DNA of 64,000 nucleotides from a virus (IMGVR_UViG_3300043449_002450:1-64000); one strand, 5' to 3'. Positions 1-64,000 are shown, counted from the first letter of the stretch. Notes: generated from the sequence alone by a model not told the origin. Made by a program: numbers and translations.

Positions 1-155
1 TCGCCCGGTTCGTGGTCCCCGACCACTTCGTCCAGGAGTATTGCCGAGACTACGACTCGAACCTCTACAGCGGCGGTCGAGGCTTCGGGGTCAGCGGGGA
101 TCGGGCATTCTTCCGGCTGGCTGAGAAAGGGCTGGGTGTGGCACAGTTCAGCTGA
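1..155 (+). CDS. 3' end of hypothetical protein (truncated by window edge)
   Basis: Frame 3 is open from the edge to TGA at 153-155 with GC3-rich codons (ARFVVPDHFVQEYCRDYDSNLY...). Confidence 0.6.
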   Translation, partial: ARFVVPDHFVQEYCRDYDSNLYSGGRGFGVSGDRAFFRLAEKGLGVAQFS

Positions 156-177
156 TCCCGGGCGTCCCCGCTCTGAG

Positions 178-202
178 GTGGTATACTAACCAGGCAAAGG
201 AG
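178..202 (+). promoter_or_regulatory. Extended -10 promoter plus RBS cassette (GTGGTATACTAACCAGGCAAAGGAG)
   Basis: TGnTATACT followed by AAGGAG; near-identical copy at 398-422. Confidence 0.7.
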
Positions 203-207
203 GACAG

Positions 208-375
208 ATGAAGACCATCACCGAGATCTACGAGAAGGTTGACGAGGCCACCTACGGGGCAGCCGAGATGCTCCTGATCATGTCGCTGGGCAGCGCCGTG
301 GCCATCACCCTCTACGCCGTCCTCGCGACGGCGACCCTGGGCTACATCCAGCTCTTCGCCCTGCTCACCGCGTAG
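208..375 (+). CDS. Small membrane protein (55 aa)
   Basis: AAGGAGG RBS; MKTITEIYEK...LFALLTA with a long hydrophobic stretch; too short for the supplied ORF track. Confidence 0.75.
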   Translation: MKTITEIYEKVDEATYGAAEMLLIMSLGSAVAITLYAVLATATLGYIQLFALLTA

Positions 376-397
376 ACGCGTGCACCCGATCCTGGTC

Positions 398-422
398 GTG
401 GTATACTAACAAGGCAAAGGAG
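398..422 (+). promoter_or_regulatory. Extended -10 promoter plus RBS cassette (GTGGTATACTAACAAGGCAAAGGAG)
   Basis: 24/25 identical to 178-202; GTGCAC lies 16 bp upstream of TATACT. Confidence 0.7.
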
Positions 423-427
423 ACACA

Positions 428-703
428 ATGCGTTCCAGCTTCCTCGATGACCGCAACTTCCCCCTCGTCTTCATGGGCATCCTGCTCGGCATGCCACTCA
501 CCGCTGTCCTGCTCACCGCGTGCACGAAGCCTACACCCGAGGAGCAGGCCCAGGCGAACATGACCTACGGTGACCAGATCCTGGAGGAGATCATCATCGT
601 CAACCCGCGGCCCAATGTGGAGTGCTACGTCCTCCGTGGGCACGGTGAGGCGGCCCCGAGGACCCTGTCCTGCGTCGTCTCGCCCGTGACGATGTCTCAC
701 TGA
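428..703 (+). CDS. Putative lipoprotein
   Basis: RBS, hydrophobic N-terminal segment and lipobox-like LTAC. Confidence 0.7.
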   Translation: MRSSFLDDRNFPLVFMGILLGMPLTAVLLTACTKPTPEEQAQANMTYGDQILEEIIIVNPRPNVECYVLRGHGEAAPRTLSCVVSPVTMSH

Positions 704-705
704 CC

Positions 706-714
706 TGGTATGAT
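706..714 (+). promoter_or_regulatory. Extended -10 promoter (TGGTATGAT)
   Basis: Same motif class as 178 and 398, directly upstream of the RBS of the gene at 734. Confidence 0.55.
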
Positions 715-733
715 ATAGAAGCGAGGAACAAAG

Positions 734-1009
734 ATGACCCACAAGATCACCGCTCTCTGCGCTCTCCTGATCGGCCTCACCGGCTGCACCGACAACCAGC
801 GGACCAAGGCCTTCGGCGGCAGCATGTCGGTCCAGATCCCCTGTGACCAGCAGGTGTTCGACGTCACCTGGAAGGGTGAGGACCTGTGGTACGCCACCCA
901 GCCCGCACCCAGCGGCTGGACCCCGCAGACCAAGCGCTTCATCGAGTACTCGTCCTACGGGATGATCCAGGGCGAGGTTACCCTGACCGAGAGCCGGTGT
1001 GCCAGCTGA
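734..1009 (+). CDS. Phage lipoprotein
   Basis: Signal peptide plus LTGC lipobox; the C-T-x-N-Q-R-x-K-x-F-G-G and VTWKGEDLWY pattern resembles a family of small phage lipoproteins. Confidence 0.8.
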   Translation: MTHKITALCALLIGLTGCTDNQRTKAFGGSMSVQIPCDQQVFDVTWKGEDLWYATQPAPSGWTPQTKRFIEYSSYGMIQGEVTLTESRCAS

Positions 1010-1253
1010 GAGACGGGTCAGGTCGGGTGACCTCGTGACAGACCGCTTTGGTCACGGTGTCGTCCTGGTGCAGAATCTGCACAGCCCACGATCCCGCAAC
1101 ACATGTCTGAGAGAGGGAGAGGTAGCGCTGGTTACCTGGGTAGGGATCGTCAAGGAGGTCCTCGGAGTGAATCGGGATGTCTGTGACGTCCTGTTCAAGG
1201 GCGAGGTGTGGCAGGCGAACACGATCAGCCTGCGGGTGGTGAGCGATGGTTGA
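999..1253 (+). CDS. Hypothetical small beta-barrel-like protein
   Basis: Overlap-coupled ORF; N-terminal xGDLV and C-terminal LRVVS. Confidence 0.65.
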   Translation: MPAERRVRSGDLVTDRFGHGVVLVQNLHSPRSRNTCLREGEVALVTWVGIVKEVLGVNRDVCDVLFKGEVWQANTISLRVVSDG

Positions 1254-1482
1254 GGTGGGACAGCTTCGGGTGTGGAAGAAGAGAGACGACGGCGGGCAGT
1301 TCTACAACATACCAGACGGCAAGTTGTGCTTCGTCACCGAGCGCTTCGACAACGGCGTGGACGAACGCGGACGGCAGCGTCCCAGCACCTTCACAGTGCT
1401 ACAGACCAGACCCGACGGCGGCATGGAGAACGTCTGGTTCTACAATCAAGAGCTAGAAGAGCACACGGTGCTGGTGGAGTGA
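1246..1482 (+). CDS. Hypothetical protein (VEVGQLRVW family)
   Basis: Coupled ORF; paralogous N-terminus with the gene at 1488. Confidence 0.7.
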   Translation: MVEVGQLRVWKKRDDGGQFYNIPDGKLCFVTERFDNGVDERGRQRPSTFTVLQTRPDGGMENVWFYNQELEEHTVLVE

Positions 1483-1487
1483 GGGAG

Positions 1488-1700
1488 ATGGCGCTGGTTG
1501 AAGCTGGGCAGCTCCGTCGGTGGCGTTACGCGCACCTGGACATGGACGGTGAGTTCTTCATCGTGCTGGAGCGTTACTCGATCCCGCTGCCTGGTGCTGA
1601 TTGGACTGACAACGGCTGGTGGATCCTCACCGACGGACGGCAACAGTGGGTGGCCGAGGCTGACATCGAGGACGACAGCGACGTGCTGGAGGATAGGTAG
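1488..1700 (+). CDS. Hypothetical protein (VEAGQLRRW family)
   Basis: ATG at 1488 after GAGGGAG; paralogue of 1246..1482. Confidence 0.7.
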   Translation: MALVEAGQLRRWRYAHLDMDGEFFIVLERYSIPLPGADWTDNGWWILTDGRQQWVAEADIEDDSDVLEDR

Positions 1701-1715
1701 AGAAGCGAGGCTGCC

Positions 1716-2153
1716 ATGGTGATCACATTCGACTTCGACGACACGCTTCTCTGGACAGCCGTGGACAGGGACGAGGACGGCAGCTACGTGGAGCACAACC
1801 CGATCGGCCAGAATCCCTACGTCTTCCCGCGTCTGCTGGAGGTGCTGGACAGCGGCGCCGAGGTGCGCGTCGTCACGTCTCGGCGCAGCAGGACACGTCC
1901 CGAGGTGCTGGCGTGGCTGGAGGAGTGGGGTGTCCTCGACCGTCTGGCTGGCGTGCACTTCACCGAGGGGGAGCTGAAGCATGACACGCTGGAGCGTCTG
2001 GGATCAAGGCAGCACTTCGACGACGACCCTGAGGAGCTGGCGCACCTGCCGGAGGGGTGCCGTGGTGTCCGCGCGCCGCTGCATCCCAGCTGGTCAGGTC
2101 AGCTGGGTGAGTCTGCCGTGCGCAGCTGGGTGAGGTCGCTTCTGCCTGCCTGA
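1716..2153 (+). CDS. HAD-superfamily phosphatase-like protein
   Basis: Motif I DFDDTL, motif II VVTSR, Lys of motif III and motif IV HFDDD. Confidence 0.75.
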   Translation: MVITFDFDDTLLWTAVDRDEDGSYVEHNPIGQNPYVFPRLLEVLDSGAEVRVVTSRRSRTRPEVLAWLEEWGVLDRLAGVHFTEGELKHDTLERLGSRQHFDDDPEELAHLPEGCRGVRAPLHPSWSGQLGESAVRSWVRSLLPA

Positions 2154-2157
2154 GCGC

Positions 2158-2204
2158 GTGCAGCTGCTGCACCCACGTGGTAAGATAAGCGCAGGAACAA
2201 GGAG
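2158..2204 (+). promoter_or_regulatory. Promoter plus RBS cassette (GTGCAG-N17-TAAGAT ... AAGGAG)
   Basis: TGGTAAGAT extended -10; same architecture as 380-422. Confidence 0.55.
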
Positions 2205-2209
2205 ACAAC

Positions 2210-2527
2210 ATGGCCTACGAGCTCACCTTCACCGTCCACCCGACCGGCGCGTCCCGGTGTGACATCTGTAACAGCCGCGTCGGCTACGGCTTCGAGACGA
2301 CCGCCCACGGCACCCCCATCTTCTTCCACTGCGGCACCTGCGTCTACACGACCTACAGCGAGGTCGAGGTGGACAGCGCGCTTCTGGCTCGGGAGCGGCT
2401 GCTCGCCCAGATCGAGCAGGAGCGTCGTGACGAGCTCGTCGAGGAGGAGGCGTATCGGGACGCCGTGATGTGCGCGTGGATCGACTTCGAGACGGTGTAC
2501 GGCGAAGACAAGCTGGGTGCGGCATGA
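2210..2527 (+). CDS. Small zinc-ribbon protein
   Basis: CDIC ... CGTC motifs; strong RBS. Confidence 0.7.
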   Translation: MAYELTFTVHPTGASRCDICNSRVGYGFETTAHGTPIFFHCGTCVYTTYSEVEVDSALLARERLLAQIEQERRDELVEEEAYRDAVMCAWIDFETVYGEDKLGAA

Positions 2528-2646
2528 AGCCGCTCATCCCGCTCGACGTCATCATGCGAGCCGTGATCGTCCCTCTCATCCCGTCCCTGATCCAGCAGCA
2601 TGACTGGGACGAGGATCGCCCCACCGTCGTCGTTCCTCGCTCCTAG
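2524..2646 (+). CDS. Small hypothetical protein (40 aa)
   Basis: ATGA overlap with the previous stop; MKPLIPLDVIMRAVIVPLIPS...; GC3-rich codons. Confidence 0.5.
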   Translation: MKPLIPLDVIMRAVIVPLIPSLIQQHDWDEDRPTVVVPRS

Positions 2647-2808
2647 TCTCGCTCCTAGGCGCAGCGTCGGGTGGCTGCTGGGATGCACCCCGTGCTGGCG
2701 GTTGCATCGTAAGACGGCGGGTGGTGGTGTAACGTGGCCCGAATAATCGAGTGACTGCGCGTGGTCTGGTTGCATCGGGTGAGATACGTAGATTCTAGGA
2801 GACAGACG

Positions 2809-3174
2809 ATGCGGGTCACAGGCAGACAGATCAGGCAGATCATCAGAGAGGAGCTGGGTCGCTCGCTTCGCGAGGGCTTCTGGGGGGACGACCCGCCTGA
2901 GGAGGGAAGCGGCTACCAGCATCTGTCGGCCGAGTCGCCGATCCTCGATCTCACAGACGGACCGGTGAGGATGCAGTGGGTCAACGAGATGCTCGAGCAC
3001 CTCAGAAGCTTCCCACCCTACATGCTTCCCATGCTGACCCAGGACTTCGAGAAGATGCTGGCGGGACGCCCTGTCGGCGTAGACGTCGCCAACATGTATC
3101 GCAGCAAGGGCGGCACCGTCTTCCTCTCCCGACGCTCGGTGGAAGCGCTTCTCAGCGCGCTGCAGGGAGGCTGA
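2809..3174 (+). CDS. Putative virion internal protein with N-terminal tag
   Basis: Starts MRVTGRQIRQIIREELGRSLREG; AGGAG RBS; ATACGTAG motif upstream. Confidence 0.75.
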   Translation: MRVTGRQIRQIIREELGRSLREGFWGDDPPEEGSGYQHLSAESPILDLTDGPVRMQWVNEMLEHLRSFPPYMLPMLTQDFEKMLAGRPVGVDVANMYRSKGGTVFLSRRSVEALLSALQGG

Positions 3175-3176
3175 TC

Positions 3177-3467
3177 GTGACACGACAGACGCTAAGGTCC
3201 CTCATCCACCGCATCATACGTGAGAGCTGGGACGTCCCGCCGTCTGGGATGGGCGCGAGGGTGAGACGCCTGGGACGGACCGGCGCGCTGGGTGAGAAGA
3301 TGGTGTCCCTGAACGTCACCCTTCGCGGTCTCTACATCGACGCCCTGGACGCTCACGAGAGCGGGGACAGAGAGACGTACGAGCAGATCATGGGACACAT
3401 CGGCGAGGTCGAGTGGCAGCTAGCAGACCTCCAGATGCAGCACGACGCGGTGCACGACGATACGTAG
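3177..3467 (+). CDS. Putative virion internal protein with N-terminal tag
   Basis: GTG start after GGAGG; (M)TRQTLRSLIHRIIRES. Confidence 0.7.
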   Translation: MTRQTLRSLIHRIIRESWDVPPSGMGARVRRLGRTGALGEKMVSLNVTLRGLYIDALDAHESGDRETYEQIMGHIGEVEWQLADLQMQHDAVHDDT

Positions 3468-3485
3468 ACGCTAGGAGTCTACGCA

Positions 3486-4925
3486 ATGAAGATCACCAAG
3501 AGAGAGCTTCGTCGCCTGCTGGGCGAGGCGGTGTTAGAGAAGGGATGGGAGTCGTGGGACGACTGGCAGAATCCCGGTGCCTACGCGCCCGGGACGAAGC
3601 CTGTCACCCGCGCCGCTGCCGAGGAGGAGGTCGAGTTCGCTCCCAGCGGTCGTGTTGTGGATCCCAGCCGTGAGGAGATGTGGGGCTTCGACGAGGAGCC
3701 CGACTACGATGAGATGTACGTGGGTCCCGTCCCGACGTCAGCGCTCGTCAAGCGCGTCGTGCCGAACGAGTACGACCTCGAGTTCGCCGAGGAGTTCGGC
3801 GGCGGCGAGGAAGACTATGAGGAATACGATGAAGAGACTCTCTACGAGGCGAAGGACGCAGCCAAGAAGACGCGTCCAGACGGCTACACGGATCTTCCCG
3901 CCTTCATGACGATCGGCAAGCAGTCGCCCACGAAGTATAGCGGCTACGGCGCGCAGCTGGGACACGGCGTCATAGACGATCCCGCAGTCGTGGATCCGCT
4001 GGGTGACGACATCGACGCGGGCGCGCTGCGTCAGGTGAATCGTCTCATGCAGCGCGGCGAGGACAAGAAGAAGGACAAGAAGAAGCTCAAGGAGAGTGTG
4101 ATGAGCGTGACACGGAACGACATACGGCGCCTGGTGAACGAGGCGCTAGACGAGATGAGCATGATGGGTGTCCCGGGTGGGATGCGTCGGCAGCGACCCG
4201 GCATGTGCCTCTACGTCACCTACGGCGGCGGCGTCTTCTACTTCGTCGCGCCCTGTCCCCGTCCGGGAGCCAGTGAGGAGGAAGCTGCAGAAGCTGAGGA
4301 TGCTGCGGTAGAGATGGGAAGAGAAGTCACCTCTGAGCTCGACCCAGAGGGTCGGGGCATGGCCAACGCGTTTGATCTCTACTCGTGGCTGCAGGACCAC
4401 GACGAGATCACCCACGTCCACGACTTCGAGTCTGTGGGCGGCACAGTGCCGAAGAAGACGTACATGATCCAGGTTCGAGAAGTCGGCCAGGAGGAGGGTC
4501 TCTTCCCGCCCGATGACGTGGTCAACGAGGGAGCGTTCCCCGAGGAGCTGGAGGGCGTCTACGGTGCAGCGCCACCCGAGGACTACGAGGAAGACATGGG
4601 ATACGGGGACGAGGACGAATACAGCTACGGTGACGATCCCGATGAGTTCCTCGACCTCTCAGGCGGCGAGATCATGCGACGCATGTATGATCGCGGTGAC
4701 TTCGATCAGCCATACGAAGACGACATCCCCCCAGGCGCGGCAGACGTCGCCCTTCGGATGGGACGCGGCTACAGGACAGACGAGGGTGACTTCGACCCAG
4801 ATGTCGGCTACATCGACGACCCGAAGTCTGCCCGCCACGGTAAGCCCATGAAGCGTCGGAGCGCAGATGACGAGCCCCTCAACGAGGCACGCTGGGCGAA
4901 GCTGGCCGGCATCCTGAAGGGCTGA
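3486..4925 (+). CDS. Acidic putative virion internal/core protein with two tags and C-terminal RWAKLAGILKG
   Basis: MKITKRELRRLLGEA at the start and MSVTRNDIRRLVNEA internally; highly D/E-rich. Confidence 0.8.
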   Translation: MKITKRELRRLLGEAVLEKGWESWDDWQNPGAYAPGTKPVTRAAAEEEVEFAPSGRVVDPSREEMWGFDEEPDYDEMYVGPVPTSALVKRVVPNEYDLEFAEEFGGGEEDYEEYDEETLYEAKDAAKKTRPDGYTDLPAFMTIGKQSPTKYSGYGAQLGHGVIDDPAVVDPLGDDIDAGALRQVNRLMQRGEDKKKDKKKLKESVMSVTRNDIRRLVNEALDEMSMMGVPGGMRRQRPGMCLYVTYGGGVFYFVAPCPRPGASEEEAAEAEDAAVEMGREVTSELDPEGRGMANAFDLYSWLQDHDEITHVHDFESVGGTVPKKTYMIQVREVGQEEGLFPPDDVVNEGAFPEELEGVYGAAPPEDYEEDMGYGDEDEYSYGDDPDEFLDLSGGEIMRRMYDRGDFDQPYEDDIPPGAADVALRMGRGYRTDEGDFDPDVGYIDDPKSARHGKPMKRRSADDEPLNEARWAKLAGILKG

Positions 4926-4957
4926 CGGCCGCGCCCGCTGCAGGGCTATGCAGACAA

Positions 4958-4989
4958 GGGGCCACCAGGCAGGGATGCTGGGTGGCCCC
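4958..4989 (+). terminator. GC-rich hairpin after 3486..4925 (possible terminator)
   Basis: GGGGCCACC ... GGTGGCCCC 9-bp stem; no U-tract. Confidence 0.4.
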
Positions 4990-5025
4990 GAGCCCTATCT
5001 GCGGCTTGCTGCCTGGGGAGCAGGG

Positions 5026-5160
5026 TAGGGGCGCCCCTAGCCCCCTATATGGTAGGGCGCCCGGGGCGCCCGCTCCGGGGGCACGCCCCGGGGCCTACAA
5101 GCCCACCGGCGCCCCCTGGAGGCCTGGAGGGGGCCTAGGTCTCCGCGCACTTCCCGGGAA
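5026..5160. repeat. Cluster of GC-rich palindromes
   Basis: Perfect 14-mer TAGGGGCGCCCCTA at 5026-5039; GGCGCC four times; CCCCGGGG; TTCCCGGGAA at 5151-5160. Confidence 0.7.
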
Positions 5161-5273
5161 CTTTCGATCACTTTACCTACCTCCCCGCATTCACTGCAGC
5201 GACCCCGTCCCTCCCGATGACCCCGAAGTGCTCCCCATCACCCGAGAGCTGTGGACATCCTTTTCCCGAGAGC

Positions 5274-5350
5274 AAAATCTGCACCGAGAGATCTCCGTAA
5301 TGACCCATTTTCCCAAAAAACTTCCCGGGAATTTTTGACGACTTTTAACC
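5274..5350 (+). repeat. Intergenic repeat copy A (AAAATCTGCACC ... AAAAACTTCCCGGGAATTTTTGACGACTTTTAACC)
   Basis: Aligns with 7752-7829 with the same spacing between the two boxes. Confidence 0.75.
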
Positions 5351-5388
5351 TTTCTGTTACAGCATATTTAGTGTCTAGAGGCGTTGAC

Positions 5389-5907
5389 ATGAAGATCACA
5401 CAACATCATCTTCGACAGTTGATTCGAGAGATGCTGGACACCTCTGTCTCCGATGAGCTAGCTACTCTCGTGCAGGGCGACCAGCAGCTTAGGAAAGAGT
5501 GGGAGAATGCTGTCAATGCGGAGGGCGGCTTCAAAGTGCTGCGGCACGGGACACCGAGGTGGGATGCAGTCCGATCGGAGTTCATGCGTGCACACGGCAC
5601 AACAGATGACGACATGTTCGGCGACAAGTCCCGTGCCGCGCAGATCCTCTCCCTTCCTGATCGCCTGGACTGGGACGGCATGACCGAGGATGACTGGCAC
5701 AACATCGCCCTGCTCACACAGCATATGGACGGAGCACCCGCCTTCCAGAAGCGGATGCTCACCATCTTCCGGAAGTGGCGCGGTGAAGACAGCAGCCAGT
5801 ATCAATATCTCCACGACCGGATCTCTTGCCGAGAGACGGGGACGCAGCTGTTCGGGACCCAAGACGCGGGCACGAATTACTCCAAGTGCAAGTGGGTTCG
5901 AGATTAG
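5389..5907 (+). CDS. Tagged protein with DUF6624-like C-terminal domain
   Basis: MKITQHHLRQLIREML tag; LLTQHMD..PAFQ and YLHDRI...QLFGTQ resemble DUF6624 motifs. Confidence 0.7.
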   Translation: MKITQHHLRQLIREMLDTSVSDELATLVQGDQQLRKEWENAVNAEGGFKVLRHGTPRWDAVRSEFMRAHGTTDDDMFGDKSRAAQILSLPDRLDWDGMTEDDWHNIALLTQHMDGAPAFQKRMLTIFRKWRGEDSSQYQYLHDRISCRETGTQLFGTQDAGTNYSKCKWVRD

Positions 5908-5909
5908 GC

Positions 5910-5947
5910 AAAAACTTCCCGGGAAAAATTTGTGACTTTTGACTTTT
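5910..5947 (+). repeat. Intergenic repeat copy B (AAAAACTTCCCGGGAAAAATTTGTGACTTTTGACTTTT)
   Basis: Second box of the repeat, directly after the stop codon at 5907. Confidence 0.75.
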
Positions 5948-5985
5948 ATGGGCGAAATAAAATAAATAATTTCGAGAGAGTTTTC

Positions 5986-6801
5986 ATGTCCAATCATTAC
6001 CTTGTAGCTTGCGCCGTTTTTAAGAATGAGACATGGGGCCTGCGCGAGTGGATCGAGCATCACATGCACCACGGAGTTGATCACATCTATCTTGTCAATG
6101 ATGACAGCGATGATGATTACATGTCGATATTGAGTCCCTATATCGATCGGGGTCATGTTACTCTCATTCAGAATGAGATCAAGGAGAGATATACAGGCAG
6201 GCAAGTTGACATCAATAACAGATATTTCTTGCCTCTGGCACGGACGGCAAAGTGGATCACCAATATCGACATCGATGAGTATCTTTATAGCCCTAAAGAG
6301 CAAGACATCAAGCGAATTCTTAAAAATTACGAGGATTACGCAGTCTTGAATGTGAATTGGACGTGGATGACGTCAAATGGTCATGTTAGACAGCCTTCTG
6401 GAATTGTTAGATCATTCACTAAGCGGTCTGATTATAAGACGCTGGTCAATTTTAATGTCGCGGGTCGGAGTCGTGAGACTGTGTGGTTGGGTGGATACAA
6501 GTGCGTAGCGAACACAAGTTTTGACATTAGATCTTTCAATATTCACAATGTGGCGACGACATCGGGTGATCAAAAAAACGCGTCTGTTGAATCGAACCCA
6601 GCTGATCCCGATCTTCTGGTCAATCATTATCAGCTTCAATCCCGTGAGTATTGGGAGAAAGTGAAGATGCGTCGCGGTGATGTGAATTTCTGGTTCAAGG
6701 GTGATGATCGAACATTTGAGGAATTTGACACGATGGATTTGGGTGATATCGATGATTTTAGGCTAAGAGATCAAAATACTTTTTTTGAAGCAATGCTTTG
6801 A
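5986..6801 (+). CDS. Glycosyltransferase (GT92/GT2-like, GT-A fold)
   Basis: ACAVFKNE..LREWIEHH..GVDHIYL, DIDEY (DxD) and NHYQLQSRE motifs. Confidence 0.8.
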   Translation: MSNHYLVACAVFKNETWGLREWIEHHMHHGVDHIYLVNDDSDDDYMSILSPYIDRGHVTLIQNEIKERYTGRQVDINNRYFLPLARTAKWITNIDIDEYLYSPKEQDIKRILKNYEDYAVLNVNWTWMTSNGHVRQPSGIVRSFTKRSDYKTLVNFNVAGRSRETVWLGGYKCVANTSFDIRSFNIHNVATTSGDQKNASVESNPADPDLLVNHYQLQSREYWEKVKMRRGDVNFWFKGDDRTFEEFDTMDLGDIDDFRLRDQNTFFEAML

Positions 6802-6845
6802 TTTTAGCCTTCACTGGGCAGGCCAATGACCTGTGGAGTTCCGTG

Positions 6846-6870
6846 TCTGCGCCGTAAAATTTTTCTCTAG
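6846..6870 (+). repeat. Partial intergenic repeat copy (TCTGCGCCGTAAAATTTTTCTCTAG)
   Basis: Matches 7756-7780 (TCTGCACCCCAAAATTTTTCTCTCG). Confidence 0.55.
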
Positions 6871-6928
6871 TTGGGCACGTGCGTCACATGATCGGCTGTG
6901 GTATATTTAGTTGCATGGAGAGACGAGA

Positions 6929-7744
6929 ATGAGTGTGACCAGGAGCCGTATTAGGGAGATCATCAAGGAGGAAGTTGCACGGGGCCTCCAGGAGGCGATG
7001 TCTCCTGAGGAGAAGTTGATGCGTCGGCGGGAGCAGGCTCGGGCATCTCGAGCCCGTGCCGAGGATCAGCGCAGGGAGGCTGAATATGCTCGTCGTTCGC
7101 GTCATGACGTCGAGCAGCTCGGATACATCTCCAAGGGTCCTAGCCTACAACCAGGCGGGCCTCTCCCTGGCTTGATGTCCTATGATCCCACGATGTTTAG
7201 CAAGGCATATATCGATCGCCGTTTCGCTGCAGAAATGGGCATCTCCACGCCTGAGGATGTGATTGCTGCTGTTGAAGGGGGTCGGGCAAAGGTGTGGTCC
7301 GCAGGAATGATTGGGGGCGCGCAGCCTCCCTCCATGACGGTTGTGCCTGCTGATGCAAGGGCTGGCTACAATGAGACCACAGGTGCCAAGGGCTATCCCT
7401 ATGTTTACACGCGAAATGCGAAAGATGAGGCAGGTCGTCACACGCATGATCTGGAAGTGGTGATCCAGCGTGGAATTGGCTATGGTGGTTACGGTCCTAC
7501 CACCTTTAGCAATGATTCCCGTATGGGTCTGACAGCTTCGCGCCTCGCGGGTCGTATTAGCGAGGTTGTTCCTATTGACCTCTTGGGCGGTGGCAAGGGC
7601 GAGGTTGTTGATGTTGTGTCCGGAGAGAGTGGTGAGCCTATGATGGGTGCAGAGATGCCAATGGGTGATATGAATGGCGACGAGCCACTCACCGAGAGCA
7701 CCACACTTACGCGATGGAATTTGCTCGCAGGTATCAAGCGGTAG
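6929..7744 (+). CDS. Putative virion internal protein with N- and C-terminal tags
   Basis: MSVTRSRIREIIKEEVARGLQEA ... EPLTESTTLTRWNLLAGIKR. Confidence 0.8.
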   Translation: MSVTRSRIREIIKEEVARGLQEAMSPEEKLMRRREQARASRARAEDQRREAEYARRSRHDVEQLGYISKGPSLQPGGPLPGLMSYDPTMFSKAYIDRRFAAEMGISTPEDVIAAVEGGRAKVWSAGMIGGAQPPSMTVVPADARAGYNETTGAKGYPYVYTRNAKDEAGRHTHDLEVVIQRGIGYGGYGPTTFSNDSRMGLTASRLAGRISEVVPIDLLGGGKGEVVDVVSGESGEPMMGAEMPMGDMNGDEPLTESTTLTRWNLLAGIKR

Positions 7745-7751
7745 AAGCTTA

Positions 7752-7829
7752 AAAATCTGCACCCCAAAATTTTTCTCTCGGGTCGTTTTGATGAAAAACT
7801 TCTCGGGAGAATTTTTTGACTTTTTAACC
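7752..7829 (+). repeat. Intergenic repeat copy C (AAAATCTGCACC ... AAAAACTTCTCGGGAGAATTTTTTGACTTTTTAACC)
   Basis: Aligns with 5274-5350. Confidence 0.75.
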
Positions 7830-8001
7830 CTTGCCGTCACACGCTGTATGGATTTTTTGTGCGAAGTGCCCTCACCATCTTCATCATTGATACTCTTGTC
7901 AAGGCGTCATTTATCATCACTTTCTACCTCCTGTTCTCCTTCATTCGGATCTCATTGCTGCCTGAGATCTATAGATATTTCCAGTAGATTCAGGAGCATT
8001 T

Positions 8002-8442
8002 GTGTCAGTCAAGCTACTTCGTGAGACCATCCAGACAATCTTGACAGAGGCCAGCTCATTAACAGACTTTGAGATCTCTGTCGAGCCTCCGAACACCATC
8101 AATGTTCGCAACAAGGTGACGGGTGGGAGCGGATCTTCTAGAAAGATTCAAGTCGAAGCAGAGATTGATGCGATATTGGGAACAACGACGGCGTTGCTCA
8201 AGGTCGACGAGCTTAGGATCAAGGCATTTAATCCTACAGCACCTGATGGCCAGCCTGTCCTGTCTGTCTATGTCAAGGTGAGCAAGATCGGCGTCTCTAA
8301 AGAAAGTGACGCTGATATCATAAACAAGTCTGCGTTGTTGGGCCTAGCTAACGCAGTCATCAACGGAACATCTTATACTGCGCCGTGGTCAGCAAAAAAG
8401 AACGGCATGCGTGTTCGTCTTATTGTCAACGGCAAGTCATGA
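8002..8442 (+). CDS. Hypothetical protein with N-terminal tag
   Basis: GTG start, AGGAG RBS; MSVKLLRETIQTILTEA. Confidence 0.75.
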   Translation: MSVKLLRETIQTILTEASSLTDFEISVEPPNTINVRNKVTGGSGSSRKIQVEAEIDAILGTTTALLKVDELRIKAFNPTAPDGQPVLSVYVKVSKIGVSKESDADIINKSALLGLANAVINGTSYTAPWSAKKNGMRVRLIVNGKS

Positions 8443-9545
8443 ACGCGATAAGAGGCTACATCAGGCAGGTCCTTGCTGAGGATTTGCGAGGATTTCTCAA
8501 CAAGACATGGGACATCTCTTACAACGTCGGCGGACAAAATGCCTCCTCGCTAGATCGTCCTGAAAATGCTGATATCAAGGATAAAGCTCGCGCGGTCAAG
8601 AGCGCCTGGTGGGAGGAGGCAGACCAGACTTTCTTTGCAAGTCTGACAAAAGTGCACTGGCTTTCCGATTCTGGGACATATAATCTGAGGCGAACAAATG
8701 AGGTTCTGAATAATGTCCTGTCGCTGGCGGCACAGGGATCTGAGCTTCCCACGACAGGTTACACTCCAGGCACTGTCCAAAATTTTGCCTGGGGTCAATG
8801 GGGCATTATTGTGGGAGGAGAAAAGTGTGTCGCCACCTTTGCCGCCAACTCCATGGAGGACGTTGTCTCAGGATATGTGACACGCGATGCCCTGGCTTTG
8901 TCTTTCTTGAAGCGGGGCAGAAATCCTCTTCCAAGGCGGCCTCTCAAATTCGACCCACAGCAAGGTGCGGGAGCCATGAGCAAGGATGAGGCAGTTGAGC
9001 TGCTCCTCCAGAATCCCACTTACCTGCTAGATGCTGACTCTTGGCGCGAGCCAACTCGTGGACGCACAAATGAGATCATTGTCAAGCATTGGAAGATTTT
9101 AGGCATCATCGTTGCTAATGAGGCGCAGATCACAGGGCTGATAGATGCAGCAAAAGGTGTGACTAAGGGAATATACAATCCTGCAACACGATCTTACATG
9201 CGTGTCAATGCTAGAGACATTCCTGATTGGAAGAATGATGCGATGAACTTGATCCAGACAATACTGGATTCTGGGTTGAGGGTCTTTGCTGCACCAGATA
9301 CAGAGAAGCCCGTTGATTTTAGAGTGTTGGTTCGAACTGCCCTAGGCGTTGAGGCTGCTGATACACAGGATGTCGATGTGGCTACAAGATTTGCGCCACC
9401 GGAGCCACCCAAGATGGTGTTACCTCCCGTCAAAGAGCCGCCTAGGCCCACAAGGTCTGCGCCGGAGCCTGTGCCTGCAGAGCAACCTGAGCAAAACTTG
9501 AAGCCTGAAGCGGGATTCTCCTGGCTTTTTGATCCTGTCAAGTAG
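8439..9545 (+). CDS. Hypothetical protein with N-terminal tag and Pro-rich tail
   Basis: ATGA overlap; MNAIRGYIRQVLAED. Confidence 0.75.
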   Translation: MNAIRGYIRQVLAEDLRGFLNKTWDISYNVGGQNASSLDRPENADIKDKARAVKSAWWEEADQTFFASLTKVHWLSDSGTYNLRRTNEVLNNVLSLAAQGSELPTTGYTPGTVQNFAWGQWGIIVGGEKCVATFAANSMEDVVSGYVTRDALALSFLKRGRNPLPRRPLKFDPQQGAGAMSKDEAVELLLQNPTYLLDADSWREPTRGRTNEIIVKHWKILGIIVANEAQITGLIDAAKGVTKGIYNPATRSYMRVNARDIPDWKNDAMNLIQTILDSGLRVFAAPDTEKPVDFRVLVRTALGVEAADTQDVDVATRFAPPEPPKMVLPPVKEPPRPTRSAPEPVPAEQPEQNLKPEAGFSWLFDPVK

Positions 9546-9557
9546 ATAATTAGCATC

Positions 9558-9980
9558 ATGAAACCTAAAAACGCTCTTCGAATGTTGATAAGAAGTGAGA
9601 TAGCTGATATCTTGGCAGAAGCAAAGAAGAAATCTGTATTGCCACCTTTGCCTCCAATAGCATCGACGCCAGAATTTGATACGGAGATGCGTGACATATC
9701 AACCATGCATGATCTTGGTTACGATATCGAGAGCATGCTAGGAACCGATATATTTGGATCGGGTGAGTATCCAGAAGGTGAGCAACTTTCTAGGAAGTCA
9801 AGGTATAGTGATCCAGAGGATCTCTATCGCAAGCCTTCTGCACAATGGATGGCACAGCATTTAGCAGCCAGCTCTGATCCCAGGAAGCGACAGGTAGGAA
9901 TGAATCTTCTTAAGAAAATGGAAGATATGATAGGTCATCAAAGATACACGAGACTTGGGTCTAGTGACGATGACTATTAA
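9558..9980 (+). CDS. Hypothetical protein with N-terminal tag
   Basis: MKPKNALRMLIRSEIADILAEA; ATAATTAG motif upstream. Confidence 0.75.
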   Translation: MKPKNALRMLIRSEIADILAEAKKKSVLPPLPPIASTPEFDTEMRDISTMHDLGYDIESMLGTDIFGSGEYPEGEQLSRKSRYSDPEDLYRKPSAQWMAQHLAASSDPRKRQVGMNLLKKMEDMIGHQRYTRLGSSDDDY

Positions 9981-10354
9981 TAAGAGATGAACAGCTTGAC
10001 TATTTGGCCGGCGACAGCGTTGGCCTGGTCCTCAAAGAATCCACCAACATCTTTGATCTTAGTCTTGCCAAAAAAGTCATGCTTGCCCTGCTGCATGTGA
10101 ACCATCTCATGTGCAATTGATCTGCACACATCAAAAACATGGCGTGTATCAGTGTATATCACGACATGATTATTTGATGGATTGAAATAAGCTGTTGTTT
10201 TTATTCCATGTTTTTCTCTATCACCCGTTAGAATAACACAGTAGTCTTGATCTTGCAAGTGAAGAAAGTCTTCTGCAAAGACACAGAACTGTGATATCTT
10301 TGAGATAGAATCTCTATCTTGACCGCATGTTTTTTCGGCAATTAGCTTCTTCAT
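9977..10354 (-). CDS. Zincin-like metallopeptidase-motif protein
   Basis: RSIAHEMVH (HExxH) with downstream EDQANA; short MKKLIAE leader. Confidence 0.7.
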   Translation of the reverse strand: MKKLIAEKTCGQDRDSISKISQFCVFAEDFLHLQDQDYCVILTGDREKHGIKTTAYFNPSNNHVVIYTDTRHVFDVCRSIAHEMVHMQQGKHDFFGKTKIKDVGGFFEDQANAVAGQIVKLFISY

Positions 10355-10419
10355 GTCTCTAATCTCGACCTATAAGTATTCATGGACATGCTATATTATT
10401 GGTTTGAGCAGGAGATAGG

Positions 10420-11610
10420 TTGTCAATCTTCAGAGAGCATAAGACTTCTGCAGACAGGTCTGCATCGGACCGGTCTCGTCACAAGAAGAAGATCGAAAAA
10501 GCGATCCGTGAAGGGATCACCGACATCATTGCCGAGGAATCGATCATTGGCCAAGATGGTAAGAAGCGCATCAAAATTCCTGTTAGAGGAATCAAAGAGT
10601 GGCAGTTCATCTATGGAGACAATGAGGGACAGAAGAAAGTTGGTTCTGCTCCAGGGCACGATCTAGAGGAAGGACAGGTAGTCAAGAAAGGCAAGGAGAA
10701 GACAAAGGGAAGCGGTGGAAAAGCAGGCAAGGACAAGGGCGAAGAGACATATGAGGTCGAGATATCACTCGATGAGTTGGCTGAGTATCTCTTTGATTCA
10801 CTTAACCTACCTGATCTAGACAAGAAGAAGTTTAAGAACATGCTTAGTTCCAAGCCAAAGAGGCACGGGACTAGGACAAATGGTATCCGCCCTAGGCTTG
10901 ATAAGAAGCTATCTGCAATTGAACGCATAAAGAGAAAAGCGGCAGCTAGAAGCGCAGGAAATATCGAGATCAATCCAGACAATGGTGAGGAGGTATTTCC
11001 TTTCCATGAGAATGATCTGCGATACCATTTTATCAAGAATAAGCCTAAAGAGGCCACAAACGCTGTTGTCTTCTTCATGATGGATGTCTCTGGCTCCATG
11101 ACCAAAGATATAAAATACGTCGCAAGATCGTTCTTTTTCATACTGTATCAATTCCTTCGATACAAATATGAGAACCTTGAGATTGTCTTCATATCGCACA
11201 CAACAGAAGCATCTGAAGTTGATGAGGATTCTTTCTTTAAGAGAATAGAATCGGGTGGGACATATGTCAGTTCTGCTCCAAATCTTGCTCTTGAGATCGC
11301 CAACGAAAGGTATCACCCATCATCTTGGAACGTCTACGCGTTCCATTGCACTGATGGTGATAACTGGGGCGAAGACAACCTAAAGGCTCAAAAAGCTTTT
11401 AGGGAGCTTGCAGACATCTGCCAGATGGTTGGGTATTTTGAGATATTGCTTGGAACATCAAAGGGAGAATGGAATGAGGATGTCGATAAGACGCTCTGGG
11501 GTCACCTTCTAAAGATGAAACATGATAACTTTAAGATGAACATCCTCAAGAGTGTAACAGACATCTGGCCGACGTTCAATAAGCTTTTTGGAGGATTACC
11601 TGATGTCTGA
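10420..11610 (+). CDS. yeaH: YeaH/YhbH (DUF444) family protein with VWA MIDAS motif
   Basis: DRSRHKKKI, IAEESII, KIPVRGIKE, MDVSGSM, ESGGTYVSSA, WNVYAFHCTDGDNW. Confidence 0.92.
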   Translation: MSIFREHKTSADRSASDRSRHKKKIEKAIREGITDIIAEESIIGQDGKKRIKIPVRGIKEWQFIYGDNEGQKKVGSAPGHDLEEGQVVKKGKEKTKGSGGKAGKDKGEETYEVEISLDELAEYLFDSLNLPDLDKKKFKNMLSSKPKRHGTRTNGIRPRLDKKLSAIERIKRKAAARSAGNIEINPDNGEEVFPFHENDLRYHFIKNKPKEATNAVVFFMMDVSGSMTKDIKYVARSFFFILYQFLRYKYENLEIVFISHTTEASEVDEDSFFKRIESGGTYVSSAPNLALEIANERYHPSSWNVYAFHCTDGDNWGEDNLKAQKAFRELADICQMVGYFEILLGTSKGEWNEDVDKTLWGHLLKMKHDNFKMNILKSVTDIWPTFNKLFGGLPDV

Positions 11611-12907
11611 GTGGTCTATGGAAGATCTGAATGCTTGGGACCAGAAGATCTGTAAGATCGCAAAAGAGTGCGGATTAGACTGGTATGAGATCGCGTATGA
11701 GACATGTGATTACTTTGAGATGATCGGTAACATGTCATACCACGGTATGCCCAGCCATTTTTCTCACTGGTCATACGGAAAGTCTTTCGAGCGGACTCAC
11801 TTCATGTATAATGCGGGTCAAGAAGGCCTGCCTTATGAGCTGATTATTAACTCGAATCCGTCTATTGCCTATTTGATGGTTGAGAACCCACTATACTTGC
11901 AAGTTCTTATCATGGCGCATTGCGTCGGTCATTCTGACTTCTTTAAGAATAATAGGACATTTAAAGATACTGACGCTGATATGATCACTTCAAAATTTAG
12001 AAGTGCCAGAGCTCGAATACAGAGCTATATTGAAGATCCTTCAATTGGAATCGACAAAGTTGAAAAACTGATTGATGCCTGCCACAGCATTCAATACCAG
12101 ATAGATCGAAGAGGGAGATTTAGAAGATCTGAGAGGGAACTGGTAGATTCTTTCATGCAGGATGAGAAGAATACAAAAAAGAATAAAGATCTGGAGTCTA
12201 TTAAGTTTCCAATAGAACCTGAGTATGATGTTTTACTATTTCTAGTAGAGAATTGTAAAAGACTAGCTCCCTGGCAGAAAGATGTAATAGAGATTATTAG
12301 ATCAGAATCGCTCTATTTCATGCCACAGATTAGAACGAAGATAATGAATGAGGGATGGGCCAGCTTCTGGCACTACAGGATACTCCAAAAGCTAGATCTA
12401 CCTGATGAGATGCATATTCCATTTTTAAGAATTCATAATCTAGTTCTTAGACCCTGGGGAGGATCAATTAATCCTTATCATCTTGGGTTTGAAATCTTTA
12501 AGAAGATAGAGGAAGAGAGAGGTCTTGAGGAATGTTTCATAGCAAGAGAGGTTCACAATGATGAATCTTTTATCATGCAATATCTTGATAGAGAGATCTG
12601 TGAAAGACTTAACCTGTTTACTTACTCCCTAAAATCAAAGAGTGGGGACTGGACGATAGACGATCTATCTGACGAAGATGGCTGGAAGGAAGTAAGAGGA
12701 GCTCTCTTAGCAAATGTTGCTGGGAATGGAATACCGACCATATACGTCGATGAGGTCCAGAAGGATACTTTAGTATTAAGACATGAACATGATGGTCGTG
12801 ATCTTGAGCTTGACTACGCTGAGAATTGTGTGAGAAACATCAAAGAAATTTGGGGCGGACCTGTTAAGCTCTTTACTAAGATAGAGGATGAAGATTTTGA
12901 AATCTAA
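11603..12907 (+). CDS. spoVR: SpoVR/YcgB family protein
   Basis: GMPSHFSHWSYGK, YELIINSNPSIAYL, AHCVGHSDFFKNN, TKIMNEGWASFWH, NPYHLG. Confidence 0.93.
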   Translation: MSEWSMEDLNAWDQKICKIAKECGLDWYEIAYETCDYFEMIGNMSYHGMPSHFSHWSYGKSFERTHFMYNAGQEGLPYELIINSNPSIAYLMVENPLYLQVLIMAHCVGHSDFFKNNRTFKDTDADMITSKFRSARARIQSYIEDPSIGIDKVEKLIDACHSIQYQIDRRGRFRRSERELVDSFMQDEKNTKKNKDLESIKFPIEPEYDVLLFLVENCKRLAPWQKDVIEIIRSESLYFMPQIRTKIMNEGWASFWHYRILQKLDLPDEMHIPFLRIHNLVLRPWGGSINPYHLGFEIFKKIEEERGLEECFIAREVHNDESFIMQYLDREICERLNLFTYSLKSKSGDWTIDDLSDEDGWKEVRGALLANVAGNGIPTIYVDEVQKDTLVLRHEHDGRDLELDYAENCVRNIKEIWGGPVKLFTKIEDEDFEI

Positions 12908-12923
12908 CAATAGGAGTCAACCG

Positions 12924-14849
12924 ATGGATTTTCTTGAACTTATTAAGAAGCAGCGCGAAGAAGGGCAGAAGGAATCCTGGCGTGGGACCCTAATTGATTA
13001 TCTCGCTCTTGTTAAAAATGATCCAACTATCCCAAAACTTGCGGCAAGTCGACTCTATGATTCTATAGCAAACTATGGTGTCAGCTCAATGTCTGATGCT
13101 GACCCAAGGTGTAGGAAGCTGTTTGATGGGGATAAGCTAAAGATCTATGACTATTTTAAGGACGATTTTTATGGTCATGAAAGAGTCATTGCCAAGATCA
13201 TGAGATTTCTCAGAGCAGCATCACTAAAGGGCGAAGAGAGTCGTCAGGTTCTTTTACTGATGGGTCCTGTCGGGTCAGGTAAATCAGCGCTGGCTGACGC
13301 TCTAAAGAAGGCGCTTGAGAAGGGCGCAGAACCTGTCTATCATCTTGAGGGCTGCCCAGTTCGAGAGGAGCCACTTCATCTTCTTCCAAGATCACTCAGA
13401 GATGACTTCTCTAAGATGTTAGGTGCACATATTGAGGGAGATCTGTGCCCAGTGTGTCGATACAGGCTCATGAATGAGTTCAATGGTGAGTATGAGAAAT
13501 TCCCAATTGTTAGGACGTCATTCTCTCAGCGTGCTCGGCGCGGTATTGCCGTGGTTCCTCCCATGGATGCCAACTCTCAGGACGTCTCGGCACTCATCGG
13601 CTCAGAGGACATCTCCAAGCTGGACAAATACAGCGAGTCTGACCCACGTGTTCTCAATCTTGACGGTGCTTTCAACGTGGGCAACCGAGGAACTGTAGAG
13701 TTTGTTGAGATCTTCAAGAACGAGATCGAGTTTCTCCACACAATCATCACAGCAACCCAGGAAAAGAATGTTCCAACGCCTGGTAAGAATGGAATGCTCT
13801 ACTTCGATGGTGTCATCATCTCACACTGCAATGAATCAGAGTGGAATCGCTTCAAGTCTGAGCACACTAACGAGGCCATTCTCGACCGTGTCGTGAAGAT
13901 TGAGGTCCCATATGTCCTGGAGCTCACACAGGAGATGAAGATCTATGAGAAGATGATTCGTAAATCAGACTTCAAGGCGCACCTTGCACCTCACACAATC
14001 AAGGTTGCTGCCATGTTCTCAGTGATGAGCCGTCTAAAGCCTTCACAGAAATGTGACCCGCTCACCAAGATGAAGATCTATGACGGGCAGGAAGTTGTTG
14101 AGAAGGGCCGGACCAAGAAGGTTGATATCAAGGACCTACGTGAGGAGGTCCGTCACGAGGGCATGGATGGAATCTCTACCCGATTCATCACCAAGGCTAT
14201 TGACTCGGCGCTAACTGACTCTGACAAGAGCTTTATCACACCAATGAGAGTTGTTGATGCACTTATCAAGCAGGTGAAGGAGCAGGTTGTAGACGAGGAG
14301 AAGAAGAAGGTCTACCTTGAGCTTCTCCAAAAGGTCATTCGAGAGGAATATCTTAAGATTCTCGAGGGTGAGATTGCCAAGGCATTCGTCACCGCCTATG
14401 AGGAGCAGGCTCAGAGCCTCTTCGACAACTATCTTGATAATGCTGAGGCATTTACGACCAAGCAAAAGATGAAGGATCGTGTCACAAATGAAGAGCGTGA
14501 TCCAGATGAGAAGTTCCTGCGTGCCATCGAAGAGCAGATTGGTATTAGCGGATCTGCTAAGGATGGCTTTAGAGCAGATGTGACTTCATACATGTTCGCA
14601 AAGGTCCGTCGCGGCCAGAAGGTTGACTACAAGGCATACGAGCCACTCAAGGAGGCAATTGAGAGCTATCTGATTGCATCCGTCAAGGATCTTGCGAGGA
14701 TTGTAACAAAGTCCAAGAGCAGGGACAACGAGCAGCAAAAGAAATATTCTGACATGGTTATGACACTTGTCAATGATTATGGATACACAGCAGATTCTGC
14801 AGAAGAGATCATCACATTTGCTGCCAATAATCTTTGGAGAGATTCTTGA
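12924..14849 (+). CDS. prkA: PrkA/YeaG family AAA+ ATPase / serine protein kinase
   Basis: Walker A LMGPVGSGKS, CPVREEPLHL, GNRGTVEFVEIFK, NEAILDR, EGMDGISTRF. Confidence 0.93.
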   Translation: MDFLELIKKQREEGQKESWRGTLIDYLALVKNDPTIPKLAASRLYDSIANYGVSSMSDADPRCRKLFDGDKLKIYDYFKDDFYGHERVIAKIMRFLRAASLKGEESRQVLLLMGPVGSGKSALADALKKALEKGAEPVYHLEGCPVREEPLHLLPRSLRDDFSKMLGAHIEGDLCPVCRYRLMNEFNGEYEKFPIVRTSFSQRARRGIAVVPPMDANSQDVSALIGSEDISKLDKYSESDPRVLNLDGAFNVGNRGTVEFVEIFKNEIEFLHTIITATQEKNVPTPGKNGMLYFDGVIISHCNESEWNRFKSEHTNEAILDRVVKIEVPYVLELTQEMKIYEKMIRKSDFKAHLAPHTIKVAAMFSVMSRLKPSQKCDPLTKMKIYDGQEVVEKGRTKKVDIKDLREEVRHEGMDGISTRFITKAIDSALTDSDKSFITPMRVVDALIKQVKEQVVDEEKKKVYLELLQKVIREEYLKILEGEIAKAFVTAYEEQAQSLFDNYLDNAEAFTTKQKMKDRVTNEERDPDEKFLRAIEEQIGISGSAKDGFRADVTSYMFAKVRRGQKVDYKAYEPLKEAIESYLIASVKDLARIVTKSKSRDNEQQKKYSDMVMTLVNDYGYTADSAEEIITFAANNLWRDS

Positions 14850-14861
14850 TAGAATTATTTC

Positions 14862-16154
14862 ATGTATAGAGATGTGCTGGATCGAAAACAGATAATCTCA
14901 AGGATGAGAAAAGCTTGTGAGAATGTTGATAGAGTTGTGAGCTCTGGAAATGCGTATACAACACTTGGTAATCACAGGGATCCGGTTCAAACTCTATTAA
15001 TGAGAAGATCATCGGGTGATGGAATAATCATGCCGATGATCGAATCTGCTGCGATTGATGCTGAATTAAAATCAGCTGGGTCCGGCGAGATTTTTCTTAA
15101 GATGGTTGCTAAATATTTGTCATCTGATCTGAGAAATGAGGATATTAAGCTCATTGATAGTGAATGGCTAGACATTTTAGATCATGTTAAGACACATTCT
15201 ACTCCTGCCAGAAAACGCGATATAGCAAATATTTTGCCTAAAAGTGATGTATTTTCTAATGTAATTAGAAAAACATTTGATGAAATAAGATGTGGTGATC
15301 GTGTTATAGTCAAAAAATCGCCGACAAATTCTACATCAATTTCAAGATCAAGTGGATTTGTTTTTTCTGGCTTGAATATTGATAAGCGATTTCACAGCAA
15401 AGGTCTCTGGTCAAAGAAAAACTGCAGAATTATTCTAATCGATGGTGTTATAGAAAACATAAGTGAGATTCATAGACTTCTTGAGGATCTTTCAAAGAGC
15501 AGGCAACCTGCAATTATCGTGTGCATTGATGCTCTACCTGATGTTTGTGAAACGCTTGCAAAGAATTATGAGATTGGTAATTTAGAAGTTATCCTAATAA
15601 AGATTCCCATAGATGAAACACACATCAACTCTCTTGTAGACATGGGAGTAATCACACAGATACCTCCTGTATCTGCAGGTAGAGGCGAGACAATATCACA
15701 AGGCTGTCTTAGACAGACTTTTATTGCCAATAGAGTCAATGTGTTAAGAGATCAAATAGTGATCGAAGATGATAAATCACACAGAGAAATAAACAAACAT
15801 ATTGAAGAACTTAGAAAAAGAATCGATGATAATCGAGAATTACAAATCATTCTGGAACCCAGAATATTGAGTATGTGTGGTGCATCAATTCAGATAAATG
15901 TTGGAATTGATGATTTAAAGAGAGATCCAAATATTGTTGAAAAGCTTGATAGGTTCTTTAGAATGATTCCAAAAATCTTAAATTTTGGCATTATCAATAA
16001 AAAAGACTTGTCAAGGTTTTCTAGTGACAAGGTGTGTTTATTATTTGGTGAGCAAGATGCTGCTTCTTCTGCAACAATTTCTAAATCGATTGAGATTTTT
16101 CTTTCGATCAAGAAAAGTATCGGAAGTTCAGGAGCTGCAATCGAATCAGTTTAA
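14862..16154 (+). CDS. Divergent GroEL/Cpn60-like chaperonin
   Basis: Apical-domain-like segment IILIDGVIENISEIHRLLEDLSKSRQPAIIVC...ETLAKNY..GNLEVILIKIP; no GDGTTT motif. Confidence 0.7.
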   Translation: MYRDVLDRKQIISRMRKACENVDRVVSSGNAYTTLGNHRDPVQTLLMRRSSGDGIIMPMIESAAIDAELKSAGSGEIFLKMVAKYLSSDLRNEDIKLIDSEWLDILDHVKTHSTPARKRDIANILPKSDVFSNVIRKTFDEIRCGDRVIVKKSPTNSTSISRSSGFVFSGLNIDKRFHSKGLWSKKNCRIILIDGVIENISEIHRLLEDLSKSRQPAIIVCIDALPDVCETLAKNYEIGNLEVILIKIPIDETHINSLVDMGVITQIPPVSAGRGETISQGCLRQTFIANRVNVLRDQIVIEDDKSHREINKHIEELRKRIDDNRELQIILEPRILSMCGASIQINVGIDDLKRDPNIVEKLDRFFRMIPKILNFGIINKKDLSRFSSDKVCLLFGEQDAASSATISKSIEIFLSIKKSIGSSGAAIESV

Positions 16155-16176
16155 TATCGAGGAAGCAAAAAAATCA

Positions 16177-16401
16177 ATGTCTAAAACTTTAAGGCTAAGG
16201 ACTGACTTTAAGGTCTCAATAGACCACATTAGAGACAGGGTAATTAGTAACCTTGCCGAGGGGAAGAATCAAAAGCGTTATAACATCTCTGATTCTGACT
16301 TAAATGCAATTGTTAGAATTGTTGAAGCATCATTTGAGCAGGGTTTTATCACTGTCTCTGGACAGATCGAAAAGTCAATTAATGAGGCGATGAGGAAGTA
16401 G
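16177..16401 (+). CDS. Small helical hypothetical protein
   Basis: ATG at 16177 (MSKTLRLRTDF...); fills the gap between coupled genes. Confidence 0.65.
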   Translation: MSKTLRLRTDFKVSIDHIRDRVISNLAEGKNQKRYNISDSDLNAIVRIVEASFEQGFITVSGQIEKSINEAMRK

Positions 16402-16403
16402 AA

Positions 16404-16874
16404 ATGTCTCTCGAAGGTGTGAAGCACCTAATACAATGTCATTGTGTATTACCACAATACAGAAATTCTAGCCAGGCCGTATTTCATAGATTTGTGGTTT
16501 TTAGCACAATTGAAGACGACCTGTTTAAAGAAAAAGTAGTTCAATGTAATAACTGTGGAGTTTTACATCGTGTCATAGACCAATGCAGGTCTGAGATATT
16601 ACATGGCAAAGACGAGAGCAGTTCTATTAGAACTATTGAAGATGTAGAAGTGTGTCTACCAGAGCGTCTTGCAGCGTATCTAAAGACACAAAATGTCGAT
16701 CTTGCAACTTGGGAACAGGTTGAATTCATTGTTGAAAACTCTAGCGAAGATACAGATGTCGTAATTCGCAGAGATGAACAAGGAATTCACACTAATGTAA
16801 AGATTCTCACGATCAAGAGAGATGGAAATTTTAAAGTTCGATCTGAGATTATCAACAATACTTTGGAGGCATAG
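16404..16874 (+). CDS. Cys-rich hypothetical protein
   Basis: QCHCVLPQY, QCNNCGVLH and QCRSEI suggest metal binding. Confidence 0.75.
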   Translation: MSLEGVKHLIQCHCVLPQYRNSSQAVFHRFVVFSTIEDDLFKEKVVQCNNCGVLHRVIDQCRSEILHGKDESSSIRTIEDVEVCLPERLAAYLKTQNVDLATWEQVEFIVENSSEDTDVVIRRDEQGIHTNVKILTIKRDGNFKVRSEIINNTLEA

Positions 16875-17107
16875 TGAATTACGATAATTCTAAAGTCTCG
16901 CAAGTGGCTAAACAACTTCAGGCTTGCCGAGATATAGTCAGAGAGATTGATAATTTTGGAATTAATGAGATCCAAAGAACACAGGTGATTTACCTTTTGT
17001 CACTGGGATTAGAAAATAGAGAAGCTATGCTAGATATTTCTGCAGCAGCTAAGAAACACCTTGGCAATCCGCTAGAGGATGCCGAAAAGACACAATTGGA
17101 GGTATAA
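16874..17107 (+). CDS. Hypothetical protein
   Basis: GTG start coupled to the previous stop; GGAGG RBS. Confidence 0.7.
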   Translation: MNYDNSKVSQVAKQLQACRDIVREIDNFGINEIQRTQVIYLLSLGLENREAMLDISAAAKKHLGNPLEDAEKTQLEV

Positions 17108-17108
17108 T

Positions 17109-17303
17109 ATGAGTCTTGTAGATAGTTGGTCAGAGCTTCGCACTCTTGTTGAGAGCATCGAGGTCGATGTTAAGAAGCATGCAAGCGGTAATAAGTCTGC
17201 TGGTGTCCGAGCACGTCGTGGCTTGCGACTTGTTAAGCAGGCAGCGGCAAATCTTGTCAAGCTTTCAATGGATAGTGACAAGGACGAAAGCACCGCTGGG
17301 TAA
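17109..17303 (+). CDS. Histone H1-like nucleoid protein, Hc1 family
   Basis: GNKSAGVRARRGL matches the Hc1 signature GNKAAGxRARK; GGAGG RBS. Confidence 0.8.
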   Translation: MSLVDSWSELRTLVESIEVDVKKHASGNKSAGVRARRGLRLVKQAAANLVKLSMDSDKDESTAG

Positions 17304-17325
17304 GTCTTAGTTACCCTTAAAAGTT

Positions 17326-17351
17326 TGAAGGCCGCCAAAAGGCGGCCTTCA
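17326..17351. terminator. Hairpin terminator between convergent genes
   Basis: TGAAGGCCGCC-AAAA-GGCGGCCTTCA, perfect 11-bp stem. Confidence 0.8.
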
Positions 17352-17352
17352 C

Positions 17353-17577
17353 TTATTTTAGAACCAATCCAGATAATTTCTGGACCACCTTTTTCTCTAT
17401 CTGACAGATTCTCATCCTTGTCACACCTAAGATGTCACCTATCTCTTGTAGAGAGAGCGGACCTTTCTTTGACAATATAAGAGTGCAATTTTGACCTTCC
17501 TTACAGTTTATCCACATCCTGCATGTTTTGTTCTGGCAGGGAACATTCTCTTTATCGTGTAGATCAAAGCACTTCAT
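17353..17577 (-). CDS. Stand-alone sigma-70 region 4 HTH protein with Cys-rich N-terminus
   Basis: LSLQEIGDILGVTRMRICQIEKKVVQKL matches sigma region 4.2; five Cys in the first 31 aa. Confidence 0.8.
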   Translation of the reverse strand: MKCFDLHDKENVPCQNKTCRMWINCKEGQNCTLILSKKGPLSLQEIGDILGVTRMRICQIEKKVVQKLSGLVLK

Positions 17578-17659
17578 TTAAAACCTCGATGACATAATCA
17601 TATTGATATAATGTCTTATTTACTGGAAGATAAGTAGATGTTAGAGAGCGGAGAATATT

Positions 17660-20659
17660 GTGGCAGTCAAGCGAAAGATATTTCAAGAAGGAAAGATCTA
17701 CACATATGATGGCACTGACGGTGTCTATTCTGTTGTTATGGGCGAAGTCCTTGAAGGCGATGGTTACCCACTTCTCAGCTACGGTGACGGTCCTCCTGTC
17801 TCTGGAAGTGGTAAGAAAGGTGATATATTCATTGATAGGGTAAATTTTAAGCTTTATACAAGAGGTGACACAAATTGGGATTCTGGAGTCACTTTTAAGG
17901 GAGCAACAGGGCCGCAAGGGGCAACAGGTGCAACAGGAACAGCTAGCGCGCTAACAGGATATCTTACAAATGAGACACACACGGTAGCATCAACCGCAGC
18001 ATCTCCTGCCAAACTTATAGGCACAACGCCGCTAGCAACTGCAGGTGGATCAATAGTTTTACTCAACGGAACTAAGATCCTTGATGAAAATGTTTCTTTC
18101 ACGATGGTTGAACAGACATCGAGCGATGCAACATATTCTTGGAAGATAAAAGGCGGAACAGACGGATCTAATGGCTTAAAAGTTAGAGTCAATAAGACAA
18201 CAGGCACTTATGACGTTTCTGAGACGGGCAGCAATGCGTGGACAAGCGACTCAGAGACATTTGATATTAGAGGAACGTATGATGGAACTAATATTATCAA
18301 GACATATAAGATCACAAAGTCAAAAGGCGCAACAATCATAAGGCTAGTAGCATCGGGACAGACATTTAGAGTAAAGACAGATGGGACTGCTGCTAACGCA
18401 TCAAGTAAGGTGTATTTCACTGCAAAAAAGCAGGGTCATGCTGGGACGGGAAGTGGTGATGTCCTGTGGCGTGTCTTTGGTGTAGCTGCAGATGGAACAG
18501 AGACTGATATATCTGATGGAAGAGTCGGTCCGACGGGATCAGTCCTAACGGTCCCTTCAACATCAAATACAGACAAGCTTAATGCAAACATGACGGCATC
18601 GCAGTTTCTTACAGGCATAAAATTACCTGCAGGTGACGATTACGTGTCACTAAAGGTGGAAGCTTCTTTTGATGGAACAGAAGATGAGGTCACACTTAAT
18701 CCTGTTGCAGATGGAGCAGACGGTGTAACACCCGTATCAGGTTATCTTACAAATGAGGTTCACTCAGTCGCTGCATACACATTTGATAATGGTAGAATAA
18801 ACAAGGATGAGCTATCAGGAACAACGCTGGTGAATGCTGGCGGCACATTTAAGGTTCTTGAAGGCACAACAGATAAGACAACATCGGCAACATTCTCCCT
18901 ACCCGCACAAGGAGAATCGTCATCAGGAACGTCAGGTGGCAGCGCTTATGTTGAAAAAAATGGTCTAAGATTGGAAATCAACACATCTACAGGTGTCTAC
19001 ACACTGAAGATACCATCAAATGGAGTGTCAGGATGGACATCACAACGCGGCGAAGCCTTTACGCTGAGAGCCACATACTCTGGAGTCAGTGTTGATAAGA
19101 TCTATAGGATAGTAAAAACTAAAACAGGCGAAGCAGTTGTCCTTACACCATCAGCATTCACATTCAATCTCAAACCTGATGGGACAGCTAAAAATGCAAG
19201 TGATTTAATAACATTTAAAGCTAAAATAAGCTCTGTCAAGGGTGCAAAATCAGCAAATGATGATGTAACCTGGACTGTTTATGGAGTTCAGGCTGACGGG
19301 TCAATCACATCTGCTTTGCAATCAACATCTACGGCATTTGATGGAGACTTCCTTCAGGTTATTGCAGGAGATGATCTAACAATCGCTAAAATGACGATTG
19401 CAAAGTTTGTAACAGCTAGATCATCATACAACGCATTAAAAGTTAGAGCGACCTATGATACGGGTGTCTTTGACGAGGTGACTATTAATCCCTCATTCGA
19501 TGGATCAGATGGTGCTAATGGTGCTGATGCTATTTCTGGTTATCTTACGAATGAGTCTGATACAGTTCCTGCTGATGCAGATGGAAATGTTACATCTCTC
19601 GCTGCAGCAACAGGTAACTTCATTGTCCAGCAAGGTGGCTCAACAGTATCATCTAATATTGTCTATCGTGCTGATACTGCTGGATCAGGAACAACACAGA
19701 CCTTAAATAATTTAAAATTAACAATAAACTCATCAACAGGCGCATACTCTCTTGCTGAAACATCATCAGGCGCTTGGTCATCAAGCAAAGAGACGTTTAC
19801 TGTTAGAGCAATTTATTCGGGTGTTTCTCCTGCCGTCACCATCACTAAGACATACAAAATTTCTAAAGCGATTAAAGGTGTTGCTGGTTCGGCAGGTGTC
19901 AACGGGAACACAACTCTTCAAGGAATAGCAGCACCCACAGGTGCAGTAGGCGCGCTCAACGACACTTTCTTAGATACAACAAACTATATCATCTATAAAA
20001 AGACCGGATCAAGCACGTGGGAAGTGCAGGGTACAACATTCAAAGGCGCAACAGGATCTAAGGGTGACGGAGTTGCAACATACTCAGCAACGATGGCTGT
20101 AGATAACACTGTTGGTCTCTCAAATTCAACTGAGAATAAAGATGCAGAATATCTAATACTGAATAATGTCATACAAGATGTTGGATCTGTTGTTACAGCA
20201 TCTGACATTACTTCTGGCAGCACTGTAATTGGCAGAAAATTTGTAATAAGTTCGACAGGAAATTACAACATAAAATTCATAAATGTTATTAAAGTCACTG
20301 GATCAACAAGCACATCTGTTCAAGTAATTTCTGCTATAAGAGTTGCAGGAGCAACAAATACGCTCACTACATCAGACATTGGATCAGGAGCTACAGTTTT
20401 AACATTATTTGGACCAGCTGCGCTAGGATCGAGTGATATTAGCACAATATCAAGCAAATCAAACACAATTTCCCACACAGGTGGGCAAACAACGTATTCT
20501 GTCCAGACACATGAAAAAACTATAAAACTTAAAGCAGGAGTCCAAGTTGTCTTCACAGTTGATCGTGGTAGTTCATCCAACGCATGCACTGTTATAACAA
20601 ACACACTTACAGGTGATGAGACAGGTGAGAATACCATTATTTCAATCACTAAACTCTAA
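17660..20659 (+). CDS. Large tail fibre / virion appendage protein with internal repeats
   Basis: 999 aa, T/S/G-rich; short collagen-like GATGPQGATGATG; three GYLTNE repeats. Confidence 0.75.
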   Translation: MAVKRKIFQEGKIYTYDGTDGVYSVVMGEVLEGDGYPLLSYGDGPPVSGSGKKGDIFIDRVNFKLYTRGDTNWDSGVTFKGATGPQGATGATGTASALTGYLTNETHTVASTAASPAKLIGTTPLATAGGSIVLLNGTKILDENVSFTMVEQTSSDATYSWKIKGGTDGSNGLKVRVNKTTGTYDVSETGSNAWTSDSETFDIRGTYDGTNIIKTYKITKSKGATIIRLVASGQTFRVKTDGTAANASSKVYFTAKKQGHAGTGSGDVLWRVFGVAADGTETDISDGRVGPTGSVLTVPSTSNTDKLNANMTASQFLTGIKLPAGDDYVSLKVEASFDGTEDEVTLNPVADGADGVTPVSGYLTNEVHSVAAYTFDNGRINKDELSGTTLVNAGGTFKVLEGTTDKTTSATFSLPAQGESSSGTSGGSAYVEKNGLRLEINTSTGVYTLKIPSNGVSGWTSQRGEAFTLRATYSGVSVDKIYRIVKTKTGEAVVLTPSAFTFNLKPDGTAKNASDLITFKAKISSVKGAKSANDDVTWTVYGVQADGSITSALQSTSTAFDGDFLQVIAGDDLTIAKMTIAKFVTARSSYNALKVRATYDTGVFDEVTINPSFDGSDGANGADAISGYLTNESDTVPADADGNVTSLAAATGNFIVQQGGSTVSSNIVYRADTAGSGTTQTLNNLKLTINSSTGAYSLAETSSGAWSSSKETFTVRAIYSGVSPAVTITKTYKISKAIKGVAGSAGVNGNTTLQGIAAPTGAVGALNDTFLDTTNYIIYKKTGSSTWEVQGTTFKGATGSKGDGVATYSATMAVDNTVGLSNSTENKDAEYLILNNVIQDVGSVVTASDITSGSTVIGRKFVISSTGNYNIKFINVIKVTGSTSTSVQVISAIRVAGATNTLTTSDIGSGATVLTLFGPAALGSSDISTISSKSNTISHTGGQTTYSVQTHEKTIKLKAGVQVVFTVDRGSSSNACTVITNTLTGDETGENTIISITKL

Positions 20660-20706
20660 ATTTTCTGGTTCTTCTAAGATGATTAGTATCTAGTAGGAGT
20701 CTAATT

Positions 20707-22017
20707 TTGTCAAATCGAAAGCTTCTTGTCATCGACACCTCGGTCATGCTCTACGACCCTAACTCACTCACGGTCTTTCGAGGTAATGACGTTATCATTC
20801 CTCTAATTGTTCTAGAAGAGCTAGATCGTTTCAAGGAGCGGAAGGAGCAGATAGGATCATCTGCTCGCGAGGTCAATCGCTTCCTGGACTCGCTTAGGAA
20901 GCTGGGCAGCCTTCACGACGGCGTCGCCGTTCCAGACAAAGATGTGACGATCCGTGTGGTGCAGGTCAATGTATCACAGAATGATGCACCTTCTGAGTTT
21001 CCGATCGAGAAAGGCGATAACAAGATCATCGCGGTCGCACTGACATTAAAGGAGCGCAACCCAGATCGTGAGGTTCGTGTCATCACCAAGGACATCAACC
21101 TCCGAGTCAAGTGCGATGCTCTAGGCATGAGGGCCGAAGATTATTACAGCGACATCCCACAGTCATTTAGAGAGGGCTCACCGAGCTACTCTGGCCAGGC
21201 CCAGATCACTGTTGCCAACCGAGATGTAGATATGTTCTACCAGGAGGGTGAGGTGTCTCTGATTGAAACAGAGGGACTTCTAGAGAACCAGCTAGTTGTA
21301 GGACAGTCGGATATTGACCCACAGAAGTCTATTCTTGGAATATATTCGAAGGGCAGTGTTAGGAAGCCAAAGATCTTCCTTGAGTCCTCGATGGGAATCA
21401 AGCCCCGTAGCAAGGAGCAGACAGCAGCGCTTCATCTTCTCACCAATAAGGACATCCCGCTTGTGAGCCTAACAGGTCTTGCAGGATCTGGCAAGACGTT
21501 CCTTGCGCTTGTTGCAGGAATGTCGGGTTTAAACTCAAAGCTCTACGATCGAATTGTCATCACACGATCGATCGAGCCTGTCGGACGTGATCTAGGATTC
21601 TTACCAGGGACGTTAGAGGAGAAGATGGCGCCCTGGTTGATGCCTATTGTTGACAATTTTAGAAGTGCATTTCACGATTCTTCATACTTTGAGATGATGC
21701 GCCAGAAGGGAAGCATTGAGATCTCACCTGTTAGCTACATCCGAGGTCGTAGCTTCAACAATTGCTTCATAATTGTCGACGAAGCCCAGAACTTAACCAT
21801 TCACGAGATTAAGACAATTATCACACGATGTGGATCTGGAACGAAGATCGTTCTTCTAGGCGACACCGACCAGGTTGACACGCCATACCTTGACAAGCTA
21901 TCAAATGGATTAGCAATTGCCATTGAGAAGTTGAAAGGTAATGAGCTCTTTGGGCACATAAAGTTGGATCGTGGTGAGAGATCAGCGCTCGCAACTTTAG
22001 CAAGTCGTGAGTTGTAG
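20707..22017 (+). CDS. phoH: PIN-PhoH fusion (PhoH2/YlaK-like)
   Basis: PIN motifs VIDTSV, VLEELDRFK and TKDINLRVK; PhoH motifs GLAGSGKT, LGFLPG, RGRSF, DEAQN, GDTDQ. Confidence 0.92.
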   Translation: MSNRKLLVIDTSVMLYDPNSLTVFRGNDVIIPLIVLEELDRFKERKEQIGSSAREVNRFLDSLRKLGSLHDGVAVPDKDVTIRVVQVNVSQNDAPSEFPIEKGDNKIIAVALTLKERNPDREVRVITKDINLRVKCDALGMRAEDYYSDIPQSFREGSPSYSGQAQITVANRDVDMFYQEGEVSLIETEGLLENQLVVGQSDIDPQKSILGIYSKGSVRKPKIFLESSMGIKPRSKEQTAALHLLTNKDIPLVSLTGLAGSGKTFLALVAGMSGLNSKLYDRIVITRSIEPVGRDLGFLPGTLEEKMAPWLMPIVDNFRSAFHDSSYFEMMRQKGSIEISPVSYIRGRSFNNCFIIVDEAQNLTIHEIKTIITRCGSGTKIVLLGDTDQVDTPYLDKLSNGLAIAIEKLKGNELFGHIKLDRGERSALATLASREL

Positions 22018-22051
22018 TCCCGTAACAGCCTAATTAAACTTTGAGGATGTC

Positions 22052-22366
22052 ATGGGAAGCGTTACTCTTAAGAAAAGAGATCTTGCACGCTACTCCAAGG
22101 TCTACCCGTATAGTAGACAAGAGCCGCGCTATGTCTACTTTGCGAATGAGTCATTTGCTCTAGAGAGCACGACTGTAGATTTTAACGGGGGAGATCAAGC
22201 TACCTATGCATTTGCCAATTCATATTCATCTGTGCCCGTCGTTGTTGCCACGTCTCTAGATGATTCATTCAATGTCTTTGTAAGCGCAATTTCGACAACA
22301 CAAGTGACTGTTAAGGCAAGCATGGCTAACAATAGCTCAGCATCAATTGTCGTGGTGTCACAATGA
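22052..22366 (+). CDS. Small beta-rich virion protein
   Basis: FANSYSSVPVVVAT...VSAISTTQVTV resembles fibre-tip/lectin-like folds; sits before the fibre genes. Confidence 0.65.
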   Translation: MGSVTLKKRDLARYSKVYPYSRQEPRYVYFANESFALESTTVDFNGGDQATYAFANSYSSVPVVVATSLDDSFNVFVSAISTTQVTVKASMANNSSASIVVVSQ

Positions 22367-22590
22367 ATGTCGTATCTTTGCAATTTGGGACTGCTTCTCT
22401 TGATAGTGCAGGATTGAGCCCAATTTTAGTCACAAATCCAGATTTTAGTCAAAGTGTTACAGGTTTAATAGGCACACCTGAATCTAATGTTTCAATCGCA
22501 TTTTATAACGTAGCAGATGAACTTTATGCTGTCGAAGCATCCTTCCCGGCAGCGACCAACTTTAACTACCTAATAGTGAGTTCTAGATAA
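22363..22590 (+). CDS. Small hypothetical protein
   Basis: Coupled to neighbours at both ends. Confidence 0.6.
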   Translation: MNVVSLQFGTASLDSAGLSPILVTNPDFSQSVTGLIGTPESNVSIAFYNVADELYAVEASFPAATNFNYLIVSSR

Positions 22591-25370
22591 TGGCATCGAG
22601 ACCACCAGATTTTAAAGCATCCGGCGTAAGAGCCGAGAGGATCATTGCGTCAGGCAGTGATACAAACCCAAAGCTTTACATCATTGGCAAAGATGCTGCC
22701 GGAAACGATGGAATAACAGTCGATACTAATGATCTAATTCTATCGGGTGATGGAACAGATTCATGGCTATTTATCTCAGGCGGAATAGGAAACAATAATC
22801 GAGTCACATTTGGTGGCGATGTCTATATTTCAGGAAGCCTGTCGGGTGGGGCAGCTGGATCTGACAAAGAAGTACAGTTCAATAAGCTGGGATCTTTTAG
22901 TGGTAGTTCTGGTTTCAAATATGACTATTCGACACAAACACTAATTGTTGCTAATCTTACAGTTACTGGAACTTCGACAGTAATAACATCATCAAACCTT
23001 GTCATATCAGATCCTATAGTTTACCTAGCATCTGGTAGCAAGACTTCGAACCAGAATGGTGGTATTGCAATAGCATCTGGATCGAGTATTACTAACCAGG
23101 CGCTTGTTTTTGGAAGGGTGGCCAATGACACGTGGGGTGTTGGACGGCAAGATGTAACAGGCGGAACAGCAACAAGCTTAACAACAATGACACACGTTCC
23201 CTTGAGAGCGTCTGCCATACAGTTAGGAGGAACAGTTGCAGTTATTACATCATCAGATGGGACCACAGTAATAGTCAGCGGCTCGGGTGTTCAAGTCAAG
23301 GGTGACAATTCTAGCGGTGTTAAATTCTATGAGAGCGGGGCAGAGTATCTAAAATTTACTATGAACGCAGGAAGCAGCGCGCTCATTGCATCAACTGAAT
23401 CTGCGTATCCTTCACTTTATCTTTCGGGTCAAGCTGTCCATCTAGATTCTTCTGATGGTTTGACTTGGTTTGGTAGATACTCAAGCGAACGCCTTGCCAT
23501 AGATCACACTGATTCATCTAGCCCCAAGATTGTATCAAGATTCCCGTCAGGTCAGTCTGTTAATCTAGTAATCTCAGGATCGCAAGTTGCAATAGGCTCA
23601 AATGCTGGAACAACAACATTCACTCGTGGGACAACTGGATTTTTAAAGGTTGGATACAATGGTGCTAATGATGTCACAGTTGATGGGTCACCTTATGTAA
23701 CGACTCTAGGATCGCAGAATATTACGGCTGTTAGCGGGTCTAGTGTCACACTGAACACAACTAATGGAGTTAATCTCCAGAAAGACGGCGCAACATACAT
23801 TAACATCAATAATAATAGAATATTCACAGATCTATCGGCCTCAAATAGCATCTATGTTAAACCCGGCATGTCAGGATCTTTGTATGTTTCTGGCACACTA
23901 ATCACAAATAATATTACTGGATCAAATATGTTGCTGTCTGGTGACATCGCTGTGAATGGCGGTGACATCACAACAACGGCAACAACATTTAATCTTGTCA
24001 ATGCAACAGCGACAACGGTTAATATTGCAGGCGGCGCATCAACTGCCACAAATATTGGTAATGCTTCTGGACTCACAACAATCGCTGGCGACATCAGAAT
24101 CTCTGGCAATGATATACAATCTAGCACTGGAGCAACTGCTTTAAGTTTTATAGGACCTAGCGTCACAGTTGGAGGAGACCTACAGGTTTTTGGAAATAAC
24201 ATAAAGGGTTCTGCTGGCCTCACTGCCATGACGATAAGCTCGACAGATGTCTCTGTTGTAGGTGATCTGGCAGTAAATGGCGGTGACTTAACAACCAACC
24301 AGACAACTTTCAATGTCATAAATTCTACTGCTACAACTGTAAATTTTGGTGGCGGAGCAACCAATAGAATCAATATAGGAAATTCTTCTGGACAAACTTG
24401 GATTTCAGGCTCGGCTAGATTTCCGCAAGGTTTATCGGGATCATTGACACGTCTCACAGATGGTTCTGCATATATTGTTGCCGGCCCCAATATCACTATC
24501 AATACAGGTTCTAATGGCAGTATTGAGATAACTGGATCTGCAGGTGGCGGAGGCGGTCCGTCTGGACCGTTTACAGAGGCAAGTAATATTGCTGCATATA
24601 CCACTTCATCGATTGCCATCGGTTTGGGTGCAATATCATCGACACAGGGAAGTGATGTCTCCTTCTTTGTATCAGGTTCGATAGGAAGTGCACCATCAAG
24701 AGCTTCTAGCGGATTATCTCTATTTGGTGGTGATGTATTAACGTCTGGATCGATTCATCTTGTAACTGGAAGTTACCAATCGTCTGTATCGCTTATTGGA
24801 ACAGCAACATCTGCAAGCCTAGAGATCAGAAATATGACGCTCGGCGGCGGTGTCCTTCACAGTGTCAAGACATCTACTAATAACACGGTTAATTTCCTTG
24901 AAGTCCTGCCTAATGGTTCACAGGAAAACACGAAGATAGCCCTAATGAGGTCGGCGTATGCTGGAAGCACTGCGACCAATCCTTATAAGGCAACAGATAC
25001 AAACTTCTTTGTAGGCGGCCTAGCCGGATCAAAGGGCGGCTCGACGGGAGGAACGTCGGTCTTCGGTGGCGACTTGATGATCTCTGGATCTTCATATGTT
25101 GGAACAAGCACGTCTGATAAGCTAAATGTTCGTGCATCGCTAGCATCTAGTATTATTCCGGACGCTGATCGTGTCTACGACTTGGGAACGTCAACACTGA
25201 GATTCGCAAATATCTACACAGGTGACCTGCACCTTAAGAATGATCGTGGTGACTACACTCTAATTGAGGAAGAAGATTGCCTCACGATCAGATTTAACAA
25301 GACAGGAAAGAGATATAAATTTCTTCTCGAATCTGTGCCACAATATGATGAAGATCCTATTGTAAGGTGA
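22590..25370 (+). CDS. Tail fibre-like protein 1 (SGS-rich)
   Basis: GD(I/L)AVNGGD repeats; C-terminal RFANIYTGDLHLKNDRGDYTLIEEED domain typical of phage fibre ends. Confidence 0.8.
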   Translation: MASRPPDFKASGVRAERIIASGSDTNPKLYIIGKDAAGNDGITVDTNDLILSGDGTDSWLFISGGIGNNNRVTFGGDVYISGSLSGGAAGSDKEVQFNKLGSFSGSSGFKYDYSTQTLIVANLTVTGTSTVITSSNLVISDPIVYLASGSKTSNQNGGIAIASGSSITNQALVFGRVANDTWGVGRQDVTGGTATSLTTMTHVPLRASAIQLGGTVAVITSSDGTTVIVSGSGVQVKGDNSSGVKFYESGAEYLKFTMNAGSSALIASTESAYPSLYLSGQAVHLDSSDGLTWFGRYSSERLAIDHTDSSSPKIVSRFPSGQSVNLVISGSQVAIGSNAGTTTFTRGTTGFLKVGYNGANDVTVDGSPYVTTLGSQNITAVSGSSVTLNTTNGVNLQKDGATYININNNRIFTDLSASNSIYVKPGMSGSLYVSGTLITNNITGSNMLLSGDIAVNGGDITTTATTFNLVNATATTVNIAGGASTATNIGNASGLTTIAGDIRISGNDIQSSTGATALSFIGPSVTVGGDLQVFGNNIKGSAGLTAMTISSTDVSVVGDLAVNGGDLTTNQTTFNVINSTATTVNFGGGATNRINIGNSSGQTWISGSARFPQGLSGSLTRLTDGSAYIVAGPNITINTGSNGSIEITGSAGGGGGPSGPFTEASNIAAYTTSSIAIGLGAISSTQGSDVSFFVSGSIGSAPSRASSGLSLFGGDVLTSGSIHLVTGSYQSSVSLIGTATSASLEIRNMTLGGGVLHSVKTSTNNTVNFLEVLPNGSQENTKIALMRSAYAGSTATNPYKATDTNFFVGGLAGSKGGSTGGTSVFGGDLMISGSSYVGTSTSDKLNVRASLASSIIPDADRVYDLGTSTLRFANIYTGDLHLKNDRGDYTLIEEEDCLTIRFNKTGKRYKFLLESVPQYDEDPIVR

Positions 25371-25399
25371 TAGTTAGTTCCTGAGAATGAGGAACTTCT

Positions 25400-27370
25400 A
25401 TGGCGTTAGTCACTAACAATATCTCCGGTAGCTCAGCAGGTGACTGGAAAATTGGTGTTACAGGTTCAGTTATAATTGCAAATCCTGGATCGAGGCCATG
25501 GCCTACATTTCCAGGAACAGATGTAGATCTGTTTGTAAGCGGTAATGCTGGCGGCGTTACAGCAGGAAATGGCGTCACCGTTTTTGGAGGCGACGTTGTC
25601 CTTAGCGGAACGCTATTTGGAGGATCACCGCTTAAGATTGGAACAGATGTTGGCGTTACAGGAAGCTTGGCTCTTAATAACGTTGTCTCTGCTCCGACAG
25701 CAGGTGCTAACGAGGCAGTCCTCTACGCAAGAGCGGGAACTCTCTACTTCAAGAACGCAGGTGGTGGTGAAACAGCCGTCGGCTCCGGCGGTGGTGGCGG
25801 CGGCGGACCATTCACCGAGGAAAGCAATGTTGCAGCTTACACAACTTCATCGATTGCGGTCGGTATACAGGCAGCAGCGGCAACCAAGGGAACAAACGTC
25901 TTTCTCTTTGTCTCTGGCGCCAGCGATGGTTCGAAGGACGCGCTCTTCGGTGGAAACATAGTAACATCTGGGTCTTTGCAGGTTACTAGTACTTCAGGAG
26001 AGATTGCTCATATCGCCGGGAATGGTGAGATCAGCGGCTCGGGTGACCTTAAGGCGGGCGGAAGCCTCACCGTCGGTGGAACGGCACAGGTTGTTGGAAC
26101 TTCAACCCTAACAGGCGATGTCACCTTTGGTGGTAACATTCTTGCTGTTGGCGATACAGCAAAGAGCATCTTTACTGCAGTAACGTCCAATGCAATTACC
26201 ATTGGACAGGGCACATCAACTTTGACAGCGAGAAACCTCACAGTCAATGGAACAACTATCACTGCTACAACGCCAACTTCGATAAACCTCGGAGACACGG
26301 CAGCAACAGTTAACGTCGGTCAGAGCGGAACAAGCAACATACTAAATGTTCGTGGTAACGCAAATATTTCAGGTAATGCTGTCATTTCGGGTGACCTCAC
26401 TGTCAACGGAACGACAACGTCAGTTAATACAACAAACCTGCTTGTCAAGGATCCTCTAGTCTACCTCGCTTCTGCAAGCTCGGGCGGAACAATTAATTAC
26501 GGCGGCATCGCGATCGCATCTGGTTCGGGCTTAACAGATCAGTCTCTTGTCTTCGTCAGAGAAAGCAACGGCTCAGAGGCAATCTGGTCAGCCGGACGTC
26601 AGGATGTTTCAGGTGGACTCGCTACGACTAATCTAGGCCTTACTTACTTGCCAGTCAGGGCAAGCAAGTTTGAGATCGGAGGCACCCAGGCGTTCCTTAC
26701 GTCTTCATTCGGTCATGATGCAACGTTTAGAGCAGGATCTCTTTCTATCCATGCGACTGGCTCAAATGCCCTAGTCATATCGGGATCAACAGGGCCTAAC
26801 AACGGCGTGCAGATCAGGCTGAGTGGAATTACATACGGTCAAATCAAGGCCGACGGTAACAACATCGTCTTCGGTTCACCAGCAAATACTGCTTACCTGT
26901 CGGGCTCGGGCGTCGCCCTGCAGCATGGAATAGCAGGCGCTGTTGATTTCTTCAATAACACAACAGGTTACTTTAGAATCAACAGCGGGCCAAGTGCAAC
27001 ACAGCTATTCGGTAACTCTGATGCGGACATCTCCATTGCACCTTTCTCGGGCGCAACTGGTAAGAATGTCTTCTTAAGCGGATCAAACATCAGCCTTAGC
27101 GGATCATCTGGCATCAACTTCTACAGAGGCACATCAAGGATAGCATTCGTTGGTGCATCACCCACTAACTCACTGCTTGGTCTTCACCCCGACCAGGATG
27201 TCACATACAACCTAGGCGCGCCAGAAAGACGCTGGGCCAACATCTACACCGGAGACTTACACCTCCGAAACGATCGCGGCGACTGGACCATCATCGAGGA
27301 GAGAGATTACCTCAGCATCACGAACAACTACAACGGCAAGCGTTACAAGTTCGTTCTCGAGGAAATATAA
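25400..27370 (+). CDS. Tail fibre-like protein 2 (SGS-rich), paralogue of 22590..25370
   Basis: Shares the C-terminal RWANIYTGDLHLRNDRGDWTIIEE domain and two internal modules. Confidence 0.8.
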   Translation: MALVTNNISGSSAGDWKIGVTGSVIIANPGSRPWPTFPGTDVDLFVSGNAGGVTAGNGVTVFGGDVVLSGTLFGGSPLKIGTDVGVTGSLALNNVVSAPTAGANEAVLYARAGTLYFKNAGGGETAVGSGGGGGGGPFTEESNVAAYTTSSIAVGIQAAAATKGTNVFLFVSGASDGSKDALFGGNIVTSGSLQVTSTSGEIAHIAGNGEISGSGDLKAGGSLTVGGTAQVVGTSTLTGDVTFGGNILAVGDTAKSIFTAVTSNAITIGQGTSTLTARNLTVNGTTITATTPTSINLGDTAATVNVGQSGTSNILNVRGNANISGNAVISGDLTVNGTTTSVNTTNLLVKDPLVYLASASSGGTINYGGIAIASGSGLTDQSLVFVRESNGSEAIWSAGRQDVSGGLATTNLGLTYLPVRASKFEIGGTQAFLTSSFGHDATFRAGSLSIHATGSNALVISGSTGPNNGVQIRLSGITYGQIKADGNNIVFGSPANTAYLSGSGVALQHGIAGAVDFFNNTTGYFRINSGPSATQLFGNSDADISIAPFSGATGKNVFLSGSNISLSGSSGINFYRGTSRIAFVGASPTNSLLGLHPDQDVTYNLGAPERRWANIYTGDLHLRNDRGDWTIIEERDYLSITNNYNGKRYKFVLEEI

Positions 27371-27392
27371 TCCTCTAGTTAGTAGAGGCTTT

Positions 27393-27428
27393 GGCCCGGC
27401 AGTTTATCTGCCGGGCCTTTTCTTTTTT
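27393..27428 (+). terminator. Rho-independent terminator
   Basis: GGCCCGGCAG-TTTAT-CTGCCGGGCC followed by TTTTCTTTTTT. Confidence 0.9.
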
Positions 27429-27451
27429 ATTTTGCTTGCCATTATGTCATT

Positions 27452-29281
27452 ATGACAAAGAATTGCATTTTCGTTGCTGACCTATTCACCGAAGACTACG
27501 TCGGAGGTGCAGAACTAACAACTGACGCGCTCATTAAGAAGTCGCCTTATCCAGTCATCAAGAAGCGGGCCCGAGAGGTTGACATCAACTTTATGTCTGA
27601 ACACAAAGATGACATGTGGGTATTTGGAAATTTTGCCTCTATTGACTTCAATTTGATACCGACGATTGTCGCTAATTTGAAGTATGTTGTCCTGGAATAT
27701 GATTATAAGTTCTGTCTATACAGATCGATCGAAAAGCACGAGAATGAGACAGGAAATCCTTGTGATTGCCATGACCAGCAGATTGGAAAGCTTGTTTCTG
27801 CATTTTACCACGGCGCCGATCATGTCTTTTGGATGTCTTCTGAGCAGCGTGAGAGATATAATGATAGGTTTCCATTTTTGAGAGATCGTCCGTCAACAGT
27901 TCTATCATCTGTCTTCGATGACACATTCTTTGACGCCGTTAAGAATCTCAAGAATGATGAGCCTAGAAGCGGCTGGATTGTTCTCGGGTCAAAGTCTTGG
28001 ATTAAGGGAGCAGATGCTGCTATCAAGTGGTGTCAAGATAACGATAAGTCGTATGAGGTGATATGGGATCTCGCCTACGACCAGATGCTCAATCGCCTAT
28101 CAACTACTGAAGGGTTTGTTTACCTTCCGCTTGGAGGTGACACGTGTCCAAGGATGGTCATCGAGGCCAAGCTGCTTGGATGCCAGCTTCACTTGAACGA
28201 TAACGTCCAGCATGCCGCCGAAGAATGGTTCCAGAGCTCCCCAGATGACGTCTGTGATTACTTGATGGGTAGGCCTGATGTGTTTTGGGGGCAGGTAAAT
28301 AATATCATCCAGAATGAGCCGACGCTGTCTGGTTACACAACAACAAAAGACTGTATTTCTCAAGGTTATCCGTGGGAACTTACAATTAGCTCAATGCTTG
28401 GATTCTGTGATGAGGTTGTCGTTGTTGACGGAGGCTCCACTGATGGCACATGGGAGAAGCTACAAGAGATGTCTTCTTCTAATGACAAGCTAATCATTAA
28501 GCAGATTAAGAGAGACTGGAATCACAAGAGATTTGCTGTCTTTGATGGAGAGCAAAAAGCAGCTGCAAGAGCTCTGTGCACTAAAGACTTTTGTTGGCAA
28601 ATGGATGCTGATGAGCTTGTGTATGAGGTAGATTACGGCAAGATACGCGATCTATGCAAGAAATTCCCTAAGAATTTTGACCTAATCAGCCTGCCTGTTG
28701 TTGAGTATTGGGGCTCAAAGAAGAAAGTGAGGATGGATATAAATCCCTGGAAGTGGCGCCTAAGCAGAAACTTGCCGCACATCACACATGGCATTCCTGC
28801 TAATCTTAGACTTCAAGATCAAAATGGCGACACATATGCTCGACAAGGCACAGACGGATGCGATTTTATACACAACCAGACAGGTCATGTAATTCCATGT
28901 GCGAGTTTCTATGGTGAGGATGCGCATCGAGCAAGAATGACAGCGCTGTCTGGTCATGTTGAAGCACAGCACGCCTATACTGAGTGGTTCAAGAATGTTG
29001 TCCAAATTCTGCCTTCTGTCCGGCATCACTCATGGCTCGATATTGAGCGAAAGATCAAGACATATCGAAATTATTGGCAGAGGCACTGGGAGAGCCTTTA
29101 TGACATCCGTCAGGAGGACACACCAGAGAACAACATGTTCTTTGACAAGCCCTGGAGTGAGGTCACTGATGATGATATTAGAGAACTTGCATCTCGCCTA
29201 TCAAGCGAAATGGGCGGACACATCTTTCACACAAAGATTAATTGGTCGAGAAAGACACCACACATCGAAGGTGTTGAGTGA
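27452..29281 (+). CDS. Two-domain glycosyltransferase (GT-B-like plus GT2)
   Basis: N-terminal GGAELT and DTCPRMVIEAKLLGC; C-terminal DEVVVVDGGSTDGT and QMDADE. Confidence 0.82.
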   Translation: MTKNCIFVADLFTEDYVGGAELTTDALIKKSPYPVIKKRAREVDINFMSEHKDDMWVFGNFASIDFNLIPTIVANLKYVVLEYDYKFCLYRSIEKHENETGNPCDCHDQQIGKLVSAFYHGADHVFWMSSEQRERYNDRFPFLRDRPSTVLSSVFDDTFFDAVKNLKNDEPRSGWIVLGSKSWIKGADAAIKWCQDNDKSYEVIWDLAYDQMLNRLSTTEGFVYLPLGGDTCPRMVIEAKLLGCQLHLNDNVQHAAEEWFQSSPDDVCDYLMGRPDVFWGQVNNIIQNEPTLSGYTTTKDCISQGYPWELTISSMLGFCDEVVVVDGGSTDGTWEKLQEMSSSNDKLIIKQIKRDWNHKRFAVFDGEQKAAARALCTKDFCWQMDADELVYEVDYGKIRDLCKKFPKNFDLISLPVVEYWGSKKKVRMDINPWKWRLSRNLPHITHGIPANLRLQDQNGDTYARQGTDGCDFIHNQTGHVIPCASFYGEDAHRARMTALSGHVEAQHAYTEWFKNVVQILPSVRHHSWLDIERKIKTYRNYWQRHWESLYDIRQEDTPENNMFFDKPWSEVTDDDIRELASRLSSEMGGHIFHTKINWSRKTPHIEGVE

Positions 29282-29973
29282 GAAAGATTTCTGTAATCAT
29301 ACCTGCTTATAATGCAGCATCAACTTTACGTGAAGCTGCTGAGAGCGCTCTCAAGCAAGGTGATGCTATAGACGAAGTTATCGTAATCGTGAATGGATGC
29401 ACAGATGACACAATGAGCATTGCTCTTGGTCTTAGAGATGAGGACGCTCGCGTCGCAGTTGTTGAGTCTGTTAAAGGAAAGGTTCCTGCTAGGAATAAGG
29501 GGTTTGAGGTAGCTAAGAATCCCATCATAGCATTGCTTGATGCTGATGACATCTGGCACGATGGAAAGATTGAAAAGCAGCTAGCGGCCTTTAGCGACGA
29601 TATTGACATACTTGGCACCCAGATCACTACGACAGATAAGAAAGGCTTTCCTTTGCCCGAACAAGTCACACATCCGTGTGACGGCTTAACGATTGTGAAT
29701 CATCTTCTGAATGGCAGGAATTGCTTAGCAAACTCTAGCGTCATCTTTAGAAAGTCAATCCTAGATTTTGTTGGAACATATGAGGATTGCTTTCCATTTT
29801 GTGAAGATTACCACTTCTGGCTCAGAGCTATAAAATTTGCAAGGATGAAGAACCTACCTGAGCGTCTCGTAACTTATCGATTTGAGCACAGTCCTGCTTA
29901 TGATCCTCAAATTGCCGTAGCATTATCAAGCTTCTACAGGTCGCTGTATGCTTACACAGGCGTGATTAAATGA
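29278..29973 (+). CDS. Glycosyltransferase family 2
   Basis: ISVIIPAYN, ARNKG, LLDADD, EDYHFWLR. Confidence 0.9.
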   Translation: MRKISVIIPAYNAASTLREAAESALKQGDAIDEVIVIVNGCTDDTMSIALGLRDEDARVAVVESVKGKVPARNKGFEVAKNPIIALLDADDIWHDGKIEKQLAAFSDDIDILGTQITTTDKKGFPLPEQVTHPCDGLTIVNHLLNGRNCLANSSVIFRKSILDFVGTYEDCFPFCEDYHFWLRAIKFARMKNLPERLVTYRFEHSPAYDPQIAVALSSFYRSLYAYTGVIK

Positions 29974-30779
29974 TCGACATTATTATCTACTCCAAGAATA
30001 GGCCGTTGCAGCTCTACGCACTATTAGAGTCCTTATACGCACTAACTGATGCAGTTACTGCCACTAATGTGTCAGTCATCTACAAATATGACGATCCTTA
30101 CCGTGACTGCATTGCAGAATTACAAACTAAGTTCAATGCAGTTAAGTTTATTCAACAAGAAGATTTTAGGCGTGACACTTTAACAACCTTGATAACAAGC
30201 ACTAATCAGTTTTGCACCTTCCTGGTAGATGATATTATTTTCAAGTCAGGCGTCTCATTTAATGACATAGAACACCTGCTTTCTTCTAATCCTAGCGTGC
30301 TGACATTTTCCATGCGTATGGGTCTACACCTAAATTATTGCTACCCGACAAATACACACCAGCCTATTCCAAATGGCACTACAATTAATGAGATCTTTGT
30401 GTGGGACTGGACACAAGCGTCAGGTGACTGGGCATATCCAGTATCTTTAGATGGTCACATTTTCAAGAAGAGCGACATCTTAAAATGGACATCTAAGATA
30501 AATTTCTCAAATCCAAACCAGCTTGAAGATTACTTACAGAATGCTTTTAAGATTGACGCTGTATCAAAACAATGCGTTTGTCACGCAAGATCTTTAATTG
30601 TTAATTTGCCACTCAATAGAGTGCAAAATGAGTATAAGAACCGCTGTGGTGAAATTTCTGTAGAAGAACTTTATGATATTTGGATTAAAGGAAAAAAGAT
30701 CGACACACAGACAGTTGTCAACATCAACAATAATTCTGCTCATTATCCCACTAATATTGCAATAGTGGAAAGAAATTGA
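29970..30779 (+). CDS. GT-A fold glycosyltransferase-like protein
   Basis: IIYSKNRPLQL and FLVDDIIF; lies in the glycan locus. Confidence 0.65.
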   Translation: MIDIIIYSKNRPLQLYALLESLYALTDAVTATNVSVIYKYDDPYRDCIAELQTKFNAVKFIQQEDFRRDTLTTLITSTNQFCTFLVDDIIFKSGVSFNDIEHLLSSNPSVLTFSMRMGLHLNYCYPTNTHQPIPNGTTINEIFVWDWTQASGDWAYPVSLDGHIFKKSDILKWTSKINFSNPNQLEDYLQNAFKIDAVSKQCVCHARSLIVNLPLNRVQNEYKNRCGEISVEELYDIWIKGKKIDTQTVVNINNNSAHYPTNIAIVERN

Positions 30780-31624
30780 CAGCTATTAATCTTCACTTTA
30801 ATTCTATCAATAGAGGACCCGGTAAAGTTGTAGAAAATCTAGCACTAGGTTTGAATAGGCTAGGCATAACTCTTTACGCAAATGACATACCGCGTCCCGG
30901 CGTATACCAGAGCTGCTTACAGCCAACAAAAATGTTGAGTGCCCTACCAAAAAATACTTTAATGGGTCCTAATCTCTTTGTCCTACCTAGCGAATGGGGC
31001 GATTTTTGTCAAAATTTTGATCATTATGTTGTTCCAAGCCAGTGGGTTTTAAGCAAGTATAGAGAGTTTGAAAATTTATCACATGCAACCATAGACATAT
31101 GGCCTGTAGGAATAGACACAAGCACGTGGAATAGTTCTGGTTCTAAAAAGAACAATAAGATCCTTGTCTATTTGAAGAATCGAGATGCTTCTCTTGTAGA
31201 AAAAATTGTTAAAGAACTCAAAGAAGCTTTATTTGAAGTTGTTTTATTGTCCTATGGGTCATATCAAGAAGATGATTTATACAGAGCATGCATGGAATGC
31301 AGCGCCTGTGTTCTTGTTAGCAATACAGAATCACAAGGAATTGCTTATATGCAAATTTTATCCTCTGGTATACCCTGCTTTGTTCTTGATACAAAATTCT
31401 GGAACAATGAAGGAAAATATAAGCAAGTTCCTGCAACAAGCGTTCCTTACTTCAACGAAAAATGCGGTTTAATACGGGATAACTTTAACATAAGTGAATT
31501 TAAAAATTTTGCGTCTAACCTTGATACCTTTGACCCAAGAAGCTATATTGTTGAAAATCATTCGCTAGAAGAGAGTTCAAAATCTTTTTTAAACATATTG
31601 GAGGTTAAAAGTGTTAGTATCTAA
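30776..31624 (+). CDS. Glycosyltransferase (GT4-like)
   Basis: VVPSQW, WPVGID, SNTESQGIAYMQILSSGIP. Confidence 0.75.
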   Translation: MTAINLHFNSINRGPGKVVENLALGLNRLGITLYANDIPRPGVYQSCLQPTKMLSALPKNTLMGPNLFVLPSEWGDFCQNFDHYVVPSQWVLSKYREFENLSHATIDIWPVGIDTSTWNSSGSKKNNKILVYLKNRDASLVEKIVKELKEALFEVVLLSYGSYQEDDLYRACMECSACVLVSNTESQGIAYMQILSSGIPCFVLDTKFWNNEGKYKQVPATSVPYFNEKCGLIRDNFNISEFKNFASNLDTFDPRSYIVENHSLEESSKSFLNILEVKSVSI

Positions 31625-32354
31625 TGAATGGGATCAAAATCTTAAGAAGATAGAGAATTTAGACTTGTCTAGCCTCTTGAAGAACAACACAATACGATCA
31701 ACTATGTATCAATCTGATATTAATATCTTTGCAAAGGAGGCAACCTACCTTCTTGGTAAATTCCCACAACAGCTTGAAAAGATACGCAGAAATAAAATTG
31801 ACAATGAGATTGGTGAGGATCTATTCGAGACAAACGTGGGAATATTTTGTCCAAATGATGTTCATCACCTTTATCACATCTGTCTTTTTATTGAAAATAC
31901 AGGGATGTCTAAGAAGAAGAAGATATTTGAATGGGGCGGAGGATATGGCAACTTTTGCAAGATATTCAATCTAGCATTTCCAGATCTCGTCGAAGACTAT
32001 GTAATTTTTGACCTACCCCAGCTCAGCAAACTACAGAGAAGCTATCTTGACTCTAAAGATCTACAGAAAGTAAAGACCGATAGCAGCACGGAAAACTTAG
32101 ATAACCTGTCTAAGACATGCGATTTATTTGTTGCGACATGGTCTCTTAGCGAATGTCCAGTTGAGCTTATTGATAAAGTTGAAAGTCTAGGTTTCCTAGA
32201 CACTTCTATGTTGGTGGCACTACATCAGTGTGGGTCCCACATTCCATTCTTCAAAGAATCAACCCATCTCCTAGAAAAGCTTAAGAAGAGATCTCCTACT
32301 ATCGTTAAAAATGAAGTTATACCAGGCATAAATTTTTATGCGTTCAAAGGATAG
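31611..32354 (+). CDS. Putative sugar O-methyltransferase
   Basis: SAM motif FEWGGGYG, IFDLP, FVATWSLSE. Confidence 0.75.
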   Translation: MLVSNEWDQNLKKIENLDLSSLLKNNTIRSTMYQSDINIFAKEATYLLGKFPQQLEKIRRNKIDNEIGEDLFETNVGIFCPNDVHHLYHICLFIENTGMSKKKKIFEWGGGYGNFCKIFNLAFPDLVEDYVIFDLPQLSKLQRSYLDSKDLQKVKTDSSTENLDNLSKTCDLFVATWSLSECPVELIDKVESLGFLDTSMLVALHQCGSHIPFFKESTHLLEKLKKRSPTIVKNEVIPGINFYAFKG

Positions 32355-32367
32355 GAGAAATTGTCAG

Positions 32368-33186
32368 ATGACAGAAATTAATAAGAAACCGCTTATTAGC
32401 ATGATAACATCATGCTATAATATGAAGAGTTTTCTTCCAGGTTTTCTTACAAATGTTACTAAACAAGCAGAATTTGATAGAATTCAAATTGTCCTTGACC
32501 ATAATGAGCCCGATAGTGAAGAAATATCCTGGATAGCACAATTTAATAACAAATATCCAGGCAAGATTAAGCATATGGTCAAAGACAAGGTTATTCCATA
32601 TGGCATGTCTATCAATGAGTGTATAAGAAATGCCGATGGTGATTATTTGGGCATATGGAACATAGATGATGCTAGAACTTTCAATAGCGTGGCATCACAA
32701 GCTAGGTTGCTTGATACCGATCGAGATATTGATATTGTCAATGGAAGCTTTATCATTACTAATAAGTTCGATCTTAGGTGGGGAAAGTTAGTAGATCACA
32801 GCACTTACCCAAGGTCTGAGTATCAAAGAAGTATGATCCTTGGTCCTTTTTTCATGTTTAGAAAGTCACTCATAGAAAAGTGTGGCTATTTTGATGAGCA
32901 ACTTAGGAGTGGCGCAGATTTTGACTTTGCAGTTCGAGCGACACATCATGCTAATAAGATTGGTTACTCAAAAAGCATACTAGGCTATTACCTTGATGAA
33001 GGAAAAGGGCTTTCAACTCGAGGCGACGGCCTGCAAGAGGTAGAAAGAACTGTAATTGAGTTAAGATACGGTATTCTTGATAAAGTTGATCATAAATTTG
33101 TTGAAAGAGCAAATCAATACGATATCAAAAATATTAAAATTGCAGGCAAAGACATTCCAGCACTATCTTTTATGGTGGCAAAATGA
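32368..33186 (+). CDS. Glycosyltransferase family 2
   Basis: ISMITSCYN, WNIDD, GYFDEQLRSGADFDF. Confidence 0.85.
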   Translation: MTEINKKPLISMITSCYNMKSFLPGFLTNVTKQAEFDRIQIVLDHNEPDSEEISWIAQFNNKYPGKIKHMVKDKVIPYGMSINECIRNADGDYLGIWNIDDARTFNSVASQARLLDTDRDIDIVNGSFIITNKFDLRWGKLVDHSTYPRSEYQRSMILGPFFMFRKSLIEKCGYFDEQLRSGADFDFAVRATHHANKIGYSKSILGYYLDEGKGLSTRGDGLQEVERTVIELRYGILDKVDHKFVERANQYDIKNIKIAGKDIPALSFMVAK

Positions 33187-34064
33187 AATTTATAGCTCTA
33201 ATTCCATTTAAAAATGAAGAAAGATTCTTGCCCACATGTCTTTCTAGCATAGAAAACATTGTTGATGAAATCATATGCATCGATGATGGATCAACAGACA
33301 GATCAAGAGAGATAGCAGAGAGCTATGGATGTAAGGTCTACAAAAATGATCAACTTCAAGATTACGGATGGGCTGAACACCACATTAGGCAATCGTTGCT
33401 TCGTTTAGGTAGAGAATCCGGTGGCACACATTTTCTTTGTCTTGACGCAGATGAGGCACTCACTTACCAATGTGGCATTACATGTAGATTTGCCGCATCG
33501 ATGTTAAAACCAGGTCAAAATCTAAGAATGCAATGGCTTGCATTGTGGAAGAGTCCATACCACTTTAGACATGACAGGTCGGTCTGGAGCAATAATTTTA
33601 AGGATTTTATATTTGCAGATGATGGCATCTGTAGCTACAATTATGAGTTTATGCATGTTGCAAGAACACCCGCAAGAGATGGTGATATTACGTTAAATCC
33701 TGATATGGGCGCCGTTCTTCACTACCAGTTTGTTGATTGGGATTCGTTCAATATAAAGCAGGCAGATTATAGATGCTCAGAGCTAATAAATGTTCCCTAC
33801 AACTCAATAGGAATTAATCAGAAATATTCTATCACTTTTGAGAGAGACGACGTTTTTCTTCAAGAAATCCCTGAAGAATGGCTCATCAATATTAAGCAGC
33901 CAGATTTTGATAGTCCATACACTGACTGGAGGCGTGATAGAATTACATCATTCTTCAAGCAGAAAGGACCTGAATTTTTTGAGTCTCTCAACATCTGGCA
34001 CATAGAATCGTTGAGTGAAGAATTTAGGTCTATGACAGGCAGATATCCAAGGAGCTTGGCGTGA
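33183..34064 (+). CDS. Glycosyltransferase family 2
   Basis: KNEERFL, DEIICIDDGSTDRS, CLDADE. Confidence 0.88.
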   Translation: MKFIALIPFKNEERFLPTCLSSIENIVDEIICIDDGSTDRSREIAESYGCKVYKNDQLQDYGWAEHHIRQSLLRLGRESGGTHFLCLDADEALTYQCGITCRFAASMLKPGQNLRMQWLALWKSPYHFRHDRSVWSNNFKDFIFADDGICSYNYEFMHVARTPARDGDITLNPDMGAVLHYQFVDWDSFNIKQADYRCSELINVPYNSIGINQKYSITFERDDVFLQEIPEEWLINIKQPDFDSPYTDWRRDRITSFFKQKGPEFFESLNIWHIESLSEEFRSMTGRYPRSLA

Positions 34065-35218
34065 TAAGAGTTGCATGTGTGAAATTTGGAGGTCTTGCAA
34101 CTGGAGGCACAGAACGCCTCTTGCAGTCTATTGCAGCCTACCTACCGAAAGACCAATTTGACGTAACATTCTTCTATTGCGATTCTGCACCTTATATTGG
34201 TTCTGATTGGGTGCACCCTGACACAGATCCATTACGTCTTAAGTTTCTTGAAGATCACAATGTCAAGCTTAAGAAGTTTAAGGTAAAGGCAAAAGATATC
34301 ACGCATCCGCACCATATGTGGATTGATAGCGATTTTTTTGATATTTTTAATGAAGAAGACTTTGATATTATACAGACAGCGAGAGCAGGACATCCTGAGT
34401 ATCCATTCACACATATCAACAAGACACCCATAATTGACGCCATCACACTTCCCGGTATGGCTGAAGACAAAGAAAATATTAAGTCTGTGTTCCACATTAG
34501 CAAATACCAGGCAATGACGTGGGCTAATGCTGGTGGACCAATTAGAAAGGCTGTTATACTCCCAATCTTTCAAGATTTAAAAAGATCAGATTTAAACCTA
34601 AGAGCATCTCTTGGAATACCTGATGATCATTTTGTTTTTGGTTTTCACCAGCGGCAAGACGATGGCATAGCAACAAGCCTAGCGTTGGATGCTTATTCTC
34701 TCATACAAAATGATAAAACTCATTTTTTGATTTTAGGCGGAAGCAAAGAGTATAAGACATATGCTGAATCTATTAAACTTAAGAATTTTATCCAACTTGA
34801 TCACACAGGTGACCCAGAAAAAATTAGTCAATTCTTAAACACTTTAGATGTCTTTTGTCACAATAGAAAAGATGGTGAAACTTTTGGTGCCGTAATTGCA
34901 GAGGCTTTATTTCATAGCCTGCCTATTATTTCACATCTTGCTCCAGCATTAGGTCAAATAGAAACAGTTGGACCCGCGGGCTTTATATGCAATGATCATG
35001 AAGCGTATTCTAAAAGAATGCGCCAATTGATAGATGATCACGATCTACGGGTCAGACTCTCAAAATTAGCAATTAAGCACTATGAAAGAAACTATCTGCC
35101 AGATATATGCATGAAGACAGTAATAGACACATACCATAGACATTCAAAATGCTTCATAAGGAAAGACTTGCGTCAAGACCAGTATATTGATAACTGGTTA
35201 GATGGTAGCGAGAAGTGA
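34061..35218 (+). CDS. Glycosyltransferase family 4
   Basis: GGTER and GETFGAVIAEALFHSLPII (ExFG..EA motif). Confidence 0.88.
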   Translation: MIRVACVKFGGLATGGTERLLQSIAAYLPKDQFDVTFFYCDSAPYIGSDWVHPDTDPLRLKFLEDHNVKLKKFKVKAKDITHPHHMWIDSDFFDIFNEEDFDIIQTARAGHPEYPFTHINKTPIIDAITLPGMAEDKENIKSVFHISKYQAMTWANAGGPIRKAVILPIFQDLKRSDLNLRASLGIPDDHFVFGFHQRQDDGIATSLALDAYSLIQNDKTHFLILGGSKEYKTYAESIKLKNFIQLDHTGDPEKISQFLNTLDVFCHNRKDGETFGAVIAEALFHSLPIISHLAPALGQIETVGPAGFICNDHEAYSKRMRQLIDDHDLRVRLSKLAIKHYERNYLPDICMKTVIDTYHRHSKCFIRKDLRQDQYIDNWLDGSEK

Positions 35219-35260
35219 TAAACTAGGTCAAGCAAATCTCTATAATGATAAGAGAGAAAA

Positions 35261-36256
35261 ATGACCATATTAATCACAGGCGTCGCAGGTTTAATGGGAT
35301 CCAGACTCGCTGACTGGATCTTAAAGAATACAGAGCATAAAGTTATTGGAATTGATAACCTATCTGGGGGCTATGTCGAAAATATCCCAAATGGCGTAAA
35401 GTTCTATAAGCTCGATCTAGTCACCGACACCAATGACTTAAAAGATATTTTCAAGAACAATAGAATCGATACAGTCTACCATCTAGCAGCATATGCTGCC
35501 GAGGGCCTGTCACCATTTATTAGAAAATTTAACTACGAGACTAATGTTATAGCATCAGTTAATTTGATCAATAATTCAATACAAACGGGTGTTAGAAGAT
35601 TTGTATTTACTAGCTCAATGGCTGTATATGGGAATAGCACGCTGCCGCCGTTTAGTGAAGACATAATTCCTAGCCCAATTGATCCGTATGGCATTGCAAA
35701 ATATAGCGTTGAGATGGATCTTAGCGTTGCATTAAAACAGCATGGTCTTGAATATACAATCATTAGGCCTCATAATTTTTACGGTGAAAATCAAAACATC
35801 TGGGACAAGTATCGTAATGTTTTAGGAATCTGGATGTTACAAATTATTAACGGTAGACAGCCTACCATCTACGGCGATGGAAAACAGACACGTGCATTTA
35901 GCTATGTTGATGACTCACTAGAACCAATGTGGCGAGCATCACAATTAGATGAATGTAAATCACAAATCATCAATCTAGGTGGAATTAAGAGCCACAGCAT
36001 AAATGAAGCATGTGACATATTAAGAGATGTAACAGGCACCAAATTAACTCCAACTTATCTTGAAGCTCGCCATGAGGCTAAGCACGCGTGGTCAACATGG
36101 GAAAAATCTGAACGTCTGTTAGGATTCAAGCACGAAATTGATCTTCACGAAGGTTTAGCTAGAATGTGGAAGTGGGCGCAAACACAGCCGCGACGTCCCA
36201 TTAAGAAGTGGGAAGAATACGAGATCGATCGAGACATCTACAGCTATTGGAAGTGA
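35261..36256 (+). CDS. NAD-dependent epimerase/dehydratase
   Basis: ITGVAGLMGS, TSSMAVYG, YGIAK (YxxxK), GDGKQTRAF. Confidence 0.92.
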   Translation: MTILITGVAGLMGSRLADWILKNTEHKVIGIDNLSGGYVENIPNGVKFYKLDLVTDTNDLKDIFKNNRIDTVYHLAAYAAEGLSPFIRKFNYETNVIASVNLINNSIQTGVRRFVFTSSMAVYGNSTLPPFSEDIIPSPIDPYGIAKYSVEMDLSVALKQHGLEYTIIRPHNFYGENQNIWDKYRNVLGIWMLQIINGRQPTIYGDGKQTRAFSYVDDSLEPMWRASQLDECKSQIINLGGIKSHSINEACDILRDVTGTKLTPTYLEARHEAKHAWSTWEKSERLLGFKHEIDLHEGLARMWKWAQTQPRRPIKKWEEYEIDRDIYSYWK

Positions 36257-36257
36257 C

Positions 36258-37013
36258 ATGTTCTCAATAGGCATTGTGACGTATGAAGCAAGATTTGAGA
36301 AATTCTTCATTCCCTTGCTGCATAGTATCAAGGCAACAAATCCAGATGTTGAAATTATAGTCTGTGTAAATGGCAGTCATAACAAGCCATTTAATAATGA
36401 CTATAGAGCAAAGATGTGCTACTTATTAAGCATGTATAAGAATGTGTATCCAATGTTTTGGACACAGTTTAGATCCTTATCTAAGCTGTGGAATAATATA
36501 CTGATTAATTCTTCGAATGATAATGTCTTGATTCTTAACGATGATGTGTCAATACGAAGTGTAAAAATGTGGAATCTTCTTGATTACGCCATCAAGGCCG
36601 CGAAAGGACAATCATTTAAGATGAATGAGACGTGGAGCTTTGTTTGCCTTAATAGGAGAGAGATTGAGCGTGCAGGTTGGTTTGATGAGAGGCTTCTAGG
36701 TGTAGGTGAAGAAGACGGTGATATGGAGTTTCGTCTATGCCAGGATAAAGGTCTAAGTAAGTTTCCATCAATAAATGGTTTCCCTATTGTCAATTACACA
36801 TCACCTGATGGCAACCAACAAAACACTAGAACAAGTCATGGTCGTTACAACATCTTCAACACTGAGTTTATTCAAGAAAAATATAAGATTGATGATGAAG
36901 GGTCTAAAATAGGCATAATGTGCGGCGACGGAAATTCTAGAGTTGTAGTTAATCCAACACCCTTGCAATACCCATGCGAGAGATTCTTTTGGGATAATAA
37001 GGATAAACTATGA
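36258..37013 (+). CDS. Glycosyltransferase (GT2-like)
   Basis: LILNDD, GWFDERLLGVGEEDGD. Confidence 0.78.
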   Translation: MFSIGIVTYEARFEKFFIPLLHSIKATNPDVEIIVCVNGSHNKPFNNDYRAKMCYLLSMYKNVYPMFWTQFRSLSKLWNNILINSSNDNVLILNDDVSIRSVKMWNLLDYAIKAAKGQSFKMNETWSFVCLNRREIERAGWFDERLLGVGEEDGDMEFRLCQDKGLSKFPSINGFPIVNYTSPDGNQQNTRTSHGRYNIFNTEFIQEKYKIDDEGSKIGIMCGDGNSRVVVNPTPLQYPCERFFWDNKDKL

Positions 37014-37043
37014 CTACAACGCACACATTCTAAAGGAAAGAAG

Positions 37044-37667
37044 ATGTATTATTCACAACTAGGTCAAGATAAAATTATTGATGAAATTTTCAATTTTTCT
37101 AACGATAAATTTTTTGTAGAAGTTGGTGCGCACGACGGTGTATCATGTTCAAACACGCTCTTTTTTGAAGAAACACGGCAATGGAAAGGAATTTGTATCG
37201 AACCTAGTCCTAAAAATTTTGCTAAACTAGTTCAAAATAGAAAGTCTATAAACATAAACTCATGTGTATCTAATTTTGAAGGAGAGGTAAATTTTGCTAA
37301 CATCGTTGGTTACTCAGAGATGTTATCAGGAATCATCGATCACTACGACCAGCGACACATTAATAGAATAAATAATGAGCTAGCTCAATATGGTGGCTCT
37401 GCTGAGATTATCAAAGTCCAATCAGTCAAACTTCAAACCATATTCAATCTATTTAACGTAAAAAATGTTGATTTTTGCTCAATTGATACTGAGGGATCTG
37501 AGTTGGAAGTTTTAAATTCAATTGACTTCAATAAGACAAAAATTAAATGCTTTTCAATAGAAAATAATTTTAACACAGATGACGTCAAAAATTTCTTAGA
37601 AAGCAAAGGTTATAATCTTTTTGTTAGACTTTCATTTGAAGACATTTATACACTGGAGAAGATTTAA
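37044..37667 (+). CDS. FkbM family methyltransferase
   Basis: YSQLGQD, FVEVGAHDGVSCSNT, IDTEGSELEVL. Confidence 0.9.
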   Translation: MYYSQLGQDKIIDEIFNFSNDKFFVEVGAHDGVSCSNTLFFEETRQWKGICIEPSPKNFAKLVQNRKSININSCVSNFEGEVNFANIVGYSEMLSGIIDHYDQRHINRINNELAQYGGSAEIIKVQSVKLQTIFNLFNVKNVDFCSIDTEGSELEVLNSIDFNKTKIKCFSIENNFNTDDVKNFLESKGYNLFVRLSFEDIYTLEKI

Positions 37668-38588
37668 ATGGTGTTAATAACAGGATCTTCTGGGCTTCTT
37701 GGAAGTGAGATTCTTGCCCTGTCACCAGGAGCCATCGGTCTTGCCTCAAGAGATTGTGATCTCACCGAATCGAATCATGCCATTCTCACTCTGGAAGATG
37801 GACGAGTAGACACTGTCATCCACTGTGCTGCAAGGGTCGGAGGCGTGAAGGCTAACACAGACTATGTTGCTGACTTCTTTGATGACAACGTCAAGATGAA
37901 TATGAACGTGTTGAACGCTTGCAAGGAGAGGAAGCTGAAGCTTGTCTCCGTGCTCTCAACTTGTATCTACCCAGATGCACCCTACGTGAAGTATCCGCTC
38001 ACTGAAGACCAGCTTCACATGGGTCCTCCGCACCAGTCAAACTTTGGCTATGCCTACGCAAAGAGGATGCTCGAGGTCCAGAGTCGAGCTTACCGCCAGC
38101 AGTATGGGTGTAACTTCATCTCCGTCATTCCGAACAACCTCTATGGCATCAATGACAACTACGATCTCAACAGCGGACATGTCATTCCAGCTCTCATTCG
38201 GAAGTTCCATGAAGCGACAATTAACGGTAAGCAAGAAGTTGTTGTTTGGGGATCTGGAAAGCCCTTAAGAGAATTCACATTTGCTAGAGACGCGGCAAAA
38301 ATCATCTTATGGCTTGCTTCCAACTATGATGGTGATAAACCAGTCAACATAGGTAATCCAGAGCAAGTCTCAATTGAAAGCCTTGCACTTGCCATCTCGG
38401 GTGAAATGAGATTTAAGGGAACGATTAAGTTTGATAACACCAAACCTGATGGTCAATTTAAGAAGCCATCATCAAATGCGCATCTAAGGTCTCTCGGTTG
38501 GAAAGGTGAATACACGCCACTTTGTGATGGATTGCGTGAGACGATAGAGATATTCTTAAAAAATTACCCTAAAGTGCGAGGCATCTAG
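37668..38588 (+). CDS. fcl: GDP-L-fucose synthase
   Basis: AARVGGVKAN, STCIYP, YAYAKR, PNNLYG, HVIPALIRK, WGSGKPLREF. Confidence 0.93.
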   Translation: MVLITGSSGLLGSEILALSPGAIGLASRDCDLTESNHAILTLEDGRVDTVIHCAARVGGVKANTDYVADFFDDNVKMNMNVLNACKERKLKLVSVLSTCIYPDAPYVKYPLTEDQLHMGPPHQSNFGYAYAKRMLEVQSRAYRQQYGCNFISVIPNNLYGINDNYDLNSGHVIPALIRKFHEATINGKQEVVVWGSGKPLREFTFARDAAKIILWLASNYDGDKPVNIGNPEQVSIESLALAISGEMRFKGTIKFDNTKPDGQFKKPSSNAHLRSLGWKGEYTPLCDGLRETIEIFLKNYPKVRGI

Positions 38589-38594
38589 AAGTTA

Positions 38595-39230
38595 TTACTT
38601 AACAAGAAATGCAGTGTGTGTTCCAGTTTTTTTGATATCATAAAAGAGTTTATTTGCTTGTAAGTACTCATCAACAGCTTGCCTCTGTCCTTCCCACCAG
38701 AAATAATCATCAAGTATTAAGACGCCACCAGTTTCTAAACGTGGAAATAGTGCTTCCATTTCTGACTTTGTAGACTCATACCAGTCTGTATCAAGCCTTA
38801 AAAGTGCAATTCTATTAGGAATGTTATCGTTAATTTTCAATGTCTCAATTACGTCACCAACAACGTATTTGATCATGTCATGAGGATAATTGAACTGTTG
38901 CAGATTATTCTTGACCTCTTCTAGAGGCGCATAACACCATGTATTAATATTTCCATTCTGGTACATCTTCCAATTTTCAAATAACTGACTTGGTGTGTAA
39001 CTTGTAGAGCTTTGTGAAGATGAAAAATCTTTACTGCCTGGCGCGGTTAGACCAGCAAATGTGTCATAAAGCCAAATCTCTCTACTTGTAGAGTTGACTT
39101 GATTTAAAAAAGACAGCCAGATCTGTTGATGCTTACCACTTTGAACACCACACTCAACTAAAGCACCTTGAATATTTTGTTCATGAATGTACTTGATTGC
39201 TTCGAGACCGTCTAAATTTTCTTTGATCAT
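38595..39230 (-). CDS. TylF/MycF-family O-methyltransferase
   Basis: GALVECGV, YDTFAGL, IALLRLDTDWYEST, GGVLILDDY. Confidence 0.92.
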   Translation of the reverse strand: MIKENLDGLEAIKYIHEQNIQGALVECGVQSGKHQQIWLSFLNQVNSTSREIWLYDTFAGLTAPGSKDFSSSQSSTSYTPSQLFENWKMYQNGNINTWCYAPLEEVKNNLQQFNYPHDMIKYVVGDVIETLKINDNIPNRIALLRLDTDWYESTKSEMEALFPRLETGGVLILDDYFWWEGQRQAVDEYLQANKLFYDIKKTGTHTAFLVK

Positions 39231-39868
39231 TTTATTACTACTAAAACATTATTATCTGACATATTCCTGGGATTAGGGATCTTAATGAGACCCATATAGT
39301 TGTATTTATTTCTACTAGAATCTATGTAATTTTCAAAATCGCTGAAGGAAGATTTATCAATATCCTCGATGATAAAAATGCCGCCATCAACAAGAACATC
39401 AACTGAATTTTCAAAAAATATCTTATTTGCATTAAAATTATGCAAGCCATCTTCAATGATGATATCAAATTTCCTATTAATAAATTGCCACATACTGCTG
39501 ATACAAGATGAGTTAGTTTGATCACAGTAAAAAGTCTGTATGCGATCTTCGCTAACTAGTATCTTATCATCAATGTCGGCGCCAAAAATATTAGCTTGTG
39601 AGAAATACTCTCTCCAACCACGAAGCGACCCGCACGGTGTTCCTCTCCCACTCATGTTTGATTCAATCGTTAGATCGTTTGTGCCTAAACCAAGCTCAAA
39701 GACGTTAAGCTGCCTATCTCTAAGGTGTTGAAAAATAAAATGATAGAATGTTGTGTAATTGTGATGACCGCTACCCTTGTCACTACCACAACTGTTCATA
39801 ATCTGACATAAATCTGTGCTACTATTTTGTAGGTTATGTTCTAAAAAATATTGAAATCTATCATTCAT
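39227..39868 (-). CDS. Class I SAM-dependent methyltransferase
   Basis: GSDKG..HNYT, FELGLG, GADID, FDIIIEDGLH, GGIFIIEDI. Confidence 0.85.
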   Translation of the reverse strand: MNDRFQYFLEHNLQNSSTDLCQIMNSCGSDKGSGHHNYTTFYHFIFQHLRDRQLNVFELGLGTNDLTIESNMSGRGTPCGSLRGWREYFSQANIFGADIDDKILVSEDRIQTFYCDQTNSSCISSMWQFINRKFDIIIEDGLHNFNANKIFFENSVDVLVDGGIFIIEDIDKSSFSDFENYIDSSRNKYNYMGLIKIPNPRNMSDNNVLVVIK

Positions 39869-40715
39869 TTTTGTTCTCGCTATGTGATAAAAAATCAAAG
39901 ACAGGAAACCAGTCACCTTCAGGCGGATTATTAAGCCACTGTGTCGAATTAATAACATGACACAGACTTTTATCATTTGCAATTAGAGAAAGGACAGTCT
40001 GATCATCGTCTATTAGGCTCTTCTCAAATAGTTGGTAATTTACAATACTATTGAATTCTTCATAGAATTTTTCTATAAGGACAGATGGCACTACAAAAAA
40101 GCCACCCGGGACAAAAACATTATCATCTAGAGCAAAGAATGTTTCTACGTTGTCAGGAGGAAATATTTCTTTTCGATTAAAAAGAATAACTTTGTCTACA
40201 GTGTCTCTTTCTACTAGACGTTTACCTCTAATTGCGCCTATAAAATCAGGCGCTCTATGTGCAATTCCAAAGTCTATCCATGCCACCTGTTTATCATTGT
40301 CTTCGATTAGATTTCTGTTTTTTGCAAGCTTGAGAATCTCAGGCTTCGAAAACATTGTGGCAACATATTCTGGTCTTGTGTACTCAGGAACTTTGGACGT
40401 ATGACCGCTAATTGTGATTTTTAGCTTCTCTGACTGTTGAATTTTTCTAATTTCATCTAATTTTGAGAAATACGAAAGATTGTTTCTATCAATGATTTCA
40501 AAATTAACTTTTGATCTAAAATTAGGGTGATTTTTGATGATAGGATCTAGAAAATTTTTGAAGTCTTCTTCACAAAAAAGTGTTAAGTCGACTTCAAGTT
40601 CTGAATAAAAACTAAGAAAATTCCAGACATATGTCATGATGGACCTACTACAACCGCAAGTCCAATCTTCTCTTCCTATATCGATGAAGAGACTAAAACA
40701 TTTAAGCAACTTCAT
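39861..40715 (-). CDS. HtrL/WlaTC-like glycosyltransferase
   Basis: FIDIGR, PEY....SK, AWIDFGI, GGFF, IDDDQ. Confidence 0.75.
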   Translation of the reverse strand: MKLLKCFSLFIDIGREDWTCGCSRSIMTYVWNFLSFYSELEVDLTLFCEEDFKNFLDPIIKNHPNFRSKVNFEIIDRNNLSYFSKLDEIRKIQQSEKLKITISGHTSKVPEYTRPEYVATMFSKPEILKLAKNRNLIEDNDKQVAWIDFGIAHRAPDFIGAIRGKRLVERDTVDKVILFNRKEIFPPDNVETFFALDDNVFVPGGFFVVPSVLIEKFYEEFNSIVNYQLFEKSLIDDDQTVLSLIANDKSLCHVINSTQWLNNPPEGDWFPVFDFLSHSENKNE

Positions 40716-40772
40716 TTGTTTATTATATTGATGCTTACTTTTGAGTAAAATTGACATGAAAGGACACACTAG

Positions 40773-41747
40773 ATGAAGACTGCATTGATAACAGGTATAA
40801 CGGGACAAGATGGAAGTTATCTTGCCGAACTTCTCCTAGACAAAGGATACAAAGTCGTCGGTATGAAGAGGAGGACATCGCTTCTTGCCACCGACAGGAT
40901 TGACCACCTTCTCACACACCCAAACTTCCAGCTCGTCTATGGATCGATGAATGACGTAGGCGCTTTTTATCGCCTCTTTTCCGCACAGAAATTTGACGAA
41001 GTCTACAATCTCGCTGCACAATCACACGTTCGAGTCTCATTTGAAGTCCCAGAGGAAACAGTTGATGCAGTAGCAATGGGCCCGCTTCGACTGCTGGAGT
41101 GCATACGCAACGTCCAACCGCGGTGTCGTTTCTACCAGGCATCTTCCTCTGAGATGTATGGTGATAATCCTGAGCACCCACAGAATGAGGACACTCGACT
41201 CATGCCCGCGTCTCCCTACGCCTGTGCCAAGGTCTTTGCGCATGGACTCACTCGCAACTACCGTGAAGGTTATGGCATCCACGCCTCATCTGGTATCCTC
41301 TTCAACCACGAGAGCCCCCGCCGCGGCGAGACATTTGTCACCAGGAAGATCACCCTAGCTGCAGCCCGGATCAAACTCGGCCTACAGGACAAGATTGCTC
41401 TCGGCAATCTCGATGCTCTTCGCGACTGGGGCTATGCCAAGGACTACGTCGAAGCGATGTGGCTCATGCTTCAGCAGGACAAGCCCGATGATTATGTGAT
41501 ATCGACCGGCGAGACACACACAGTTCGTGAATTCTTGAACGAAGTCTTTGAAATTGCAGAGCTAGATGTAGATAGACACCTCGTGATTGACAACAGGCTG
41601 AAGAGGCCTCACGAGGTCCCGTGGCTAGAGGGAGACAGCACCAAAGCGAAAGAGAGGCTTGGATGGACACCAAAGACAACTTTCAAAGGTCTTGCTAAAC
41701 TAATGTACGAATCAGATCTAAAAAATGAAGAAAAGAGGTTAAGATGA
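40773..41747 (+). CDS. gmd: GDP-mannose 4,6-dehydratase
   Basis: ALITGITGQDGSYLAELLL, NLAAQSHVRVSF, FNHESPRRGETFVTRKIT. Confidence 0.96.
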   Translation: MKTALITGITGQDGSYLAELLLDKGYKVVGMKRRTSLLATDRIDHLLTHPNFQLVYGSMNDVGAFYRLFSAQKFDEVYNLAAQSHVRVSFEVPEETVDAVAMGPLRLLECIRNVQPRCRFYQASSSEMYGDNPEHPQNEDTRLMPASPYACAKVFAHGLTRNYREGYGIHASSGILFNHESPRRGETFVTRKITLAAARIKLGLQDKIALGNLDALRDWGYAKDYVEAMWLMLQQDKPDDYVISTGETHTVREFLNEVFEIAELDVDRHLVIDNRLKRPHEVPWLEGDSTKAKERLGWTPKTTFKGLAKLMYESDLKNEEKRLR

Positions 41748-42715
41748 GCATAGCAGTAATAGGACAAGGTTTTGTTGGTGGAAGTCTTACCACTGTGTTC
41801 TCTGAACGTGGAGAAACTGTGTATGTTTATGACAAAGCAGGCAAGCGCGCGCAGGGAGGCATCTCAGAATTTACTAGACAAATTACTAGAGACGTTGTGT
41901 CTCCCAAGTCACTTACTGAATTTATTAGAGAATGTGAAGCTACGTCGGGATTTTCTGGTGTCTATTTTATCTGCGTTCCAACACCGATGTTTGAAGATGG
42001 ATCACCTGATACGAGAATAGTTGAGGACGTTCTTGATCTTATTGCGTCTGCGCCATATGTTGCCGATAGTCCTCAGAGAATTATAGTTATCAAATCTACA
42101 GTGCCACCTGGATCAACAGAGAAATGGAATAAAAAATACAATGATCAAGATCTTTACATCATCTTTAATCCAGAGTTTCTAACCGAAGCAAACGCAATTG
42201 ATGACATGAGAACGCAGAACAGAATTGTTCTCGGCGGTCCGCGTCCCTACATCAATACAGTCAGAAACATCTTCATGCGTGCATTTCCCAAGGTTCCAAT
42301 CATCAAGACAAGCTCCACCACAGCCGAGATGGTAAAATACACAACAAACTGTCTTCTGGCAGTAAAAGTTGCTTTTGCTAATGAAGTTTCCCAAATATGT
42401 GAAGAGCTAGACAAGGATGGTATGAACGTTGACTATGATAAAGTTGTCGAGTATATTAAGTTTGATCCAAGGCTAGGGGAGACACACTGGGCAGTCCCTG
42501 GACCTGTGCCTACCCATGATGGACGTTATGTTAGGGGCTTCGGCGGTCATTGTTTTCCAAAAGACATCAATGCGCTGATGACAGTTGCTAAGCACTATGG
42601 TGTAAGACCTACAGTTATGCAGGCCGCTTGGGATAAAAATCTTGAGATTAGACCTCCGCAGGATAGAGACTGGGAGCGACAAGTTGGTCGTGCTATTAGT
42701 AAAAAAGACTCCTAA
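41744..42715 (+). CDS. ugd: UDP-glucose/GDP-mannose dehydrogenase family protein (short form)
   Basis: IGQGFVG, ICVPTP, IKSTVPPG, NPEFL, GFGGHCFPKD. Confidence 0.85.
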   Translation: MSIAVIGQGFVGGSLTTVFSERGETVYVYDKAGKRAQGGISEFTRQITRDVVSPKSLTEFIRECEATSGFSGVYFICVPTPMFEDGSPDTRIVEDVLDLIASAPYVADSPQRIIVIKSTVPPGSTEKWNKKYNDQDLYIIFNPEFLTEANAIDDMRTQNRIVLGGPRPYINTVRNIFMRAFPKVPIIKTSSTTAEMVKYTTNCLLAVKVAFANEVSQICEELDKDGMNVDYDKVVEYIKFDPRLGETHWAVPGPVPTHDGRYVRGFGGHCFPKDINALMTVAKHYGVRPTVMQAAWDKNLEIRPPQDRDWERQVGRAISKKDS

Positions 42716-42730
42716 GATGTATAATTTATC

Positions 42731-43540
42731 GTGACTACATTCCCAACTGGCAAACAACACGTTTCTTTCTCTGAAGTTAAGATGTGGCATGAGTGCGGGT
42801 GGCGACACAAGCTTGTCCATATTGACAAGGTTGATCTCTCTAAGCCTGCTGAGAGCCCAAGTTTTGGAACTGCAATTCATGCAGAATGTGAAGAATATCT
42901 AGAAAAGAAAACATACAATCTTGAACGACTTGACGAGTCTATACGAAAGACTTGGGAGGTCAATGGCTTTGATAATGCTGATGCATGGATCAAAGATGGC
43001 AAGATAATTCTCGAAGATGTTACCTCATTTCTTGATGAGACATTTCCAGGATGGTCTTTTATTGCTGCTGAGCAAGCGCTTTATGAGCCAATTGAAGGAG
43101 AAGACTTCTTAAAATTTAAGGGCTTTGTTGATGGAATCATTAGAGCAAAAAATAAGCGTGGTCAAGATTGCCTGTGGATTATTGACTGGAAGACATCAGG
43201 ACCTAGAGGCTGGAACTCTGATAAGAAGCGAAATAAGCTAATTCTTGCGCAGCTTGCGCTCTATAAGCATTTCTGTAGTGAGAAATTTCAAATTGATCCT
43301 AAAGATATAAAATGCGGTTTTATACTCTTGAAAAGAGGTGTAAAGCCAGGAAAATCGTGCGAACTTGTAGAAGTTTCTGTAGGACCTAAGACGCTTGAAG
43401 ATGCTAAAAAGCTTGTGCTCAATATGATCAACGGAGTTCGTGCAGGCAAAGCACTAAAAAATCGCACATCTTGCACTTTTTGTGACTATAAAAATACATC
43501 ACATTGTCCTGGATCTGGGCAATACGCAGCATTTACTTGA
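42731..43540 (+). CDS. PD-(D/E)XK nuclease (RecB/Cas4-like exonuclease)
   Basis: FGTAIH, GFVDGI, IIDWKT, QLALY; N-terminal Cys plus CTFCDY....C (possible Fe-S cluster). Confidence 0.87.
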   Translation: MTTFPTGKQHVSFSEVKMWHECGWRHKLVHIDKVDLSKPAESPSFGTAIHAECEEYLEKKTYNLERLDESIRKTWEVNGFDNADAWIKDGKIILEDVTSFLDETFPGWSFIAAEQALYEPIEGEDFLKFKGFVDGIIRAKNKRGQDCLWIIDWKTSGPRGWNSDKKRNKLILAQLALYKHFCSEKFQIDPKDIKCGFILLKRGVKPGKSCELVEVSVGPKTLEDAKKLVLNMINGVRAGKALKNRTSCTFCDYKNTSHCPGSGQYAAFT

Positions 43541-43573
43541 TTTTCACCTGTGCTATTGTTTAGCACAGGTACC

Positions 43574-44818
43574 ATGAGCAAGAAAAAAGTAATTGTTTTA
43601 TCTGATCACGCTTTGTCAACGTCGGGTGTCGGAACACAAACACGCCATCTAATCAATGGCATGATTGGTAAAGGCGACTGGACGTTTAGGCAGTTCGGTG
43701 CTGCTATGAAGCACACTGATTATAGGACTGTTGCCGTTAATGATGATTTTATCATCAAGCCAATTGATGGCTTTGGCAATAGAGACCTAATACGTGTGAC
43801 TTTAGCATCAGAAAAGCCCGATCTTCTTCTTATTTTTACGGATCCTAGATTCTTTATCTGGCTCTTTGAGATGGCCGATGAAGTTAATCAAGTTTGTCCA
43901 ATTGCTTGGTGGCATGTGTGGGATAATCTTCCTTATCCTGCATTTAATGCCCCGTTGTATGAATCAACTAGTCTCATAAATTGTCATTCGCATATGACAT
44001 ATGAGATGATAAAGGAAAAATTTCCTAATAAGACAAACTTCATACCTCATTCTGTGCCCGAAGATTTATTTTTCCCGCTGTCGCAAGTCGAAAGAAGAAT
44101 GTTCAGGAGACAGCTTCTGGGAACGCACAGGGAGGATCACTTCGTCGGTGTGTGGATCAATAGAAATGCAAGGAGAAAGCGTCCCAGCGATGTCCTAGAA
44201 GCATGGAAGATATTTCTAGATGACATGCATAAGAAGCGTGGTCACAAGAAAGCAACTCTAATAATGCATACAGACCCGCTTGACCAAGAAGGGCCAAATC
44301 TTTACGCTGTCGCTGAAAATTTAGGCATATCTGAAAATGTTACCTTCTCTAAAGAAAGGCTACCATTCGACAAGATCAATGTTCTCTACAACATATCAGA
44401 CTTTTGCATTAATATTAGCTTTGCTGAGGGGTTTGGGCTAGGCACACTCGAAGCAATGAACGCCGGTGTCCCAATTATTGCAGCCAAGACGGGTGGTTTA
44501 ACACGTCAGGTTGTTGACCATAGGGACGGCACACACAACGGTGTCGCTCTTGATATTGACTTAAAGACGCTGGTTGGATCACAAACCGTCCCATACATTT
44601 ATGAAGATTATGTGACAAACGAAAATATTGCTAAAGGGATAATGAAGTTCTACAATCTCTCTGACACAGAGCGTCAGGCTCTAGGACAAAAAGCATTCAA
44701 TTATGCAAGATCAGAGTTTAACTTCAATAAGACAATAGACATGTGGCACGAGACAGCGTCTAATCTTTTGGACACGTGGAAGCACAATAGAAAGACATAC
44801 ACAGTTAAGGAGCTCTAA
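43574..44818 (+). CDS. Glycosyltransferase family 4
   Basis: NRNARRKR and EGFGLGTLEAMNAGVPII. Confidence 0.9.
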   Translation: MSKKKVIVLSDHALSTSGVGTQTRHLINGMIGKGDWTFRQFGAAMKHTDYRTVAVNDDFIIKPIDGFGNRDLIRVTLASEKPDLLLIFTDPRFFIWLFEMADEVNQVCPIAWWHVWDNLPYPAFNAPLYESTSLINCHSHMTYEMIKEKFPNKTNFIPHSVPEDLFFPLSQVERRMFRRQLLGTHREDHFVGVWINRNARRKRPSDVLEAWKIFLDDMHKKRGHKKATLIMHTDPLDQEGPNLYAVAENLGISENVTFSKERLPFDKINVLYNISDFCINISFAEGFGLGTLEAMNAGVPIIAAKTGGLTRQVVDHRDGTHNGVALDIDLKTLVGSQTVPYIYEDYVTNENIAKGIMKFYNLSDTERQALGQKAFNYARSEFNFNKTIDMWHETASNLLDTWKHNRKTYTVKEL

Positions 44819-45978
44819 TGAGAATAGTTGTTCGTGCACCATTACTAAGCATTTCAGGTTATGGTCAACATAGCAGGCAAGTCTATGAAGCTGTTAAGAC
44901 AATACCAGATTCTCAAGTGAGCACACAGGTTGTCCAGTGGGGAAACACGTCGTGGTATATCAATTCTGATGCTGAGAACGGGCTGATCGGTGAGATTATG
45001 TCAAGGTCATCTGACCAGTCAAGTGGATTTGATGTGTCATTTCAAGTCCAGCTACCTGATGAGTGGTCACCAAATCTTGCTCGCATCAATATTGGAATAA
45101 CAGCTGCAGTCGAGACAGATCGTTGCAATCCTGAGTGGATCCAGCGGTGCAACCAAATGTCTGCGATTGTTGTCCCATCAGCTTTTACTAAGAGCGTTTT
45201 GACATCTACGGGTGACGTAAAAGTTCCGATCTATGTCATAGGAGAATGGTATATTAAAGAAATCGATCAAGCACCAGAGGCGCTGGATGTAGACTTTAGA
45301 ACACCATTTAATTTTCTTATTGTTAGTCAAATGTCATCTCCTGATTCTACGATTGATAGGAAGAACATCACAAACACCCTTAAGTGGATATGTGAGACAT
45401 TCAAAGATGACCCATCTGTGGGTATAATCTTAAAGACAAATAGTGGTCGTGGAACAGATATTGACAGGCATGTTACTGTCGGAGCTCTTAACCATATTAT
45501 TAGCTCGATAAGACAGACTTCATCCACGCCGATCTATTTGATGCACGGAAATATGACAAATCAAGAAATTGCCTCGTTGTATGTGCACCCAAAGGTAAAA
45601 GCGCTCGTGAGTCTCACGCGCGGCGAAGGATTTGGACTACCGATACTTGAAGCAGCAGCATCAAGCTTACCTGTTGTTGCTACAGATTGGTCGGCTCACA
45701 CTGAGTTTATGAATCTTGGTAAGTGGATTAAGATCGAAAAGCAGAAGATGGTCATACCCACAAGCAGAGTTGATGGAAGAATCTTTGTCGAGGGTGTGTC
45801 TTGGGCAGATCCTTCTGAAGCTGATTTTAAGAAGAAGATTAAGAAGTTTAGAGAGTCGCATATTGTTCCAAAAGGCTGGGCAACAGATCTAGCCAAGATT
45901 TGCAGAACAAGATACACACGTGATAAAATCATTGAAGACTATCAAGGTCTCTTCAACGAGCTGATCGTTAATGTTTGA
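44818..45978 (+). CDS. Glycosyltransferase family 4
   Basis: SGYGQHSR, DRKN, RGEGFGLPILEAAASSLPVVATDWSAH. Confidence 0.9.
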   Translation: MRIVVRAPLLSISGYGQHSRQVYEAVKTIPDSQVSTQVVQWGNTSWYINSDAENGLIGEIMSRSSDQSSGFDVSFQVQLPDEWSPNLARINIGITAAVETDRCNPEWIQRCNQMSAIVVPSAFTKSVLTSTGDVKVPIYVIGEWYIKEIDQAPEALDVDFRTPFNFLIVSQMSSPDSTIDRKNITNTLKWICETFKDDPSVGIILKTNSGRGTDIDRHVTVGALNHIISSIRQTSSTPIYLMHGNMTNQEIASLYVHPKVKALVSLTRGEGFGLPILEAAASSLPVVATDWSAHTEFMNLGKWIKIEKQKMVIPTSRVDGRIFVEGVSWADPSEADFKKKIKKFRESHIVPKGWATDLAKICRTRYTRDKIIEDYQGLFNELIVNV

Positions 45979-46264
45979 GACTATATTTTGCGTGGTTCTT
46001 GCTATTTTAGGTGTATCTGTATACTACAACATCAAATTTGGCCTAATTATCTTGCGCATTGAGGATTCAATAGAAGAATGCTTGGACCAGCTTGATGAAA
46101 GGTATAGGGTAATTTCTAAAATTCTAGAAAAGCCAATATTCTTTGATTCAATAGAGGTCAGACAGACAGTTCAAGAGATTAGGTCAAGTCAAGAGCTGCT
46201 CCTCAAAGTTGCAAATAGGATGTCTAACCTACAGGAGCCTGTCAAAGATGAAAAAGATCAGTAA
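45971..46264 (+). CDS. Small membrane-anchored coiled-coil protein
   Basis: N-terminal hydrophobic helix; coupled ORF. Confidence 0.7.
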   Translation: MFETIFCVVLAILGVSVYYNIKFGLIILRIEDSIEECLDQLDERYRVISKILEKPIFFDSIEVRQTVQEIRSSQELLLKVANRMSNLQEPVKDEKDQ

Positions 46265-46967
46265 GAAGCAGGTGTCCAAGAGCGGTAGCTTGAAGATGTA
46301 TTTTCATGCAGGAACGCATGATGCCATCGTCAGATTTCAACAAGAGGCTCAACAAGAGGTGCGAGATCTCATATACACAATTGAGATACTGCCAGCTTTT
46401 ACCAAGCTTGTTGAAAATCTTATCTTTATACACGGTGCGAATATCGTCGGACCAATTGATGAGTTCAAGAATGACTGCATCAGCTTCCTATACGAGACAT
46501 TGAAGAAATTTGATGCATCTAGAGGGACCAAGGCGTTCTCTTACTTTAATGTTGTTGCTAAAAATTGGATAGTTGTCAAGACACGTCAAAAGATTAAACA
46601 CACCAGAAAACATGTCAACATAGATGACAAGACAGTTGTTCCAGAAATAGAAACACTTGATATTGTTGAGCCTACTTTTGAGATCTATGGTGCAGGTGGA
46701 AAAAAAGCCTTTCAAGCACAACAACTTGAGCTTATGTTCGATGAAGTGAAGTCAAGACTTGATCAAGAACATGAATTGACGTGTATGAACGCAATTATTG
46801 AGATATTTCATAATATTGATGATATTGACTTTTTTAATAAGCGTGCCGTCTTTGTTTACATACGTGAAATGACCAATTTGAACACAAAACAGATATCATC
46901 AGCAATGTCTAACATCAAGAAGCATTATCGAGAATCTATGAAAGACTGTGAGTTCGATATCTTCTAA
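46248..46967 (+). CDS. gp55-like phage sigma factor (region 2 homology)
   Basis: DCISFLYETLKKFDASRGTKAFSYFNVVAKNW resembles sigma regions 2.2-2.3. Confidence 0.72.
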   Translation: MKKISKKQVSKSGSLKMYFHAGTHDAIVRFQQEAQQEVRDLIYTIEILPAFTKLVENLIFIHGANIVGPIDEFKNDCISFLYETLKKFDASRGTKAFSYFNVVAKNWIVVKTRQKIKHTRKHVNIDDKTVVPEIETLDIVEPTFEIYGAGGKKAFQAQQLELMFDEVKSRLDQEHELTCMNAIIEIFHNIDDIDFFNKRAVFVYIREMTNLNTKQISSAMSNIKKHYRESMKDCEFDIF

Positions 46968-46976
46968 GGAGAATAC

Positions 46977-47354
46977 ATGTCTAAAAAGACAGACTCAGAA
47001 AAGATTAATAATCAATTTGATAATCTTAAAGAAAAAGAGGACAAGGTTAAGAAATTTTCTTCTCTCCTGGAGACGATTGAAGGCCTAGATGATAAAAAGC
47101 GTGTTCTTTGGAGCGAAATCTACCATAATGCGCTGACTGATAGAGAGAACGCATCAATACTTTTTACTGATACGATCATACAGATCAAAGGAAATGCAGC
47201 AAATCACAGCATTCTTGGTCCCGTTATTGTCAAATACATTGAAAGAATGTCACGGGCAAATGATCAAATAATAAAGCTCGCTGAGATGATCACTGCAGAA
47301 GAAAACAAGCCTTTAGACACGGGTTCCATCTTTGATAAGATAATGGAGGACTAG
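46977..47354 (+). CDS. Hypothetical helical protein
   Basis: AAGGAG RBS; coupled to the baseplate module. Confidence 0.75.
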   Translation: MSKKTDSEKINNQFDNLKEKEDKVKKFSSLLETIEGLDDKKRVLWSEIYHNALTDRENASILFTDTIIQIKGNAANHSILGPVIVKYIERMSRANDQIIKLAEMITAEENKPLDTGSIFDKIMED

Positions 47355-48304
47355 TGTTTGAAGAAATTTTAGTTATTGACTATATCTCAAGTTACGCTTC
47401 TCTCACAGAAGACCAGCGCGACCAATTAAAAAGAAAAGTTATTGACCCAGGTTTTATAACAAATTGTCCAAATGGGACAATAATCGGCCACTTTATCTCT
47501 AAAGAGAGACTACCTCAAGCGCAAGTTTTTTATCCATTTTTCTCTCACATGCGAGTGCCTATTAAGGCAGGAGAGCGAGCATGGGTATTTGTGAATCACA
47601 CAGAAAGAGTTTCATATTGGCTATCAAGAAAAGTCCAAAATGGTTATGCAGAAGATTTAAATTTCACTCATGATGATCGTGCTTTCTTTGCCAAGAGCGT
47701 CACAAGCGATACGAATACTAAATTATTTCTTGATGCCGATACATCTGGACTTGATCTTGAATCGACAAGAAAAAATGCGATAAGTCGGCCACAATTTACG
47801 GGTCATGTGGTTGTAGGCGTTGCATCAAAATCTCCTGATTTTTTAATACAAGGGTCAAATAGCACTGCAATACAGCTTACAGATGACAGCGGTATAGGAA
47901 AGATACTAATAAAGTCGGGTCTAAAAGATGATATAGCAGCTTCTTTTTCTGCTGTCCAGAATACTGATGGTTACAAAGAAGCGCTAAAGCCAAACACAAA
48001 TCCGCCAACAGCACAAGCAGACACATCTATAATAGAAGTCTCTGCAGGTTTTGGAGTCGTGATTACAGTAGGAGGTGCCAGCATTAGAGTCCAACCCAAC
48101 GGTGACGTTGTTATAACACCGGCACCAGATGGTGTTATTAAGCTAGGCGGTGATGATGCTGATAAAGCTATTCTCTGTCAAGAAGCAATAAGGACGGGAG
48201 GAAATATCGTGGCACCATCAATTGTGTCAACGGCAGGAGGAATATTAGGTGCGCCTAACTATCCTGCAACAGGTCAATTTGCATCCAAAATTTTGGTGAA
48301 GTAA
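47354..48304 (+). CDS. Putative baseplate hub/spike-related protein
   Basis: OB-like N-terminus (FYPFFSHMRVPIKAGERAWV), D.LIQGSNST.I.L beta repeats, position before gp25. Confidence 0.55.
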   Translation: MFEEILVIDYISSYASLTEDQRDQLKRKVIDPGFITNCPNGTIIGHFISKERLPQAQVFYPFFSHMRVPIKAGERAWVFVNHTERVSYWLSRKVQNGYAEDLNFTHDDRAFFAKSVTSDTNTKLFLDADTSGLDLESTRKNAISRPQFTGHVVVGVASKSPDFLIQGSNSTAIQLTDDSGIGKILIKSGLKDDIAASFSAVQNTDGYKEALKPNTNPPTAQADTSIIEVSAGFGVVITVGGASIRVQPNGDVVITPAPDGVIKLGGDDADKAILCQEAIRTGGNIVAPSIVSTAGGILGAPNYPATGQFASKILVK

Positions 48305-49428
48305 TGGGCGCCTTGTCGAGCATAGGCATATTGGATAATGGCAAACTAACTGATAGTGCAAAGACCAGCTTTAGGATTGCTACAGCAGGATCAGTAGAAT
48401 CTGGTTTTTCTATAGGCGCAAGCTCTATTTCTGCTGACCTAATTAGTTTAGGTAATTTTAAAGATCTCGACCAGCAAGAGCACAATAATCAATATCCAGC
48501 GTGGAATGCTTACTATTCTTCTGGGCTTCTTCAAAATATTGCTCTTTCTCTTGATAAGATTCCAGATGCCGGTGTCTTGAAACCTATCGGCTTATTTGAC
48601 CCAACAAAGCCTATCGTAGTTTTAATCACAAAGCTGCAGTCTCTATTCAATAGAATTTTTAGCTTCTTAGATTTTCCATTTATTGATCTTTTGATTCTTA
48701 ATATTGATGTAGTTCTTTCAAAAGTTAGACAAATTTTACGTGCACTTGACGATATTATCAGTAATCTTGTTGAAGATGGATTATCAGCAGCAAAAGACGC
48801 CGCAGAAAGTTTTATTGACATATTGAAGACAATAGTGAGAGAAGTTCTTACAAGGTCAAATGTGTCTTCGTCTAGAATATCGGATGTGATAGAATCCATT
48901 AATGACAATATTGATGACATCAAAGAGTCTGTTGTAGAAACTGCTCAAGAAATAACAGCATCATCTTTGTTAAGCATTCCAAGCTTACCTGTTCCGTCTC
49001 TTGATATTTCTTTTATCCCACCAGGGATTGATGTCACGCCATTATTCGCAACAGTTGAAGCTGATGGTATAGATGGTATTGGAACCAAGTTTGTTAAGTT
49101 AATGGCTGCCTTTCTTGCTTTGCCGGCAAAGATTGCTGAACAGATAAAACAAGGCGTTCAAGCAGCAATTAGAATAAAAGAAGCATTTGAGATACTGATC
49201 ATTAATGTTGCGCAGGGCGTTCAAGCACTTTTATCTGCTTTATTAGAGCTAGTGTGGTCAATTATTACTAGTGTAATAAGCATTGCAGAAGCTGCCATTC
49301 TTGAGATAGCTTCTATATTTCAAACTGTCACATTTTTTGTAAAGTATTTCATAGTTAGCATGATTTCATTTCTTTTAGGATCTGGTCTTATAGCGTTGAG
49401 TGCTGCTAAAATTCTTGGAATTGCTTAA
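48304..49428 (+). CDS. Hypothetical hydrophobic helical protein in the baseplate module
   Basis: Coupled ORF with a long hydrophobic C-terminus. Confidence 0.7.
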   Translation: MGALSSIGILDNGKLTDSAKTSFRIATAGSVESGFSIGASSISADLISLGNFKDLDQQEHNNQYPAWNAYYSSGLLQNIALSLDKIPDAGVLKPIGLFDPTKPIVVLITKLQSLFNRIFSFLDFPFIDLLILNIDVVLSKVRQILRALDDIISNLVEDGLSAAKDAAESFIDILKTIVREVLTRSNVSSSRISDVIESINDNIDDIKESVVETAQEITASSLLSIPSLPVPSLDISFIPPGIDVTPLFATVEADGIDGIGTKFVKLMAAFLALPAKIAEQIKQGVQAAIRIKEAFEILIINVAQGVQALLSALLELVWSIITSVISIAEAAILEIASIFQTVTFFVKYFIVSMISFLLGSGLIALSAAKILGIA

Positions 49429-49463
49429 GGCAGAGGAACCTTACATGCTAATAGTTATAAGCG

Positions 49464-49934
49464 ATGGCCGAACGTAGCTTTAAAAGTGTCGGAGAACTTA
49501 ACACAGACGCGCGCGCTTCGCAGCCGCGCCAACCTGTGCCTATTGGAATTTTAACCCCTGTCAACTTTTCATCAAAGGTTGGTGGTCCATTTGAGATGTC
49601 AACTAATATTGTCAATCAAGTCCTAGACAATTTTAGGAACATGCTACTAACAAACCATGGCGAGCGCGTTCCTCTCTATGACTATGGATCAAATTTGAGA
49701 CAACTTCTAACAGAAAGGCTGTCTATTGACAACTACCAAGAGCAGGCCATGATGTTCATCAAGACATCAACAGAAAAATACATGCCGTATGTTAGCCTAG
49801 ACACTTTCGATTTGCAGCCATTGCAGACAGATGACCAGGGATTTTCTAAAGTTAGAGTTACAATTAAGTGCTCAATTCCTAAAATAACAACTGCAACCAA
49901 ACAAATTGAATTAATAATCACAAACATAGGATGA
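49464..49934 (+). CDS. gp25/GPW-like baseplate wedge protein
   Basis: NFRNMLLTNHGERVPLYDYGSNL...YMPYV. Confidence 0.9.
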   Translation: MAERSFKSVGELNTDARASQPRQPVPIGILTPVNFSSKVGGPFEMSTNIVNQVLDNFRNMLLTNHGERVPLYDYGSNLRQLLTERLSIDNYQEQAMMFIKTSTEKYMPYVSLDTFDLQPLQTDDQGFSKVRVTIKCSIPKITTATKQIELIITNIG

Positions 49935-49938
49935 GACC

Positions 49939-51786
49939 ATGGCCCTAACTGATGTAAAAAAGTCTTTAAAGCAAAAAAGGCAGCGGAATTATCTAGCAAG
50001 AGATTTTGACAGCTTTAGATCAGAGTTTGTTCAATACGCTAAGACCTATTTTCCTGATAAGATTCAGGACTTCTCTGAAGCGTCTGTGGGCGGAATGCTG
50101 CTTGATTTGGTTGCTTATATCGGAGATTCTACTTCTTTTTATCTTGATCACCAGTTTAACGAGCTTAGCCTTGATACAGCTGTAGAAAGAGGAAACATTG
50201 AGCGTCTAGTTCGTCTTGCAGGTGTCAAGATAAAAGGCGCAGCGCCCGCATTTTGCGATGTAGACTTCACGTTTAGCGTCGATGCAGAATTGACTTCTCT
50301 GGGCTACCTTCCTAAAAATTCACAACTCCCGATCCTCAGAACAGGCACAACTCTAAAGTCTAATTCGGGAATCGAGTTTACGCTATCTGATGATATTGAT
50401 TTTTCTCAAACGAATGCTAGAAACAAATATATTGCATCTTACAAAGTTACGTCAACAGGATCAAGAGGTGAACCAACAACTTTTAATGTGACAAGACGTG
50501 GAACATGCGTTTCTGGCGCAACATCAGAAGAATTGTTTACATTTGGTTCTGATCTTACGCCGTTTAAGACTATAAATCTTGCAAATTCAAATGTTAGTGA
50601 AATTCTCCTAGTCAAAGATACGGATGGAAATGAGTATTACGAGGTTGACTCGCTGGCACAAGATACAGTCTTTAAGGTTATAGACAACGCAAATCCTGAA
50701 GATGGTATCTCTGATTCTCTCGCCGTCATTCCCGCGCCATATCGATTTGTCACAAGAATTGCAGCAGACTCAGGCGCTGCAGAGCTAATATTCGGATCGG
50801 GAAATGCTGCCTCTTTAGATAATGATATATTGCCAGACCCGAGTCAGGTCTCTCTTCCTCTTTTTGGTGATAGAAAGACATTTCCAAAAGTCACAATAGA
50901 TCCTAACTCGCTTCTTAACTCACAAAGCTTAGGAATTACTCCAGCTAGCACGACAATTCGAGTCAGATATCGTCATGGTGGTGGTGTGTCACACAACGTG
51001 TCTGCCAACACCATCAAAACAGTTATTAACTTGGAGACAAGCTTTGGATCTGCTGTAACACCAGCAAAAGTTGCTGCAATAAGAGCGTCAGTTGTTGTTA
51101 ATAATCAAAGAGCCGCTTTAGGTGGAGAAAATGCACCAACGCTTGAAGATTTACGGCAAGTTGCTTTAGCAGTTAGAAACTCTCAAAATAGAGTTGTTTC
51201 CAAAGAGGATCTTATCGCTCGCGTTTTCTTGATGCCCACAAATTTTGGAAGACCATTTAGAATCGGTCTTAGTCCTAATCCTGTCAATCCACTATCATCA
51301 ATCATTTATCTAGTTAGCAGAGACGCTGATGAGAAGCTAGCACAATCTCCTGACGCCCTAAAGAGAAATATTGCAACATACATTAATGAATTCAGATTAG
51401 TATCAGACTCATTTGACATTCTTGATGCAAAAATAGTCAATATTGGATTTGAATACCGAGTGTCCATCGACCCAAGAGATGACAAGTCTGGTATCTTAAC
51501 AAGAATAAATAATTCAATAAAAACCTATCTAGAAACAGCAAATATGAACATCGATGCGCCAATTATGATCGCTGATCTTATGAATCTCATAATTAATCAA
51601 GATGGCGTTCTAAGCTTAGATAGCTACACATTTACAAGCCTTACCGGCACCATAGACGACAGAAAATACTCGTCTACACCAATAAGCATCAAAAATTCTA
51701 TTGTTAAGGGAAAGCTAGTGCCACCATTAGGTGGTATATTTGAAGTGAAATACCCAGATTCGGACATTGTTGGCAATGCCGTGTAG
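49939..51786 (+). CDS. Baseplate wedge subunit (T4 gp6 / baseplate J-like)
   Basis: YLARDFDSFR, FSEASVGGMLLDLVAYIGD..SFYLD, GGENAPTLEDLR, QNRVVSKED. Confidence 0.88.
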   Translation: MALTDVKKSLKQKRQRNYLARDFDSFRSEFVQYAKTYFPDKIQDFSEASVGGMLLDLVAYIGDSTSFYLDHQFNELSLDTAVERGNIERLVRLAGVKIKGAAPAFCDVDFTFSVDAELTSLGYLPKNSQLPILRTGTTLKSNSGIEFTLSDDIDFSQTNARNKYIASYKVTSTGSRGEPTTFNVTRRGTCVSGATSEELFTFGSDLTPFKTINLANSNVSEILLVKDTDGNEYYEVDSLAQDTVFKVIDNANPEDGISDSLAVIPAPYRFVTRIAADSGAAELIFGSGNAASLDNDILPDPSQVSLPLFGDRKTFPKVTIDPNSLLNSQSLGITPASTTIRVRYRHGGGVSHNVSANTIKTVINLETSFGSAVTPAKVAAIRASVVVNNQRAALGGENAPTLEDLRQVALAVRNSQNRVVSKEDLIARVFLMPTNFGRPFRIGLSPNPVNPLSSIIYLVSRDADEKLAQSPDALKRNIATYINEFRLVSDSFDILDAKIVNIGFEYRVSIDPRDDKSGILTRINNSIKTYLETANMNIDAPIMIADLMNLIINQDGVLSLDSYTFTSLTGTIDDRKYSSTPISIKNSIVKGKLVPPLGGIFEVKYPDSDIVGNAV

Positions 51787-51794
51787 GAGTCAAA

Positions 51795-53309
51795 GTGTAT
51801 AGAGTCTTCCAGACAGATAAAGATGCATACATTACCAACAAGATAATATCGCCAACGCTTAGAGCTGTTGATTCTAACACTGGTCAAGCTGGAACTGTCG
51901 ATCTTTTTAAACTTTATGATGAGAATACCATAGAAGGAGAATCTGCACCAATTGAGCTTTCGCGAGGACTAATTCACTTTGATATAACAGAACTTAGTAG
52001 ATCGTTAGCAGCGGGTGAATTTGACATAAGGTCTTCTAACTTTAAGTGTAGACTTTACATGCATGATGTCTACGGAGGCCAAACAACACCATCAAATTTC
52101 TCTTTAGTTGTTTATCCATTATCAAAAAGTTTTGACGAAGGAATAGGAAGAGACATTATTAGATTTGAAGATATTGATGTTGTGAACTACATTACAGCAT
52201 CCACATCACTATCGGCAACAATGTGGTCCACACAGGGCGCCGGCGCTGGAGGCACACTAGGCAATCCTAACTTAGACTACTTTACACAGGGTAATCTAAA
52301 TGATGGGCTAGGTGTTCTAACATTTGCCGTGACACAATCATTCGAATCTGGTGAAGAGGATCTTGATGTCGATGTCACTAGAATCATGTCAGGCGTCCTG
52401 TCAGGACAAATGCCCGATGCAGGATTTAGAATATCATTCATAGATGCGCAGGAGCAAGATGCAAAGACTCGATTTGTCAAGAGATTCGCTTCAAGAAACA
52501 CTACAAACACTTCAAAAAGGCCCGAGCTTATTGTCACATATGATGACACAATATCTGATAGCACTCAAATCTTCGAGTTCAACACAACAGGATCAATATT
52601 TTTAAACTCATTTAATAGAGGTGCACCTGCAAACCTACTGTCAGGTTCCGCTTTGGCGTCTCTTACGGGACAAAACTGCTTAAAAGTAAAGATTACATCG
52701 GGATCATTGACAAGAACATTCGACGCATCACAGCACAAGATAGGAAACACTTACATCGTAGGGGTGTATTCTGCGTCATTTCTTGTAAACTCGTTTGATA
52801 ACGACATTTTTCCTTATATGACAGCATCAAATTACCCGTCGCTTGAATTCGGTGTTAAATGGCTGTCACAAGACCAAACAGTTCAATTTGCTACGGGCAC
52901 TCTCAACATCGCACATCGTAATACAACATATTTTTCTCAAACACCCGAGCGCTATTTTGTAAACATTACAAATATGAGATCATCATATAAGTTTACTGAG
53001 AAATTTAGATTCCGGCTCTTCATCGAAGACTTTAACCGCGAAATTAAATCTGTTAAGACGCCTTTAGAAAATACAGGTATTGTTGTTGAAAATTGTCAAT
53101 TCAGAGTCAGAGACTTTGAGAGTGGTGACATTATTATCCCATTCCATGATCCTGGCACAAAGACATCTAATGATGCAACGACTCATTATTTTGACTTCTA
53201 TATGTCTTCTCTGCCTAGAGGAAGGACATACACGTTTGACTTTAAGATTATTAATAAGGGTCAAGAAATCGTTATTAATGATGTAGCAGCCAAATTTAGG
53301 GTGGAATAA
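51795..53309 (+). CDS. Virion structural protein
   Basis: KDAYI, SRGLIHFD, FASRNT....RPELIVTYDD; lies in the baseplate module. Confidence 0.7.
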   Translation: MYRVFQTDKDAYITNKIISPTLRAVDSNTGQAGTVDLFKLYDENTIEGESAPIELSRGLIHFDITELSRSLAAGEFDIRSSNFKCRLYMHDVYGGQTTPSNFSLVVYPLSKSFDEGIGRDIIRFEDIDVVNYITASTSLSATMWSTQGAGAGGTLGNPNLDYFTQGNLNDGLGVLTFAVTQSFESGEEDLDVDVTRIMSGVLSGQMPDAGFRISFIDAQEQDAKTRFVKRFASRNTTNTSKRPELIVTYDDTISDSTQIFEFNTTGSIFLNSFNRGAPANLLSGSALASLTGQNCLKVKITSGSLTRTFDASQHKIGNTYIVGVYSASFLVNSFDNDIFPYMTASNYPSLEFGVKWLSQDQTVQFATGTLNIAHRNTTYFSQTPERYFVNITNMRSSYKFTEKFRFRLFIEDFNREIKSVKTPLENTGIVVENCQFRVRDFESGDIIIPFHDPGTKTSNDATTHYFDFYMSSLPRGRTYTFDFKIINKGQEIVINDVAAKFRVE

Positions 53310-56300
53310 TGCCTCGCCTGAGAACAAGACCTTCGATCTTCAAGGCAAAATCAAGCCTAAGTTCAACAAATGGAATTAGTAGATCTGTTAGTAATAGCAC
53401 CTTATTTGGAAGAAACACGTCAAATGATTCTTTCGCATTAGACTCATACAAATCAGGAATTAAATCAACACAGCAGCTATCTATTAATTTTTCTAACTTT
53501 GAGAACCATACATTTTTTGCTCCTGCAAGAGCCAAGGTTGACATTGCAGCCCACAAAGTTTTTAATGAATTTCCTTACACAGGATCTTTGAGCGATATTG
53601 ACGCTTTCTTACAAAGCTTGACAGGTTTTGAGCGCTATGTCTATGATAACACACCTAAAAATGCCGGATATCTGCTATTTCAAGGTGCAGTTAACAACGG
53701 GACATTTATAGATGTAAGTCCAATATCCGGTAATAAGTTTCCCAAAGCACCCGGTGCTACAAGCCAAAATGCTTTATCTCTGTCAAGTAGCCCATTTGAA
53801 ATAGAAGCACACGTCTATGTTTCACCTAATGCCAATAATGTCCAAATAATCACCCAAAGATCATCATCAGACGCTGCCTTTACGCTTGCGCTTGACCAAT
53901 CAGCAAGCACAACACAGTGCAACTTAATGTTCCTGGTATCATCAGCCTCAGACGCCTATGTCATAGCATCCGCTTCCATAGGAAAAGGACAATTTAATCA
54001 TCTTCGGGCGAGATTAAATTCCGAACTAAGCGGAAAAAGAGCAGTAATTTACTTAAATGGCAATCTAATAGCATCATCATCTGATATACAGGACTTTGGT
54101 GATCTTAATTTCACAACACAGAGCATGCTGATAGGTTCTGGATCTGCGCATGGCATCATTGATTATGCCATTAGCCCAGTGACAACATTTGACGGCGCAA
54201 TTGATGAATTTAGATTTTTTGTTGGTGATCGGACGCAAGATGATGCTGAAAAATATGCATACCAGCAGATCTATAAAAATGATTTGATGAAGCTTAGGTT
54301 TGGATTTGACGAACCTTATGGGACGTATGATTGTGAAGACGTCGTTCTAGATTCATCTGGGAATGCTTTACATTCTTATATTAATAACTACACAAGCATC
54401 TTAAGGTTGACATCATCAATCTCATTACCCCTTACGCGCCAGGATTATTACTATAGTCCCATTCTATTTGCAGATGAGCTAACTACACAAACTTACTACC
54501 AGTCACTCATCACAAGCGCATCTGAATATGATAGTGACAACCCTAACATTATTTTTACTCTTGTTCCACTTCACTACTTGGTCGAGAGTGCAAATGCGTC
54601 AGGTCTCATCGATTATGACAGCGGCTTAGGAACACTTCCCACACTTGATACAATACCTGGCACAGGTAACCTAGCCACTACAGCTGCTCTGACACGAATT
54701 CTATGCACATTATCAATACCGCTCGATGAAATTAAGCAGTTTGTTGATAGCATGTCTAAGCTTCTCGCCATCGAACTAGACTCAGATGAAGATGTAAGTG
54801 ACCAAATGCTTCCATTTGTTGCTGACTACTTTGGTGTAGAACTTCCTAACTTTTTTGCTAAATCAAACACAGAACAATTTGTCTTTGGAGAAAATGTTCT
54901 AGAAGACCAGGTAACAGACTACACTCTAAAAGAACTACGAAGCACACTTTGGCGTAGAATTTTGGCAAATATGCCAAACATTAACGTGTCTAAAGGCACA
55001 CCATCTGCTGTAAGATCGGTATTCTTATCATCAGGTATTGTTCCCGAAAACTTTTTTGAGATTAGAGAGTTGGGCATGGCAGGCGAGACACGCTTGCAAG
55101 ACAAGAGAGAGCAGACAGTAGAAGTCATGTCTGTTCTTGACTTCTCAGGAAGTTTAGCAGCACCTACAGGAAGCAACGCTTTAATGGGGTTCAAGAGTGA
55201 TTCACCAAGGGTCGTCGGTTCCTACTTAAGCGCATCCAGAGTAGAAGTAGGATACCCATATCCTGTCGGAACATTTACCAACAAAGACATTTATTACCCA
55301 CATGGAATATCTAATAGCACTAGAGATGGTCTTTTAACAAGCGGATCTTTTTCAGTCGAAGCATCATACGTCTTTGATGTTACAAAGACACACCCAGCAC
55401 CACAGAGCCTGATGCGACTGGAGACAACATCAAGCTCGGGCTTTAACCCGCTTCTAATGAATTTAGTCTACAATCATGCAGGCATATCGGGTAGTGTTAC
55501 TTGCTCTCTATGCGTTGATTCAGTCAATACAACTAATCCAAGCGTGCTAAATTTAGTTTTGACAGGTGTCAACCTTTATGATGGTGATCGCTGGGTTGTA
55601 GGACTTGAGAAGAAAAGGCTCGATGATTTAGGCATATCATCGGGAAGCAACTACACATTAAGATGCGGTCGTCAAGCAGGCAATACTGTAGCTTTTTTCA
55701 CGACTTCGTCTTATTTCCTAGAGACGACAAATAGCGCCAATAATGCATTTTGCAACGTTGGAACACACAATGCATCTGGTAGCTTTGTAGTGATTGGATC
55801 GCAAAGTATTGACGATACACACAGCTTATTTTTAAATAATTTTGGATCAAAAGAGACACTCTTTACGGGCAAGATATCGGGAGTTAGATTTTGGTCAACT
55901 GATATTGGTCAAGCATCGTTTATCGAACACGTGAGGAGCGCCTACAATATAGGCACAAGCAACCCAGAATTAGGTCTGGGATTCGATTTGGTCCAGACAG
56001 GTGCATACCAACGGCTTCGTGTAGATGCTAGCTGCGATCAATCTACGATCAACGCAGACACGGCAGGAAATATTAGATTGTTTGATTTTAGCCAAAATTC
56101 ACTGCACTTGAGTGGATCTGGCTTTGAAGCTGGCGCGACAGTCATTAAGCCTTATAGGCAGTTTATTAATCGATTGGCACCTAGATTTGACTTGCAACAA
56201 AGCTCAAACAAGGTAAGAATAAGGGGACTTAATACTGTCCTGCCCACTGATCCCCAATATGTCATAACAGGACCTGCCTATGAGATCTATAGCGTTGACA

Positions 56301-56644
56301 ACATAGTTGATGATGTTCGATATTCAATAGAGCACTCAATAGTAAAAGCACTTGATCAAGATATTATTGCGACTATTGGAGACACACAGTATCTTGATAA
56401 TGCGTTAGGTAGCCAGGCAGACCTCTACGCAGATTCTTACAGCGATCTTGACCATCTTTCAAATGTTTATTTTAATAGGTTAACAGATAAAGTTGATATT
56501 ATGAGAACATATGAGGTTTTTAGATGGGTTGATACTGCCTTAAGTCAGCTTATAGAGTCGATTCTTCCCAAGAGAACAAGATTTTTAGGTATCAACTACG
56601 TTATAGAACCACACATACTTGAAAGAGGAAAAATTAGATACTAA
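53309..56644 (+). CDS. Large baseplate protein with LamG-like domain (may extend to 56731)
   Basis: FDGAIDEFRFF (LamG-like), LWRRILANMP...SKGT..AV (baseplate-wedge-like), IEPHILER. Confidence 0.75.
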   Translation: MPRLRTRPSIFKAKSSLSSTNGISRSVSNSTLFGRNTSNDSFALDSYKSGIKSTQQLSINFSNFENHTFFAPARAKVDIAAHKVFNEFPYTGSLSDIDAFLQSLTGFERYVYDNTPKNAGYLLFQGAVNNGTFIDVSPISGNKFPKAPGATSQNALSLSSSPFEIEAHVYVSPNANNVQIITQRSSSDAAFTLALDQSASTTQCNLMFLVSSASDAYVIASASIGKGQFNHLRARLNSELSGKRAVIYLNGNLIASSSDIQDFGDLNFTTQSMLIGSGSAHGIIDYAISPVTTFDGAIDEFRFFVGDRTQDDAEKYAYQQIYKNDLMKLRFGFDEPYGTYDCEDVVLDSSGNALHSYINNYTSILRLTSSISLPLTRQDYYYSPILFADELTTQTYYQSLITSASEYDSDNPNIIFTLVPLHYLVESANASGLIDYDSGLGTLPTLDTIPGTGNLATTAALTRILCTLSIPLDEIKQFVDSMSKLLAIELDSDEDVSDQMLPFVADYFGVELPNFFAKSNTEQFVFGENVLEDQVTDYTLKELRSTLWRRILANMPNINVSKGTPSAVRSVFLSSGIVPENFFEIRELGMAGETRLQDKREQTVEVMSVLDFSGSLAAPTGSNALMGFKSDSPRVVGSYLSASRVEVGYPYPVGTFTNKDIYYPHGISNSTRDGLLTSGSFSVEASYVFDVTKTHPAPQSLMRLETTSSSGFNPLLMNLVYNHAGISGSVTCSLCVDSVNTTNPSVLNLVLTGVNLYDGDRWVVGLEKKRLDDLGISSGSNYTLRCGRQAGNTVAFFTTSSYFLETTNSANNAFCNVGTHNASGSFVVIGSQSIDDTHSLFLNNFGSKETLFTGKISGVRFWSTDIGQASFIEHVRSAYNIGTSNPELGLGFDLVQTGAYQRLRVDASCDQSTINADTAGNIRLFDFSQNSLHLSGSGFEAGATVIKPYRQFINRLAPRFDLQQSSNKVRIRGLNTVLPTDPQYVITGPAYEIYSVDNIVDDVRYSIEHSIVKALDQDIIATIGDTQYLDNALGSQADLYADSYSDLDHLSNVYFNRLTDKVDIMRTYEVFRWVDTALSQLIESILPKRTRFLGINYVIEPHILERGKIRY

Positions 56645-56727
56645 TCGGATGAGATGGCTATTTCGACAACAGGCAGAAAAGTTTCTGCGACAATTAGTAA
56701 AGTTGAGTTTTCTGCAGGAAAGACTAA

Positions 56728-57444
56728 ATGAAGCCCTATAATGATCAAGGAACATTTAGATATCACGATACAACAGTGTCGCCGATATCATCAAGTTTTT
56801 CTCCAGATCTAAACTTTGCGCAAGGTGTCGAGATAAGACAGGGTAGAAATGTCTTTAAAGCATCGGCACGGCCATTTATCTCATCGGGCCGCTGGTTGGA
56901 TATGCAGGAAGATGGTGTCATCGACCAAGAAGTTGCACCTTCTGTTCTAGGCGTGCTAATTGATCCTCTACCCTACGTAAAGTTTAATGATGCTGATGAG
57001 CGAAGAGCACCAAGCCAGATCCTTCAAGATGAAGAGATAGTTAGATCAGACACTATAGATTATAGTGATGACACAAGCAAAGACGGGCGAGCCACGGTTT
57101 TTAACCTAAATGCTAGAAGCTACATCTTTCGTGATGAAATACCGCTCCCAGCACGTGGCGTAAAGATCAACAATGAATCAATTCAGGGATACAGCGTAGG
57201 CACAAGATTTTCTCCCTACTACGAAGATGGAGAAAGCATACTTGGAATAGTGAAGCTAGGATTCCATGGAACACCCAGCGAAGTTGTAGACATATACTAC
57301 GACACTGTGCTGACAAGCTCGCTTGGCACAAAGATTGATTATGACTCGTTTGATCCGCTTAGCGTGTATGGATCATTTGGGCGCGATCTATATTCGGCAA
57401 TATTCGAGACGGATTCGGTAGCATACGCGGGGTTATTGAGATGA
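56728..57444 (+). CDS. Hypothetical structural protein
   Basis: Coupled ORF in the structural module; ends DSVAYAGLLR. Confidence 0.72.
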   Translation: MKPYNDQGTFRYHDTTVSPISSSFSPDLNFAQGVEIRQGRNVFKASARPFISSGRWLDMQEDGVIDQEVAPSVLGVLIDPLPYVKFNDADERRAPSQILQDEEIVRSDTIDYSDDTSKDGRATVFNLNARSYIFRDEIPLPARGVKINNESIQGYSVGTRFSPYYEDGESILGIVKLGFHGTPSEVVDIYYDTVLTSSLGTKIDYDSFDPLSVYGSFGRDLYSAIFETDSVAYAGLLR

Positions 57445-60413
57445 AAAGCAGAATACTTAATGTTTCGCCTCGTCCCTATCTAAGAGACTTAGATTCCAAA
57501 AATGTCTTACCCGCAATTGTCAGGACAGGATATCAAAATGAGATTGGATCAAAAAATGAGCCGTTCAATGATGCTGATGTTTTAGTCTACACATCAAGTC
57601 AAGTCATTGCGCCCTACATGATCCCATCGGCATCTGCAGGTTTTACGACAGGCTCTCTAATTTTCACAAGCAACATTAAAGATTCAACGTCATACCTTGA
57701 CAAGCCTGTCGTCAATGGTGTGCTTTCACCGTTTATTGAATATTCAAATCCCGCAGGTTATAACTTAGGTTCTGAAGATAAAGGTTTCCCGCAAAACACA
57801 TATCCGGGTTTTTCGTCTCCTGAAAAAGATAAAATTGCCATAACAATCGACATAACACCCAGCGCTGAGAAAAAACTTACACGTCTTAGTAGAGCTGACA
57901 GCATATCAGGATCTGCGGCTGGCGAGTTTTATGATTCAACACACACAGGATTTGCTTATTTCAACTTTGTAAATAAGACATGGGACTATGTCGGTGAGAC
58001 TGATCCTGTAACAGGAGCGGATCTAAATTACACTTCTATCTTGACTTCGTCTGATGCTAGAATGACAAGCGGTCATAGAAAGATGATGTCGCAGTTTTGT
58101 AGCACACCTAACGTTGCAGGATCAACTAATCCTGCTGCGGGTTTAGCGCCTACGACTGTTAGCCAGCAATATGATAGAGGCTACGATAAAATTGGTGAGC
58201 CAACCTCAATGTTTGAGGCACCATACGCACCGCGCTATCATGCTAATCAAAACCAAACAATCAAACTTTCAGACTACATTAAGCATCCAATTGTTGTGGA
58301 CAGATTCTCAGTCGAGCTTCCTGTTAAATCTAGAAGAATTCAAAATCCACCCGTAGATGCCACTTGGTCAAGAGACACTGGATTTGGACGAGATATTGAT
58401 AACTACGTTGTCTTCCTATACACACAAAATAGATCAAATGCTGTCAAAGACAGCATAACGGATGTCTCAAGTAGCATAAGAAATCTAGTAGCTAGAAAGT
58501 CATTCTGCTTCTATAACACACAGACATTTTCTTCTGGCCTACAAGCACAGCCTATAATACATGATGCAGCCTACTCTGCGTCATTTAGCATGACATCAAC
58601 TCAAGCCAAGACGGCAGGCGTTCGCCAGATAGAAGAAATTGATGCAAATGTCTATATGACATTTCGGCCCACAACATTTAATCAATATTATGGTGGACAA
58701 TCAAAATACGGCGCATTTAGAGAAAATGCTTCATCAAAAGACAACATCATACTGCAGCATTTTTGGCGCGGCGGACAGTATGCATCTGGTTCTACAAATG
58801 ACAGCTTTGTTCGATGGGGATCGTCGACCTACACGTTAAATAAAATGGCAGGCTATGAAGCTGAATCGGGCAGCATGAACCAGAGCCTTGTTGCTACCGT
58901 CCCAAGCCAGCGGGCGCTTATTAGCTCATTTTGGAAATCATCACAAGATACAAGAACAGATACAGCATGGACTCCTGATGCTAAAATATCAACAGAAATT
59001 TCATGTAGTGTCGAGACGCCAATTATTCTATTTCCTGAAGACGAGCTAGTCCTCGGAATCGAGTCAGGTGTTCATCCAAATACAGCATTTGTTAATTCTA
59101 CAGGAAGCGGCTTAGATGAATCATTGTTTAACGTCACAGGTTCAGTGCTCACCATCAAACAAGAGAATGCTAAGATTGTAATCTATGGATCTCTTGTGCA
59201 GAATGCAAAAGAACTTTTGCCCAGTCTAAACCAGCATCTCGGCTCAGCGGCTGTCAGCGAGGATATACACTATAACAACTCAGTTGTAGATCAATATGAT
59301 GTCTATCCGCGTGCTTATTACTCGGCTTCATACATTAATAACATCATAAACGGATCTAATCTTCCTAATAGAAGAAGAATTGGTAATTTCACTGACGTAA
59401 ATCCCGCTCAAAGCATTTCAAGAGGTTATCTAACATATGCAAATACACAATTCACGGGTTCATTTTCGAGAAATTTAAAGATCTTTGATCAAGATGTTGT
59501 CTTTTATGATTCAATGACACCTGCGCCTAGCGCAATTGCAGCTGGAATTACAAGCGCATCAGCCAATTTGACAGCCTCATACACAGGATCTGCTGGCTCT
59601 CAAACGTTAATCAGCGCGTCAGTGCCGCCATCTAGAGTAAGAATTGATAGAATATTTGTTGATACAGATGTTACGGTTAGTGTATTTCCTGCCGTAAACA
59701 TAGACATACCAGTTTTTGCAATCCAAAATATCAAACCAGGCGAAAATACTTATGATGTTGGAGGCGTGTCTGTTAAATTCATTAGTAATGATAAAAGATA
59801 TTTTAGAAATGCTTTTGCTTACGAAACAAGCACAGAAAATACGCAGAGGAGTAGAGAAATTGAGCTAGAGCTCATAAGAGCACCACTAACAAGCTTGTCT
59901 CCGATCGCGTTTGGTGTAACATCAGTTCTTGGAAGAGGCGACGCAGCACGTGCTTTGCTTTATTATGATTCTTCATGGCATCCTCTTTTCAATGACTTTG
60001 AGCCCGATATTGATCCTCCTTTTAAATTCAACTACGGTGCAGGCGCAGCATCAATACGTTATGGCCTTTCTAACATACGTCTAACACCACCAACATACGT
60101 TTTTAAACGAGATCATTATGGCTTTGTTCGAGACATGCTAGAACAGTCACGCGATTCTAGAGCACAATATCTAGTTGGATCAAAGCCAGTTGTTACAGAT
60201 AGTGTCGTTATTGCTGAGTTTGTTAGTGCATCATCGGACATTAAAGCTGACCCATACAGGACTCAGTGTAATAACGTCAGTAGATTTTGTACATCGTCTG
60301 TTCCTTACGATGATGGACGTGTTAGAAGCAGAGGCGCTGTTCCTGCTGTAACATTGTCAATTGGCCCCAACAATCTCATTTTTGGTGTTACAGGTAGCTT
60401 TGGATTCAAATAG
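57441..60413 (+). CDS. Large hypothetical structural protein (SGS/SAS-rich)
   Basis: 990 aa; C-terminal FKRDHYGFVRDMLEQ; structural context. Confidence 0.75.
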   Translation: MKSRILNVSPRPYLRDLDSKNVLPAIVRTGYQNEIGSKNEPFNDADVLVYTSSQVIAPYMIPSASAGFTTGSLIFTSNIKDSTSYLDKPVVNGVLSPFIEYSNPAGYNLGSEDKGFPQNTYPGFSSPEKDKIAITIDITPSAEKKLTRLSRADSISGSAAGEFYDSTHTGFAYFNFVNKTWDYVGETDPVTGADLNYTSILTSSDARMTSGHRKMMSQFCSTPNVAGSTNPAAGLAPTTVSQQYDRGYDKIGEPTSMFEAPYAPRYHANQNQTIKLSDYIKHPIVVDRFSVELPVKSRRIQNPPVDATWSRDTGFGRDIDNYVVFLYTQNRSNAVKDSITDVSSSIRNLVARKSFCFYNTQTFSSGLQAQPIIHDAAYSASFSMTSTQAKTAGVRQIEEIDANVYMTFRPTTFNQYYGGQSKYGAFRENASSKDNIILQHFWRGGQYASGSTNDSFVRWGSSTYTLNKMAGYEAESGSMNQSLVATVPSQRALISSFWKSSQDTRTDTAWTPDAKISTEISCSVETPIILFPEDELVLGIESGVHPNTAFVNSTGSGLDESLFNVTGSVLTIKQENAKIVIYGSLVQNAKELLPSLNQHLGSAAVSEDIHYNNSVVDQYDVYPRAYYSASYINNIINGSNLPNRRRIGNFTDVNPAQSISRGYLTYANTQFTGSFSRNLKIFDQDVVFYDSMTPAPSAIAAGITSASANLTASYTGSAGSQTLISASVPPSRVRIDRIFVDTDVTVSVFPAVNIDIPVFAIQNIKPGENTYDVGGVSVKFISNDKRYFRNAFAYETSTENTQRSREIELELIRAPLTSLSPIAFGVTSVLGRGDAARALLYYDSSWHPLFNDFEPDIDPPFKFNYGAGAASIRYGLSNIRLTPPTYVFKRDHYGFVRDMLEQSRDSRAQYLVGSKPVVTDSVVIAEFVSASSDIKADPYRTQCNNVSRFCTSSVPYDDGRVRSRGAVPAVTLSIGPNNLIFGVTGSFGFK

Positions 60414-60431
60414 TTAGATTAGAGGATTGAG

Positions 60432-61373
60432 ATGGGTTTCTTAAACTCTAAGACTAGGATCATGGACGTTGTGATGACTCCCCTTGGGCGTGCATCTCTA
60501 GCGACAGGAGGATTGACTGTATCATACGCGTCATTCACAGATGGCCAGACATATTACGATGCAAGCAGCATAAGCGGATCCTATGATGACGCAGTTGATC
60601 GTGTCTTTTTGGAAAGTCCACCATCGCTTCCTCAAGACACGTATGCAATTGTGACAGACGACACCGGACAGATAATTCCTGTGGACGCATTTGGGACTAA
60701 AGTTACCGCAAAAGGAGATCTATTCCAGGGAGGAAAGGATGTCACCCGCCTTAATAATACGGGATCATTCTCTTCAGCTATCAGCAGTGTGACCAACTTA
60801 TTTCAAGATTCGATGAGATTTGGCACAATCATCGCGTCTAGAGATCCACTTGATGATCACCCAGATTTGATATTATCGACTACAACGGCCTCATTTCAGA
60901 TAAATAACTCTGAACCATTTGATCTGGATGACAAGCCAATCTCAGTTAACGCTGCGCCAAGCCTTTTCTTTGATAAGCGCCTGACGAACTTTGCACAGTT
61001 CACATATTTGCCGCCCACTGTTAAAAAAAATGATGTCTATAGCAAGCTAGGCAGATACAAAAATATAAAGTCACACGACAGATACACTTACAACGATTTA
61101 AAAAATGACCTACAGGGAAAAAGCGGCACACCCAAGCGGCAAAGAGTCGACATAGAGATAACAGACACATCAGAAACTAATGATATTGTTATCCAGCTAT
61201 TTGAGACAAATAATAATGGAATTATTAAGTTGGATGCTGTTGATTACGGCCAGTTCGTGGATTCGAAAGACAGAGATCATCCAAGCAAGAGAGTCATATT
61301 TTATGGCAAGGTATTTGTTGATGAGACAGGCTCTCCAACATTCGTCAACTTGTTTACCATGGTAATTGACTGA
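60432..61373 (+). CDS. Putative baseplate/structural protein
   Basis: N-terminus MGFLNSKTRIMDVVMTPLGRASLA..YASFTD resembles tail-associated proteins of large phages. Confidence 0.72.
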   Translation: MGFLNSKTRIMDVVMTPLGRASLATGGLTVSYASFTDGQTYYDASSISGSYDDAVDRVFLESPPSLPQDTYAIVTDDTGQIIPVDAFGTKVTAKGDLFQGGKDVTRLNNTGSFSSAISSVTNLFQDSMRFGTIIASRDPLDDHPDLILSTTTASFQINNSEPFDLDDKPISVNAAPSLFFDKRLTNFAQFTYLPPTVKKNDVYSKLGRYKNIKSHDRYTYNDLKNDLQGKSGTPKRQRVDIEITDTSETNDIVIQLFETNNNGIIKLDAVDYGQFVDSKDRDHPSKRVIFYGKVFVDETGSPTFVNLFTMVID

Positions 61374-63298
61374 TGCCAACAATCCAACAAGATCAAGTAA
61401 GATTTCCGCTAACATTTGATAGTGGCGACTTATTCTCAATAGTAACACATAGAAACGTGGGAGAGATTACATACTTCACTTATAGAATTCCTCTTGTGTA
61501 TGATGTCAATGTTGAAATTGATCCATCTTTGACCATGCAGGTTAGGATAGTAACAGAGCAAAAAAGAAATCCAATCAAGAACATCACAAAAAAGTCTCTT
61601 CTGAATGGGACAGCTTTAAAAGATATTAGAGCTCAGCCCGCAAATAACTTTTTTACGCAGAATTTATCTACATCTCATGTCACAATACCCTACGTTGATC
61701 TAGTAAAGAAAAATCTAACATATGACATTGAGATCCCTATTACGGATATTAAGAATCAAATAGTATTTCAAAATGTTCTGCTTGATAAGGATGGTGTTTT
61801 TTACATAGGAAGTTCTATAACAATAAATCACGATGATAAATTAACGTTATACGATGTTGCAAAGAATAACTTTGATGTTAGAGCGGGATTTTTAGATGAT
61901 AACACAATTGCCGTGTCTGCCGTCTCTTTTGATCCCCTAATAGGAAAATTTAATTTTTATGTGAAAAATGAGACGCAGATTGATTCTAAGACATCATACT
62001 ATGAATTAATTTCATCTAGCGACTTAGATGGTAAGGGCATTGCAACAATTAATTTTAATATCGAAAAAGGGCAAAAGCTAATTTTTGCTGTAACGCCTAA
62101 CACAAAGTTTAAGAACACATCTATGTCTCAAATGAGAGAAACTGAGGTGGGAAGTAGATATAATCACATCATCTTGCCGTTCTATATGTCAGGAATAAGT
62201 GATGTTTTTCTACGATTTACAATTTCAAGTGTATCAAGCTCTGTAAAGCGTGTCTTGCTTTATAGGCAAATTTATGGAAGCAATAAACGAGAATATATCG
62301 CTTATGCTGACAATAAAGGGACAGATATCATAATTGATGATCCACAAAGACTTACAAAGTATGACGCTGTCTACACATTAGATTACATTGACAAAGATTC
62401 TGTTCTTAAGACATCGCCTAGCCAAGTTTTTGTGCCAAGCTTAAAGCTTAACACGCTTGCTAATATTGCGGCGAGTGTTGTTGATCAAAAATTCTATGAG
62501 GATAGAGTAACAACAAAATTTGATATTAAAGTTAATTACAATAATACTACTGCGTTCGACCAAATCGTCAGTGACTTAAAAAAGATCGGCCTAGACAATC
62601 TTTTTGATGAAGATCTGAAGAAGATGACAAATAACATTAAGCCGCTTATCAGAGTCCTTGCATCCAGGATAAATTTGAATGATGGCACTCAAGAAGAGTT
62701 AGGAGTGATTGAGCCAGGTGAAGTATCCTACGTAAATAGCACACGTGATTCATATCAGTATCTCTTTGAGATCGCGATAAGGTCTGCGCCCGAGCTAATG
62801 GAGAACCTCGCATCGAGCCAAAGAGTTTTATCAAATATTTCTAGAGACTCTAGAGACATAGTTGATACGGCAACAAAAACTATTGCAACAAGATTTAAGC
62901 AAGGACAAACATCTTTTACTGCCAAGTTTTTGTCAAAGGCATCTTTAAGCGATTCATTGCTAAAATATGGCAATGCAGCCTCAGGAATAGATCTAGGATA
63001 TTACTCTGGTCGAACAGGAATATTCTCTAGTATTTCAATAGCTAATCTTGAAAAAAGTATATTAATTAGCGATGTCACTTACCAGAAAATAAATACAGGT
63101 GGAATCTTGACATGGAAGTTTACCGGCAATCCCATCTATTTTAATGTGACTGCGGGTGGTATAACTAGAAAAGCGGCCATAACCAGCAACAGAACGTGTG
63201 TGTTTTACTTAGATTCATCTATCAAGGGTCAAGTTACTATTAGATCTGTGTCTAAGTCAACTGCACAAAATGCCTATGCTTCCACGGAGATCTCTTAA
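61373..63298 (+). CDS. Hypothetical beta-rich structural protein
   Basis: 641-aa coupled ORF. Confidence 0.72.
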   Translation: MPTIQQDQVRFPLTFDSGDLFSIVTHRNVGEITYFTYRIPLVYDVNVEIDPSLTMQVRIVTEQKRNPIKNITKKSLLNGTALKDIRAQPANNFFTQNLSTSHVTIPYVDLVKKNLTYDIEIPITDIKNQIVFQNVLLDKDGVFYIGSSITINHDDKLTLYDVAKNNFDVRAGFLDDNTIAVSAVSFDPLIGKFNFYVKNETQIDSKTSYYELISSSDLDGKGIATINFNIEKGQKLIFAVTPNTKFKNTSMSQMRETEVGSRYNHIILPFYMSGISDVFLRFTISSVSSSVKRVLLYRQIYGSNKREYIAYADNKGTDIIIDDPQRLTKYDAVYTLDYIDKDSVLKTSPSQVFVPSLKLNTLANIAASVVDQKFYEDRVTTKFDIKVNYNNTTAFDQIVSDLKKIGLDNLFDEDLKKMTNNIKPLIRVLASRINLNDGTQEELGVIEPGEVSYVNSTRDSYQYLFEIAIRSAPELMENLASSQRVLSNISRDSRDIVDTATKTIATRFKQGQTSFTAKFLSKASLSDSLLKYGNAASGIDLGYYSGRTGIFSSISIANLEKSILISDVTYQKINTGGILTWKFTGNPIYFNVTAGGITRKAAITSNRTCVFYLDSSIKGQVTIRSVSKSTAQNAYASTEIS

Positions 63299-64000
63299 AT
63301 GCCTATTCAAAAGTCTTCTACACGTCTCATTGCACAAAATGAAGGAAGCGGAAAGGCATCTGCTATTGCTAAGAGCGAGATTGGTTCTAGTCAATCTAAA
63401 TTAACAAGAGAAGATTTGACCACAAACTTGTCAACTGCAGGCGTCGCTGCAAATATTGATGCTAATAAATTGGCAGGTAACGATGTAGTCAAGTTAAAAA
63501 AAATAAATGACTCGCTTTCAAAAAGTTTAGCGATTCTACAAGAAGAAGATGAGAAAAAGAAGTCAAAAACTAGAGTCAGTGACGACCAGCTATCAGGAAA
63601 AGGAAAAGGAAAAGGAAAAGGAAAGGGCAAAGGGGAAAAAGGAAAAGATGGCAAAACAGGAAATTACATACCTCCAGAAGTAAAAAGCACAGCAATAACG
63701 CTAAGCCCAACTGATTATGATGTCTACTTGACAGGATCAGGCGTCAATAGTATACAGCCTGTCATCATTGCCGACGTTCCATTTAACAACTACTTCAACT
63801 CAGAAAGTCCTGCTTACGATATTGTGACACTTCAGCAAGGGCTAAAAGATGATACAGTCTTGATAGCTGATCAATTGGTAAAGAACTATTTTAGATCAAA
63901 CTCTGCAAGATTTGCCGCACTAAAGCAGATAAGCGATAAAAATATTTCTTTTTACAATACAGCTGTTAATTCTGTTGCCGATATTGCTGTTGCTTCAAGG
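63299..64000 (+). CDS. 5' part of hypothetical protein (runs off the window)
   Basis: ATG immediately after the TAA at 63296-63298; frame open to the edge (MPIQKSSTRLIAQNEG...). Confidence 0.75.
   Translation, partial: MPIQKSSTRLIAQNEGSGKASAIAKSEIGSSQSKLTREDLTTNLSTAGVAANIDANKLAGNDVVKLKKINDSLSKSLAILQEEDEKKKSKTRVSDDQLSGKGKGKGKGKGKGEKGKDGKTGNYIPPEVKSTAITLSPTDYDVYLTGSGVNSIQPVIIADVPFNNYFNSESPAYDIVTLQQGLKDDTVLIADQLVKNYFRSNSARFAALKQISDKNISFYNTAVNSVADIAVASR

Follow-up and report, generated by a model that had tools for sequence, protein, structure and literature searches.

[quoted passage not shown] Alt itself is an ADP-ribosyltransferase that is packaged and processed at both termini (PMC9026906). 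The giant phages phiKZ, 201phi2-1 and SPN3US have many internal head proteins and a protease, related to that of T4, with cleavage after x-x-Glu; a role in targeting has been suggested for the propeptides (PMC10052503). For SPN3US, nine substrates are known and 42 head proteins are uncut (PMC10052503).

The window analyzed here is the first 64 kb (64,000 nucleotides) of a 176-kb fragment, ~ 52% of a genome, from an uncultured T4-type jumbo phage, a large phage like the three named above. An amphipathic leader of consensus M-x-[IV]-T-x-x-x-[LI]-R-x-[LI]-[LI]-x-E starts nine ORFs of the window and at least 23 of the whole contig. As with the T4 CTS, this is a short N-terminal leader on unrelated proteins, it ends in hydrophobic-x-Glu, and a gp21-family protease is encoded in the same genome. 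The CTS, however, has 10 residues, whereas the leader here is a basic amphipathic helix of 15–22 residues, often with two tandem cut-type sites (I-I-R-E and then S-L-R-E in the leader at 2809). The number of carriers also differs, with at least 23 in half a genome here and 18–21 in the records of two relatives, compared with four in T4. No sequence likeness was found between the tag and the T4 CTS (M-K-T-Y-Q-E-F-I-A-E), and the tag profile found nothing in the T4 genome; judged from its sequence, the tag is an analogue, and not an established homologue, of the CTS. In SPN3US, the cut site is A-x-E and the propeptides, mostly of 111–254 residues, are dissimilar, whereas here one short common leader is reused.

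All ten N-termini listed in the original prediction were found in the sequence where it had placed them (Table 1 gives the features of the region). Its description of the leaders as basic amphipathic helices ending at a Glu also held, with a mean helical moment of 0.43, compared with 0.25 for control segments, and an only mildly basic character. In a six-frame scan of the contig with the tag profile, the leaders at 2809, 3486, 4101, 5389, 6929 and 8439 (14–20 bits) and at 8002 (9 bits) were among the top matches, and the good matches fell almost always on a start codon. Those at 3177 (6 bits) and 9558 conform less closely but can still be aligned. The profile missed MKKLIAE at 10354 (minus strand), which had been proposed as a member, and short [LI]-x-E strings near starts are common by chance; therefore, this N-terminus was not confirmed.

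Table 1. Tagged reading frames, terminal peptides and promoter-like motifs of the region, numbered from the first nucleotide of the window.
Feature	Position	Strand	Length (aa)	Tag score (bits)	Details
Promoter-like ATAnnTAG	2784..2791	+			ATACGTAG, before the 2809 ORF; more copies at 3460, 5364, 6903 and 9546, each before a tagged gene
Tagged ORF	2809..3174	+	121	18.6	AGGAG ribosome site 7 nt upstream
Tagged ORF	3177..3467	+	96	6.3	GTG start; GGAGG 6 nt upstream; looser tag ending I-I-R-E-S
Two-module tagged ORF	3486..4925	+	479		Very acidic; N-terminal tag, internal tag and C-terminal scaffold-type peptide
Internal tag copy	4101..4148	+		18.9	Inside the 3486–4925 frame; own AAGGAG site
C-terminal peptide	4872..4922	+			E-P-L-N-E, then A-R-W-A-K-L-A-G-I-L-K-G; scaffold-type motif behind L-x-E
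Tagged ORF	5389..5907	+	172	20.3	Top tag-profile match; ATATTTAG motif at 5364
Tagged ORF	6929..7744	+	271	17.5	N-terminal tag and C-terminal scaffold-type peptide; ATATTTAG motif at 6903
C-terminal peptide	7682..7741	+			E-P-L-T-E ... R-W-N-L-L-A-G-I-K-R
Tagged ORF	8002..8442	+	146	9.1	GTG start; tag with 2-residue insertion, ending I-L-T-E-A
Tagged ORF	8439..9545	+	368	16.4	Start overlaps the stop of the preceding gene
Tagged ORF	9558..9980	+	140		Looser tag, likely site I-L-A-E-A; without ribosome site

The core of the tag, [LIVM]-[RKQ]-x-[LIV]-[LIV]-x-E, occurred within the first 22 residues of 15 of the 188 crudely called genes, against 0.59 expected from the rate in protein bodies (10 matches in 50,743 positions). 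The best conserved positions of the tag were the Glu and the two hydrophobic residues before it. The starts at 2809, 3177 (GTG), 3486 and 6929 are preceded, 6–8 nt upstream, by ribosome sites of the AGGAG/GGAGG type. The tag is not limited to the stretch 2809–10354, as originally delimited, since at least 14 more tagged frames are spread over the rest of the contig (74688, 83862, 84410, 135910, 140045, 141131, 153229, 155655, 165347, 166497, 168159, 170013, 172917, 174583 and 175665), the weakest being those at 135910, 140045, 153229 and 155655. A thioredoxin at contig 169691, caught by a loose regular expression, was treated as a false positive.

The head genes of the fragment, encoding a gp21-family prohead protease, a scaffold protein and a gp23-type capsid protein, lie at 83–89 kb. 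The protease was recognized as Peptidase_S77 at contig 83345–83764 (90.4 bits, E 9.7e-27), and the Gp23 capsid protein at 87268–89196. The genes are ordered as portal, one ORF, protease, a tagged 171-aa protein, a tagged 96-aa protein, two ORFs, scaffold and capsid protein. The two proteins directly after the protease gene begin with the same leader, and dozens of relatives with capsid proteins 62–82% identical to this one keep the tag on both. Scaffold and core proteins with related N-termini, and sets of internal proteins that vary between related phages, are features shared with T4 (PMC3012670, PMC9026906). When the profile of the tagged core protein family was compared with those of T4 gp68 and gp67, the probability stayed below 1%; no homology to either protein can therefore be claimed.

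The T4 gp23 cut, L-T-E|A, aligns with Q-L-L-R-E|F in the capsid protein of this phage and with Q-[VIL]-L-[RK]-E|[SA] in its relatives; the presumed maturation site of the capsid protein is placed by this alignment. The end of the tag, [LI]-[LI]-[RK]-E, is the same string. Moreover, [LIV]-x-E was found ~ 5 times per 100 residues in the scaffold, the core proteins and the protease, compared with 1.46 in the proteome, i.e. 3–4 times more densely, as expected for substrates of a T4-type protease.

The scaffold gp8 of phage P22 carries a C-terminal coat-binding peptide, and the herpesvirus scaffold has a C-terminal tail that binds the major capsid protein and is removed by the maturation protease. 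In our phage, too, a short conserved peptide, W-x-x-L-A-G-I, forms the extreme and invariant C-terminus of the scaffold protein and is preceded by a protease-type site, L-x-E; its binding to the capsid protein is putative. The complex predicted for the capsid protein (25-row alignment) and the C-terminal 50 residues of the 6929 protein had a score of 0.01 and a mark of 0.32, which speaks neither for nor against binding. Unlike in P22 and herpesviruses, for which to our knowledge no such case has been described, the scaffold peptide here also occurs on non-scaffold proteins. As originally noted, two proteins (3486 and 6929) share an EPLxE...RW..LAGI end, and the scaffold protein has the same motif. 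Across all six translated frames of the contig, R-W-x-x-L-A-G was found only three times, in these two proteins and the scaffold protein, each time 8–11 residues from the stop. The motif was present in every scaffold protein seen in the clade, as well as in those of Flavobacterium phage immuto and Microcystis phage Mel-JY01, and 88 of 95 occurrences were within 14 residues of a stop. The ending of the 3486 protein is shared by all 22 homologues. A second, C-terminal address copied from the scaffold protein would be a further difference from T4. The arrangement also recalls encapsulins, in which a short terminal peptide directs diverse cargo into an HK97-fold shell; encapsulin cargo-loading peptides are C-terminal and retained and bind the shell directly, and encapsulins have no protease, scaffold or DNA.

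The late-type upstream motif of the original prediction is real in the form ATAnnTA[GA], although it differs from the T4 late consensus, TATAAATA. On the plus strand, 27 of its 60 sites had a gene start no more than 40 nt downstream, where 2.4 would be expected, and copies are also found before the tail sheath and tail tube genes, in line with co-regulation. Before the ATG at 9558, ATAATTAG is just 4 nt away.

The bodies behind the tags were indeed unrelated, with no BLASTP similarity among them at E < 0.01, and comparison with Pfam and PHROGs gave no solid family for any. Weak family traces were observed only for 166497 (alpha/beta hydrolase) and 170013 (LRV repeats). The homologues of the second module of the 3486 protein are either free-standing, with the tag at residue 1–2, or fused behind another tagged module, and the internal tag at 4101 may represent either a fused cassette or an internal start. 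The 8002 protein is partly conserved in relative L099, and the 9558 protein is 72% identical to its counterpart there. The 8439 protein has 5 homologues only and is missing from the island of the closest relative; in the ESM Atlas, its every score was below 0.9, with faint DarT/PARP leads. An IMG/VR search for relatives of the 3486 and 6929 proteins, by a method that reaches close relatives only, found none.

An ADP-ribosyltransferase-like (ART) fold and leucine-rich repeats were found in the cargo family of contig 168159–169646 (495 aa). The full-length fold search with the 495-aa model returned only leucine-rich-repeat proteins, and the N-terminal domain was therefore folded alone (pLDDT 82). 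In Foldseek, this domain matched best with a solved structure, that of the anti-CRISPR protein 6kyf (E 2.7e-4); cholix toxin, PARP10 and tankyrase came next. In VIA, the best 50 rows were mostly titled ADP-ribosyltransferase or PARP domain, with Z of just 5–6.7. The family has an NAD-binding-type His motif, Y-H-G-[ST], in which Y27 and G29 are invariant; a catalytic Glu could not be assigned from the alignment. Taken together, the models suggest an ADP-ribosyltransferase-like fold and a putative enzyme, which would be reminiscent of T4 Alt, an ADP-ribosyltransferase with propeptides at both ends. The leader was modeled as a low-confidence detached helix; Glu12 is at least 90% conserved and Glu17, directly ahead of the folded domain, is invariant.

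Because a leader found on at least 23 unrelated proteins ends in the presumed site of the phage's own protease, loading into the capsid and clipping inside it are the most likely fate of these proteins. The original proposal of a modular capsid-loading tag draws support from the protease gene, the matching presumed cut site, the tagged head proteins, the scaffold C-terminal motif and the upstream motif, with the minus-strand frame at 10354 left out. We consider it probable that the N-terminal helix is an expanded capsid-targeting propeptide of the T4 kind, longer and more widely used. The tagged proteins would be packaged, cleaved at the Glu and delivered to the host along the following lines. 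They would be made late, together with the structural proteins. The amphipathic leader would bring each cargo into the prohead scaffolding core, beside the two core proteins that have the same leader. Cleavage by the gp21-family protease behind the Glu of [LI]-[LI]-x-E, in many cases at two sites in tandem, would then release the mature protein in the head. For a subset of the cargo, the scaffold peptide W-x-x-L-A-G-I behind L-x-E could serve as a second, removable address. At the next infection, the cargo would exit together with the DNA.

Several observations count against the T4-type reading, among them the missing likeness to the T4 CTS and to gp67 and gp68 noted above. T4 internal proteins are small and basic, whereas the bodies here are mostly acidic and some have 495–809 residues. 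In half a genome, the tagged proteins total ~ 7,200 residues, which is much to pack. Moreover, the head proteins of SPN3US are mostly packaged uncleaved, and a tag is therefore no general requirement for packaging (PMC10052503).

An amphipathic, mildly basic helix could also act uncleaved, as such helices often bind membranes or acidic partners; the leader would then be a functional helix for membrane binding, oligomerization or an address to another compartment or partner, and its likeness to a protease site coincidental. We regard this as unlikely, given that the best conserved residues, the Glu and the two hydrophobics before it, match the presumed cut site of the capsid protein, that proteins whose genes lie between those of the protease and the scaffold have the same leader, and that some carriers also have the scaffold peptide. 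The chances are poorer again for a leader-modifying enzyme. Unrelated bodies with a shared N-terminal leader are also a hallmark of enzyme-recognized, RiPP-like precursors, yet in the 176 kb, ~ 52% of a genome, no radical-SAM gene (PF04055) was matched, the bodies are large and folded, and such a model has no equivalent for the links to the head module and the protease site. We deem it very improbable.

The relatives bear on another explanation, in which the leader is mainly a by-product of mobile cassettes, each with a promoter, a start region and the first 15 codons, that serve as a recombination site or expression module, the peptide having little function. In the two relatives with 18–21 tagged genes each (records of ~ 255 kb, rated ~ 75% complete), bodies are exchanged as cassettes, and clustering by body divided the 57 tagged proteins of three phages into 45 clusters. 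The island upstream of yeaH has different bodies in the closest relative but similar tags and adjacent intergenic DNA. Such portability also speaks for the capsid-targeting reading. The promoter-like motif is directly upstream of 11 tagged genes. Shuffling through regulatory (promoter-terminator) cassettes has been proposed for T4-type phages (PMC2839356, PMC4122927). Nevertheless, many tagged genes have no upstream motif, copies of the tag are also internal, and the tag is kept down to 62% capsid-protein identity. Identical residues in tags share a codon in only 33% of pairs, and the conserved Arg uses six Arg codons; therefore, selection appears to act on the protein, and conservation at the DNA or RNA level was rejected because the codons are too different. 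On balance, we consider a mere by-product to be slightly less probable than an uncleaved helix. Cassette spread can, however, be compatible with capsid targeting, as the way in which the tag spreads.

The clade of T4-type phages to which the fragment belongs is widespread and uncultured, with more than 597 capsid-gene relatives in IMG/VR. No tag was found in a collection of cultured phages by searches that included tblastn with the 25-residue tag, a short query of low sensitivity; megablast of the region and tblastn of one cargo protein against the same collection gave nothing useful. A bolder view, which we offer as a tentative possibility, is that the capsid of these phages is a delivery device with a swappable repertoire of perhaps 30–40 proteins per genome and two removable signals, the leader shared with the core proteins and, on some cargo, a copy of the scaffold tail, in which new cargo, including enzymes that combine an ADP-ribosyltransferase with leucine-rich repeats, is acquired by cassette exchange at the tags.

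The T4 CTS has already been used to load foreign proteins into phage heads, and the longer, well-defined pair of tags described here is a possible tool for the same purpose. The suggested rule, that cargo can copy the C-terminal tail of the scaffold together with a core-type N-terminus, bears on how T4-type cores recruit their contents. If the tags load the capsid, the packaged, and probably injected, proteins of an abundant group of uncultured phages could be recognized by a simple sequence rule, and dozens of obscure genes per genome would turn into candidates for host takeover or anti-defence.

All ten N-termini listed in the original prediction were found at their positions, and the observation of a shared portable tag, an N-terminal amphipathic helix on otherwise unrelated proteins, was confirmed. 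Strong ribosome sites were present at the starts 2809, 3177 (GTG), 3486 and 6929; the tag copy at 4101 lies inside the 3486-4925 frame, yet has its own AAGGAG site. When a profile built from the tag was run against six frames of the contig (the whole virus record), the window members scored 9-20 bits, almost always at the start codon. MKKLIAE at 10354 (minus strand), also proposed as a member, was missed by this profile and is not counted. Of 188 crudely called genes, 15 had the core [LIVM]-[RKQ]-x-[LIV]-[LIV]-x-E within their first 22 residues, against 0.59 expected from the motif rate within protein bodies. Arg was present in at least 90% of the aligned tag rows, with hydrophobic positions on either side at helical spacing, followed by Glu, and the tags were amphipathic and mildly basic. 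The tag is conserved as protein sequence; its codons were diverse, with six Arg codons in use and a common codon for only 33% of identical residues. Among the bodies behind the tag, BLASTP detected no similarity, and family searches placed none of them in any family.

Tags on head genes, a match at the putative capsid cut site, the density of [LIV]-x-E and a common C-terminal motif tie the tag to prohead assembly. The protease of the T4-type head module belonged to Peptidase_S77, the family of the T4 prohead protease gp21 (E 9.7e-27), and the two ORFs directly 3′ of its gene bear the tag, which they retain in dozens of relatives. In the capsid-protein alignment, the maturation site of the T4 capsid protein gp23 lined up with Q-L-L-R-E here and, in relatives, with Q-[VIL]-L-[RK]-E preceding Ser or Ala; the tags end with this same string. 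The density of [LIV]-x-E in the scaffold, the core proteins and the protease was three to four times that of the proteome; in T4, gp22 is also cut after Glu by gp21 (PMC9026906).

The C-terminal motif noted in the original prediction was present in three copies in the contig, each C-terminal, on the two cargo proteins and the scaffold protein only. All scaffold proteins of the clade end with it, as do the scaffolds of Flavobacterium phage immuto and Microcystis phage Mel-JY01, and it was also observed on a few further non-scaffold proteins. The 3486 protein's second module had 22 homologues, all of which ended with hydrophobic-x-Glu and then [ASG]-R-W-A-K-L-A-G-I-L-K-G. The module was found either as a protein of its own, whose tag sits at residue 1-2, or in a fusion where it follows a different tagged module. 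A related motif, K-W-A-x-L-A-F, closed the tagged 171-aa core protein.

At least 23 tagged frames, together about 7,200 residues, were located in the contig. The tag profile gave 18 and 21 matches, grouped in islands, in two 255-kb relatives. From a 484-kb uncultured phage it recovered seven weaker ones; immuto and Mel-JY01 each yielded a single weak match, and T4 yielded none. The consensus in relatives was approximately M-K-I-T-[KR]-R-Q-L-R-R-I-I-[KR]-E, and 57 tagged proteins from three phages formed 45 body clusters. The cargo island 5′ of yeaH-spoVR-prkA is syntenic in relatives, with tagged genes there too. In L099, the closest relative, the 9558 gene and part of the 8002 gene were retained, the 8439 gene and the glycosyltransferase were absent, and other genes had been swapped while the tag and the intergenic DNA stayed. 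A frame in the relative G002 is a further example of an internal tag between modules (see the table).

The IMG/VR record (176,181 bp, the window being its first 64 kb) is rated about 52% complete, and its G+C content varies from 38% to 63%. Related capsid proteins were encoded by at least 597 IMG/VR contigs, with 62-82% identity among the best 80; the closest cultured phages by this protein were immuto, Mel-JY01 and Rhodothermus phage RM378 (40-44% identity). The clade probably consists of jumbo phages, since the records of two relatives reach about 255 kb each at a rated completeness of about 75%.

The upstream motif ATAnnTA[GA] had 60 plus-strand sites, 27 of which lay within 40 nt 5′ of a gene start (2.4 expected). 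It preceded 11 tagged genes and also the tail sheath and tail tube genes. The motif noted in the original prediction is thus real, but it differs from the T4 late consensus, and its designation as late-type is therefore reasonable but unproven. A second spacing class may correspond to leaderless transcripts of some late genes.

The tagged family of contig 168159-169646 occurred in several copies in one relative and had more than 330 homologues, with the leader kept in 95 of the 120 listed. Glu12 was at least 90% conserved and Glu17, directly before the folded part, was invariant. The model (pLDDT 85) showed the leader as a detached low-confidence helix and residues 214-495 as leucine-rich repeats (Z 19). 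Residues 18-195, modelled alone, resembled ADP-ribosyltransferases: the best Foldseek match was an anti-CRISPR protein of solved structure (6kyf, E 2.7e-4), ahead of cholix toxin, PARP10 and tankyrase, and the majority of the best 50 matches in a VIA search were titled ADP-ribosyltransferase or PARP domain, with modest Z of 5-6.7. A Y-H-G-[ST] motif fits this reading. The model thus suggests an ADP-ribosyltransferase-like fold for the N-terminal domain, a fold that alone is no proof of activity. T4 Alt is a packaged ADP-ribosyltransferase cut at both ends (PMC9026906).

The high G+C and GC3 of the first four cargo genes could reflect either foreign origin or a codon preference typical of late genes with strong expression; the genome median of GC3 was 0.50 and the capsid gene had 0.73.

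Coordinates of features in the window, the contig and relatives
Location	Feature	Observation
Window 1-5907	Region with first four cargo genes	G+C 58-64%; GC3 0.72-0.82 in first four cargo genes
Window 4926-5360	Region 3′ of 3486 gene	About 80% conserved vs L099; no convincing gene; 118-aa GTG frame at 4982-5338
Window 5986-6801	GT92/GT2-type glycosyltransferase (Pfam E 1e-15)	Untagged, within cargo island; 43% G+C
Window 9546-9560; contig 100827, 170001, 172905, 174571	Second spacing class	ATAnnTAG, exactly 4 nt, ATG; no ribosome-binding site
Window 9977-10354 (-)	125-aa protein, H-E-x-x-H motif	No family, no tag; identity 71% in L099, 56% in relative L100
Window 10420-14849	yeaH (DUF444), spoVR, prkA	Intact triad immediately 3′ of cargo island
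Window 20707-22017	PIN-PhoH fusion protein	Pfam: PhoH E 1e-52, PIN 3e-32
Contig 78-90 kb	T4-type head module, beyond window	Portal, 288-aa ORF, Peptidase_S77 protease (83252-83860), 171-aa ORF, 96-aa ORF, two 177-aa ORFs, 466-aa scaffold-like protein, 642-aa Gp23-family capsid protein
Contig 142439-142957 (L086:8439-8954)	172-aa protein	Scaffold-tail-like I-C-E-L-A-G-I-G, close to N-terminus
L092 (relative), about 2733 (-)	N-W-R-R-L-A-G-I	Not terminal
L091:7880-9560 (relative G002)	556-aa frame	Begins with Y-H-A-T region; tag copy after about 170 residues

The first 10 residues of T4 IPIII are enough for packaging and are then removed by gp21, and the T-even internal proteins are diverse, with the capsid targeting sequence (CTS) as their sole conserved part (PMC3012670, PMC9026906). 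The present system differs from that of T4 in its scale, in a leader of different length and nature and in its large, acidic tagged bodies; the putative second, scaffold-derived C-terminal address is new as well. By sequence, the tag does not fall into the T4 CTS family, its profile having had no match in T4. A search of the 176-kb contig, from a record about 52% complete, revealed no radical-SAM gene. The best-supported claim, made by analogy, is that the tag would function like a CTS, and we regard this capsid-targeting reading as fairly probable. We infer that the tagged proteins would be cleaved, packaged into the head and injected.
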